64,000 bases of DNA. It comes from Blasia pusilla (Eukaryota). This document shows positions 1-64,000 of this stretch, piece by piece (position 1 is the first letter of the stretch; each line of letters begins with the position of its first letter). The DNA lies in contig CM114271.1 of NCBI GenBank assembly GCA_050084515.1, forward strand, positions 24,180,001 to 24,244,000, in the 5' to 3' direction. The translations under genes were made by a program, and so were the position numbers. Below the pieces are notes generated by a model. That model was not told the DNA's origin. It made no database searches and worked only from the letters and a program-made list of their open reading frames with translations.

Positions 1-25
1 CTCTCTAAATACAAATTATCTGACA

Positions 26-156
26 CCGACGGGTTGAAACCAGGCAATCACAAATCTGAATGCAATCCATCGGACTCCGATGGTTGCAAAATTTAGCTCG
101 TAGCTACCATTCCGACCATCAACTGTGACGACCTATCGGAGTCCGACGGGTTGCAG
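26..156. repeat. Cluster of the 29-bp palindromic repeat in a putative intron
   Basis: tgcaatccatcggactccgatggttgca at 61-88, acctatcggagtccgacgggttgca near 131-155, and a half-site near 26-37. Confidence 0.85.
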
Positions 157-204
157 GAACCCATGAACCTTGCAAAATTTCTTATATTGAGTTTGGATTT
201 GTAG

Positions 205-3200
205 GATTGTATCGGAGGGGAAAGTCACCCACCACTGGATCCAGGATTATGATCGGGTGAAGAAAGTGCTAACGACGAACCTGGTAGAGTACAAGGGGTT
301 CTTGGGCGACGCCCTTGTAAATGAGATGCTGGCAAGGGTGCTCAAATAAAAAAAAAGACTTGGGCAAATAAATTTATTTCCCAAGATGTAGCCGTGACAA
401 TCCTTTGCTGGTCGAAGATACTGGCCGCCAAGAAGAGCGCTGCATTGGAGCTGGAACGGAGGGAGAAAGTGTATGTGTCTGAGCGTGAAAGTTCATCCAA
501 GCTACGGTATCTGCAACTACAAAGTACACGGCAAGCAAGATGCAGCGCTACATCGCCATTCTCAACCCCGAACTTGGCCCCAATTTCTACAAGGAGCTGA
601 AGGCAATAATCAAGCGCCAGCGGAAGAGGGATGAAGATCCGCAAGGTCGGATTGGGGAGAAAGTGTCTCTCGGTCGCGTGCATCGATTTGCCTTGTCTGG
701 AATTAGCGAATTTAGGAGAATCCGACTGATGAAAATTAGTCTCGAGGGCACAGAGGTCCAAAAGAGGGCGGCACACCATCCTCCGGGTGTCTCTGATCCA
801 GTGATTTCCCACTGGCTCCGTGAATGGTCATTCTGGGAGGCGTTGCGGCTTCTCGGGAAGTCCATGCTCGTGGGTCTCCAAGCGGAGCTGAAAAGAATAG
901 AGCCAGTTGCGGAGGAAGCAAACCTGGAGAGTGCTGAAGATTTTGAACTTTGGTTGGATGACATGCGGGACAAGCCCATAAAAAACCCAGGTTTCAAGAC
1001 GATGTTCAAGGATCGCATCCTCCCTCAAGCAGAACTTGACGAAGAAATAGAAGCGAAAAAAAAGGGATTTCGTAGAGAAGAAGGGAGATCTTCACGAGCA
1101 GGCGGCCGATGCATCTCGACTAAGAGCTGCCCAACGCATGGTGTTCAGGTACCTCGTCCATTGTAAGAATGGAGGTAACTGGAAAAAAATACCGGCAGCC
1201 TGCCAATTATGGACTTCTCCGCCTGATGGAGAGACATTTTCCATGTACGACATGGAGATGGCTCAAAGCATGTCCGATTGGGAGGTGGAGAATTGCCCGA
1301 TTTGGCTGGACTTCAACGACCCTGAGGACATAACCGAGAAGGATCTATGCCTGCTCCATGATGCAATGGCCGCAGGTAGGGACAACATCCCCAATTTTGT
1401 GCAGCCTGAAGACTTTTTCGAAGGAGATGGGAGGAGCAAGCCCTCGAGACAACGGAGTTGGTGTCCAAGTTCGTCACTGCCTAGGACAAATCTACACCGG
1501 GTCTCAAAGCCAAGGCGAGGAGATCGAAGAATTCCGAGGCCGAGTCTTCCCAAAGAGAGGCTGAAAATTCAAGGTGAGAGCCGAAATCGTCCGGGCGAGC
1601 GGGGAGAGAGGTTCGGACCAGGTCCTCCGCAAAAAAAACTCCACCAGAGTCTGAGGTCATAGAGACCCCAACAAGCCGACCGCAGACTCGGGAGAAGCGG
1701 AAGTGATAGGCGCCAGGGTTGTCCCAGGGAGCAGACCAGGATGTGGAATACACTCCATCATCCTTGGGAAGACATAGAGAAACAACGACCCGGACAAGCG
1801 TCATCATTCACTGCACGAATCTTCTGGATGAGCTGAAAAGTTTCAGTTCCCAAGCGTCGACACCCGCCATTGAGAAATTGACAACGTTGGGACGGAAGCT
1901 TCAACAAAACGGGCACGCTCCCTGGACGGTCCATGGGGATGTCGAAGAGGTGGCAGTGGATCTCCTCGTCGCTGATTTGCCCTCCGGGTTGCACTTATGG
2001 GACAAGAATCCGTCCGACGGGGTCCCAGACTGGAATGTGCCTCTTTGTTATGACGAGATCACGCTCCTGTTTTCCTTTGCAGACGCTTATCTCAGTGACA
2101 GGGGCTGTTTCTTAGTTTTGATTGGAGGGAGTAAGGACGAGCTCTTCATCCTCCTGTGCGTCAAGAGGTCGCTGAAGTGGAGGACGGCGCAATTGTGGGT
2201 CATCAAGAACGAGTACCACTCCGATCCGCGACGAGTCAAATTCGGGTAAGGGCTCTTAATTTGTATCCAAATTTTCTTTCTCCGATGGGTTGCATCTCTG
2301 CATGCAACTCGTTGGATTGTTTGAGTTGGAGACTACGATGGTGCAATCCGTCTGAAAGCGACGGGTTGCAAATTTACCGCAAGTCTCCATTGGGTGAATG
2401 CAACCCGTCGGAACATTACGGGTTGCAAGTGCTCATGATTTTTCCTTGTGTTTCTGGAATGATGCAACCCGTCTGAAAGCAACGGGTTGCTCTAAGCCAG
2501 CAACCTATCGCCTTCTGACGGGTTGCTTATGGACAAAAAAATCACTAACACTTGTAAAACAACCCGTCGGACTCCGACAGGTTGCTCCAATGTTAGGATT
2601 ATAATGCGAAGTTCTTTGCGGACGTGTTGCACATTAGGTCACCATATTGAGAGTAGACTAGTGGTCAAGTAGCTCTTTCTTGTTGCTGACATTGTTTCCA
2701 ACGTGCTTCTTTACAGATGGACCACTCCTATGTTTACTGCTTTGTTCGGCCCGAGCACAACTTCCAGGTGTTTAAGATCCTGGATCCTACGGATCCATGC
2801 TCCGATGGGTATAGCTTAGATAGTTTATACAATTTCCCCCCCTCCCCCTCCCTTGGGAATTTACATGCAAGACGGTACCCCCTTACTTGGAGGAAGGGAA
2901 AAGTCGCCAGCCCTGATGCAAACACTCATCGAGCTCTGCTCAAGGTCGGGTGACTTGGTGTGCGACTTAGTGGGCCTTTCAAGGGCGAGTATTAGAGGGG
3001 CCTGGCAGAGTGGCAGGAACATTCTTTGCCTTGAGGGAAGGGAGCAACTGTTTGACCTTTGCAAGGAGGCAAAGGCAGATTACGACAGGCTAGTTGGGGC
3101 GTACAACTCTCCTCCGAAGCCGAGAGCTCCGGTTCCAGACCCACCATTGGTAGTGACACCATCGTCACTTCCCACGATTCTGAAAATTGGGAGAGCAAGG

Positions 3201-3242
3201 CCGACAGTAATCTTGGAAGAGCTCTCGCACGATGACGAGTGA
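205..3242 (+). pseudogene. Spliced, frameshifted gene with a C-terminal beta-class N4-cytosine/N6-adenine DNA methyltransferase-like domain (N6_N4_Mtase-like)
   Basis: DLLVADLPSG (1959-1988) matches the motif IV pattern DLIxxDPPY and is followed by AYLSDRGCFLV (L-x-x-x-G). EKSPALMQTLIELCSRSGDLVCDLVGLSRASIRGAWQSGRNILCLE (2898-3035) matches QKPxxLxxxLIxxxSxxGDxVLDPFxGSGTTxxAAxxxGRxxIGIE. Acceptor tttgtag at 204; GT-AG intron 2246-2716. Several frameshifts and stops. The N-terminal 205-1660 part was not recognised. Confidence 0.75.
2281..2586. repeat. Array of the 29-bp palindromic repeat inside intron 2246-2716
   Basis: Copies start near 2342, 2399, 2463, 2500 and 2560 (for example caacccgtcggactccgacaggttgc), separated by dissimilar spacers. 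Confidence 0.9.
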
Positions 3243-3313
3243 GTTCAAAGAACTCAAGGACCTAGCTTGACTGCAGCGTTTGGAGTAGGGATTTATTTGA
3301 TGACGAGGCAAAA

Positions 3314-3817
3314 GGATGTAATAAAGGGCAAGATTTTTTCGGATGATGATGATGTTTGTAAAAGTTTGCTGAATATCTTTTTTGGTCTTGTCGAATGTGA
3401 TCGTCTATGTGGTCCAGGCAACTTGTCGGATTCCGACAAGTTGGCTGTGTGAGTGATCGGACTCTTTCGGACTCTTTAGAGGCATTTTGGCCCAAGAAGC
3501 CTAAGACTGGTTTGACAATACTAGGGGAACGAGCAAAAGTGAAGAAGCCCATCACAATGCCTCAGAATTTGGTCTCCTAGGGAAAGAGTCCGATCACTCA
3601 AGCAGCCAACCTGTCGGAATCCGACAGCTTGCCTGGAAATGGTTGAAAAGTTGCAGTGGTCAAAAAGTGAAAAGTTGCAACACGTCGGAATTCGACGGGT
3701 TGCAAAATTGTAATTCTGAGTAGCTAGACGAACACAATCAACAAGTCCAAAAAAAATATTCAAAAAACTTTTACAAACACCATTAGCGGTTGAAAAAATC
3801 TCATCCTTTATTACATC
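3314..3817. repeat. Long imperfect inverted repeat (hairpin 1)
   Basis: 3314-3407 is reverse-complementary to about 3725-3817; 3418-3468 pairs with about 3582-3631; inner stem gaggcatt/aatgcctc (3479-3486/3556-3563). Confidence 0.85.
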
Positions 3818-4134
3818 CGAAGGAATCTCGGAAATATACATTTGATCTAGTCTATGATTTCTTCAGCCTCGTCATCTACCAATTTTCTCCTAACTATCCT
3901 AGGTTCCTGTACAAAAGGAATGTCCTGGGATACAAGTGGCTCCTCTGGCCGATTGTAGACGGGGATCGAAAATGTTGGCGAGTTCGAGAGCCTTGGCCCC
4001 CCCTTATGTACACCATAACGGTCCCATGTAACCTGATTTGAGTCCCATCGCCTTCCTCGGCAGTATATCTTGTACGCTCTGCAATGTGACACCCATCCAA
4101 TATCAATATGTGCTCCGTCCTTGGAAATACCATG

Positions 4135-4280
4135 ATGGCAATCCCACAGGTAGTAGGAATCCAACATGTCTTAGAGAAGAGAAGAAGCCTACGCCTTGTT
4201 TGACAATACTAGGGGAAGGTGCCAAAGTGAAGAAGCTTCTCTAAGACGTGTTGGATTCCTATAACCTCTCGGATTGCCAT
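4135..4280. repeat. 45-bp inverted repeat (hairpin 2) enclosing a 56-bp loop homologous to the loop of hairpin 1
   Basis: atggcaatcccacaggtagtaggaatccaacatgtcttagagaag (4135-4179) versus cttctctaagacgtgttggattcctataacctctcggattgccat (4236-4280), about 5 mismatches. Confidence 0.9.
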
Positions 4281-4966
4281 TTGGATTCCCAAACAGTTGA
4301 ATTTTTGTGGGTGTAGGGTGGAATGGAATCAATTCTCAAAATCTTTCCTTTGTTATGGTGAGCTTGCTTGCAAGACGTGCAAGCCATCTGATTCTGACGG
4401 GTTGCAAGAGTTGGAACCTGTAAAATTCCGACGGGTTGGGAGGGGTGCAGCTTATCAGTTTATCAGATTTAGGATCTGAATGAAGGGACATCAGTTTCTC
4501 TTTACTCCAGACAGCTAACAATCTTTTGGTTTAATTATCGTCTCCTGTGTTCACATTTCACAAAGTTGGTCTTTATTTGAACCTTTCATTGAGATGAGAT
4601 TGCTACTTCTAGTCACATTATTTGCCAATGGTCCTCCAAAAAAAATAGCCCTGGGCACAACTTACTGTAGACTGAGACAGGAAATGTGAAGGAACTTAGG
4701 CTCACAAGGAGAGTGATGAAAAAATGTTTGTAGTCGTCTTATGATGTCTACTTGTTTTTCGCCCCTTGAAAAAAGGAGGTTTCTTAAGGCCCGAATGTGG
4801 ACCACTACCTACTCTCTTCTAAAGATTTCATGAATTTGAAAGCAAACAAAAATTTCAAATATGTCAAAAAGTTTTGAAGAGAGGAGGCGGATTTGGCCTT
4901 TTTTTTTTAAGAGAGACTCTTCTCTCTTCCTCTCTTCCTCTCTCCTGCCAGAATACTAGCCCCCCC

Positions 4967-5530
4967 CAATCGGTCGAAGACTGACGGGTTGCACCCTTCC
5001 CTCGTCTTGGGATAACAAGGCGGGGTACCTGCGCAACTCGTTGGAGGCCGACGGGTTGCACACTTCCTTCATGTAAGCAGTACAAGGCGAGGCACTTGCG
5101 CAACCCGTCAGAGGCCGACGGGTTGCACGCTTCGCTCATCTTGGGGTAATACGCAAGGTACCTGGGCAACTCGTCGGTTACAGATTGGTTGCACTCTTTT
5201 CTATCCCTCGGGTAACAATGCGACAACGGATAGTTCCGAGACAACCTCTTGCAATCCGATGGGTCACAAGGTCTACCCTGAGTTGGACAATCCCGTAATA
5301 GTCCCCAACGATTAGTTACCTTAGCAAATGCAAGCGATGTTTCGTGTTTGATGCTAGCAAAATCGTCTCAAAAGACCATTGGTCAGCATGAAGAAGGTAC
5401 CAACCCAATGGACTCTGACGGGTCCCAATTTGCATTGAGACAAGGAAACAAAAAACGGAATTGGGTGCTTCGCGACCCACGTCTCTAATTCCCAAATTCT
5501 GCAACCCATCGGACTTCGACAGGTTGCAAC
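4967..5530. repeat. Palindrome array upstream of the transposase, about 67-bp period
   Basis: gacgggttgcac at 4983, 5050 and 5117, a variant at 5183, and further copies near 5400 and 5500. Confidence 0.85.
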
Positions 5531-5702
5531 AGAATTGAATCAATCATGTCAGAAAATCTCACATACCAAACTTCATCTTGTTAGTCAACTTCTGTCTCGA
5601 GAATTTGAGTCCCTATTCACTATAAATTGAACATCCTCATTCTCATTCTCATTCCCATACCCATTCTTATTCTCTATCTCCTCCCGCTGGAATCTTCTAG
5701 GA

Positions 5703-8700
5703 ATGGATAATTATGTGAAGCTCATTTGTGGAAATCATCTAGCGACCCTTCCTCAATCAGAAATCGTTCGACCGCAAGTTCGTGAGTCTTTCATACCAAT
5801 GGATGAAAACTCTGTTCGATTTCTTCTCCAAATTGGAACCATCTTTGTGTCCAAGGATGTAAGGGTGGACGGTACGGAGGATATAATAGGTGAGACAATC
5901 TAGCCAGTGATTGCAGACCGTAAAGTATGGAATCTCCTACTTATAGCAAATGGTCAATAGAAAGTTTACGGCTTGCCTCTGAATTCCTCTGTTTCCCAAG
6001 TAGACGGTCGAGAATTTCCTAGTGCACCGAGCTCTACGTTTGCAACTCCTAGCTCAGTGAACCCGGCATCGACTCTAACTTCACATGTTCGTTACAATGT
6101 TGTACTTCCTAAGGAAATTCCCGATGTTGTCAACCTCAGTGGATTGCTCAGACACCAACCGGGCCCTCTGTCCGCCTACTCATTCCTCTTGCGGATATCA
6201 GGCAATAGTTTGCTATCGTCTATGGCCTGGAAAATGTTCAAGCACATTCTTGTTGACGAGGTGCCACCCACATACGATGGTAATTGTATTTTTGAGTTCC
6301 TCCACTTGCTGCTCCTGCTCAAAAGAAAGATGGAGGACGCTTGAAGGGTATGGACAGAAAGTCTGATTGTCATCGATGGTGCAGGTTTCAACAGACTAGT
6401 GCTTCAATTCCATATGGTCCTTGGATTGTCTCCCGCCGCGAGTGCGTTGGAGCCTTGGAGCATAGAAGTCCAGCATGCCCGTATCTAGAATGCAACGGGC
6501 GAGTCAATATGTCGCAATTCCCCCCCAAGAATGCAAAAACTCCATATGGGGTCGGTGCCACCATACCGCCGGGAGGCCATCGATGTCCTCATTGTCAAGC
6601 ATCCACTTTATGCTTTGGAGCGTGTCCTGCATACATATTTTTCATTGTCCATGACTTGGGCTCCACGTCATAGTACACAAGGCTGGCAGTTCATGTTGGC
6701 TCCCACACTCATCATGTGACCGATGCAATTCAGAGACACATCAAGGAGGATGTGGCAAAGAAAGTGGCCGAGGTCTTCAGAAACTCTCCGGGTTCAAAGC
6801 CCGGAGTGATCAAGCTAACAACTGCATCACAAATTTGTGAACAATTGCTTGGAATCCTTGGACACGGCGAGATCACGGCTGCTGAGGAGAAACAACTCTG
6901 GGAAAATCTCGTATTTCTCGCTGATCTTGAATGATTCCGGAATTGGCTAAGTGAAATACGGGTAGTAGATGGAAAGATGGCCGAAATGGATGCCATTTCC
7001 AGAATCAAGGCCAATTCTAGATTTCCATTCTTTCAGAGATGGCAGTTCATGGGCCAGGGAGGTGAAAGATCGAGGGCCTATGTCTTCAAAATGTCAACAA
7101 CAGGTCCGTCGAGTGGCCTCGATCTTATAGATCGAGTGAGGGAAGGCAAAGATCTTTACGGCAGCTGGGTAAGCTTTGATATTTGCTATAGAGTGATGAA
7201 CGGATGGTTGAAAATGGGTGCTCACATTTATGACTATGTGGAGAAGGGACTCAAAACTATATTTGTCTGTGAAGTAAAAGCAGAAGACGTTGGCAATGTG
7301 AAGATGTGCTGGTTACTCTTATTGGAGGTCGTGAAGGAAAACAAAAGGCCACTTGCGGAAATTTATGTTAGATGCTTTCCATTGGCAACAGTCTGTGACC
7401 CGCTACACCAAATTTTGCAATAAGGAGAATAAGAGGACGGAGCATGTCACTCTACTCCAACGTTGCAAGGACAGCAAAACCTTGAAACAGGCCATGGAAT
7501 GCCAAGAAGAAATTCATGGGTGGTGGAGGAAACATGCGATTGAGGGGAAGTACAAAGAGTTATGCTCTTGGTTGAGTTGGTGGACTGTACGAATGAGACA
7601 ATGGGGAAACTTCATGCGGGAGGTGTGTTCACTAATTTGTCTCGCTGAATTTTTTTTGAAGAGTTGCAGCTAAAGGTGAGAAGCGTGGGCACTATAGGGA
7701 TTTCAAATCGAAGAAACCAAGCAAGTTGTCGCATGCGACAGGTTGCCTCCCTCAGTGTTCAACCCGTTACTTACCGACGGGTTTCTTGAGTGTGCAACCT
7801 GTTGGAACCTGACGGGTTGCAAGTTGCACGGCCAAATTTACTTGCAACCCGTCGGAATCAGACGGGTTGATGGGTTGCTTGAGGGGGCAACCAGTCGGAA
7901 AAAGACTGGTTGCAAGTCCCATGGCCAAATTTACTTGCAACCGGTCAAAATCTGACGGGTTGCAAGTCGCATGGCCAAATCTACTTGCAACCTGTCAAAA
8001 TCCGACGGGTTGCAAGTCGCATGGCCAAATTTACTTGCAACCCGTCAAAATCCGACGGGTTGCACTAGGTGGTTCTTGGGTGTTGCAACACGTCGGAAAC
8101 CAACGCGTTACAGACTCATTCATGGGATGCCTCCGACTTGCAACCCGTGTGATTTTGACAGGTAGCTTTTTTCTTTGCTCATAGAGCTATTTTGGTTCCC
8201 TTCTTACAGTGCCGTTGTTGCAGGGATTGAACATTCATGAAAAAGCCCTGTGCCCCAACACAAATGGAGCAGAAATTGTTCATTCCTCCTAGAGGTCATC
8301 ACAAACATGCCAAAGAATTTCACTTATGGAGGCATGCCAACAAGACTAGGCAAGAGCAATGCTATAGTCTGCAACATCCCATATCTTCCTCACAAAAGGC
8401 ATAACAAAAAGAAGGGGGCCTTCGATCTACGAGCTCTATGTCAGGGCGGCTGTGAGATCCGGTGATGAGAAACTCTATGTGGAAGCCTTCAATCAGTGCG
8501 TAGCAGGAACTCCTCTCGAGCAAGACGTACACATTGGTGGGGATATTCGTGGGCGCATTTCAAGACGTCCCATACAGATGGTCATAGAGCAGTCCGAGCG
8601 AGACTAGTGGAGACCAGATAAGTATCTTGACTTCAGGCAAGTGAAGAGGCAGCATCGAGGAAAGAATCCGGTGATTGATTTGGATGAGGAAATTATGCCG

Positions 8701-8731
8701 CACAGATATTTGGGAACCCCGGATTTCTCCC
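5703..8731 (+). pseudogene. Mutator-family (MULE) DDE transposase with an N-terminal GCM/WRKY-like zinc domain, 5' part
   Basis: GMDRKSDCHRW...RRECVG...CP...N...CPHC...CPA...RLAVHVGSHTH (about 6345-6715, GCM-like). WVSFD (first D); ICEVKAED-like segment; FMLD/AFHWQQS (second D and CxxH region, partly deleted); WLSWW. After GT-AG intron 7623-8209 the frame reads CPNTNGAEIVHSS (catalytic E at 8273). Multiple stops and frameshifts. Confidence 0.8.
7726..8165. repeat. Palindrome array in the transposase intron, including three 50-bp tandem units at 7911-8064
   Basis: Unit tgcaagtcgcatggccaaatttacttgcaacccgtcaaaatccgacgggt starts at 7911, 7961 and 8011. Confidence 0.9.
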
Positions 8732-9921
8732 TGTAATATACAAGTGTTTCTAGTTTACAGTCGTTTTAGTGAGTTCGATCCCCAAGAGGATCATTGTTGG
8801 ATGAAAAGAGAGGGTAAAGTGATTATTATGTTGTAAAAGTAGTGTGGTTGATTATGTAATTCAAATGTAGTATTCCAGCAACATCTTCCGATCCTTCTCA
8901 GTACCAATGTTTTCTTCTTCAATTCTCTCTAGTGGAATTTAAATCACGCTCAGGCAAATTGTTCTCTCGACATCTAGGAACCTCACAGAGATCTCAACAA
9001 GAAGGTTGGCTTCTCCTACTTTCGGAACTCAATCCGTCTTGGCAGGCTACTCTCTGTCAAACAGATTTCATACAACTCCATGTTGATTATTCCATTGATG
9101 AGAAAGGTTTGTCTGATTTCACTCTTCACGCTGCAAACCCAAAAAGACTATCCAAACGTAAGCATCACACATCAGAATGAATGAATGAGTGGTTTATTAT
9201 TCCATCAAGAATGGGAAGACTTCAAAGTGTATACAAGCTCGAGAGGGTACTACTCTCTTGCTCGGACCATTCCTACAGCATAAGGACTTCATGAGCGAAT
9301 GATGATTGTAGCTTCTGTCATACTTCTTAAATATTCTCTGAAGTAGGAGCGTTTCCAAGATCCGAAGCGTTCTTGATGAAGTTGATGTCTCTTCAATATT
9401 TATAACTACCTAGATCTATGGTGTGCTTTCCTTTTCCTATGATCCCTATGAATCCGTGGTAAAAAACTGTTCTAACTACCAATTTGATACAAAGGGTCGC
9501 GCTCTTTCCTAGTCTAACTGTTTTAACTATGTGCCGGTTCGAATCACAATCATACTGAGCTTCGCTGCGTTGGATTTCTTGAGGACGAAGCTCTTCATTC
9601 TTCGTTCTCTTTTCAGGTGCTTGGTGCTTCGTGCTTCGCTCTTCGTGCTTCGCATAAGAGCAAAGTACTCACTTCTCTTCTTCTGCAGGCTTCGTTAAGC
9701 TTCGCGTTGGTCCTTTAGACTTCGTTACTGCATTTGCTTCTCCTCTAAGGCAAATCCTTGATCTTCCATCTCTCTGCCTTGTCCTAGGAGCTTCGTGATT
9801 CACTCTAATCTTACTCTTTCTTCTCCATAATAGTATATAATAATCAAAACCATAATGTACAAGAGTCTTTGTTAAATAAAAAGATAAATTTCTTCCGAAG
9901 TACAAAATTGTGGGTATCACA
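8732..9921 (-). repeat. 3' LTR of element A
   Basis: tgtaata...tatcaca, adjacent to the polypurine tract (gagggaggggg on the minus strand). Confidence 0.97.
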
Positions 9922-9960
9922 TACCCCCTCCCTCAAATGTGAGCCGCCCCGGCGAACACT

Positions 9961-12900
9961 TCATGATGTTTCTCCAAACTCCATAAAAGTATCCTCTAAG
10001 CTATCAAACTCTGGTGTAGGTGCAAAACGACCGTGAATAGTAGAAGGTTTTTTGATAATGTTGGGGGTATGGTTGCGCATTTTCTCTCGCGATTTGTTAA
10101 CAACTAATTTACTGCCTAGTACTTCGTTCTGAACTAATACATCAGATGGAGTAAATGATGGTAACTCTTCACAAGTAATGGAAAGGGTGGGCAACACTTC
10201 TGGAATAGGTTTCATATGATTGTCGAATTGACGTTCGTTGATATAGTCGATTTCTTCGTTCATCTGTTGTTCGAAATTCTTGCTTGCTTCGTCGACTAGC
10301 TCCTTGACATCTTGCGGGTCCATCTGGGCTTCGTTGAGTAGCTTCTGCTTTGCTTCCAATATTGCGATCCTACCTGTAGCCTCCGACCACTTCGCCAGTA
10401 AGTCTTTGTTCGTTTCTTGATTTTCTTGAAGCAACTTCGAAGATTCAGCATGTTGGATGGCCAACTTCTTGAATTCGGTGTGAACACGCCGTATTTGATG
10501 CTGATACTGTTGAATTAGCTGCGACGCTTTTTTTACCTGCGAAGCTAACTGATCCGCTCCACATTCGAGGTTAATTTCCAAACTCTCCCATTGACGTGCG
10601 TTTCGAGCTTCGTACTGACACTGGACCAAGTCGCTTTGAGCTTTGCGAAGTGTGGTCTTCGTGTCTTCGAGTTCCTGATCCCGTAAGTGAAGATTTTTTT
10701 CTGCTACTCGATGTTGTGCTTCGTTTTCTGACGAAGCTTGTGCCCTACAGTTGAGGTCGTCCAGGGCTTGTAAATAATCGTCCACCAACACTGTATCCTC
10801 TAGGCGAAGAACATGTTGGATTTGATTTATGATTGGAACCGCTAGTTGCAAGAACCACACCATATCGTTTGCCGTCTGGGACATGAGACGAAGTGCAGGT
10901 TGGTGATCACTTGCCCGCGGTGTCTCGTCGGAGTCCTCCTGATTGACGGGTTCTGGGGCCGAGGATGTTTCAAAATTGACTCGGCCATGCTTTGGCCGTG
11001 GCATTTCGGTGGTGTCTTCGTCCTTCTTTAAAGCCGAAGTATGAAGATGTTGCTTGGGTTTGGGTGCTTCACAGGGCGGTGTGACTTCGCGGCTACCCAT
11101 GGTACCAGTTCCTCCTTTTCGTGGTAGTCGGACGGGGGTAACTTGCGACCAATCTAGCGCCTCATCTGTTGTCAATTCCTGCTTATGAATATAAAGATGG
11201 ATCAAGAAAGGAGATAGGAAGGACTTCGTGCTTGGATGAAGCGCTGTCGTATAGTAAACTCAACCAGTGTGTAAACTCCTTCGTCATTAAGTGTTAGATA
11301 GAGTTTCATTAGTATTAAGTAAATTGGCTTAGAAAAAGGAGATTCTTATATTTAAACCTCTTTATGGTGCCTCTTTTATGCGGGCCCAACTTTAGGAAAA
11401 GGAGGTAATAAATAAAAGATGACTTTGTAAAAGTAAAGTAGTTGCTTTAATGAAAAGCAAAAGTAGTCTTGGTTGGTGGCTAGGTTAGTTGGGGTAATTT
11501 GGAAAATATCATGTGGGTAAAAGAGGATATTTTGGAAGAGATAAGAGGAAATCTACTTGTGTCAAAATGTGATTGGCTAAGCCTTGAGAGGAAGCCATGT
11601 GGCACAAGATAAGATAAGCTCTATTTCGTACTCTTGTGGATCCCTTGTGAGTATATAAAGAGGAGGGACCTTCAAGGGTTCATCACCTTCTATTCCACAT
11701 CTTGAGTCTCTCGTGTCTCTCTTGAGTGTATGGCTTTGGGATTGCTTGCTCTTCCAATGAGAGTGGATCACCCCTCTTGGGAGAGTAACTTGACTATGGT
11801 CTATTCTTTGAGAGATTTCTAGAGTGTGGTGTGTGTGTGTGGGGATGAGAGGTTTGTCACCGTAGAGGAGTTTAGTCATACTAAAATAGCGGATGTTTTG
11901 GCTTGTTACTTTCCCAATGAGAGTGGATTACCCCTCTTGGGAGAATAACTCCGCCAAAACCCATTCTTGAGGAGAGTAGAGAATGTGTGTCAAGCATGGA
12001 TAGGGGTGGAGCACGAGCTGTGCCCAAATTTCCTTTCCTCAATCCTTACCATGTCAAGGTACTCTTTGTAGATAGGCACTGGTTCACTCGCTATTTAGTT
12101 TATCACTTTGGGGAGGCGTTCATGAACCAAGTCATGCAATCTCCAACTCCGGTGATTCTTCCTATTGTCACATATGGAAGGACGTGGGATTGTACTTTGT
12201 ATGTCCTTATATAGCGATCCATGGATGTCAATAGGCCTGCTCAAGTAGGGTTTAACACTAGTTGTGCTATCTTCCTCGTGTACAAGCGTAAAATAGTTTA
12301 TAGGGATTTTATAGTTAGGAATTTTGGGGTCCGATGTTACGAAGAAGTGATCGCCTCGGCACTTCCATTTGTGATACATGTCGTAAGAGAATGGAGAGTG
12401 TACATCATAATTTTGTATTGAAAAAGGAGAACTTATTAGAGAGTTCACCTTGCATCAACCGCATCTACCGCAGCTAGAAGGCCCGCCCTTGCTCGAAGAA
12501 AGACTCTCGACACGACAGCGCTTCCACCATTGCTCGTACGTGCCCGTCCACAAAAGAAGCGAAGTCGACTCCTAAGGCTTTGGGTTCCTGGTGCTGATTC
12601 CAGATGATGTAGCACATCTTCACGAGCTTATTCGTCAGATAGTAAGAACAAGCGGGATAAAACAGAGTCATCAAATGTTTGCAAAACTGACCAAAGACTG
12701 GCGGTGAGAGTGAAGTAGCCTTGTAGCCATTCCTGCCCAAGCGATCCGACGTGACACAGCCGAGTGCTAAGAGATCTTCGTGCTTTACTAGCAACTCCGT
12801 GTCATACTCGTACTCTGGAGCAGTCGGGAGTAGATAAGTTGCTCTCGGGTCATCCGCCGTCCATTGTTGTGGCTGAGCTCGATAGCGAAGACCCTTCCTT

Positions 12901-13043
12901 CAAAACTTGGCTGCGGCAGTCGAAGAGCGAAGCTCGCCGAGGAGTTCTCCGGATGTCAAGGTCCAGTTGGCTTGAAAGAAAGTTTCCAACGATTGCTCCT
13001 CTAGTGCTTCGACCAGCTTCGGTGACACCTTGACCGTCGGCAT
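9961..13043 (-). pseudogene. 3' extra ORF of element A (about 600 aa, coiled-coil C-terminus), split by solo LTR D
   Basis: Homologous to 26930-28738 of element B; coding pieces 12518-13043 and 9961-11244. Confidence 0.85.
11245..12517. mobile_element. Element D: solo LTR of an unrelated family
   Basis: Termini tgtcgt...acgaca; 4-bp TSD GCGC (11241-11244, 12518-12521); the empty site is visible in element B; TATA-like gtatataaag at 11651; internal 38-bp direct repeat near 11753 and 11913. Confidence 0.88.
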
Positions 13044-13372
13044 TGCCGCGCTTCGCAGAATGGGCGTGGAGTCTTTGCGAGGCATGCTGCTAGGTCGATC
13101 TCGATGGACACCCCGCTTTGGTCTGCTATGCAACTTTGTGGTGATCCTATCCATGAAAATACCCGCTTGGTTACGAAGGAACGCTTTTATAGTTTGCTCC
13201 CCCTGTCAGTTCTTGGTCGTGGCGCCGGGGTTGTAACAAGAAGGTTGGCGCTTCGCGTCTTTGCCACGCTCCAACAACTTCTTGCGCTTTGCTGCTTTGC
13301 GAAGCTCCGGGACTTCTTGAACTTCGCTGCTTCACGAAGCGGGAAGCGTTTGCCTACCCCCTTCCTCCTGTT

Positions 13373-16300
13373 TCAGTCCGCATAAGGTTCGGGCTCATAA
13401 TAAAAGCGCACATGCATGCCATTGACTCGAGTGGGCAGGGATTCTCCTTGTAAGGTCTCTAACTGTAGGGATCCATTATCATAGATGGCCAATACCCGGT
13501 AGGGTCCCATCCAATTTAATTTTAATTTTCCGGGGAACTTGAGCCGCCGGTTGTCATACAATAGCACTAAGTCTCCAACGCTGATAGATTGTGGCCGGAG
13601 ATGTCGATCGTAACGTTGTTTACGTTCTTTTTGCACCTGGGCTGTCCGGCATAACGCGAGCATGCGTGCCTCTTCCAACGCAACCAAGGTCTCATTCGTG
13701 TGTTCGAGAACTTCGCCCACGGCCTCCGTTCTTGTTCCCTCCAATACCCGATAAGTGGGCAAAGCCCATTGAATAGGTGTTAAGGGATGCACGCCATAAG
13801 CCAAGAAGAACGGGGTGTACTTTGTAGTAACCTTCTCAGCTGTTCGGTACGCCCATAATGCCACGGCAATTTTCGTGTCCCAATCATAGGAATATGTTAC
13901 CGTCAATCGATTCAATATTCGGAAAATAAGGCCGTTAGATTTTTCCGTCAACCCGTTGGCTTTAGGGTTGTAGGGGTTGGTTTTCTGATGCTTAATGAGA
14001 AAGTGGGAAGTGAGAGACTCAATAGTCTGGTTTAAGAAGTGCGTGCCACGGTCACTTACTAGTTCCAACGGACAGCCATACCGCGTGATAATCATCTCAT
14101 ATAAAAACTTGGCCACTGCTTCACTGTCATCTTTTCGCATGGCTACCGCTTCGACCATCTTAGTACAATAGTCAGTGGCGATAAGAATATACTTCCGCCG
14201 GGTTTGGCGAGTGGTAGGGGAGATAGGGCCCACGAAGTCAATGCCCCATTTTTCAAAAGGAGCTAGGGGCATGATGGGGACCAAAGGCCACCGCGTAGTT
14301 GCCGTGGGTCGACGTGCTCTTTGACAGGCATCACAACTCCAAATAAAATTACCTACGTCTTTGTACATAGTTGGCCACCAATAACGTGCGGCCAAAATTT
14401 TCTTAACGGTATTTTTTACCGCATAGTGTCCACCAGAATCAGCCATATGCAGGGCTCTGATGACCTGGGGGACTTCTTCTGCTTCCAAGCATCGTCGATA
14501 CTCTTCATCAGCACCTAATTTGAATAGGACCCCTTGACATATCTCATATGGTCCTATCCGATGTAAGAAAACTGCGCGTTCTTCCGCTGTCATCGGGGTA
14601 GGAAGTCGCAGAATCATTAGAAAACGCAGAATATCATCATAAAAAGACTAGCTCAACCGATCCTCTGTTATCTGGAACGGGTCTTCATCGAGAAAGGTAT
14701 CATCGACGGATTGGGTGAGGTCCGCGTTTGTCATCCTCAACCGGGAAAGAAAATCTGCATTGGTATGCACCTTGCCGGCACGGGTAACAACATTGAATGT
14801 GAATTCTTGTAGCAACAAGATCCACCGTGCAATATGCCCTGACAGGTCTTCTTTCACCATTAAGGGTCTGAGTGCAAAATGATCAACATGGAAGATAAAT
14901 TTTTACCCTAATAAATAGTGTCGGAACTTTTTACATGAGAAGACCATGCCTAACGCCTCTCGTTCGGTAGTTGTATATTTCTGCTCCGCTGCTGATAGTT
15001 GTCGGCCGGCGTAGTAAATCGGAAAGTCATGTTTGTTCTTATCCAATTGGCTGAGTACTACTCCAATGGCAAATGAGGATGTGTCCACATATACGTGGAA
15101 GGGTTTGGTCCAATCGGGGGACCGAAGTACAGGAGCTTTTTGCAATGCGTCTTTTAAGGTGTGAAATGCCGCTTAGCACATTGGTGTCCACTCCCATTCG
15201 GTGGTCTTTTTAAGTAACGCAGTAAGAGCTCCCGCTTCTACCGCATAATCTTTAATAAATCTTCGATAGTACCCGACGTGTCCCAAGAATCCTCTCAATT
15301 CCCGGAGGTTGGTGGGTGGTTCCAATGCGACGATAATATCCACCTTGGCCTTGTCGACCTCAATTCCCTGAACCGACACTCTGTGTCCCAACAGAATTCC
15401 TTGTTTCATAGCAATATACGATTTGTCCGGATGGAGGGACAATTGCACTTCGCGACAACGCGCGAGTGTTAATTCTAACTTTTCCAGATGTTCGGCCTCT
15501 GTGCTGAAGATACAAAAATCGTCCAAAAAGATTTCCACGAACTTCCTCAAATACTCCTGGAAAATGGAGATCATCATCCGTTGGAAAGTAGCTAGGGCAT
15601 TGCATAACCCAAAGGGCATTACGCAATATGCGAACGTTCCCCAATACGTGGTGAACGTGGTGAGGGGACAATCCTTTTCTCGTATGGATACCTGGTTATA
15701 ACCCGAGTATCCGTCCAAGAAAGTATAACGCTCGTGCCCGACAACTTTATCCAAAATACTGTCAGGATGGTGGTCTTTTAAGGTTGCAGCATTCAGTTTC
15801 CAATAATCTTGGCACACTCGGATTTTCCCCGTTTGTTTTTTAGGTACAATTACGATGGGCGACACCCACTCGCTGCTTAACACAGAATAAATTATTCCTG
15901 CCTCGAGACGCTGGTCGATCTTGTCCTTGACTAACAATGAATACTTTGGATTGAGTCGATACTGTCGCATTCCCACCGGGAGTGCCCCCTCTTTAAGGTC
16001 AATTCGGTGTTCACCATACCGCGCGGGAATGCTTGTCATTTCATCCATGGAGTATGCAAAGACATCCAAATACTCAAACAATAGTTTTTTATACTTCATA
16101 AGTTTGGTGGGAGACAAATCCGCCGAAAGGCGTAGAGACTTCTGATCTGAAATAACGACCTGGACGTAGTCCTGATCCTGAACCATGTTCTCTGTTAACT
16201 AAAATGTGCTATGACCCAGCTTCTCTTCCTCTCGGGTTGACTTTGGCTTGGGGGGTACCGACTCCTCGTCTATTTCGTAACATTCTAAATAATACACCTG

Positions 16301-17875
16301 GGACGAGGACTCCATAGCTGTTCTTTGGTCTTGATTTTACGTATAGTCGTCGTCCGTCGGTGGCGTCTCTCCTTGGGGTGGTCGTGATTTCCACGACAGC
16401 TTGATGAGCCGCTTCGAGACCTGATCTGGCGCCTGGAACGTGAAATGTCGCCTTTTCCAATCCGTAGTCACCCTCGCACCATACAGCCAGGGTCTCCCAA
16501 TGAGCAAAGGATAGCTCGTGGTTGTCAGGGGCTGCAAGACTAAGTAGTCCAACACAAACAGCACCCCCCCGAGCAGGGTCGGGATTTGAGTGAGCTGTCC
16601 TAGGGGTCTCTTCGTGGATTGATCCGCAAACCGCAGATACTTGTCTGTGGGCTCGTACACTGTATACCCTAGTGCCAGAGTTGTTTGCTTTGTCATAATG
16701 TTAATTCCGCTTCCGGAATCAATGGGGACCTTCTTAATGGTGTGGCCCTCAATTTCCACCTCCACCTCTCGGGCTCCCAAGTCTTCTACTTCGATCCGGA
16801 ACAGATCCACCACTGGCAGATGAGTTGCCGACTTCCTGGGTTTTTTCCGGCTTATTTTCCACTGCTGCAAAATTTTTCTGTACACTGGGTTATCCATTAG
16901 TAATTGTAGCAGGGTTATGTTGGTCGGGGTTGACGCCAAGTCCCTCAGTAAGTCGTAAGCTTCTAGGACCAGCGGTGATGTCGCAATGGCTTGGACTGTT
17001 GGACTTGGTTTGGTCTTTGTCTTCTCTGGGGTCTGTTTCCCCTCGGTTTCCTGGTCCTCACGCACTTGAGCACAAACCTGGTCCTCTACATCCTGATGGA
17101 AGTACCTCGGATGACTTCGATCAAAGGCCGGGTCCACATCGCCTTTGAGGATGGCCTTCCCGGCACGGAAGGCGTTCACAGCTTTGGTCTTGGGCTCCCT
17201 AGCTTCGCGCGAAGACAAAGCACCCTTCCTTGCCTTTGGGATCCCCGCGGTCTGACTCTTCGACCTCGTGGTGACAACCAGAACGGTTTCTTGGAACTCT
17301 TTGGGCCAGTCCGATGATTCCTCGTTGGCCCCTCCGGTCGAGTCTTCCTTACTGATAGTGACTCGCCTTGGTCTCGGGGACACTACTTCTTCCACTCGGA
17401 CAAGTTGTACATTTACGTCATTTTTGGGCTCTGGTTGAGCCGCTGGAGTGTTGACATATTTGACCAACAACCGTGGAACCTTGGGCTCCGGGCATTCTAC
17501 GGCAGTGTGTCCGCCCTTCTTGCAGTTCCCGCATAAGGGATTGAGTCCCAATGGTCCGCTGCGCCGCAGTTATAACAACAATTTTGTTTGATGGGTGGCG
17601 TGAAGGCTGCCGCGCCCATAATCTGTCTCAGGGGTCTCTGTTCCCCGTATTCCGGAGGCACATACCGCGTGATCCAGCTTCTCCCGGGGTTTGGGGGTGG
17701 CACAGCTTGGACGGCATAGCACCCTTCCCACTGTTCAGGTTCATACCACCCTTCTTCAATAGTGGCCTCTTCCTAGATCCACCGTAGATCCCTCTAAGTA
17801 GGGCATTCCTGTACAATATGCCCTTGGGTTCCGCAACTACTACACCAAATGTTGGGCCTCATCAGACCGGGTCGT
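13373..17875 (-). pseudogene. Element A gag 3' part and pol (Zn knuckles, protease, RT, RNase H, integrase)
   Basis: CGNCKKGGHTAVEC; PIDSGSG; IFLDDF; VYVDTS...TEREAL; H-H-C-C, WGIDF, SDRG, GLTE, WMGPY. Frameshifts present; no chromodomain. Confidence 0.95.
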
Positions 17876-19097
17876 TGTGATACCCACAATTTTGTACTTT
17901 GGAAGAAATATATCTTTTTATTGAACAAAGACTCTTGTACATTATGGTTTGGATTATTATATGCAATTATGGAGAAGAACGAGTAAGATTCAAGTGAATC
18001 ACCAAGCTCCTAAGACAAGGCAGAGAGATGGAAGATCAAGGATTTGCCTTAGAGGAGAGTCAAAAGCCGTAACGAAGTATAAAGGATCAACGCGAAGCTT
18101 AGCGAAGCTCAACGAAGCTCTGTACACGAAGTACTTCGCTCTTAAACGAAGCACGAAGAGCGAAGAACGAAGCACGAAGAGCGAAGAACGAAGAACGAAG
18201 AACGAAGAACGAAGCACGAAGCACGAAGAGAATGAAGAATGAAGAGCCAGACTCGGAAATTCAGCGCAGTGGCTTCAAAGATAATTGTGATTCGAACCGG
18301 CACATAGTTAAAACAGTTAGCCTAGGAAGAAGCGCAACCCTTTGTATCAGATAGACAGTTAGGACAATTTTGTTCTCCGGATTCCTAGAGACCATCAGAA
18401 AAGGAACGCACACCATAGATCCAGGTAGTTACAGATATTGAAGAGACACCAACTTCATCAAGAACGCTTCGGATCTTAGAAACGCTCCTACTCTTGAGAA
18501 TATTTAAGAAACAGGACGAAGCTATCATTATCATTCGCTCATGAAGTCCTTATCTTTGTAGGAATGGTCGAGCAAGAGAGTTGTACCCTCTCGAGCTTGT
18601 ATATACTTTGAAGTCTTCCCATTCTTGATGGAGTAGTAAAGCAATCATTCATTCATTCCGATGTGCGATGCTTATGTATGAGTATTCTTTTTGGTCTCAG
18701 TGAGTGAAGAGTGAATCAAAGCGAACCTTTCTCATCAATGGAATAATCAACATAGAGTTGTATGAAATCTGTTTTGAGAGTAACCTGCCAAGACGGATTA
18801 AGTTCCGAAAGTAGGAGAAGCCAACTTTATTCTTGAGATCTCTGTGAGGTTCCGAGATGTCGAGAGAACAATTTGCCTGAGCGTACTTTAAATTCCACTC
18901 GAGAGAATTGAAGAAGAAAACATAGGTACTAAGAAGGATCGGAAGATGTTACTGAAATACTACATTTAAATCACATAATCAACCACACTACTTTTACAAC
19001 ATAATAATCACTTTATCCTCTCTTTTCATCCAACAATGATCCTCTTGGGGATCGAACTCTACAAATGACTGTAAATAAGAAACACTTGGACATAACA
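17876..19097 (+). repeat. 5' LTR of element B
   Basis: tgtgatacc...cataaca; reverse complement of the A LTRs. Confidence 0.95.
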
Positions 19098-19114
19098 TAT
19101 AGTCGAAGACTTTT

Positions 19115-19134
19115 TGGCGCCGCTGCCGGGGATC
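19115..19134 (+). promoter_or_regulatory. Primer-binding site, tRNA-Asp type (Athila-like), 17 nt from the LTR
   Basis: TGGCGCCGCTGCCGGGGATC versus the Athila-type PBS TGGCGCCGTTGCCGGGGA. Confidence 0.85.
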
Positions 19135-19166
19135 ATATCCTTGGTTGAGAAGGGAGAGAGAGACCC

Positions 19167-19534
19167 ATGGGGAATCAGGGAGCAGAGAAAGAAGCTTCGC
19201 CCCTAGACGACCCAACAATCTAGTTCTTACTAAAGACCATCGGCTAGCTCTAGCGACCCCCATAAGACAATGGATGCTTGAAGATAACAATAAATTTGCT
19301 GCATTGGTGCTAGAGAAAATAGACCAACTAATTAGAATGGTCAAAGAACCAGTCGCCGAACGGTGCTTTGCCCATGGACGCTAGTTGTACTTGGTGAAAA
19401 CCCGGTACTTCTGTTTATGGGAGGAAAACCTGGCAGGAAGCTTATGAGCACCAGGCACACTCCTGTAGATGTAAAAAGAATAAGTAGTTAACCTCCCTCC
19501 ATGGACCCTTATCCTATCGCCACCATGAGGGTGA
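19167..19534 (+). pseudogene. 5' extra ORF of element B (degraded)
   Basis: MGNQGAEKEAS..RRPNNLVL...ERCF, homologous to 31430-31798 of A. Confidence 0.6.
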
Positions 19535-19564
19535 ACGCAAGTTGCCAAATCCCACAAGAGACTT

Positions 19565-22500
19565 ATGGAAGGCTCTCGGCCCTCTTTGCAAGAGCAAATG
19601 AGCCGATCGGGCGCAGTGATGGCGGCTAGAGAACAAAGAACCGGCTTGGAGACCGCCTGGTTCATCTCCAAGTCTCCGTCCTCGTCCGAAGGCGAAGAGC
19701 AAGGAGAAAGAAAGGGACAAATTCTCCACTACGCCCCCGCGATTCGCGCATCGGACGAAGAGTCGTCCTGGGACCCCTTTGGGGAGTCAGGGAGCGAGGA
19801 GCCGATCAGAGCACCTCGGGCGGCACCGTTACCTCCTGCCTCTCGAGCATCAAGCCCGAGAGCCGGGAGGAGAGCGGTTCCCATGGCCAACACTAGAAAA
19901 ACTCTGCTAAGGTACCCCAGCTTTGCTGGGGGACGACGAGACGATGTGGATAACTTTGTGCTTGAATTCACCCATGTCACAAAAGCCAACGGGGAAGGTG
20001 CAGAGGAGGATTTGTTACGAGTCTTTCCGGGCCTACTCAAGAAGCGAGCAAGCCAGTGGTACGAAGGTCTCGGAGCAGAAGTCACGGAAACCTGGAAAAG
20101 GGTCTTGGAATCCTTCCTACATGAGTTCCGCGACTTGGAGTTCGAGGACAGGCTTCTTACAAAGCTTTGCGACCTGAAGCGAAGAAAGAAGGAGACCCTC
20201 CGAGAATATACCCAAAGGTTCCGGAGCCTTGTGAATAAGCTGGAGCACACGACTACCTCCCAATTGGTAGATTCGTTCGTGTCCGGCTTGTCCAAAGAAA
20301 TGGATCGGTATTGCTGGAGAGGCCAACGGGATTCCCTGGAAGCGGTCATAGCCTCCGTTGAGGCGTACGAAGCCTCAGAAAAGTCCCGCCGAACACGAAG
20401 ACGGCGTCACCAATGGAGAGGGGTGTCGCAGACTAGTGCTTCGTCTGAAGACGAAGCGTCCTCCACAGACACGGAATCCTCTACGGAGGATTCGTCCGAG
20501 TCCTCGGACTCGGAGCATGAGGTGAAAGCTAAAAGGAAAGGGAAGAGCAGGCATAATCGCTCCCCCAAGCACCAGAATAAAACCCGACCAAGCACCAAGC
20601 GTCGTCCCTAGCAGTCGGAAAGTCCAGTGAGAGGGATAGCAAGGAAGGTCGGCAAGTCGGCCATGGAGGAACTCAGTAAACAAATGGCTGAGTTGAAGGT
20701 ACATCTGGCGGCCCAGAAGGACCCTAGAAGACGACCCGGGCTGATGAGGCCCAACATTTGGTGTAGTAGTTGCGGAACCCAGGGGCATACTGTACAGGAA
20801 TGCCCTACTCCGAGGGATCTACGGTGGATCCAGGAGGAGGCCCCTATTGAAGAAGGGTGGCATGAACCGGAACAGTGGGAAGGGTGCTATGCCGTCCAAG
20901 CGGTGCCACCCCCAAACCCCGGGAGAAGCTGGATCACGCGGTATGTACCTCCGGAATACGGAGAACAGAGACCCCTGAGACAGATTATGGGCGCGGCAGC
21001 CTTCACGCCACCCATCAAACGAAATTTTTGTTATAATTGCGGCTCAACGGACCATTGGGCCAATAATTGCCCAAACCCAAAGCGACCAGTGGGACTCAAT
21101 CCCTTATGCGGGAACTGCAAGAAGGGCGGGCACACTGCCGTGGAATGCCCGTAGCCCAAGGTCCCGTGTTTGTTGGTCAGATATGTAAACAGTCCTGCGG
21201 CTCAACCAGAGCCCAAAAATGACGTAAATGTACAACTGGTCCGAGTGGAAGAAGTAGTGTCCCCGAGAACAAAGCGAGTCACTATCAGTGAGGAAGACTC
21301 GACCGAAGGGGCCAACGAGGAATCATCGGACTGGCCCAAAGAGTTCCAAGAAACCGTTTTGGCGGTCACCACGAGGTCGAAGAGTCAGACCGCGGGGATC
21401 CCAAAGGTAAAGAAGGGTGCTTCGTCTTCGCGCGAAGCTAGGGAGCCCAAGAACAAAGCTGTGAACACCTTACGTGCCGGGAAGGCCATCCTCAAAGGCG
21501 ATGTGGACCCAGCCTTTGATCGAAGTCATCCGAAATACTTCCATCAGGATGTAGAGGACCAGGTTCGTGCTCAAGTTCGTGAGGACCAGGAACCAGAGAG
21601 GAAACCGACCCCAGAGAAGACAAAGGCCAAACAAAGTCCGACAGTCCAAGCCATGGCGACATCACCGCTGGTCCTAGAAGCTTACGATTTACTGAGGGAC
21701 TTGGCATCAACCCCGGCCAACATAAACCTGCTACAGTTGCTAATGGATAACCCAGTATACGGAAAAATCTTGCAGCAGTGGAAAATCAGCCGGAAAAGAC
21801 CCAGGAAGTCGGCAAAGCATCTGCTAGTGGTGGATTTGTTCCGTATCGAAGTAGAAGACTTGGGAGCCCCAGAACTGGAGGTGGAAATTGAGGGCCATAC
21901 TATTAAGAAGGTCCCCATTGATTTCGGAAGCGGAATCAATATTATGACGGAGCAAACAGCTCGGGCCCTAGGGTATCGATGTAATGAGCCCAGACAAGTA
22001 TTTGCGGTTTGCGGATCAATCCAGGAAGAGACCCCTAGGACAGCTCACGCAAATTCCGACCATGCTCGGGGGGGTGTTGTTCCTGTTGGACTACTTAGTC
22101 TTGCAGCCCTTGACCACCACGGGCTATCCTTTGCTCATCGGGAGACCCTGGCTGTATGGCGCGAGGGTGACTACGGATTGGAAAAGGCGACGTTTCACGT
22201 TCCAGGCACCGAATCAGGTCTCGAAGCGGCTCATCAAGGTGTTGTGGAAATCTCGACCACCCCAAGGAGAGACGCCACCAATTGACGACGGCTATACGTC
22301 AGATCAAGACAACACAACCGCTACGGAGTCCTCGTCCCAGGTGTATTATTTAGAATGTTACGATATAGACGAGGAGTCGTTACCCTCCAAGCCAAGGTCG
22401 ACCCGAGAGGAAGAGAAGCTAGGTCATAGCACCTTCCAGTTTACAGAGCACATGATTCAGGAGCAGGACTAAGTCCAGGTCGTTATTGCAGATCAAAAGT

Positions 22501-25500
22501 CTCTACGCCTTTCGGCGGATTTGTCTCCCACCACAATTATGAAGTATAAAAGACTACTGTTTGAGTATTTGGATGTCTTTGCATACTCCATGGATGAAAT
22601 GACAGGCATTCCCGCACGGTATGGTGAACACCGAATTGATCTTAAAGAAGGGGCGGTTGTAATGTCTAAGTGTTTCTTATTTACAGTCAATTGTAGAGTT
22701 CGATCCCCAAGAGGATCATTGTTGGATGAAAAGAGAGTATAAGGTGATGATTATGTTGTAAAAGTGTAATTGATTATGTAATTTAATTGTAGTATTCCAG
22801 TATCAGCTTCCGATCCTTCTTAGTACCTATGTTTTCTTCTTCAATTCTCTCGAGTGGAGTTTAAAGGACGCTCAGGCAATTTGTTCTCTCATCATCTCGG
22901 AACCTCACAGAGACCTCAAGAATAAAGCTGGCTTCTCCTACTTTCGGAACTCAACGTAAGGCGGAGTTACTCTCACAAACAGATTTCATACAACTTTATA
23001 TTGATTATTCCATTGATGAGAAAGGTTCACTGATTCACTCTTCACTCGTGAGACTCCTAAAAAAAGAATGTTGAGACATAAGCATTGCACATCAGAATGA
23101 ATGAATGAATGTTTTACTACTCCATCAAGAATTGGAAGACTTCAAAGTATCTACAAGCTCGAGAGGGTACAACTCTCTTGCTCGGACCATTCCTACAGCA
23201 TAAGGACGTCATGAGCGAATGATGATAATAGCTTATGTCCTGTTTCTTAAATATTCTCGAGAGTAGGATCGTTTCTATGATCCGAAGCGTTCTTGCTGAA
23301 GGGTGTGTCTTTTCAATATGTGTAACTACCTAGATCTATGGTTCTCTTATCTTTTCCTACGATCCCTATGAATCCGCGGTACAAAACTGTCCTAACTACC
23401 AATTTGATACAAAGGGTCGCGCCCTTTCCTAGTCTCATTCTGTAAACTATGTGTCATTTCGAATCTCAATCATCTTTGAAGCCTTCATTGCGCTAAATTT
23501 CGGAGGAGGACTAAGTTCTTCTTTCTTCTTCGTGCTTCGTGCTTCGCTGAAGAGCAAAGTACTTCGTATATAGAGCTTCGTTGAGCTTCGTTAGACTTTG
23601 TTAAGCTTCGCTGAGCTTCGCTAGACTTTGTTAAGCTTCGCTGAGCTTCGCGTTGAGCCTTTATACTTCTTTACAGCTTTTGACTCTCCTCTAAGGCAAA
23701 TCCTTGATCTTCATCTCTCTGCCTTGTCTTAGGAGCTTGGTGATTCACTTATTCTTCTTCATAATAATAGATAATCATAATCAAAATCATAATATACAAG
23801 AGTCTTCGTTGAATAAAATGATATATTCTTCAAGATTACAAAATTGTGGGTATCACAGCGGTCCCGATGCGAATGCGACAATATCGACTGAATCCAAAGT
23901 ACTCATTGTTAGTCAAGGACGAGATCGACCAGCGTCTCGAGGCAGGAATAATCTATCCGGTGTTAAGCAGCGAGTGGGTGTCGCCTATCGTAATTGTACC
24001 TAAAAAACAATCGGGCAAAATCCGAGTGTGCCAGGACTATCGGAAAGTAAATGCTGCCACCTTAAAAGACCACCATCCTCTACCTTTCACTGACAGTATT
24101 TTGGATAAAGTGGCCGGGCACAAGCGTTATACTTTCTTGGACGGATATTCGGGGTACAACCAGGTATCCATACGAGAAAAGGATCGTCCCCTCACCACGT
24201 TCACTACGGACTGGGGAACTTTCGCATATCGCGTAATGCCTTTTGGGTTGTGCAATGCCCCAGCTACTTTCCAACGGATGATGATCTCCATCTTCCAGGA
24301 GTATCTGAGGAAGTTCGTGGAAATCTTTTTGGACGATTTTTGTATCTTCAGCACAGAGGCCGAACATCTGGAAAAGTTAGAGTTAACACTCGCACGCTGT
24401 CGCGAAGTGCATTTGTCCCTTCATCCGGACAAATGGTATATTGCTATGAAACAAGGAATTCTATTGGGACACCGAGTGTCGGCGCAAGGAATTGAGGTCG
24501 ACAAGGCCAAGGTGGATATTATCGTCGCATTGGAACCACCTACTAATCTCCGGGAATTGAGAGGATTCTTGGGACATGTCGAGTACTATCGACGGTTTAT
24601 TAAAGATTACGCAGTAAAAGCGGGAGCTCTTACTGCATTACTTAAGAAGACCACCGAATGGGAGTGGACACCAGCGTGCCAAGTGGCATTTGACACCTTA
24701 AAAGACGCATTGCAAAAAGCTCCTGTACTTCGGTCCCCCGATTGGACCAAACCCTTCCACGTATATGTGGACACATCCTCATTTTCCATTGGAGTAGTGC
24801 TCAGCCAATTGGATGAGCACAAACATGATTTTCCGATTTACTCGCCGCCGATTACTATCGGCAATGTGAGCGAGAAATATACAACTACCGAACGAGAGGC
24901 GTTAGGCATGGTCTTCTCGTGTAAAAAGTTCCGACACTATTTATTAGGGTACGAATTTGTCTTCATGTGGATCATTTTGCACTCAGACCCTTAATGGTGA
25001 AAGCCGACCTGTGAGGACGCATTGCACGGTGGATCTTGTTGCTACAAGAATTCACATTCGATGTTGTGACCCGTGCTGGCAAGGTGCATACCAATGCCGA
25101 TTTTCTTTCCCAGTTGAGGATGACAAACGCGGACCTCACCCAATCCGTCGATGATACCTTTCCCTATGAAGACCTGTTCCAGATAACAGAAGATCGGTTG
25201 AGCCAGTCTTTTTATGAGGATATTCTTCGTTTTCTAATGACTCTGCGACTTCCTGCCCCGATGAGAGCGGAAGAACGCGCAGTTTTCTTACATTGGATAG
25301 GCCCATATGAGATCTGTCAAGAGATCCTATTCAAATTAGGTGCTAATGAAGAGCATCGAAGATGCTTGGAAGCCGAAGAAGTTCCCCAGGTCATCAGAGC
25401 CCTGCATATGGCTGATTCGGGTGGACACTATGCGGTAAAAAATACCGTTAAGAAAATTTTGGCCGCACGTTATTGGTGGCCAACTATGTACAAAGATGTA

Positions 25501-26464
25501 GGTAATTTTATTCGGAGTTGTGATGCCTGTCAAAGAGCAGGTCGACCCACGGCGACTACGCGGTGGCCTTTGGTCCCCATTATGCCCTTAGCTCCTTTTG
25601 AAAAATGGGGCATTGACTTCGTGGGCCCTATCTCCCCGGCCACTCGCCAAAACCGGCGGAAGTATATTCTTATCGCCACTGACTATTGCACTAAGATGGT
25701 CGAAGCGGTAGCCACGCGAAAAGATGACAGTGAAGCAGTGGTTAAGTTTTTATACGAGATGATTATCACACGTTATGGCTGTGCGTTGGAACTAGTAAGT
25801 GACCGTGGTACGCACTTCTTGAACCAGACTATTGAGTCTCTCACTTCCCACTTTCTCATTAAGCATCGGAAAACCACTCCCTACAACCCTAAAGCCAACG
25901 GGTTGACAGAAAAATCTAACGGCCTCATTTGCCGAATATTGAATCGATTAACGGTAACATATTCATATGATTGGGACACGAAAATTTCCGCGGCATTATG
26001 GGCGTACCGAACAGTTGAGAAGGTTACTACAAAATACACCCCGTTCTTCCTGACTTATGGCGTGCATCCCTTAACACCTATTCAATGGGCTTTGCCCTTA
26101 TCGGTATTGAGGGAACAAGAACGGAGGTCAGCGAGTTATCGAACACAGGAATGAGACCCTGGTGGCGTTGGAAGAGGCACGCATGCTCGCATTACGCCGG
26201 ACAGCCCAGGTGCAAAAAGAACGTAAAAAATGTTACGATCGACATCTCCGGCCACAATCTATCAGTGTTGGAGACTTAGTGCTATTGTATGATAACCGGC
26301 GACTAAAGTTCCCCGGAAAATTAAAATTAAATTGGATGGGACCCTACCGGGTATTGGCCATCTATGATAATGGATCCCTACAGTTAGAAACCTTACAGGG
26401 AGAATCCCTGCCCACTCGAGTCAATGGCATGCATGTGCGCCGGTATTATGAGCCCAAACCTTAG
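19565..26464 (+). pseudogene. Element B gag-pol, interrupted by solo LTR C
   Basis: Retrotransposon gag (KRASQWY...KETLREYTQRF), three CCHC knuckles, protease, RT (IFLDDF), RNase H, integrase with GPY; stops at 20609, 21152, 22470 and frameshifts. Confidence 0.95.
22658..23857 (-). mobile_element. Element C: solo LTR of the A/B family inside the RT-proximal region of B
   Basis: tgtaatg...tatcaca; perfect TSD GCGGT (22653-22657, 23858-23862); pol reads LKEGAV|PMRMRQY across the insertion. Confidence 0.96.
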
Positions 26465-26500
26465 GATAACTGAAATAGGAGGAAGGGGGTAGGCGAACGC

Positions 26501-26687
26501 CCCGTGCTTCGCAAAGCAGCAAAGCACTGAAGTTCAAGACATCCCGTGCTTCGCGAAGCACCAAAGTTCAAGACATCCCGTGCTTCACGAAGCACCAAAG
26601 CACCGAAGTTCAAGACATCTCGTGCTTTGCGAAGCAGCGAAGCACCAAAGTTCAAGACATCTCGGAGCTTCGCGAAGCAGCGAAGCG
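26501..26687 (+). repeat. Minisatellite (34-42-bp units, about 4.5 copies) between integrase and the 3' extra ORF
   Basis: cccgtgcttcgcgaagcaccaaagttcaagacat-type units start at 26501, 26543, 26577, 26619 and 26661. Confidence 0.9.
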
Positions 26688-26929
26688 TATGAAGTGGGGG
26701 GGAGCGTGGCAAAGACGCAAAGTGCCAACCTTCTTGTTACAGCCCCGGCGCCACGACCAAGAACGGACAGGGGGAGCAGACTATAAGAGCGGTCCGTCGT
26801 AACCAAGCGGGTATTTTCATGGACAGGATCACCATGAAGTTGCGTAGCAGGCCAAAGCGGGGTGTCCATCGAGATCAACCTAGCAACATGCCTTGCGAAG
26901 ACTCCACGCCCATTCTGTGAAGCGCGGCA

Positions 26930-28738
26930 ATGCCGATGTTCAAGTTGTCACTGGAGCTGGTCGAACCGCTAGAGGAGCGATCGTTGGCAACTTTCTTTCA
27001 AGCCAACTGGACCTTGACATCCGGAGAACTCCTTGGCGAGCTTCGCTCTTCGTCTGCCGTCGCCAAGTTTCAAAAGAAGGGTCTTCGCTATCGAGCTCAA
27101 CCCCAACAATGGACGGTGGATGACTGGAGAGCAACTTATCTGCTCCCGGCTATGCCAGAGTACGAATATGACACGGAGTTGCTAGTAAAGCATGAAGATC
27201 TTTTAGCACTCGGCTGTGTCACGACTGAGCGCCTGGGCAGGAACGGCTACAAGGCTACGTCACTCTTCCCGCCCATCTTTGGTCAGTTTTGCAAACATTT
27301 GATGACTCTGTTTTATCCCGCTCGTTCTTACTATCTGACGAACAAGCTCTTGAAGATGTGCTACATCATCTGGAATCAGCACCTGGAACCCGAAGCCCCA
27401 GGAGTTGACTTTGCTGCTTTTGTGGACGGGCACGTACGAGCAATGGTGGAAGTGCTTCATCCAAGCACGAAGTCCTTCCTATCTCCTTTCTTGATCCATC
27501 TTTATATTCACAAGCAGGAATTGACAACAGACGAGGCGTTAGATTGGTCGCAAGTTACCCCCGTCCGACTACCACGGAAAAGTGGAACTGGTACCATGGG
27601 TAGCCACGAAGTCACCACGCCCTCCGAAGCACCTCAGCAACATCCTCATACTTCGGCTTTAAAGAAAGACGAAGATACCAACGAAATGCCATGGCCAAAG
27701 CGAGGCCGAGTCAATTTTGAAACACCCTCGGCCCCAGAACCCGTCAATCAGGAGGATTCCGACGAGACCCCGCGGGCAAGGGATCACCAACTTGCACTTC
27801 GTCTCATGTCGCAGACGGCAGACGATATGATGTGGTTCTTGCAATAAGCAGTTCCCGTCATGAACCAGCTCCAACATGTTCTTCACCTAGAGGATACAGC
27901 GTCCGTGGACGATTATTTACAAGCCCTGGACGACCTCAACTGTAGGGCACAAGCTTTGTCAGACCACGAAGCACAGCGTCAAGTAGCAGAAACGAATCTT
28001 CACTTACGGGATCAGGAACTCGAAGACACGAAGACCACGCTTCGCAAAGCTCAAAGCGACTTGGTCCAATGTCAGTACGAAGCACGGAACGCACGCCAAT
28101 GGGAGAGTTTGGCGATTAACCTCGAATGTGGGGCGGATCAGTTAGCTTCGCAGATCAAGGAAGCTTCGCACCTCATTGACAAGTATCGGCATCAAATACG
28201 GCGTGTTCACACCGAATTCAAGAAGTTGGCCATCCAGCATGCTGAGTCTTCGAAGTTGCTTCAAGAACATCAAGAAACGAACAAAGACTTACTGGCGCAG
28301 TGGTCGGAGGCTACAGGGAGGATCGCAGTATTGGAAGCAGAGCAGAAGCTACTCAACGAAGCCCACATGGACCCGCAAGGTGTCAAAGAGCTAGTCGACG
28401 AAGCAAGCAAGAATTTCGAAGAACAGATGAGCGAGGAAATCGACTATATCAACAAACATTGGAAGCGCCAATTCGACAATCATACCAAGTCTCTTCCAGA
28501 AGTTGTACCCACTCTTTCACTTACTCTTGAAGTGTTACCATTATTTACTCCATCTGATGTCTTAGTCAAGAATGAAGTCCTAGGGAGTAACTTAGTTGTT
28601 AACAAGTCACGAGAAAGAATGCGCAATCATACCCCTAACATTATCAACAAACCTTCTACGATTCACGGCCGTTTTGTGCCTACCCCTGAATTTGATAGTT
28701 TAGACGACACTTTTATGGAGATAGGAGAGACATCATGA
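26930..28738 (+). pseudogene. 3' extra ORF of element B (about 600 aa, one internal stop at 27845)
   Basis: The 305-aa and 292-aa ORFs are in the same frame and end about 26 nt before the PPT. The N-terminal domain ends KSFLSPFLIHLY, followed by a low-complexity linker and a long coiled-coil-like region. Confidence 0.85.
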
Positions 28739-28777
28739 AGTGTTCGCCGGGGCGGCTCACATTTGAGGGAGGGGGTA

Positions 28778-30246
28778 TGTGATACCCACAATTTTGTACT
28801 TTGGAAGAAATGTATCTTTTTATTGAACAAAGACTCTTGTACATTATGGTTTGGATTATTATATGCAATTATGGAGAAGAACAAGTAAGATTCAAGTGAA
28901 TCACAAAGCTCCTAAGACAAGGCAGAGAGATGGAAGATCAAGGATTTGCCTTAGAGGAGAATCAAAAGCCGTGAACGCAGTATAAAGGATCAACGCAAAG
29001 CTTAGCGAAGCTCAACAAAGCTCAGACATAAGTACTTTGCTCTTAAATGAAATTTAAAGAGCGAAGCCTAACGTAAGAGCGAAGAGCTACCGAGCGAAAG
29101 AAGAGTACCTAAGAGCGGCTAGCCGAAGAAGCGAAGAAGAGCGAAGCACAAAAGCAAAGAATGAAGAATGAAGAGACTGAAGAGCACGAGAGGCCGACAT
29201 AAGAGCACATAGTTAAAGCAGTTAGCCTAGGAAGAGCGATAGAAAGTTAGGACAATTTTGTTCTCCTAAGAGCGAAGAGCGAAGCACGAAGAGTGAAGAA
29301 CGAAGCACGAAGAGCGAAGAACGGAATATTTAAGGCAAAACTAAGAGCGAAGCATGAAAGCACGACAGAAAGAGAATGAAGAATGAAGAGCCAGAACTCG
29401 GAAATTCAGCAAAGTGGCTTCAAAGATAATTGTGATTCGAACAGGCACATAGTTAAAACAGTTAGCCTAGGAAGAAGCGCAACCCTTTGTATCAGATAGA
29501 CAGTTAGGACAATTTTGTTCTCCGGATTCCTAGAGACCATCGGAAAAGAAACGCACAAAGATAGATCCGGTAATTCTGAGATATTGAAGAGACACCAACT
29601 TCATCAAGAACGCTTCGGATCTTAGAAACGCTCCTACTCTCGAGAATATTTAAGAAACAGGACAGAAGCTATCATTATCATTCGCTCATGAAGTCCTTAT
29701 GCTGTAGGAATGGTCCGAGCAAGAGAATTGTACCCTCTCGAGCTTGTATATACTTTGAAGTCTTCCCATTCTTGATGGAGTAGTAAAGCAATCATTCATT
29801 CATTCTGATGTGCGATGCTTATGTATGAGTATTCTTTTTGGGTCTGCAGAGTGAAGAGTGAATCAGGAGAACCTTTCTCATCAATGGAATAATCAACATA
29901 GAGTTGTATGAAATCTGTTTGACAGAGAGTAACCTGCCAAGACGGATTAAGTTCCGAAAGTAGGAGAAGCCAACTTTATTCTTGAGATCTCTGTGAGGTT
30001 CCGAGATGTCGAGAGAACAATTTTCCTGAGCGTACTTTAAATTCCACTCGAGAGAATTGAAGAAGAAAACATAGGTACTAAGAAGGATCGGAAGATATTA
30101 CTGAAATACTACATTTAAATCACATAATCAACCACACTACTTTTACAACATAATAATCACTTTATCCTCTCTTTTCATCCAACAATGATCCTCTTGGGGA
30201 TCAAACTCTACAAATGACTGTGAATAAGAAACACTTGGACATTACA
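28778..30246 (+). repeat. 3' LTR of element B (about 250 bp longer than its 5' LTR)
   Basis: tgtgatacc...cattaca; expanded, scrambled GAAGAGC-rich section at about 29040-29400. Confidence 0.93.
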
Positions 30247-31100
30247 ATCGTCTTCTGGGGTCCTTCTGGGCCGCCAGATGTACCTTCAACTCAGCCATTT
30301 GTTTACTGAGTTCTTCCATGGCCGACTTGCCGACCTTCGTTGCCGTCCCTCTCACTGGACTTTCCGACCGTTGGGGACGGTGCTTGGTGCTTGGTCGGGT
30401 TTTGTTCTGGTGCTTGGGGGAGTGATGATGCCTGCTTTTCCTTTTCCTTTTAGTTTTGAACTCCTGCTCCGAGTCCGAGGACTCGGACGTATCCTCCGTA
30501 GAGGATTCCGTGTTTGTGGAGGACGCTTTGTCTTCAGACAAAGCACTAGTCTGCGACGCCCCTCGTCGTTGGTGACGCCGTCTTCATGTTCTGCGGGATT
30601 TCTCTGAGGCTTCGTACGCCTCAGCGGAGGCTATGACTGCCTCCAAGGAATTCCGTTGGCCTCGCCGGCAGAACCGATCCATTTCTTTGGACAGTCCGGA
30701 CACGAACCAATCTACCAATTGGGAGGTAGTCGTGTGATCCAGCTTATTCACCAGGCTCCGAAACCTTTGGGTATATTCCCGGAGGGTCTCCTTCTTTTTC
30801 CGTTTCAGGTCGCGAAGCTTCGTTAGAAGCCTGTCCTCGAACTCCAGGTTGCGGAACTCATGTAGGAAGGATTCCAAGACCCTTTTCCAGGTTTCCGTGA
30901 CGTCCGCTCGGAGACCCTCGTACCACTGGCTTGCTCGCTTCTTGAGCAGGCCAGGAAAGACTCGTAATAATTCCTCCTCTGCACCTTCCCCATTGGCTTT
31001 CGCCACATGGGTGAATTCAAGCACAAAGTTATGCACATCGTCTCGCCGTCCCCCAGCAAAGGTGGGGTACCTTAGCAGAGTTTTTCTAGTATTGGCCATG
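30247..31100 (-). pseudogene. Element A gag 5' part
   Basis: MANTRKTLLRYPTFAGG...LAAQKDPRR, homologous to gag of B. Confidence 0.92.
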
Positions 31101-31429
31101 GGAACCACTCTCCTGCTGGCTCCCGTGCTTGATGCTCGAGAGGGAGGAGGTAACGGCTCTGCCCGAGGTGATCTGGTTGGCTCTGCGCTCCCTGACTCCC
31201 CAAAGGGGTCCCAGGACGACTCTTCATTCGACTGCGAACTGGCAGGGGACGTAGTGGAGACTTTGTCCCTGTCTTTCTTCTTGCTCTTCGGCCGGACGAG
31301 GCTAAGACCGGGAGACGACCAGCGGTCTCAAGCCGGTTGCTCTTCCCGCCGCTATCTGCGCCGATCGGCTCATTGCTCGCGAAGAGGGAGAGCCTTCCAT
31401 AAGTCTCTTGTGGATTTGGCAACTTGCGT

Positions 31430-31798
31430 TCACCCCCACGGTTGCATGCAGGTAAGGGTCCATGGAGGGAGGTTAACTATTTCTTCTTTCTACACCTACA
31501 GGAGTGTTCCTGGTGCTCATAATCTTCCTGCCAGGTTTTCCTCCCATAAACAGAAGTACCGGGTCATCACCAAGTACAATTGTCATTCATGGGTGAAGCA
31601 CCGTTCGGCCACTGGTTCTTTGACAATTCTAATTAGTTGGTCTATTTTCTCTAGCACCAATGCAGCAAATCTATTGTTGTCTTCAAGCATCCATTTTCTT
31701 AAGGGGATCGCTAGAGCTAGCATATGGTCTTCAGTGAGAACTAGATTGTTGGGTCTTCTAGGGGGCGAAGCTTCTTTCCCCGCTCCCGGATTCCCCAT
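31430..31798 (-). pseudogene. 5' extra ORF of element A (123 codons, one internal TGA)
   Basis: MGNPGAGKEASPPRRPNNLVL...ERCFTHE*QLYLVMTRYFCLWEKTWQEDYEHQEHSCRC...PWG*. Confidence 0.6.
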
Positions 31799-31865
31799 GG
31801 TTCTCTCTCCCTCCTCAGCCAAGAATATGATCCCCGGCAGTGGCGCCAAAAAGTTTCTTGCTATA

Positions 31866-33063
31866 TGTAATATACAAGTGTTTCTAGTTTACAGTCGTTT
31901 TAGTGAGTTCGATCCCCAAGAGGATCATTGTTGGATGAAAAGAGAGGGTAAAGTGATTATTATGTTGTAAAAGTAGTGTGGTTGATTATGTAATTCAAAT
32001 GTAGTATTCCAGCAACATCTTCCGATCCTTCTCAGTACCAATGTTTTCTTCTTCAATTCTCTCTAGTGGAATTTAAATCACGCTCAGGCAAATTGTTCTC
32101 TCGACATCTAGGAACCTCACAGAGATCTCAACAAGAAGGTTGGCTTCTCCTACTTTCGGAACTCAATCCGTCTTGGCAGGCTACTCTCTGTCAAACAGAT
32201 TTCATACAACTCCATGTTGATTATTCCATTGATGAGAAAGGTTTGTCGATTTCACTCTTCATTTGCAAACCCAAAAAGACTATCCAAACGTAAGCATCAC
32301 ACATCTGAATGAATGAATGAGTGGTTTATTATTCCATCAAGAATGGGAAGACTTCAAAGTGTATACAAGCTTGAGAGGGTACTACTCTCTTGCTTGGACC
32401 ATTCCTACAGCATAAGGACTTCATGAGCGAATGATGATTGTAGCTTCTGTCATACTTCTTAAATATTCTCTGAAGTAGGAGCGTTTCCAAGATCCGAAGT
32501 GTTCTTGATGAAGTTGATGTCTCTTCAATATTTATAACTACCTAGATCTATGGTGTGCTTTCCTTTTCCTATGATCCCTATGAATCCGTGGTAAAAAACT
32601 GTTCTAACTACCAATTTGATACAAAGGGTCACGCTCTTTCCTAGTCTAACTGTTTTAACTATGTGCCGGTTCGAATCACAATCATACTGAGCTTCGCTGC
32701 GTTGGATTTCTTGAGGACAAAGCTCTTCATTCTTAGTTCTCTTTTCAGGTGCTTGGTGCTTGGTGCTTTGCTCTTCGTGTTTCGCATAAGAGCAAAGTAC
32801 TCACTTCTCTTCTTCTGCAGGCTTCGTTAAGCTTCCGTAAGCTTCGCGTTGGTCCTTTAGACTTCGTTACTGTATTTGCTTCTCCTCTAAGGCAAATCCT
32901 TGATCTTCCATCTCTCTGCCTTGTCCTAGGAGCTTCGTGATTCACTTTAATCTTACTCTTTCTTCTCCATAATAGTATATAATAATCAAAACCATAATGT
33001 ACAAGAGTCTTTGTTAAATAAAAAGATAAATTTCTTCCAAAGTACAAAATTGTGGGTATCACA
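31866..33063 (-). repeat. 5' LTR of element A
   Basis: Near-identical to 8732-9921; PBS at 31829-31848 after a 17-nt spacer. Confidence 0.97.
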
Positions 33064-33325
33064 CTCCCAAATCCGTGATGGATTAACTTCTCCAAAATCA
33101 GTGAATGTTTTATTTCAAAAGCCCTCCGTTGGTGGAAGTTCGCAACATCTGGTCGTGGGGATGGTTCAACAATATGGGATTTCGGTCATGGAGGTGGATT
33201 GCAACCTTAAACGCTGGCATATATTTCGGAGCAACCCTGGACGTGGATCCACTTGCAGGGCGGGATCTGGTGGCATTAGGAGAGCATTCGGCACTTTCCA
33301 AAATAGGAATTGTACAAGGACTTGA
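33064..33325 (+). pseudogene. 3' continuation of the MULE transposase
   Basis: Removing A and one TSD gives GTPDFS-QIRDGLTS...VMEVDCNLKRWHIFR...CRAG in frame. Confidence 0.75.
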
Positions 33326-33770
33326 CGACCACTGCCTCGATTTTGGGGACTTAAAACCTTTGACCGTTTAGCCTAGGGCAAATGATAGATTTTTTCCATA
33401 CCTTGGATGGAAATAGTGATTGGTTCCACACTTATGATTCCACTGATTTTTCAATTTTTAAAATTTTGTGCAATTTGCAACTCGTCGGACTTAGAGGGGT
33501 TGCCAAAATGTGGAAGAGGAAAAAAAAACTGTGGGAGTGCTTAAGAATTGAGCAGAAAAGTGCAAAAAAATTCACACAAAAATTTTCCTCTCTTCAACCC
33601 AACGGAAACTCTCTTCAAATCACAGGAAAATCTCTTTAAAAAATATCTCTTTTGGTTGAAGGTAGTTTTCTCTCTCCTCTCTCCTCTCTTCCTCTCTTCC
33701 TCTCCTCTTACCGCACCTCATATTGAGCAACATCCTCTTTCATTTTGGGCCAGAAGAACCTCTTAGATAG

Positions 33771-36700
33771 ATGTCAGAAGGGTTCGTCATGACATTTTAC
33801 TAACACCTTGGTCCGCATCCTGCCTTGCCCCACATAGATCCTGCTCTGCTTGAACCTTAGTAAACCATGCCTCAAACTTATGTTGGCCAACTTCTCACCC
33901 TGCTTCAACTTCCTCAAGTACCCCACTGCTTGAGCGTCCTTCGTGTATCCTTCACGAATCCTTCTCTCCAGATCTGTTTCTTTAGGGAACATTGCTCTCA
34001 AGACGTGTGTCGTCGATGGCATGTGTTCGTCCTTGCGACTCAACACATCTGGAATCACATTATCTTTACCTGTCTTGTGAATCAACTCAACATCCATCAA
34101 CGCCAAGGTTTCATGCCATCATAGTTGTTACGGTGTCACTCGATCGTGGGTCTCAAAATACTTGAGCGATATGTTATCGGTGAACACTCGAGTTCTGTGA
34201 AGTCCCAAATAGTGACACCACTTCCTCAAACAATGAACCACCGCAAACAACTCTTTCTCATGAGTAGGCCATCTTCTTTGAGTGTTGCTAAGATTCTTGC
34301 TCTCGTATGCTACAGGTCTCCCTTCTTGCACCAACATTCCTGCAATCGCGAAATCACTAGCATCAGTATGCATCTCGAATGGTTTGTCACACTCCGGTAG
34401 CTTCAGTTCTGGTTCCTACGATAGAATCTGCTTCACTCAGTTGAACACCTCATTAATTTCCTGGGTCCAGGTCGTGTTGGCAAACTTTACCGTCCAATCC
34501 GTAAGAGGTCTCACAATTCCTGAAAAGTTATTCACATAAGTGCGATAGAACTGCACCGCACCTATGAACCTCCTCATCCCCTTTACGGTGGACGGTGGTT
34601 CCCACTCGGAAATTTCTTTCACCTTCTCCATGTCTGGACTGACGCCATCTGCGCTAACCACGTGACCCAAGAATTTGATCTTGCTCAACCCAAATTCACT
34701 CTTCTCTACATTCGCATACAGCTGATTCGCCCTTAGCTTTGACAAGACCGCTCTCACATGTCGAGCATGCTCCTCTAGTGACTTCGAATAGATAAGTATA
34801 TCATCAATGTAGATGATCACATACTCATCCGTCTCCTTGTGAAAAATGGAGGTCATCAATGTGGTGAACATCGGATGCGCATCGCATAGACCGAAAGGCA
34901 TCACTACAAACTCAAAGGAACCATATCTTGTCCTACACGCAGTCTTCTCCACATCTGCCTCAGCAATCCGAATCTGGTAATATCCTAACTTCAAGTCAAT
35001 CCTACTTCAGTATCTCGCGCTTGCGAGCCTATCAAAAAAGATCATCTATCCTTGGAAGAGGATAGTTGTTCCGAACCGTCACTTTATTCAACGCACGATA
35101 ATCAACACACAGCCTCATCTTCCCATCATTCTTCTTCACAAAGAGAATGGGTGCTCCATAAGGTGACTTGCTAGTCCTAATGTAACCCTTTTCCAAGAGC
35201 TCAATTAACTGCCTTTTTAACTCAAGAAGTTCTTCTTGATTCAACCTATATGGTGCCTTGGAAGGCGTTTGGGAACTAGGTATGATCTCTATCTTATGAT
35301 TGACTGCTCTACATGGCGGCAACTCAGTTGGAAGCTCATTTGTCAAGACATCCTTAAACTCCTTGACCACTTTCTGAAGTAGTGCTGGGATTCCCTTTGA
35401 AGCAGTGTCCTGATCTCTACGTATTTTGCTTGTAGCCTCCTCCACTTGTCTTATCAATAAGAGAAATCTATCCTCTAGCTCGGTCATGCTCCTCCTTGTG
35501 ATAGTGTTCACCAACTCCTTCTTCATGGGAACCTCACGAACCAACCGCTCCTGCAACCGTTTGCCTTTCAGCAAGACGCTCAACCTCAAGGGTCTACGAC
35601 TTAAACTCCACCTCATATGCATCCAAGAATGTATTCCCCAAGACTCCGTCAATGCTATCCATCTCGCACAGAGTGAAGTTCTCCTTCAACTTGAATACCC
35701 CGCATCCTATGGTTAAACCCAAGACCAACTCAGAAGTCCGATAAGACTTGCCTCCGGAAAATCCTACTCGAATGGGCTCATCCACCTTAGAGGTAGACAA
35801 ACCCAGCTCCTTCACAATTCTCGGGCTTAGGAAGGAGTGCGAAGCACATGTATCCACGAGCAACAACACATCGCGATCAGCAATCTTGGATCTTAGGAAC
35901 ACCAAATTGTGCGTCCTCTTGGTGACCTGAAGGGACGTTTCGAGACCACCCTCCAACAGATGCTTAGCAGCAAACGCAATCATACTTCCATGACTAACCT
36001 TTGGTTTTGAACACACTTTCGCCACGTGCCCAGGCTCGCCACAGTTATATCATATGACCTTATCGTTCCCTGACTTAGAATGTTGTCCTCCTCTCGGCTT
36101 CGTATGAAGTTCCACTCGTTTTGCTGTCGGGCAAGCGACTCTCCTGGGTCGTGCGAGCCACCACTCCAAACTCTCTTGAATATCTCCTTGTTCTTCAGCT
36201 TCTTCGGAAAACCTTTTGTCTCAAAGGGTTTCTCGGTTTGGACTTCATCGTCCCCAATCCGCTCCGCCAGCTTCAGAAGGTCCGCGCAGGTATTTGGCAA
36301 CGTCAGCATTTGATAAAGGGCCTTTCCAACACTTGGCTTGAGTCCACTAATGAAGATAGCCTTCTTCGCGTGCTCATCCATTTTTGGAAGAGAAGTCAAT
36401 TTTGCACTAAACTCCCTCACATACGCGCTTAAGGAACCACTCTTCTGCATCCGCACCCATTCCATCGTGTCACGCAACCCTTGGTACTCCGGAGTGAATC
36501 GGTCACCAATCAACACCTTAAACTCCTCCTAACTCAAAGGTGACTCGCCAGCCAGATGTTCCTCTTGTTGAGCTGTCCACCATTGTAGCGCATGATCCTT
36601 TAGGAAAGTAACGGCTACCGTCATCTTGTCCTGCTCAGCTGCTCTTTGCGCCTCGAAGTACAATTCCAGTTCCGTAAGGAAATCCTTCACTTTTCGCGAG

Positions 36701-38195
36701 CTCCCCACCACAATGAATGGCGTGGGCAGGTTTGTCTTGCAGAGCTTTTTTCCCGCACCTAGAGTTCGGTCGGCCTCTAACTCTGAAATCCCCTTGCTTT
36801 GCTGGGACATCTGCTCCACCAACAACTTCAAAAAGTCCAACGTCTGACTTGACTCAATCAGTTCCCTTGAGTTTGGAGCCGATGACCCCGTGGAAAGATT
36901 CGCCTCTGGAACATCCTCACGTTTGGGGTTCAGCTCTTCACGAGTCTCCGTCTCCTCCATAGCTTCACGGTCCGGCATTGGTTTGACTCTCGGTTCCCGT
37001 CGCTTGAGTCGGCGTTTCTTGGGTTCGTCTCCCTCGATCGCCATCTTCAAGCCGCCTCACTCAGATCTCCTCCTTGTTTCTTGCATCCCTCCTTGAGCAC
37101 CTAGGCCTAGCCACTACCTTGAGTTTCCCCAAGCGTCCGGTCTATCCCACGCCCCCAAGTTCTCGCTCACCAAGGATTAGCTCTGATACCACTTGTCGTG
37201 GGCCTACTCTCCTTGAACGTCAATCTCTAGTATTGCGGAAGTGTACGTTCAGTAGGACACGCTCTCATCGCCGACCTGCACCCAAACGCACCCACATTAG
37301 TCTGGCTTTGGGTCAAGTGGTCTTCCAACCCATCGAGTCTTCTACTCGGCGTCTCATCAAGCTCAACCTTCCTTACTTCTTAGGTTCCCAACATGGCAAG
37401 TCCTTCAAGACTTGGAAAACACTTTTGGATTAGTCAAGGAACCTAAAACGGCACCTGCGCGCCTAGCGGTTCCATCTGTTCAACGGACCTCATGCGAGTT
37501 CCTAACCGGGACCCAAGTAATTGAGTCACAGGTTGGAATCCAAGAGGGCTCTCTAAAATCACCTCAATAGACTTGGTTCAGGTTTTCAAGCCCGACTCCA
37601 AACTCCCGATCCTTTCCATGCCCTTGAGCCGCACCACGGCGCCCAAAGTGGGGTTCGAGTCCCAAGCACCCTTGGAGACCTTCCCCCTTACTAGTACTTC
37701 TGGGGTTCTCCAATAACCCCTCCCCTTAAGAAAAGGATCGTCGGGCCCTTCATTGTGGCCCTCAACCCGACTCTACTTACAGTCATTTTCGGGTTGTTTA
37801 TCAGCCGCTACTTATGCATTTGCAAAGATGTTTACTGCGTTTGAACCGGCTTTCCATAAGCTTTCCAATGCACCCTTATTCGTCCCAAACGCATCTTGGC
37901 ACTAAAAGTTATGGCCATAAATACAGTCGGAAACTCTCAAACGCTAGTGGCGTCCCAAATCCAGATTCCTTCCTTTGGCGACCCACTTCCTAGACTTGAC
38001 TCCTCTCAAGTCTTGATCCGCGTTTGGTCCAGGTTTCTTAGTCGTGACCACAACCTATGAAACGCGAAGCCTCGCTTGCGTCTCGTCTCTTGTCTCTTCT
38101 CCGAGACCACTCCAACACGTAAACCATCTTAGCATGAGCCCGCTAGTGTTTCGATGTTCCGCTTTGGCGCTTGTTTGGTCATGAGGGTCGCAACA
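33771..38195 (-). mobile_element. Element E: 3'-truncated chromovirus-type Ty3/gypsy (5' LTR about 37194-38195, gag, PR, RT, RH, start of INT)
   Basis: tRNA-iMet PBS TGGTATCAGAGC at 37180-37191 (minus); LKDHALQWW gag; LVDTCAS protease; [28 protein letters not shown]; ends at KCHD of the integrase zinc finger. The outer LTR boundary is inferred from TG...CA only. Confidence 0.9.
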
Positions 38196-41100
38196 CTATC
38201 TAAGGAGTGGGTCGTTCAAATGTCCAACCATGTAGTAAACATCGCGCATATGACATAACAAGACACTGAATGGGAGGGGCAAAGGCCGACGCTTGCTCGA
38301 AGGATTCCTAGTCATTTAGACTTTAATAGATATCCTTCTACACCTATTTATGGTGCACGTTAGTTTAGCCATAGGTCTAGCATACTTGGTGCCCACCAAT
38401 AATATAGAACTCATCCATAGTTGACCATCCACATCTAAATTCTCTAGACTTGCCACATTTTTGCCTATATAGGATAGCTTCTTCTTTTTTTCTACATTTT
38501 CGGTTCTGTGATTCAATTGAATTCAAAATGCATTTTAAATTTGGGAAGTAAATTTGAAATTTTAAAAATAAGATTATTTTGCAAGTACATTAGACTTACT
38601 AGAAATTAGGTTCCAATATATTTTCAAGTTCTTATATAAATACTTGCCAATTCAATGCAAGTCTATTGCAACTCCATTGCGATTATTTTGCAATTGTGCA
38701 TACTCACAAAATTGTGAGAAGCATATGAGTTGTAAGTGTAGAAAATGTGCCATTTGACATGAATTGCACTGATAATTTGTGATTGAAAATAACTACTTCA
38801 TTATGGTTTTTTCCAAGTATAGGAATTACAAGTTTGTGAGTACACTAAGAATATTGTGCCACTATTTTGCAACTTATCTAAGTTTATTTTTCCACTACTA
38901 AGAGCCGCAAGGTTTCTCCTAATATAGAATTGTATGGAGAATATCCGATTGTTGAGAATACGAGTGATATGCGGAAGGTTTAAAGGAAACATTTGGTCAC
39001 AATATTCAATGAGATATTGAGGAGGTTGGTAAATGAGAAGATGGCCTTGGTCTTTTGCTCTAGTATACATCTTAAATCAATGTAATATAGGTTTGAAGTT
39101 GATAATGAAGTCATTTGGTAGTGATTACGTACTTATGGTCTATGTAGTACTTATGGTATTACCTTGAAGAGGCCAAGAGGCTAGTGGGGAACCAAGAAGA
39201 GAGCCATGATCCGGGGTCCAAGGGGAAGAGACCTTGGTGTGATCCAAAAAAAGTCAAAACCTAGACTAACTAGTCGCGAGCCTAGTAAGGGCGCCAAAAT
39301 CGATGACGGGATTAACGCTATCCGAAACGAGCATGTTCCTTAAGACTTATCTTAGGTGAGAAAAGGCATAATATAATCACGAGGAGAATGAGGAAAAGGC
39401 AAGAAAGGTGTAAGAACCTTAAGCCAAGTTCCAAGTCAAAGGAGATTAGCAATAAGCACAAGGGTAGTTAAGAAGAGCGAGATGTCATGAGACTGGAAAT
39501 AAAATGCAAAGGGTGACAAGAAAACCTTGAGATGCCAAATGGCAATAGTGAAGAAGAGAACCAGCCATGAGATAAAAAAGATTTGGGAGGAAGTTCCAAG
39601 ATGCGCTCGGAAGTTGGGAGTTGTAGAATGTGCAAGAAGACCTCTCTTACTCGTGTTGTGGGGTAACTAGATGTAAGGTTTGTTTAAAAAAAATTCTACA
39701 TTCATGTACCTCCCTTAACCCTTTAGGTCTTCTTGATTTATAATTATCCCAACATCATACTACAACACAAATGCCAAATGACATCATATTATAGAGTATA
39801 CTTTTTAGGAGTAGGATAACATTCATAACTGTTATTATGACTAAAAGTTTAGTTCCATCATAATATTCCAATTTCCATGCTTTGGGGATATTTACGCAAA
39901 AACTAATGCGTATTTCAAATCTTATTTTCAAACCCAATTTTGAAGCCATCAATAGAATTGATACATATATTACTCGCTATATTTTTACAAAAAACCATTC
40001 GAGTTCCTTTAAAGCCTATTTTAACTTGAGATGCTTTTTTTTTTTTTAATGAGCATGTGAGATCAAACAAGTAAGAGATTTGAGATTTCAAGCCAGTACT
40101 TTCAAGATTATTGCACTTTTTTTTAGGGAATTTTTATGCCATTTACATTTGACATTTACCTAGAGATGCAAATTGTAGGTTGAAATTAAATTGATATCAG
40201 ATAATTCTCATTATATGAACAATTCATGCTTATTCTTAGAAAAAAGCATCAAGTGCTTGCAAGATGGTTTATGTCAATTAATCTATAAGTTACAATCCCA
40301 ATATGCTTCCACAATGTCGATTAAATTCCTATATTTGCTTCATTTATACTTTTCTCAACTTGAAGTTGTTATAAAACTTACATCCATCGTTTGAAAAGAT
40401 TCTATTCATAGATTTGATTCATCAAGAAAATATTGATATTTTTTTGTTTTTAAACATCCCAACCTAATACGTAAATATCCAATAACACATTCTCAAGTAC
40501 CAAGCTAGAGTAATACTACAAAAAAGTTAGTCTACTTGTCATAATCTATGTCAAGAAGAACCTTTTCTAGACGTCATTGATTCCATTTTGGAGAGTATGA
40601 CAGTTTCGATCCACTTTTACAAAAGATCATTAGGAATTTATTTTTTATTCAAGACTTGTGCAATGAGGCTCAACAAAATCTTGATATAGCAATCTTATTT
40701 TTAGGACTCGTAGTTGAAAACAAGGAGCACTAAATTTAAATAGATGATGAAGCTAAAGTGCTCCACTATGTGTCCTATATCTTTCCTCCTTCGTGCTTTC
40801 CACGATGTTGAAGTCATTCAATGTATAGTTAAACCTAAACAGACTCTTAATTATAATATTTTCTTACCTTCACGGCTAGAACGATTTAAACATTACTTGC
40901 GCATTCTTCACAAAATTCATTATTATGAGATTTCTAGTTTTTTTGGCAATAAAACTTTTTGATTTTATGTTAATAAAGCAATTTTTCCTCTACATTCATT
41001 TCTTTTCAATCCATTGTGCTAAAATTGAGATACTTATCTAGTGTAAGACAAACATCTCCCAAAATTGCTAACACAATAGCGTCTATGTAATTAACGTATA

Positions 41101-43503
41101 TTACACTATAATGTTGTCTTTCTTTGCATATTAGATATTATTTTTTCAATTTCTAGTCATATATGCATTTCATTCACTTAAGATTCTTCCTACTCTTGAT
41201 GTTAGAATGATTGATGAAACAAAATTCCATGAAAATCTTGAAAAGCCTCAAAATAACCTGTTTGAGGGAAAATTTTAGCCATGCTTTCTTGCACTAGAAA
41301 TAAAGTTTACTCAACAAGCACATCTAGGGTTAACAAGGAACTTAATTTCTAAAAAATATTCTTGCATATACTCAACATAACTAGAATAATTTGACAATCA
41401 TCGACTTAAATTTTATTAATACAATATATGATGCCCAAGAATTTAAGGAAGTCAATCCTTTCTAAGCCATTGTAATTAAAAATTTTAAGCATAACTCAAC
41501 ATGAAAAAACAAACTCATTTTACATCCAACGTATGAAATTGTAAGTCGTCCTTGCTTGCCCACATGTTAGGTCAAATTCTAATTTAAGATTCAAGTGCAC
41601 AAAATATGACCCATCTTTATCACCTTGCTTGCACACACGTAATGTGAAATTGGAATTTAAGATTCAAATACAAAAAGTATAAACCATCTTCATCATGTAC
41701 ACATTCATAGCATATATTTCATATCCTCCACTGTAAATATTTCTGGAAAATTTTCTTTCATTCCTTAAAAATTAGATAAAATCATGTCATATAGGCCGTA
41801 TACTTGTTCTCTATAGACCAATGAGAGGAGGGGGTTTGGTGAAGGTGTTGGAGATTATATTGGAACACCATAATACTTTTTCTTCTAACATAAATTTTGA
41901 ATAGTGCAGTCCCCTCATACAAATGTAGTCTTGGAGGAGTGGAGAAATATTTAAAGATCTCACAGTTTAGGATATTCAACGTGGCAAAATCTTAAGAGGA
42001 AGAGGAAATAAATGACATGAATAACAAAATATGGGGGAGCCCATCATAAATACAAGGAGAGGAGACTAAAAGATTGAAGAAGATTTTTGCCACAATATTT
42101 CATGGGCAAGAAATTTTATTTTTTTAAAAGATACTTACATGTATGAAGACCCCTAACAGTGATGTATCCTACTTCATTTTTTTGGCCCGTATAGAATGAC
42201 GGAGACCAAGTAAAGAGCATTCCAAATTCCTTTGGGGTTTACTAGTATCTATCATAGGCACTAGTGCATCAGATGCTTATGATGGATAATTTGAGTTATC
42301 CATTATTACCATAGTTGACCCTGAACTTGGATGATTCCTAATCAATCATAAACTTGACTGACCTCAAAATTGATTTTAAATTATCAAAAGAAAATATCAA
42401 GACTTAATGGAACAAAATTTGAGATGTTCCGCCATAAAGAATAAGGGTGAATCCTCATTTGAACCAGCCAACCTTCAAATCTTAGACATGGCTACTCAAG
42501 AAATTCTTCAGGGTCCCTTTGTTCCAAGACATATATATGTAAAGAGTTGGCGACACACATGCATGTATATAGGTATGTTTACAACTAAGTGAGATCAAGT
42601 TGATCATGCTGCCTCATTGCATTGATCATCAAACACCCTGATTTTCCGCACCACCCACCTCCACCAATCACCGTCCGAACCTTTGTTAGCATTCTACATT
42701 GGTCTACCACGCTCTTGGACTCAATCCCTTCATGTTTTCTTTTTCTTGGCTTCCAACCAGCCTTTGAGGGGGATACTCATCCGATGCCAAGGGTGTGCAT
42801 TCAACGAATCCCAAGTAGCTTCCATCCCTTTAGGATTGGTCCATATACATGAAACTCATGCTGAAATATGCCTTTGCAATATGAGACCACCTGCTCCTTG
42901 AGTATTTCCTCCACTCATATGCCGTGCAACTCATGTAAAGCCTCCAAAACAAGGTGCCAATTTTTTTCTCTTGAGAAGAATTAGTCAAAATCCTCCATGA
43001 AGTCTAGAAGTAATAAAATATGCAAGAACATATGATAACTTTTCATAGCAGCAAGCGACATAATTCATAAGCCACATTGGGGACTCGTCTTAGAAAAGTT
43101 TAAGGTCTTTCCCAATGCCGTACTAGTTTCCGCACATGGCTCCTGGAGAAATGAAAATTATTCGTTTTCAACCACAACTTGTTGCCCATATAATACTCCA
43201 CATCGCGTCGATGCTGATTGTCTTAATTTGCGTAGCCTTTCTTAGCATGTGCCATGTTAGCCTTGGCAAGATTAGACACAAGCCTGTTTATATCCAAAAA
43301 CTAATCATTTTTGGGCATGGCTTGTGACCTAGGCACGTTCACCTCATTCCACATGAACAAAAATAAGGATGTGAGTGGTCAATATTAAGACTGAGTTATA
43401 GTTCACCTGATCAAACACACAAATGCTACATTTGGTACTCATATAAAGTTGGAAAGCTGAATCTTGAATAGTTAGTAAAACATGATTATCATTAGTTAAC
43501 CAC

Positions 43504-44560
43504 TGTTAGTAAAACTCGAGATTATGGTTAGGATTAGGGTTTGGGTTGCTCGTACATACCCTATATAATTGAGAAGGGGACCAACCTCCACTCATTCTCT
43601 TATTGCAACATTTTGTTCTTGATGGCGGTGTGTGTGAGAGGGAAAGTCATATCTCACTAGTTATCCTTGTTAAGAAGTTTTCTACATGATACCAGATCGA
43701 GCGATATGAGAACAACAATTGAAATTATTTGTATTTAAGGAGAGGAAAGAGGAAAGAGGCAAGATAATGCATAATTTCAATTTGGCGCAAGGAAATTTCA
43801 ATCATAGTTCAATGGTAGAATATTTCAGGTGAAGCTGTGACGATAAGAAAACTTTGGAGGCACTTTTAGGACTTTCGTGATAGATTCAACAATCTAGATC
43901 CGTATTGTTTAGAATAACATCGAAGGTTAGGTTTGATTGTCTTGTAGAGCTCATCAAGAGATTTCTAATGCACGAGAATTGTTTGATTTTAGTATTTTGA
44001 GCTCGTACAATAGTCATTTAAGTACAGTGAAGGAAAATTATGCATGTTGCTCTATACGTGCAAATTTTGACTAGTAGTTCTTCCATACATTTGGTCATTT
44101 TTGGAAAATTTAAGGTCAAATTTTGTGTAGGAGTAGTCTATGCTTGAATTGGAGTAGTAAAGAGCCCAAAATTATGATTAGTGATTAAAATCGTTCTCGA
44201 TGGAGTATTCCTCAGCAACAATCACATACGAGAAGCTACATAAGCATAATTATAATGTGGAAAAGCTTTGCATGAAGAAATTTCTCATGGATCAAGAATT
44301 ATCAGAGCTTGTTACATGTGATGAGGCCAAACCAAATGGTGACTCAACGAACTTCAATGTTTGTGCTTAGAACAAGTGCACAAGGTAAGTAATCCACAAC
44401 ATTTCAATAACGATTAATTTGCCAATGATTGGTCATATTCAAGATGTTGATATTACAAAGAAGGCTCGGGATGCATTGGAAAACTATTCGAGATATATAT
44501 AAGGCCAAAACGTTTCAATACAAAAAAATGGAACGAAGTGAGAAAATAATGACAAAGTAT
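43504..44560 (+). mobile_element. Degenerate Ty1/copia remnant (short LTR, PBS, gag N-terminus)
   Basis: tgttag...tctaca (43504-43686), then tgataccagatc (decayed iMet PBS); ITYEKLHKHNYNVW and IGHIQDVDITKKARDALE at about 44220-44485. Confidence 0.6.
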
Positions 44561-47500
44561 TAATGATAATATTTTGAATATCTACACTATTATGCGAGAG
44601 TGCTATCTCGCGGTGCAAACAACCCATGTTCTGACATGTGGACTTTTGAGCAAATGGCAACATGTGTTACTAGCCATCTATCGCACACTTTTGACAATCG
44701 TTGGATGATGAGATCAGTTGCGATAGGGTTTCTTGACATCCGCCAGCTTCGCTTCTAATGGCTTTTGGAACGATTTTGAAATTTGTCCTTGTTATTTGAC
44801 AATTAAGATCTTCTCGAGGAGGGAGATCCGTTGATCACATTGGCCCCTCACTAAGCCAAGAGTTGTGGGGGTACAAGACGGCCTTTAAGGCTTCAAAGTT
44901 ATGGAGGGATTGCAAGAGTATTTATTTCTTACACCCAAATTCAGAATTTCCACAATGCTCGCGATGATTAGGTACTGTCAGTTGACCTTTGCAACCCTGC
45001 TTCTACATACACCAATGATGTTGTGACTTTTGAGGTTTATTTTTGTGAGAAAATGGCTATAAGTACTATAGTTATGAAGCTCAATAGTCTTGGAGCTCTA
45101 CCAATTGCGATGTACATGATTCTATGTTGATCTTTGTGCAGTATTCTACTGAATGTTTTTCCAGTACTTGGCCGATTGAGTAGAGACAACTCCCACATTA
45201 GAGTGCTCATCCTGGTTCAGTTCTATTTCCAAGATCCAACAGAGATATCAGCTCTAGCGCCACCCAAACTCAGATCAAGCTCGAAGGGTCAAATTTGACT
45301 TCAACTCGATCGCCTCTTCAGCTACAGCTCTGGATTTGGGTGTAGCGCCTCCCTTGAAGTTTCAACTCGGACTTCAGCTGCACCGCCTCTCCCATTCGAA
45401 GCAACTTGCAAGCAACTTAGTCTGCAAGCATACACAAGAAAGGTGCAAATAAAAGCGCAACTACCAAAGCATGGCAATAAAATTAATCTACTCAGGGGAA
45501 GGGGAATCGTGTGTCCAATGTGCCTTCATCGAAAAAAACTACGGTGTTAAGTCGTCGAATCTCCAAGAATTGGAGAGCTCAAAGTGGTCCCCCATATCTC
45601 AAGAAGATCTCATGGGATTAGCAAGTGGAAAAATTCCCACTGTCGCAATAGTCCTTGGGAGGAGAGAATCATCCCCGAGCATGCTCCACGCTTCGAAGAT
45701 AGATTAAAAGATTCCCTCCCCGCTAGAGCACACCCTGCATTATAAGACAAAAGGTATTATCCATGTCCAGTTGAAAGCTTGGGCAAAGATGTGGTTATAG
45801 AAGTTCAAGGAATCCCCTCGTACCGGCTTAGGAGGCCCAACTACGATAGAGGAAACACCATCGAGCGTGCATTTTCAAAGAAGCAGCAAAAAACCCCATA
45901 CCCCAACATCGAACAGCAACCCTCACCGTGTCATAGGAGATCCCCAATTGTCGCTGATGTTCATACTGCATGTGCCACAGAACTAGAGGCTACAAAGGAG
46001 TCGACTAAGAGAGGGAAAAAAAGGAAATGTAGTGGTAGTGAATATATATATATATCGGTTGTAGCTAGGAACGCTAGACTCTGCCGATGACATTAGTGAC
46101 ACACATGTTATGCTAACTCTCCTACTGAAACTTTTTTTGAGGATGAAAGTTTTCAACTCCTGCATACGCATGTCTTACCGATGTGTCCCCTCTATCTATT
46201 AATACTCATCTCAAGTACCTAGCGCCCACCCAATGGTAAACCTAACCAAGTCCTTTGAATCAAACCATGCGCGGATCTCAATCTGTCAACTAAGAGTAGA
46301 GAATAACAACAGAAACGGAGAGGCAACGTCGACGATGGGGCGCTCGAGCTGTGCGCGATTGAGCGGAGAGTGAGAGCATAGGAGGGGAGGCGACCAGGGC
46401 CAAAACCCTTGAGGGAATAAAAATGCGCAGGGTCATGCGGTTTGTGTGTGTGCATAGCTTGACTAGCTCAAGCTAGGAGCCCTGCTTTGTCTGCCTAGAG
46501 TAGGAGAGAAACAATAGGAAGGAATAGGGGAAGTGACTAGCTTGAGCTGAGAGTGAGAGCAGAGGATGAGAGGGAAGCTTCGATCCTTCCTGGGCTATGG
46601 CTCCAAACTGAAGCCAAGTTGGGAGTCCTAAGCCGCAAACTGAACCCAACTGAACCCGACGACACACCCAAGCCTGAACTCTGCACGAGAGGCACTCAAA
46701 GCCACAAGTAAACCCGACGCACACCAACCAACCCACACGAGAGGCACTCAAGAGTGCCACAATTAAGCCCAACATGAAAGTGTGCACGATAGGCACTCAA
46801 GAGTGTCTCAACAAACCCAGTACGCCAACTGTTTCTGTCTCACATCCTATGTTGCAAACGCGAGTGCCAACATGAACGGGAGAAGCCGCACGAAGAGACA
46901 AAGCACGCTGCACAACGTGTCACGTCTTTTAGGATAGATCGATGAGATCTAGTAGAGCGCCTTCGTGAGTAGTGGAAGACATGCTCAATAGGTTGAGGAT
47001 GACTTGCTGAGGCCCCGAGAAACCTGAGAGAGCAGGTTTCCCCTTCGTTTCGGCTCATTTAGAGCCATATTGAGGAACTTACTATTTTAGGTAAGTACCA
47101 TTTCAACTATATGATCGACTCTCTATTTTTGGTAAGTGGCCCTTAAGCTCCTACATCAGGTCAAGAGCCAAGGAGGTGACTTGGGAGAATAGGTTACCGT
47201 GGAGAGAGTTTGGGAGAGGGAAGGGGTATACCTCAAGGAAAGAGAGCTTGTGAGCCCATTCTCTTTTTGTTGAACCTCTTGGCATGAGGCGGCGGAGCTA
47301 TGGTCCTTTGCCTTGTGAGTGTAACCCAAGCCTCTCATTAGGAGAGTGGGTTTGGTTTGACATGAGAGAGAGTGCACACCTTTGAGAGCTATGGTGAGAG
47401 ATGGTGTAGAGAGAGATTGGATCTTACTTTACAAAGAGAGAATGAGAGAGTGAGAGAGCTTCATGGGGGAGCTCGCTGGTCACTTGCTGTTTTTGTAGGT

Positions 47501-49589
47501 TGGGGACCGTGTTCCCCGTTCAGCGGCTCATGGGAGTGCTCACCGGAGCAAGAGCTGCTTTGATTGTTCTTTCCATTTGCCGATTTTCCGTGTGGAAGAG
47601 TGGCGCGCGGAAGCGTTGCCCAATTTCTGATAGGGATTAATTATGGGGGTGAGTTGCCCCATGCCGGTGCTCTCAAGAGCACCATGTAGCTTGCTGATTT
47701 GTATTTTTACAGGTTTTACTTTTTGGTTGGGAGAAATCAGCGCGGAAGCACTGCCAAATTTTCTGTAGGAGAAAGAGACATTGGGGTTTACGACAGTCCC
47801 TATCAGTTTTTACTGGAATGTCCAATTCCAAATATTTATAAGCATTGTTGTAGATCGTGAAGATGTGCACGTTGTGCAACAAATAGTGCCTAATTTGGAG
47901 TTGCGAGTAAAAAGTTATGGTCAATCTTGCAACACTGCCATTGCTAGGCGATTTTTAGGGTTAAATTGTTCAAACCCTAAACCAGCCGCCACGCCGGCGG
48001 CGGCTGTCGCCCTCATAGTCAACATCACCGGTTAATGGTAAACCGTCACTGTCAATGGTCCACCGTGCACCGGCCATTGTCGGCCGTGTCGGCTGTTGCC
48101 GTTGCCCAGCCTTGGTTAGAGTTGCATTCGGCCGTTGTCCACCCTTTGGTTGCCATTGCGGCCCTTATGAGGTGGAGGGTCTTCCACGACCACCGTTGAT
48201 TCTCTGACTTGCGCCGCCACCACGTACTTTGGTTTGGCCGCCACCGTCATCGCAATTTTGTCATCAACCAATGATGATAGATGACCTCCGGTTATGGTGT
48301 TTGAGTTTTGATTTCATGCTGCTATGTTGTGATTGGTAGCCGCTCGACGACGATTGAGTAGCGTGCCGTGACGCCCGCAGCCGCAACGGGCCGTCGATTT
48401 CCACGCCGTGCCGCTCATGGCCGCACCGCACCATCTCGATCGTGGAGCCGCACCGTCATTGTGGAGCAGAGTGTGGGTTTATTGTCGATTGAGGAGGGTA
48501 TGCCGTCGAGTGCCGCATCCCACCATCGAGGGCCGTGCCGTTTGTAGCCGTTCCGTGCCACCTTCAACGCCGCACCGTTCTAGTGGAACCGCACTATCCA
48601 TCAAGGAGTTTTAAGCAGCATCATTATGGAAGGAGTATGACTTGCTGATTGGAGGATTTGTCTCCATGACCGAGTTGGGGTCGAGATTTGCAGTTGCTGA
48701 GGAGCGACATCGACATGTGTTCAAGTTACCCATTATGGTCCTTTACCCTACACGTGTGAGGAATTCTGGGATTTGGGTAGTTTATTTGGGGATATTGGGT
48801 GTGTGGATGCTGAGAGCATCATTTATGTATGTGGTTTAGGGGATATAGACCTCTGTGGGATCTCCAGAGTTGAGGGTAGGTTTTCGATGAGATGATAGCC
48901 TAACCGATTTGCCGCACCACGCCGCTTGTTGTCGCACGTTACACGTCTCGGGGAGGGAGAGTGTAGATCGAGTGCTGCATGTTTGGGATGAGTGATTGAG
49001 GGATTACTCGCGAGGTTTAGAGTGATCGTGTGAGAGGGGTAGGAGGGCCATCACGACGTCCTTTCAAGATTCTGAGAGGCGAGGTAGTAGACTTGAGAGT
49101 AGCTCTAGAAAGTTTACCCGGAGTGGTGTGAGGTTTTGAGGGTCTCCACGTGAGAGACCACCTCGATCTCCTTCTGTGTCGTCTTCAAACAAGGGGGAGT
49201 ATGTAGAGGATTTTGTGAGCACATCGCCACACATTGTGAGTGGTCCTACCAGTTGGGCGTACGAGATGGACGATCGGGGTAGAGGACCGCATAGGTTTTT
49301 AGGTGCAGTAGGCACGATTTCATAGCAGAGTTTAGGAGTTGGTGCGACTCCCAGCGAGCCAAGAACTCTACAGAGTTCAACCCATTTACAGCATGGAACG
49401 GTATGTTCCAACATTTAGAGGGGGCGCCCATAGACGATTACCATGAGTTCTCTCAGAGATATGCACGTGAGATCGAGGCATGGAGGCTCTACTATGACCC
49501 ACATTATGTGTCATGGACGGAGCCATTCCCAGATGAGGAGGAGGAGTCATGAGAGACTACTTCCTCTTCCACTAGTGACATTTTAGGAG

Positions 49590-51113
49590 GGGTAACTCGC
49601 ACGGGAGCAGTTGCACCGGCTAGTCGGGTTCGTCCCAGGTTCAACCATGTGGTTGAATTCTTTGTTGAGTTGAGGGCGAGCTACCAGGGGGTACGGACGG
49701 AGAAGTTGCGGAGCATCCACGACTTCCAGAGGCGCCTGGGTGAGAGTTTGCGTGAGGCTTACACTGGCTTGCGCCACTTGATCAATGTCACTCAGGGGGT
49801 GATAGAGGCTCAGGCTATCCTGTCATGGTGCGTGATGTTGGACCGGACCCTGTGGACACGGGAGCGGGAGGGGGTGCTTCTTATGAACACCTCCCCTACG
49901 TTGAGAGATTTTTTTAGGACCACCGAGAACATTGAGCGCAATATGGCGGAGGAGAGCGTAGCCACCATAGGTTCTGGGCGAGAGCAGTCGCGATTGGCTC
50001 CACCACTTGCGCCTTCATATGTGGCTCAGCAGTAGCCACCTACTATTACTTGTTGGTCATGTGGTGGAGCCCATCATCAACGCGATTGCACTCGTCAAGG
50101 TCATGGACGTGTGCCTCAGCATGGAGGAGGAGATGGTGCTGCACCAAGAGGTTATTAGTGTGACTATTGTGAAAGGTATGGTCATACACGCGCCTGGTGT
50201 TTCGGTTTACACTTGAGTTACGTCCGGACCGAGGGCCTGAGAGGGCACCAGAGTGAGTAGTTGGTCCGGGTGGGCCTAGAGATTGTGCACCAAGTGGTCC
50301 CGTTGGGGGACGAGGAGCTGGAGTTGCCCGACAGGGTGGTGGAGCTGCCATGGAGGAGGTAGAGTCCTACCACCTAGAAGCGTCGAGGGAGATGTTGGGC
50401 GTGAGGCTAGGATGGCTGCTCAGATACATCAGCTACAGGAGCAGATTTCCGCTATGGCATTGAGATTACCCGACGCCGGATTCGTGGCATTGACATCATA
50501 TGGAGCAGCCAGAGATATGGAGGATCCTGGTTGGATGTGCGGGGTTGCCCAGATGGAGGCAGCCACAGTTGTGACACGTGGAGCACCCGCAAAGTTGGAT
50601 CCACAGTGAGGGGAATCCAGGAAATAGACTAGGCTTCCTTTGTCTTTCACGTTGTCCGAGGCAATGAGGACCCCATGGATGGGTCCTGATCAGAGTTCCT
50701 GGAGAGAACGTGATGTTGTTGGTGTGCATGCATGGAGGGCGATGGGAGAAGCAAGTGCGACGACTCCTATTGTTGATGCTCAGGAGGGGCATGTGTCGAG
50801 CACGTTGTTGGGGGTGGCCACCATTGTGTACCGCGCTCTTTTATTTTCTGCTTCCGATGTTATGACGTTGGGGGGTACGCTCGCCGAGGCTTTTCGGCTG
50901 GCCGCTACGCTATGTGAGCGTGGAGTTGGAGTTCTTGCATCACGTTCAGAGGTGATTGCAGAGGAGGTGATGGACCTGCCCTTGGAGCGGATGCTCGGGC
51001 CGTCCACGTCAGATTCGTGGCAGGCTGCGGCTGCTAGGATGGCGGAGATGCCCGCTAGACCCGCGATAGAGCGTGCCATGACTCATAATCCAATGAAAGG
51101 AAATGCCAATTGA
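49590..51113 (+). pseudogene. Degenerate LTR retrotransposon gag remnant
   Basis: FQRRLGESLREAY gag motif; knuckles CWSCGGAHHQRDC (about 50050) and CDYCERYGHTRAWC (about 50160). Confidence 0.7.
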
Positions 51114-52756
51114 AATTGACTTCAAGAGGTCCTTTAGTTCTAGCATTGCTTGAGGATAAGTTTATAGGAAAAGTTCAATGATTCTCTCGGAGTGATGATG
51201 AGATACCACAAAATCTGATGGGTATCATGTTTCCACATAGTGTGATTCTCTTTGTGTTGTTATCTTAGGAATGAATCCCATTTGGAGGATGATGGGAATG
51301 GTACTAGTTTATTTAACAGTTAATATCATTCCAAATGATTGATAAGTTGTATCTTTCCATGTTTGCAAAATTGTGCAAGATTTTCCAATAGAAGTTTGTG
51401 GATGTTAGCAGTGTTAATTCCGAGATAGCTTCTAATACTGCCAATTTTATGATGGAAGTCCAGGATTTGAATGCATCGATCTTCTTTGAAAAACATATTT
51501 TACCCGATTTTTGGACAGTGGGTGATTATCTGTGACGTTTACAATCTAAGATAAGGGGTAAAAGGTTTCAGAGTATATAGAGATGTCGTGAGATCATAAG
51601 GGGAGGGATTTGGAGGTTGCCTTACTTCAGCTTTATACATCGATTTGGAGATAACCACCTCATTGGTGCAATGAGAATTCCAAATCCCTTGCACATGGCC
51701 TCTCAACAGGTGGGATTGAATACTTGGAACTGTAAAGTCTTAGACGATTTGTATGGATATTTTGGAGCCCAATTACCAATTCGATGTTGCAACCTGATTC
51801 GATTAATTCTCTTATTGTTAAGCAAGAGTTTTAGTCTTCTAAATTGATGGCTACCACGTAGTGAAAAAATCACAACTTTAGATATATTACAGTGCATACG
51901 TAGTGCCATGCGCGAGAGAGTATTCTCCATTCCACATATGACCAAGAGCAAATCTCATAATAGATTGACAAGAAAATATTTAGATTTGTTTTGAGGATTT
52001 CCTTAGAAAGATTTTTCTTTGACTATGAGGAGTTGTTGTATGAGTATGTGGTGTTATGGAAAATTCTGCTCATTGTAGATATACATTTGCTACTCCATAC
52101 ATATATTTGTCTCCACAAGTAGAAATAGACAACATTCAAATATGTATAAATTAGGAAACTTATAAATTTTGATTTGTTGGTGTAGTAAGACCCTTTCAAA
52201 ATATTTGGGGATTTGAAGATCTTGCCTCCCAATTGGTGGGAGGATTATCAAGTTCGACTCCAACTAAGAATATGATGGTATACCCTTGAGGTAATAGTAA
52301 GTTCTAGAAATTGTTGGACGAAAGTTCACTCCTTTCCACATTGGAGACACGTTTATGTTACAGCGAATGACTTGGAAAGATATTTAATTTCCGGATTTTC
52401 ACTAATTACCGTTGAAAATTATCAGAAAATAACCTACAAATATTAAAATGGTCAGCCATGCCAGTACTCGTAAAGGAAGAGCCGTGTAACAACGAAATTT
52501 ACCCGTAATAAAAAAATCTACCCCAACCCTCTCCCACACATACAACTGCCATACAACTCCCCAGACATTGTACCACGGGCACAACACTCACACGAGAGAC
52601 TTGCGAATTGCGAGCAGTGCACCAATCGCATCCACAGAGAGAGAGAGAGATTGTGCTGTGTGGTCTACTGAGGTAGAAAAGGAAAGGGGTTGGATGGGCT
52701 GGTCGGTTTCCGCATTCGGCATGAGGATTTTCGGATAGTACTCCAAGAGATTTGGA

Positions 52757-54559
52757 ATGAGGACCGTGAGCTCAACGTCCACGAGCATCTTCACATCTCT
52801 CCGTGTGGCAGTTCCCATGCCCTCTTTTCACCATCTCTCCTCCTCGTCGTTCTCCATTTCATCTCCTCTTTCTTTCTCCCTAAACGCCCTGCGACTGCCC
52901 AAGAGCTCATCGCCTCATCAAAGAAGACCTTGCAGTCCCGCACATGGTAATTCTTCCGGTGTCCGGTCTGGATTTGGTCAGCTGTTGGAACCTAAGGTGA
53001 GCTTGCTTCCTCGCTCGACCTTAGCTGGTGCTGGAGGCGTCGCATTTGAGAATGCGTTCATGAGCTTCGGACCGCTAAGGTGCAGAAGAGATTTCTCGAC
53101 AGCGGCTGCACCAGCCAATCCCACCCTTTTTACCAATTGGAACGATGTCTCGGATCCGACTGCCCAGTCTGATTCAGCGGCTCCCACTTCTGCATATGTT
53201 CATATTCCTTTCTGCCGTAGGCGCTGTTTCTACTGCGACTTTACAATTCTTGCCATCGGAGAGACAACAGACCGAACCAGAGACCATCAGGCGTCTACAA
53301 TGATGAGCTATGTGGATTTAGTGTGCAAAGAAATCGCCACAACCGCACGAAAGAGTGTGAAGGGCGGAGCTCCTCTCCAGACTCTGTTCTTCGGTGGAGG
53401 CACTCCCTCTCTCCTGCCGGTCCCCCTTCTTCAAAGAATCATAGATGAGGTGAAAGCTCGATTCGAAGTCTCAGTGGACGCGGAAATCTCTATGGAGATG
53501 GATCCCGGGACGTTTGACAGAGAAAAGTTGGCGGGCTTATTGGAGAGCGGAATCACGCGGGTTTCTCTGGGTGTTCAGTCGTTTGAGGACGAGCTTCTGA
53601 AAGCGTGTGGCAGATCTCACAGTTTGCAAGACGTCTACGATGCTGTGGAGGTCATTCAGTCTGTTGGTCTGGAGAATTGGAGTCTAGATCTGATGGCTTC
53701 CTTGCCCAACCAAACGATGGAACAATGGGAGCACTCTCTGCAAGTAGCAATGTCCCTACGCCCGGCGCACATTTCTGTCTACGACTTGCAGATTGAAGAG
53801 GGAACTCTGTTCAATCGTTGGTACAAAGCCGGGCAAGAGCCTCTCCCTAGTGATGATAAGTCGGCGGAGCTCTACCGAAGAGCTTCGTTGAAGCTTTCCG
53901 AGGCTGGATATGAGCACTACGAAGTTAGTAACTACGCAAAGCCTGGATTCCAGTGCAGGCATAACCTTGTGTACTGGGAGAATCGACAGTACTATGCGTT
54001 CGGGTTGGGTTCAACGAGCTATGTTGCCGCTCGCAGACTGTCAAGACCTAAAAAGATGAAAGAGTACAAGATATTTGTGGATGACTTGGACGCCTCTTCG
54101 GATTCGTTGCCTGAAGAAACACCTCAAGAGAGCGTGGAGGAGAAAGTTTTGGATACAATCATGCTTTCTTTGCGGTTAGCTCGGGGACTGAATCTGACAG
54201 AGTTTGAAGGAGCTTTTGGTTCGTCTATCACGTCGACTGTATGCTCCGGTCTAGCGCGTTTCGTGGAGAGTGGGCTCGTTCAGGTTCTGGATGCTGAGAG
54301 ACGAGTGGTTCCAAGAGATGTGTTCGCTCAAATTTGTAAAGACAGGGCTCAAATTTTGAGTATACAGAATTCCGAATCCCTAGAAGAGCAAAGCAAAGTG
54401 TTTCTCAATGAATCAGTAGCGGAGGCCTGTCGAACGAGATTTAGTGACGGATATGGAAACATGCCTGCATTCGTCAGACTTACAGATCCTGAAGGTTTTC
54501 TTCTGTCTAATGAAGTCATTTCTTCAATCTTCTCGTCCTTACCCGGGGGAGGAGGTTAA
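52757..54559 (+). CDS. hemW: Radical SAM heme chaperone HemW / RSAD1 (HemN-like), with an N-terminal organellar transit peptide; single exon
   Basis: AYVHIPFCRRRCFYCDF (CxxxCxxC), FFGGGTPS, RVSLGVQSF, YEHYEVSNYA, HNLVYW (HemW-type HNxxYW); Ser-rich N-terminal extension of about 130 aa; open 600-aa ORF. Confidence 0.93.
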   Translation: MRTVSSTSTSIFTSLRVAVPMPSFHHLSSSSFSISSPLSFSLNALRLPKSSSPHQRRPCSPAHGNSSGVRSGFGQLLEPKVSLLPRSTLAGAGGVAFENAFMSFGPLRCRRDFSTAAAPANPTLFTNWNDVSDPTAQSDSAAPTSAYVHIPFCRRRCFYCDFTILAIGETTDRTRDHQASTMMSYVDLVCKEIATTARKSVKGGAPLQTLFFGGGTPSLLPVPLLQRIIDEVKARFEVSVDAEISMEMDPGTFDREKLAGLLESGITRVSLGVQSFEDELLKACGRSHSLQDVYDAVEVIQSVGLENWSLDLMASLPNQTMEQWEHSLQVAMSLRPAHISVYDLQIEEGTLFNRWYKAGQEPLPSDDKSAELYRRASLKLSEAGYEHYEVSNYAKPGFQCRHNLVYWENRQYYAFGLGSTSYVAARRLSRPKKMKEYKIFVDDLDASSDSLPEETPQESVEEKVLDTIMLSLRLARGLNLTEFEGAFGSSITSTVCSGLARFVESGLVQVLDAERRVVPRDVFAQICKDRAQILSIQNSESLEEQSKVFLNESVAEACRTRFSDGYGNMPAFVRLTDPEGFLLSNEVISSIFSSLPGGGG

Positions 54560-54618
54560 GCATTTTTCCTGCTTCTATCACACCATCGACGGTGTTAACA
54601 AAAGGGCTAATGAGAGAG

Positions 54619-54620
<2 letters not shown>

Positions 54621-54661
<41 letters not shown>
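54621..54661 (+). repeat. (AG)20 microsatellite just downstream of the hemW-like stop codon
   Basis: Direct reading. Confidence 0.98.
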
Positions 54662-54663
<2 letters not shown>

Positions 54664-56206
54664 ATGAAAGCAGTAATTATTACTTAGCGGAACATGTTCC
54701 AGTTGTTTGTCCTGGGCGAGGGTTTGTTTTGCATTGTGGTCAACCTGGTAAGAAATCAATTCGTTCGCTAACCATTGCGAAAGGGTTTTCACTCTGAGAT
54801 AAAGAGGTTCGATGCTAGTGGTCAAAGAGTCCCTCATCTTGTGTCGGTTTTTAATGCGGGTAAAGAAGAGGCCAAGGTAGAGTGAGCGAAGTACACCAGG
54901 TCACTTAATACGGGATTCATTCAATGTCTGTTAGTAGGTAGCTCTCGGGAGAACTGTGCATGTTTATTATTAGTGGTACCGAATGGCATCGATGCCTGGT
55001 ATCCGTCAGTTTCTGGGAAGATGTGCAACCTTTACCCATTCAACGTAGTAGACATTGTTTCTCCGTGTAGTTCTTGTGTGACGATTAGGGGAATCTCATA
55101 CCTTTCATATCCACACAAGAGTGTTACATACTCTCTCCTGTCCATACCAGAGTTTTTATATCTCTGCTTCACACCTCCTAAGCACGTTTCAGGTGTCTTT
55201 AGTCTGAAAGTGAACACTTGTTTACCGGTGGCACCTTAGTGGTCACAGGATTCCCATGTGCTCACCTTGTTTGTTACCTGTATCATGATGATGATAAGGT
55301 TTTAAGAACCTGATAAAGTTTCTCACATCTTCCTAACACCAATTCTGGCTATGGATTTGTAATTAGAAGTCCCATAGCTCTCTTGGATCTGTGTGGAGAA
55401 AAAAAAGTTTTATTCGTTCTCAGTCTGGCTCCAACCAACCAGCGCACGAGGTCTTTGGTTGCAAGGCTACGACTGGCACTACCTAATGAGTAGAGTCTCA
55501 GTAGCTGGCCAAAAACTAGCAAAATGGAGATATGAATTTTAATTGCCAGAGCTCACTAATCTTGCACACTGTCAAAGCCTCACTTGTAATAAGACAAGCA
55601 CTGGACCTATATGACAGTGTCCCTCCTCTCATATGGTACGTGTTTCACGCTTTTTTCCTCCTGCATCCATCCAGGTCACTAGCACCGTCCAACTAGGGTT
55701 TGAGAACAATCTCTCTCCCCTAGGTGGCAAAATTTCAAACTACACTTGGGGATTATTCAAGCTTGGTCTTCAATCCACCAGGCTACACTTTTTCGAGTCT
55801 GATGTAGCTTTCTGAACTCGGGACTTTCTGGGATGTCACGTAGCTGGTCTAGGCGACACATAGGAGGAGTTTCCTTACCACTATATGGCTTTTGGTTTGT
55901 CAGACCTTTCATGCGATTCCTGCGCCAAGAAAGTTCAAGTATTTCATGTGAACGGTGGCAGTGCAGATTTCCGAAGTTTGATCTTGTTTCCATCAAGGTC
56001 AGAACTTCCTGCTTTGAGGTTTCAAGTGGTGATTTAAGAAGGACAATGCTTCCGAGTTACATAGTCTTGACTTTCATTTCAACATAGTAACGCAATTCCA
56101 ACCTCGGTAATATCATGCAATCAATGTGGATGTATTAATGAATGGTGAGTACATGCGTGTGCCTGGCTTGCGTATATGTTACAGAAATTAACAGTAAATT
56201 TGAAAT

Positions 56207-59200
56207 TTACTCGCCAACTGTCGTAAGCTGTTGTGCAGGGTCGTCCTCAAGATTAAGCTCCCGTATGTAAGCAACTAACTCCCTTACATTAGGGTCATGG
56301 ACACCGTATTTCCTTTTCATTATTCGCACGGCACGGTTGTATCTGTGGCATGCATCTGCCATCTCCTTCAACCCTACCGAACAGTCTCCCAGATACTTGA
56401 GCGTCTGTGGCAACAAATCTTTGATGTTAAAATTTCCTTCCACTCGGACAAAAGAAATTGCTCGAGTGGTTAGACGAGATATACATGGTGATGACATATA
56501 CATGACGTGGGATTATTCTGGGAGGCACAACTTGTGTGCAGTGTCAGATTGAAATGATAGATGTTTGTGGTTCAGTGTGCGTGTCTTTGTTGTAACCCCA
56601 AAAACCTCCTGACGTTAGATCCGCTAACTAGGAGGAAATATAGGTTGCGCCGACTTTGTTTGCCTTTTGTTCCACGAATCTTTCACAGAGACAATATGTC
56701 GAGCGAGTTATGTCAAAGGAATCTCAGTTTTCTTGACTACTTGGAGATGGATATTTCACCGAACCTTTCTGATTGGGCAGGGAGAGTTGAGAAGAACAAA
56801 AGGCATTGTGAAATCATTCGTCATGTAATAAACTAGCATTTTGTTATAAAGTTTAGGAAGCACAGAGTTCATGGGAATGAAACTTACCTCGGCAACCACT
56901 ATGCTCCCCCCACCGTATTCCTTGCGTTGAAGTTGGAGCAGTTCTTCAAACGTTTCTTTAGCTTTCGTGTAATCTTCACGATCATACAAAGTCAATCCTT
57001 GTTCCTTCATGATTTGAAGAGCAAGGGGATCGGTCCTGCCAATGTCCCGTTGCTCCTCACAAAACTTATTTGCCTTCTCCAGGTTTTTCAGGGCTTCATC
57101 GAATTTCTGCAAATGCAGATTCCTGAGGTGAATCTAAACGTCCAGAGCTCAAGGGACGGATGAATGAAAACGCTAAATGGAGCCTACCTCTGAAGTGGAG
57201 AAGAATTATTCTACTGTTTCGTTCAACAACCTTATGTTACACGTTTGAATTGAGAGGTTTTAGAGAGGGTATGGTACTTAACATATCAAGTATCCCCTGA
57301 GAAGTTTAGATCTTAACTGTTTCGTTCAAAGCATACTAAGATGAGTACAGTTACACTGAAACACTGCGGAAGCAACTGGTCCCGAGTACTCTTAACGTTC
57401 TGTGTACTTTGATTCTGTGGAGCGTACAGCCGAGCTCGAAGTTCATGTGGGCAACTGCAGAACCGTTGGGGACAGTGGCCATTCCATGGGAATCAATCGC
57501 CTTCTCGAACATAGCAGCTGCTTCTTCATCTTTGCCTTGTTTAACCTTTGTCTACACACTTGCCAAGGTGTTTTAAGAAAGGATGGCACATCTTCAGTGA
57601 TTCGTAAACGTACACTTAGACGAGGGCGTTGTAATTCTGTGGCTAACCTAGCGTGCAGGAGAACGGATTAAGAAAGCTTACCTTGGCTATTTTGCTGTAC
57701 AAGGAAGCCAACGAAGGGTGCTTGGTGGACTTTCTTCCGCTTTTCTTGATAACTCCACCGACGGAGTTGTTCAAGATCTCCCATGCCTCTAGGAGTACCC
57801 ACATTTCTCCTTAGTTTGACTGAAACATCAGTCCTTGCTTTAATTTTGAAGGAGACGCAGGAAACAAGGCATGACATGCTTCTGATTTACTGTTTGCATA
57901 ATACATCGTTTGCGCGGAGGCGAGTTGATGATAACAGACGAGAGGAGTCTTCAATAAGTAGTGCTGCACTTGGTACGACGTGGACGAAAGATCACCGACT
58001 CCTGATTCAACTCATCAGGGTCTCATCTACATAATTTGGGACTAAGTATTAGGATCAAGATCTACGCCGTAGTAATCCCCCGATTAATTCGTGGAGAGGA
58101 GATGAGTCTACCTTGTCGTAGCTGGCCATTGCTCTGTCGTAAAAGTCTAATTGGACCTGGTCTGGGGCTCCAATTGACATGTTTGGAGGGCTGTTTGGAT
58201 GATTGTGTGACTTTGGTGATTTGGCCAACTTCCGATTGGTTCGTTTGATGTCGTTCTCTATCATGGGAGCACCGCTATCCTTGGCGTAAACAAAGAGGTC
58301 TCCAAATGATTCATGTATAGGTGCATTACTCACGTCCTGCACACACATAAACAGTCTCCAGGAGTGAACACACGCCAACTGAGGAAGCAGGAGCGTTTAT
58401 TATCGTCACGCATCTCGTACATCCACTTGCGCTATAGTTTTGCTACACTACACTCCAACTCCAGATTGCGTTCTTCCTCCGGCGATCTCAAGGTAACAAG
58501 TTTCTCTTTCCCCACGGAACTCGACTTTAGTTCCGGACTGCTCTTTGGATCCACGGAGATGAAGGTTGAAAGTTTGCACCCTAACTAACCTTAACTTTCT
58601 ATCATTTCTTCCATGACATAAAGATGTTCGCTCGAGTTTAACGAAGATCCTAGCGTCATGGGGATACGCGTTCTACTCAAGAACGAATATCTTAACGCAG
58701 ACATTTGTGCCTCTTTCAGTTTGACTCGTGCTATTTGTTTTACTTCATGTTGGTAAGATTCCACAAGTCGACAAGAGGATGATGCACGTTTGAAGTGTTT
58801 CAAAAACTTATGCCGAGAATCAGATCGAGTTCCTCCAGGACTTCGGAAAAGTTTATTCCAAGCTGCACTTAGGGTCACCCTGGGCTTCGTGAATCACAAG
58901 AGACAGCATTACCAGCTGTGGCATGTGGATAATTGGGGCAATCGTTGCGTCAGGTTCTTGGTGAAGCACGTGATCTCTTGGACCTACCAAGTCCCAAAGC
59001 ATACAATTTCGGACAATAGAATGTAATATAGTTGACGTTGCAAAGGTTGGGGTTTCTTTACAGCGAATGTACATTTTCACTCGTAAGCTCCGTGTTAATC
59101 TGAAGGGCCCTTTTTAGATAGCTCTCGCATCTTGTATCCGCTCCTGCACATGTTTCATAAGAAAGCCACGAATGTCACAACTAGTCTTTTCATAAATGAG

Positions 59201-60719
59201 AGTCTAGCTTTCCTACAATCTGATGGTTTTGCAGTTCAAATTTTCCAGTGAAGGCATCTTGTTGTGTATTGTTTAGTTGGGCCGCATTTCAAGTGGGTCT
59301 AGAAACTACCAGTTGCAGGAAATTGGGAGAAAGATTTAGGTAACGAACGTACGCAGTAACATGGACTTGGCAAGAGAAAGGAGAACTGCTACAAGTAGAG
59401 TACTGTTGTCAGGCTGTTCTCCCTCTGGTCCTCTTCTCGGATCGCCTGCCTCCATAGCCTGCCACATTGTTCATTCATAATCATCAATTGTGCGAAGGGA
59501 CCGATCAGGTCACTTGAATTTAGTTCGAAATAAGGTTCCAATCAGAAGTATCATGATCTGGAGTACTCAGGTGACCGCAAAATGGATTTCATTTAGAGTG
59601 GATCTTTATGGCAGATGTTACAAAAGGCTTACAGTGTTGCATCCACTCATTGATGATTTTGCATTTAGGTGCAGATGGTGGAAAGAAACAGCCATTGGCT
59701 CCAAGAATTCCATGAGCACATTCACTTCTTATGATGTGTAATTATTTTACGAAACTCATCTTGAGCAATACCTTTCGGAGTTTATACTGAGCTGAACTGT
59801 AACGAAACTGGTTACGATCTCAAAGTCACAGGTGTCTCTATGCAATATTTTTCGACTTTTGATTGACGGAAGAAGGTTTTTAATTATGAAAGCTGGTAGA
59901 ACTCACCCTCATTGCATGCCAGTAAGCCTGGTCTCCGTAACCCTTTATCTCGCCAGAAGAGACATCAAAAGATTAATCAGAATCTCTACGACAAGCGTAG
60001 GTGCAGAAGCAGTCCAGGATATAGTTTTCCTTGTCTTACTCTTGGTGACTCGACCGACGTTAAAGGTTTTAATCATTTCAAATACATTCAATCGTACTCT
60101 TTTGACTTTCAGCCAAGTCATCGAAAATTTCCGTTCCAGCCGCATACAAAATTCGCAGTGTAATGTAAGGGATCGTACATACCATCTCCAAGTACGTGGC
60201 ACTGAGTTGAAGGTGTGCCTTTGCCAAAACGATCTCTTTCTCAAGATTTGTAGGATCGTCCATGCACAGCTTTGCCAATGCCAAGGCCTGTCCGGATGTT
60301 GCACGAATTCATGAGTTGGATCCTGTGCAGTGGGTGATGTAGTCCAGTTTTAGAGCTAACTGAAATCCCGATTCGCAGTGCTTGTGCGGTGCGCTGTAAC
60401 CAAGAAGATGGTGTTCTTTCATTTCCTGAGTAAATTTGGATAGAGTGGTCACAGGAGTCACATATGTCGCAGAAATGATTGGATGAAGGAAGACGACGGA
60501 CAGAACAAGAATCAGTTCTGATTGTTCGTGCAAAATGACAATCAGTGCAAATTTGGTCTTGATTGGCTAACGTAGCGAGGCCCAGTGATGAACCTGCATG
60601 CGCAAAAAAAGTGCACGTTCGTGATCGCCAAAGTCGAGGGCCTGGACGGCTGCATCTTCCACAGATTGCAGCCGCGCAATAGGCTCCTTCATCATTATCA
60701 TATCTGCGTCGGTGTCCAT
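56207..60719 (-). CDS. Multi-exon tetratricopeptide-repeat protein (kinesin-light-chain/TTC23-like TPRs); 5' end uncertain
   Basis: Exons with GT-AG borders at 56207-56404 (TLKYLGDC...YNRAVRIMKRKYGVHDP), 56888-57106 (KFDEALKNLEKA...LQRKEYGGGSIVVAE) and about 60183-60287 (ALALAKLC...LAKAHLQLSATYLEM). Internal exons not fully resolved. Confidence 0.7.
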
Positions 60720-62899
60720 CTTAACCTAGCTTGATTCCTCCAACCCTAGAGAATTTTCAGACGATTATAATATCCAGATTTCCTTCCCCTGCCGCATCAA
60801 TCCAATCTCGTCCATATCAGCGCAGCATCTCGGCCGGCCGGCAGGAACCACACCAAAACGAGGAAATTCCTGAAGAAAAATGCAGAGAACGAAACTCTGG
60901 CTTCAGCGTATTACCTCCTGCTGCGCGCATCTCCCTACGAGCAGTCATGATCGCTCACCTGCACCATATCACAGCAGCCCGCGCCCAAGCATTCAGTCGA
61001 CAATTCAAATCAAATTGAACCCTCCGCGAAGAAGAATTGCCTCTCCCTTAAGTTTCCGAAAGCCTTTCGGTCTCGAAGGAATTCGAATTCCGCTCACGCT
61101 CCTTTCGCACACAGCCTTTCTCCTGTCCGTCCTTGCGAGCGCATGATTGTTGTGTCCCGGCGTGCGGAAGGGCATCAAATTCTTCTCACACTGGCGCCCC
61201 GCTGGATGGGTCGATCCCGCTGTCGGCTCAACATTCGACGACTCTCCGGAGTAGCGATGCGCGTCGCATGACACGACAGGAGGGAGAGAGTTGGCCACTT
61301 GGAGCGAGCGGGTTTCACATGACAAGGACGGGGCGGTAGAAGGGCGACGGTTGATGCATCGGCGGAGTTCGTTGTGAGCGGCCACGTGTTTCTTCTCGAC
61401 GCCTTGCGCCGTTGCTGACGCGCGATATGGCACTGCAGTTCAGTTCAGTTCAGTTCGGCTCCGCACCCTGGCCTACCGCGGATCCCCAGCTGGCACCCGT
61501 CTCCGGACTCACCACCGACTAGCTAGCTATGAAACGTCGCAGTAGCGGCTCTGCTCCAACTTTTTAGGGCCGGGTCCCATGGGCGGCTTCCTGGCGTCGC
61601 TTGCGACGCCAGGAAGCCGCCTTCCGTCTGGAACGGCTAGCCGGCGGCGGCTTCCCAGCCGGTTCCTTCCGGTACAAGGGGCGGAACGGACGGGTTTTCT
61701 CGGATTTTTACAGCACGGGTGCGGAAGGGCGAAAATGGATGAAAATCTTTTCTTTTTTTTGGGCGCAAGGAAACTATGTGAGAAAATCAAGGACTCCCTT
61801 CACAAATCTCCGATCATTTCAAAAACTTATCGACCGTCGGATGCAAATCCTCTTTCGCAATTGCCCCACAGGACCCGGCCCTTAGCAGCGCCGCCCGCCT
61901 TGTTGCGACCTAATCAACGAGCTTTGCCTCTCCATTTTTCTTATTTACTTATTTATTCTCTCTCTCTCTTTGAACGGCGTGGTCGTGTGATTTTTTGCAA
62001 GATACTCCAGTCCATCAAGAGTTTTTGACTATTTTTTGATTTACTAATATTATGTCGACCTATGTGGAGATGAGTGATCCGCATGGACAATTCGTGCCAA
62101 CGTGATAGAGGTGGTGATACCAACCTGATGCCCACTCGTAGTCTACATTTGCACGCGGGAGGGTCAACTTGATATTTTAGGAGGTTTTGTCGACCATATA
62201 GAGGAATGATGACGGGCATGTCAATATTACCCATTTAGGTCTTATTCCTGCATTTGGCTCTTGTCATTAAGGATGTTGGGTATCGCGAACAACTTTTGTT
62301 AGATGGGTGTAGCTAGGACATCGAGTGTAGAATCCTTTTGCGTATAACATGTTTGTGGGTATAGGGCGATTATTTGAGTAGGGATCTTGTGTATGAACCG
62401 ACATGATTGTTTAGGTGAGTTAGGATGTGAGGCTCAAGGTGAGCCCGAGTGTCTGAGTGCGTGAGGCGAGGTTGTTGTTGATTCGTCATGGGATTATTAT
62501 TAGTATAGATGAGTTGGTGATGAATGTAGGAGACTCATGATGAGTCTAAAGTGCTTGAGTTTGTTAGAAAGGTTTGTCATCACAACATTCTTCCAAGGTT
62601 CATAAGAATGAGGTAGCTTGAGTAGTAGGGGAGGAATTATGCATAGTGGAGTGAGGTATAGAGCATTTTTAAATGAGGAACCATCCATGCTTCCATTTGT
62701 GGCTAGATTTTCATCCCGAGACATTAATTCGAATGATAAGATCGTATACAAAGATAATGTAGTGTGGAGAGACATGGACTACATAAGCCATAGAGACATG
62801 TGAGATTTCTCAAGTGCAATAGGCACCATCAACTTCCATGATTTCAGCCATGATTTTGACACATGGTGTGATTTCCGTAAGATATAAGTCTTGACGTCG

Positions 62900-64000
62900 T
62901 TTAGGCCATTTATAGCGTAAAAGGGTTTGTTCCAATATTTGGAGGGACTTGTTATGGATGACAATTGTGAGTTTAGATCTTTACACATTGTAGAGATTAA
63001 CACATGGAGAGGATATTGGGTTCTAGGGTTTGTCTCCTCTAGTGGTTGTGAGGCAATGAGGCGTATGATGAGTTAGTAAGAGCGCTGCTACCCACACCAT
63101 CAAACCAAGGACTAGATGGAGATGATGTTACAGATGATACTGAAGTGGCAAAGACCACTAGTAGTAGAAGGCCACCTAGTTTCAATGGGACTGTGGAGTT
63201 TTTCTCAAAGTTGGGGAGGAACTACTATGATTTGCAGATCGATTAGTTGAGGATTTTTAGCGGAGATTGGGTGAGAGATTATTGGAAACATTCACTCTTA
63301 TGAAATGGCCGATCATTGCTACTCATGGAATGATAGAGGCACAAGAAATTTATTATTGGTACGAGATTTTGGATTGAGAGTTACAGAGGAGAGTTTGGGA
63401 TGTGATATTGTTGCAGACCATGAAGCCTACATTGAATGTGGTCTTTGAGTTATGACAATGGACTGAGCTACACATAAATGAGGAGGATGAGGATGAAGTT
63501 GTGATCAGAAGATTCCCATTAAGTCTGACAAATCCATAAATGCCAATAGCCTCACAAGTGCCCTACTGTGCATAAGTACCACAAGAGAGAGTTGGTGTGC
63601 CGAGACAATAGATTCGGTATCATGAGCCCAGGTCCCATGAGGCAATGCCATATAAAGACATATATTGGCCATGTTTTATCTATTGGACAAAGGGTGGATC
63701 TCACAGACACAAGGACTGTAGATAGCATGTTGGAGTGGAAAGACGGCCTCAAATTGCTCATGAGCCACCTCAAATGGCATCACCACAGTGCGATCATTAT
63801 TATAGGTATGGTTATACAAAAGATAAATGTTTTGCGCCTCAATATGAGATATGCCTAGAGGTAGTCCAAGGGCCAAGGGGAGGTAGAGTTGATGAAGGTA
63901 GAGGAGGTTTTGCTCCTTGATGATGAAGCTCCACCAAGTGCCAGAGGGGAATGGGGATGTTGTGTGGACTTGGTGTATACATATGAGTATCTTTTTATGT
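62900..64000 (+). mobile_element. Highly degenerate gag-like remnant related to 49590-51113
   Basis: gatttttagcggagattgggtgagaga (about 63250) resembles gacttccagaggcgcctgggtgagag (49721); decayed knuckle CDHYYRYGYTKDKC (about 63790). Confidence 0.45.

Follow-up and report, generated by a model that had tools for sequence, protein, structure and literature searches.

A putative two-gene DNA transposon of Blasia pusilla with a methyltransferase-like accessory gene and a palindrome of its own

The 64,000-nucleotide stretch of Blasia pusilla DNA analysed here (the window) is, in the explanation that we favour, home to a single copy, old and mutated, of a multi-copy plant DNA transposon with two co-oriented, intron-bearing genes. 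Taken as a whole, this explanation comprises a transposon copy, an accessory gene (gene 1) whose product is a methyltransferase-like pseudo-enzyme, a second gene (gene 2) that is probably the transposase, and copies of a palindrome in the non-coding DNA around both; we regard the combination as somewhat better supported than not. The parts of the element and of its surroundings are as follows.

1 to 385, forward strand: upstream non-coding DNA of gene 1 with decayed palindrome copies (half-sites 27 to 37 and 144 to 154)
386 to 2246, forward strand: exon 1 of gene 1, interrupted by changes of frame; the motif-IV half follows an N-terminal region without a known family
1974 to 1985, forward strand: D-L-P-S, where beta-class amino-methyltransferases have catalytic motif IV (DPPY)
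2247 to 2716, forward strand: proposed GT...AG intron of gene 1, filled with palindromes, donor GT at 2247
2717 to 3242, forward strand: gene 1 exon 2; frame change in a run of C at about 2836 to 2850, stop codon at 3240
2889 to 3053, forward strand: SAM-binding block, motif X and motif I region, PF01555 type
3243 to 5702: spacer between the genes, with a nested foldback (3314 to 3818), a hairpin (4135 to 4280) and a tandem palindrome array (4983 to 5141)
5703 to 7621, forward strand: 5' exons of gene 2, the putative transposase gene; the frame is stopped at 6671 and 6932, internal deletion at 7367 to 7371
7622 to 8224, forward strand: proposed intron of gene 2 with a tandem palindrome array (7811 to 8064)
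8225 to 8731, forward strand: 3' exons of gene 2 with stops at 8290 and 8605, truncated by the LTR nest at 8731
8727 to 8731: left copy of the 5-bp target-site duplication CTCCC of the LTR insertion
8732 to 9921 and 31866 to 33063: LTR pair of the nest, 97.75% identical
33064 to 33068: right copy of the target-site duplication CTCCC
33069 to 33325, forward strand: last ORF of gene 2 continued after the LTR nest, 85 further codons in unchanged frame, stop codon 33323 to 33325
33326 to 33730, forward strand: 3' non-coding tail with one further decayed palindrome (33477 to 33503)

The element occupies at least 9.4 kb of the window (1 to 8731 and 33069 to about 33700) and is interrupted by a 24.3-kb LTR-retrotransposon nest (8732 to 33063), which was inserted later, is not part of it and past which the transposon sequence picks up again at 33069. 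Position 8731, taken as the end of the element in the initial annotation, is the insertion point of this nest, and gene 2 comprises 5703 to 8731 plus 33069 to 33325. Position 205, previously given as the left end, is not an end either, because palindrome copies are present at 27 to 154; the element extends past the left edge of the window. The right end falls somewhere within 33326 to 33730, where its exact place is not defined. Elements of the Mutator superfamily have long terminal inverted repeats and 8-11-bp target-site duplications; no termini or target-site duplications of the transposon itself were seen in the window, beyond which its left end lies.

The palindrome is specific to the element. 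Its 27-nt sequence, GCAACCCGTCGGA-N-TCCGACGGGTTGC, is a perfect palindrome bearing a CpG and was matched 20 times, at 12 sites, when up to 3 mismatches were allowed (0.00 expected), and its half-site was matched 32 times in the 64-kb window (0.41 expected). The half-sites lie without exception (32/32) in non-coding DNA of the element, 31 of them within 27 to 8095 and one at 33477, and the remaining ~55 kb of the window contained none. Both proposed introns carry the palindrome, as had been noticed at the outset, and so do all other non-coding parts of the element; it forms two tandem arrays, one with a 67-bp unit in 2.4 copies (4983 to 5141) and one with a 50-bp unit in 5.2 copies (7811 to 8064) in the proposed intron of gene 2.

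Genomic reads show that the element is multi-copy, with tens of copies, a state that is read from copy number and not from dispersal as such. From about 1% of a whole-genome run, 11,858 reads fell on positions 1 to 9000 and covered 30 of 30 bins; 153 of them were at least 99% alike to the window, 3,473 were 95-99% and 8,232 were 90-95% alike. Nearly all reads differ from the window at many places, which marks the window copy as a mutated one. The similar decay described earlier for both genes was found again: gene 1 shifts frame several times, and gene 2 has the four stops at 6671, 6932, 8290 and 8605 and, relative to most other copies, the deletion at 7367 to 7371, where 303 and 430 reads have other sequence. 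The two genes are on the same strand and 2.46 kb apart, in agreement with the roughly 2.5 kb first reported.

Gene 2 has about three times the read depth of gene 1 (100-560 vs about 60-180), and the depth reaches its minimum between them (15-32 at 5101 to 5700). At 4573, within the spacer, 165 reads diverge, which hints at a repeat boundary there. The spacer, moreover, has foldback repeats of its own, and the homologues of gene 1 in Riccia are annotated as single ordinary genes, each forming a one-member cluster at 90% identity. These observations could be explained if the two genes were not one mobile unit, and gene 1 were either a separate palindrome-bearing element or a host gene invaded by palindromes. 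We consider this unlikely, however, since one and the same palindrome fills the non-coding parts of the two genes and is missing from the other ~55 kb, and the genes have in common their orientation, their multi-copy state and a similar degree of divergence in the reads. In addition, reads and contigs join palindrome arrays of both gene regions (e.g., 3680 to 7998), a pattern that deletion derivatives of a single element would produce. The reading as one transposon with two genes, which may well be correct, is followed below.

Gene 1 is a real conserved gene with relatives in liverworts, and its role as an accessory gene of the transposon is part of the explanation favoured above. It extends from about 386 to 3239 (roughly 795 codons) and is longer than earlier proposed; a start at 1719 cannot be upheld, as the Riccia homologues are colinear from 534 and weakly from 388. 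In tblastn searches the Riccia protein P0003 was colinear with exon 1 at 534 to 893 (frame 3, E 9e-15), 1123 to 1437 (frame 1, E 3e-9) and 1908 to 2213 (frame 3, E 2e-12), and the N-terminus of P0002 aligned weakly at 388 to 495. An extra C after 2215 occurs in 50 of 65 genomic reads, and the resulting reading matches the Riccia proteins. When the catalytic half was searched against 1.84 billion representatives, four relatives were recovered, comprising proteins of Riccia fluitans and R. sorocarpa (E 2e-8) and two ENA clusters, none of which carries a methyltransferase name; relatives are colinear with the window across ~1.7 kb, and the D, the P and nine other columns of the family alignment are invariant. 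A canonical GT...AG interval (2247 to 2716) separates DLPS from the SAM-binding block, and both Riccia gene models stop just beyond the boundary of exon 1; among the RNA-read rows listed, none contained a splice junction for this interval. Within exon 2, the ORFs 2690 to 2953 and 2820 to 3242 overlap in different frames.

The C-terminal block of gene 1 (2889 to 3053) is really related to the PF01555 DNA methyltransferases. The SAM-binding block that the initial annotation had placed at 2898 to 3035 is encoded there in the frame given, with the pattern E-K-x-P...GDxVxD...GR...E. The suspected kinship with PF01555 was borne out by the profile in part: it matched ORF 2820 to 3242 at positions 165-219 of 221 (E 0.075), but the 13.4 bits obtained fell short of the gathering score of 26.7 bits, the gene being scanned in pieces (intron, frame changes). 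Pfam gave no PF01555 match for the Riccia homologues, and the first part of exon 2 showed no similarity to PF01555. The best PDB sequence match of the block was the beta-class enzyme M.RsrI, in the QKP/motif I segment (E 0.8). In the ESM Atlas, 26 of 30 matches belonged to a PF01555-only set (score 0.94, 188 of 256 features), and the remaining four, from three further sets among those listed, carry PF01555 too. A tblastn search of 2.3 Gb of phage DNA with the block yielded 166 records (best E 4e-3); all 15 matches listed from these fell on annotated DNA methyltransferase genes, and near the C-terminal ends of these genes in the three inspected. Three phage enzymes were confirmed as PF01555 (E 1e-24 to 1e-39), and the block is 35-40% identical to phage enzymes over 52-68 residues. 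Aligned with the three by hhalign, it reached 96.3% probability over 55 columns (profile columns 153-207), a figure biased upwards, since these three had been selected as the enzymes that match this block best.

For the upstream half, the D-L-P-S at 1974 to 1985 was found in the frame originally assigned to it. The alignment by hhalign places VDLLVADLPSG on VDCIITDPPYF, with DLPS exactly on DPPY (score 20.8, P 0.021), and 2 of 200 column-shuffled controls matched this score (mean 12.2, sd 2.5); for the catalytic half the test is unbiased because the three enzymes were chosen via the other half of the domain. The sequence alignment thus suggests, if weakly, that the motif-IV half is in register on DPPY. 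This half occupies columns 17-104 of the same phage enzyme profile, ahead of the SAM block, and the circular permutation expected of the beta order, with DLPS upstream of the SAM block, is present as the initial annotation had it. The catalytic half alone matched no family in Pfam or NCBIfam and no PDB entry, whether searched as one sequence or as a profile, and in phage DNA it retrieved no methyltransferase and five unrelated records (E >= 0.3). Its AlphaFold model is poor (pLDDT 59.2; order strand-helix-strand-helix-strand), and Foldseek found no match to this model at E <= 0.001 (best E 0.36; CcrM at rank 7 with E 0.5; best VIA-wide Z 4.8).

A sceptic could conclude from these searches that the methyltransferase likeness is due to chance and that gene 1 encodes a lineage-specific protein unrelated to PF01555, because no single database-wide statistic is strong (Pfam below the cut-off, PDB E 0.8), the catalytic half is without matches and the fold models gave no significant match. 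Four different methods, however, converge on one family at one segment, and the other half follows in the expected order and register, which was equalled in 2 of 200 shuffles. We therefore regard a chance likeness as highly improbable and retain the homology to PF01555.

Whether the protein could be catalytic is a different matter. The canonical motif IV is (D/N/S)-P-P-(Y/F/W), and all three phage enzymes have DPPY or DPPF. The motif reads DLPS in the window and DLPK, DLPT, DVPE, DVPE and DVPE in five other aligned sequences (the alignment holds the window and five clusters at 90% identity, or four at 50%, from at least two other species), so that D-[L/V]-P-[S/K/T/E] is found in 6/6 and the second proline and the aromatic residue are absent. 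With D-[L/V]-P-[K/T/E] in all relatives, DLPS is a family trait and not a recent decay, and activity is doubtful; the earlier proposal that it arose from DLPY in one step is contradicted by these homologues. The intact glycine loop of motif I is F-x-G-x-G, and this is not intact in gene 1 as read from a single decayed copy, which has V-G-L-S-R, whereas the three phage enzymes have F-G-G-S-G or F-A-G-S-C. Because motif IV is D-[L/V]-P-x family-wide, the product of gene 1 is probably a pseudo-enzyme, at best a non-canonical enzyme, which may keep a scaffold for binding DNA and/or SAM, and as far as its residues allow a judgement it is more likely to bind DNA than to methylate it.

The initial annotation had seen in gene 1 an active writer of 4mC or 6mA. 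On this reading intact copies would encode an N4-cytosine/N6-adenine DNA methyltransferase that writes a non-5mC mark, possibly on the palindromes of the element itself, and DLPS would be decay in the window copy. It could draw on the PF01555-type domain in beta order, on the clear decay of the window copy, which departs from most other copies at many places, on palindromic sites being typical targets of such enzymes, and on the low-level transcription of a related copy of the SAM-block region (7 RNA reads at 2902). The change in motif IV is, however, old and common and not private to this copy, the glycine loop is degenerate as well, and known eukaryotic 4mC writers retain SPPY-type motifs, which makes an active writer a rather doubtful proposition. 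A domesticated 4mC writer of this kind is N4CMT of bdelloid rotifers. In Marchantia, MpDN4MT1a/b are domesticated and active 4mC writers with TSPPY, according to the passages on them in a preprint (bioRxiv 10.1101/2021.02.12.428880). Like these enzymes, gene 1 has a prokaryote-type amino-methyltransferase domain in a eukaryote, and its nearest relatives are also in liverworts (Riccia); compared by description, they are single or tandem host genes with an SPPY-type motif and activity, whereas the family of gene 1 is repeated and without the motif, and the searches turned up no sequence link to DN4MT1. That such elements were a source of DN4MT1-type enzymes, as had been suggested, is disfavoured by the TSPPY reported there and by the search with the catalytic half, in which only four relatives, none named methyltransferase, were recovered. 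If intact copies were active, the elements would be a mobile reservoir of 4mC/6mA writers in a plant lineage where a domesticated 4mC writer acts in sperm.

Gene 2 is probably a transposase and most likely belongs to the Mutator superfamily, a reading that is based on sequence motifs. MULE transposases have a DDE triad in which the second D is followed by a (C/D)xxH motif. Gene 2 has what we take to be Mutator-like landmarks, namely FQR, then D, then E...W. The candidate first D lies in S-F-D-I-C-Y-R (N at this place in the Logan fragment P0010, by eye); the second D falls in the stretch deleted from the window copy and is seen only in loose read ends; D-A-F-H, which other copies have after a second D, and N-G-A-E follow (by eye). 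P0010 matches gene 2 with E 1e-24 and is 41% identical across the stop at 6932. The GCM-MULE transposase named in the initial annotation received no support from Pfam or NCBIfam, in which the gene 2 pieces matched nothing; at E <= 10, Pfam returned no MULE transposase, FAR1/WRKY-GCM1-type or SWIM profile in eight gene 2 pieces or in P0010, which is weak evidence against a MULE because the pieces are short and broken.

In the ESM Atlas, 27 of 30 matches of gene 2 were clusters of hypothetical proteins, 15-19% of whose members carry PF23162 AEP_C962R, and one further match was a DNA primase AEP cluster (top score 0.95). Since, in addition, the methyltransferase block has its nearest relatives among phage enzymes, gene 2 could be a primase-like (AEP) replication protein, and the element virus-like or self-replicating with a PF01555 methyltransferase. 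This appears very unlikely to us: the recognition value for gene 2 (2129) lies below the 2300 mark, AEP_C962R is present on under a fifth of the cluster members, and phage genomes, which are rich in primases, gave one unrelated match in tblastn (E 0.7). Furthermore, the aligned block of the window and P0010 has no acidic DxD motif in common, and the Mutator-like landmarks, together with D-A-F-H in other copies, point elsewhere. The fold model of gene 2 is of low confidence and unusable as such (pLDDT 42.8); its order (strand-strand-strand-helix-strand-helix) is that of an RNase H-like core. A Mutator-like transposase is our preferred reading of gene 2.

The arrangement recalls the VANDAL elements of Arabidopsis, DNA transposons with an accessory gene beside the transposase, whose anti-silencing VANC proteins have targets that form tandem repeats in non-coding DNA, in the account of these elements in PMC5735166. 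Short element-specific motifs in tandem repeats of non-coding DNA are found here as well (4983 to 5141 and 7811 to 8064), whereas the accessory protein is methyltransferase-like and the motif is a 27-nt palindrome, VANC being compared by description only. By analogy, the product of gene 1 might have an anti-silencing role: the palindrome arrays would be sites in the element that one of its own two proteins recognises, the methyltransferase-like protein would bind the CpG-containing repeats, and, once bound, it might shield the element from host silencing or mark the element. In its boldest form, which we regard as improbable, bryophyte transposons would carry an epigenetic counter-measure of their own, a phage-derived amino-methyltransferase-type protein that blocks host 5mC silencing on arrays of the 27-nt palindrome. 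Such a protein might do so, within the same improbable scenario, by placing 4mC on the CpG cytosines, by 6mA, or by non-catalytic occupation of the sites.

From transposons that encode enzymes for DNA modification, or mimics of such enzymes, one can learn how mobile DNA counters silencing by the host and where the epigenetic enzymes of hosts originate. In the full-text literature we found no report of a bacterial or phage-type amino-methyltransferase-like gene in a multi-copy plant DNA transposon, and gene 1 apparently is an undescribed transposon accessory gene. The element-specific palindrome beside it is an obvious and testable candidate for its binding target. With the catalytic motif lost throughout the family, the claim is a more modest one, in that a DNA-binding pseudo-enzyme is likely and not a new DNA mark.

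With the bacterial and phage PF01555 enzymes (M.RsrI, CcrM, phage orphan methylases) gene 1 has the order of parts in common, the motif-IV half first and the motif X/I block last, and its SAM block is recognisably homologous. Unlike these enzymes, which have (D/N/S)PP(Y/F/W), its family has D-[L/V]-P-x, with a degenerate glycine loop in the window copy, and its domain is fused behind ~450 residues of no known family, is interrupted by an intron, sits in a eukaryotic repeat and scores below the Pfam cut-off. Amino-methyltransferase folds with disrupted catalytic motifs, in a mobile element or as a non-catalytic subunit that binds nucleic acid, are described in the sections of PMC4738411 on the methyltransferase-like domain of the DIRS1 retrotransposon and on METTL14. 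There the DIRS1 domain belongs to a PCIF1-like group, forms part of the polyprotein of a retrotransposon and is regarded as a probable RNA binder, and METTL14 is encoded by the host and falls in the MT-A70 clade; in these respects both differ from gene 1.

Gene 1, the methyltransferase-like gene, is by comparison with its relatives a real and conserved gene. With the open reading frame 1710-2246 as the query, HMMER retrieved four relatives from 1.84 billion representative proteins:

Riccia fluitans protein, 305 residues, E 1.9e-8
Riccia sorocarpa protein, 488 residues, E 2.5e-8
Two ENA clusters, E 1.9e-4 and 8.5e-4, one with 5 members from 5 contigs

The R. sorocarpa protein aligns colinearly with the window at 534-893 (frame 3), 1123-1437 (frame 1) and 1908-2213 (frame 3), and the N-terminus of the R. 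fluitans protein shows a weak alignment at 388-495. Gene 1 therefore extends over about 386-3239, its frame having changed several times in the window copy, and it begins well upstream of position 1719, where the initial annotation had placed its start. The DLPS motif is encoded exactly at 1974-1985, as that annotation stated, and the SAM-binding block at 2898-3035 is likewise present (E-K-S-P-A-L-M-Q-T-L-I-E-L...G-D-L-V-C-D...G-R-N-I-L-C-L-E). The interval between them contains a GT at 2247 and an AG at 2715-2716; a conserved intron after exon 1 would fit, and agrees with the ends of both Riccia gene models, KAL2653794.1 and KAL3687003.1, which lie just beyond the exon 1 boundary.

Several routes converge on one segment of the C-terminal half of gene 1 (the SAM-binding block, 2889-3053, in exon 2), identifying it at the sequence level as a methyltransferase domain. 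A scan with the Pfam profile PF01555, the family to which the initial annotation had pointed, matched this segment (E 0.075, profile positions 165-219 of 221) but scored 13.4 bits, below the cut-off of 26.7, and did not match the catalytic half. The best PDB sequence match was the beta-class enzyme M.RsrI, in its QKP/motif I segment (E 0.8). In the ESM Atlas (top score 0.94, 188 of 256 features, recognition 2811), 26 of 30 matches fell in a PF01555-only set, and the other three sets shown, with 4 matches, carry PF01555 too. A tblastn search of 2.3 Gb of phage genomes yielded 166 records; all 15 listed lie on annotated DNA methyltransferase genes (best E 4e-3), near the C-terminal gene end in the three inspected, and these three enzymes are themselves PF01555 members (E 1e-24 to 1e-39). 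Aligning the window block with them by hhalign gave a probability of 96.3% over 55 columns, a figure inflated because the three enzymes had been picked as the best matches to that very block.

For the catalytic half (the motif IV part of exon 1) the sequence evidence is thin and points in the same direction. No family in Pfam or NCBIfam and no PDB entry, by single sequence or profile, matched this half; a PDB search with P0003, a Riccia relative of gene 1, returned unrelated weak rows only, a word-index protein search scored none of 76 candidates, and tblastn against the phages gave 5 unrelated records (E at least 0.3). An AlphaFold model built from six sequences (pLDDT 59.2) has the order strand-helix-strand-helix-strand expected after motif IV; it retrieved nothing significant in Foldseek (best E 0.36, CcrM at rank 7) or in the VIA-wide search (best Z 4.8). 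When the family alignment of six sequences was compared, profile to profile, with the three phage enzymes, V-D-L-L-V-A-D-L-P-S-G was placed on V-D-C-I-I-T-D-P-P-Y-F (score 20.8, P 0.021); 2 of 200 column-shuffled controls reached this score (mean 12.2, sd 2.5), and the reversed alignment scored 15.7. For the catalytic half this test is unbiased, because the phage enzymes had been selected via the other half. An apparent resemblance, by eye, between motif VIII and the beginning of exon 2 received no support from a similarity test. The two halves follow the order of beta-class enzymes, and together they probably represent a diverged PF01555-type domain, likened to and derived from PF01555 enzymes and departing from them in motif IV and in the Pfam cut-off.

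Motif IV, canonically (D/N/S)PP(Y/F/W), reads DLPS, DLPT, DLPK, DVPE, DVPE and DVPE in the six aligned family sequences: the D and one P are invariant, and the second proline and the aromatic residue are missing from all six, whereas each of the three phage PF01555 enzymes has DPPY or DPPF. The glycine loop of the window copy is V-G-L-S-R, against F-G-G-S-G in the phage enzymes. Amino-methyltransferases need the aromatic residue for base-flipping catalysis, which is abolished or crippled without it. According to PMC4738411, METTL14 and the methyltransferase-like domain of DIRS1 are inactive relatives that act as binding subunits or occur in mobile elements. Because of the degenerate motif IV and glycine loop, the known effect of losing the aromatic residue and the existence of such inactive relatives, we favour a predicted pseudo-enzyme as the product of gene 1. 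The initial annotation had presumed an active enzyme and explained DLPS as decay of DLPY; the TCC codon is indeed one step from TAC, but other species have K, T or E at this position. An active, non-canonical enzyme is unlikely, the state of motif IV in the whole family being evidence against it; the product is thus better read as a pseudo-enzyme.

The window is repeat-rich eukaryotic DNA, in which the palindrome GCAACCCGTCGGA-N-TCCGACGGGTTGC is matched 20 times, at 12 sites, when up to 3 mismatches are allowed (expected 0.00), and its 11-nt half-site 32 times (expected 0.41). Of these half-sites 31 lie within 27-8095, one lies at 33477 and none in the other ~55 kb. All are non-coding, being found upstream of gene 1, in both proposed introns (as first reported), in the spacer and downstream of gene 2, the putative transposase gene. 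The palindrome is real and highly specific to the element. Two tandem arrays and one outlying copy were noted:

4983-5141, tandem palindrome array, 67 bp x 2.4
7811-8064, tandem palindrome array, 50 bp x 5.2
33477-33503, decayed palindrome beyond the gene 2 stop

The palindrome carries several CpGs; the CpG observed/expected ratio is 0.57-0.88 across the element parts, none of which is set apart by it. GANTC, the site of CcrM-type enzymes, was dropped as the palindrome centre and regarded as a coincidence, because only some copies have it. Six loci to which a palindrome search of metagenome contigs led, with one hairpin each (GC 0.44-0.66) and no relative of gene 1 or gene 2 (best E 0.15), were judged chance hairpins in unrelated, mostly bacterial-looking DNA.

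The element had been delimited at 205-8731, and neither bound holds: palindrome copies at 27-154 imply that it extends past the window's left edge, and 8731 is the insertion point of a nest of LTR retrotransposons. A 1.2 kb LTR starts at 8732 and has four further copies in the window; integrase domains were found in two of ten long open reading frames scanned from the rest of the window.

8732-9921, LTR
13373-14644, minus strand, Integrase_H2C2 and rve
17876-19097, minus strand, LTR
22658-23857, LTR
25015-26151, plus strand, Integrase_H2C2 and rve
29340-30246, minus strand, LTR
31866-33063, LTR

The outer LTRs (8732-9921 and 31866-33063) are co-oriented and 97.75% identical, run from TG to CA, and have CTCCC on either side, at 8727-8731 and 33064-33068, as a 5-bp target duplication; the 24.3 kb between these flanks is therefore a nest inserted into the element. 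Within the nest, internal parts recur as inverted duplicates. Once the nest is left out, the final open reading frame of gene 2 stays in frame for a further 85 codons and stops at 33323-33325. CT-rich CTCTTCCT repeats at 4917-4943, upstream of gene 2, and at 33679-33704, in the element tail, are 96% identical over 26 nt. Adjoining the tail is a further retroelement coding region (33731-37056, minus strand) with open reading frames at 34437-37056 and strong negative GC skew; Pfam recognised neither of two scanned pieces at E 0.001.

Reads from about 1% of an Illumina whole-genome run bearing the same species label were mapped onto 1-9000; 11,858 reads matched and covered 30 of 30 bins, 153 of them at least 99% alike, 3,473 at 95-99% and 8,232 at 90-95%. 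As a rough figure, if the 99% class represents the window locus, the element has tens of copies at at least 93% identity. At many positions nearly all reads disagree with the window, most of the differences being transitions. In 50 of 65 reads an additional C follows 2215, and with it exon 1 ends in Y-P-L-R-S-A-T-S-Q-I-R, near P-M-R-S-A-T-K-Q-F-K of R. sorocarpa; an extra G after 6298 occurs in 227 of 248 reads, and 303 and 430 reads have other sequence at 7367 and 7371, so the window copy lost part of gene 2 at this point. The window holds a decayed copy of a multi-copy element. From two RNA runs, 62 and 77 reads matched, all less than 99% alike to the window copy and with no splice junction among the rows listed; transcription of other family members is low. 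Contig depth peaks, for this region, at 4801-5100, where RNA reads break at 4928 and 4964.

Gene 2 is broken and intron-bearing, with in-frame stops at 6671, 6932, 8290 and 8605. Its relative P0010, a Logan assembly fragment of 156 residues (E 1e-24, 44% identity), aligns across the stop at 6932; it was the one hit among 12 candidates in a word-index search of near-length proteins, and none of 193 candidates scored among longer ones. The initial annotation named a GCM-MULE transposase; no profile library (Pfam, NCBIfam) recognises any piece of gene 2, and a PDB search with one piece gave weak unrelated rows only. We nevertheless take as putative Mutator-like landmarks F-Q-R, followed by a candidate catalytic D in S-F-D-I-C-Y-R and then E...W; a second D appears only in loose read ends at the deletion, D-A-F-H would fit the (C/D)xxH signature, with N-G-A-E after the intron, and a C...C...H-x-H pattern at 6440-6720 resembles WRKY-GCM1-type fingers. 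Against this reading, P0010 has N at the candidate first D. An AlphaFold model (pLDDT 42.8) is unusable, yet the order of its elements, strand-strand-strand-helix-strand-helix, fits an RNase H-like core. We lean towards the Mutator superfamily. In the ESM Atlas, piece 6935-7420 (plus strand; score 0.95, recognition 2129, below the 2300 mark) lies closest to hypothetical proteins from Mucoromycota and from phages, 15-19% of them with an AEP_C962R primase domain, a neighbourhood that a DDE transposase would not explain. Since tblastn against the phages gave no primase and 1 unrelated hit, the primase lead lacks support too.

The element thus presents itself as multi-copy, with two co-oriented genes and private palindrome arrays throughout its non-coding DNA. 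The main structural rival is that gene 1 and gene 2 sit in different, adjacent elements that belong to one palindrome-bearing family; it is favoured by uneven summed read depth (gene 1 about 60-180, gene 2 100-560, 5101-5700 only 15-32) and by a read break at 4573, and the evidence does not support the defined two-gene unit presumed at first. N4CMT-type writers reportedly keep an SPPY-type motif, and gene 1 is not of that type. Nor is it a DN4MT1-type writer as in Marchantia: DN4MT1 keeps an SPPY-type motif according to its preprint, and gene 1 has DLPS. One of the element's proteins may bind the palindrome arrays. Functionally, the nearest parallel to gene 1 and these arrays is VANDAL/VANC of Arabidopsis, in which, according to PMC5735166, an accessory protein of the transposon acts on motifs, often in tandem repeats, with removal of DNA methylation. 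Such a role at a CpG-bearing palindrome would be in keeping with a sequence-reading protein that derives from a methyltransferase and is impaired in catalysis, and we put forward a VANC-like role of the gene 1 product as a hypothesis by analogy. A full-text literature search, covering main texts, turned up no plant DNA transposon described as carrying such a gene. We would place the gene 1 element with the known transposons carrying an epigenetic accessory gene.

Directly after the gene 1 stop lies a nested foldback, with 94-nt arms (3314-3407 / 3725-3818) around 56-nt arms (3413-3468 / 3582-3637), and a second hairpin has 45-nt arms (4135-4179 / 4236-4280); their loops hold a common 55-nt sequence (3494-3548 and 4182-4236, 89%). 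High genomic depth marks 3901-4200, and many opposite-strand read joints fall in the hairpin region 3314-4280. The foldback (3314-3818) and hairpin (4135-4280) could be MITE-like inserts or small-RNA hairpins. Two air-metagenome runs share 0.05-0.07 of the words of 300-8700. Elsewhere in the window, GC falls to 0.30 at 40001-42000, against about 0.45 in other parts, and a HemN-like open reading frame at 52739-54559 (plus strand; Radical_SAM E 6e-25, HemN_C E 8e-6) runs uninterrupted and intronless for 606 codons in a repeat-rich, plant-like region.
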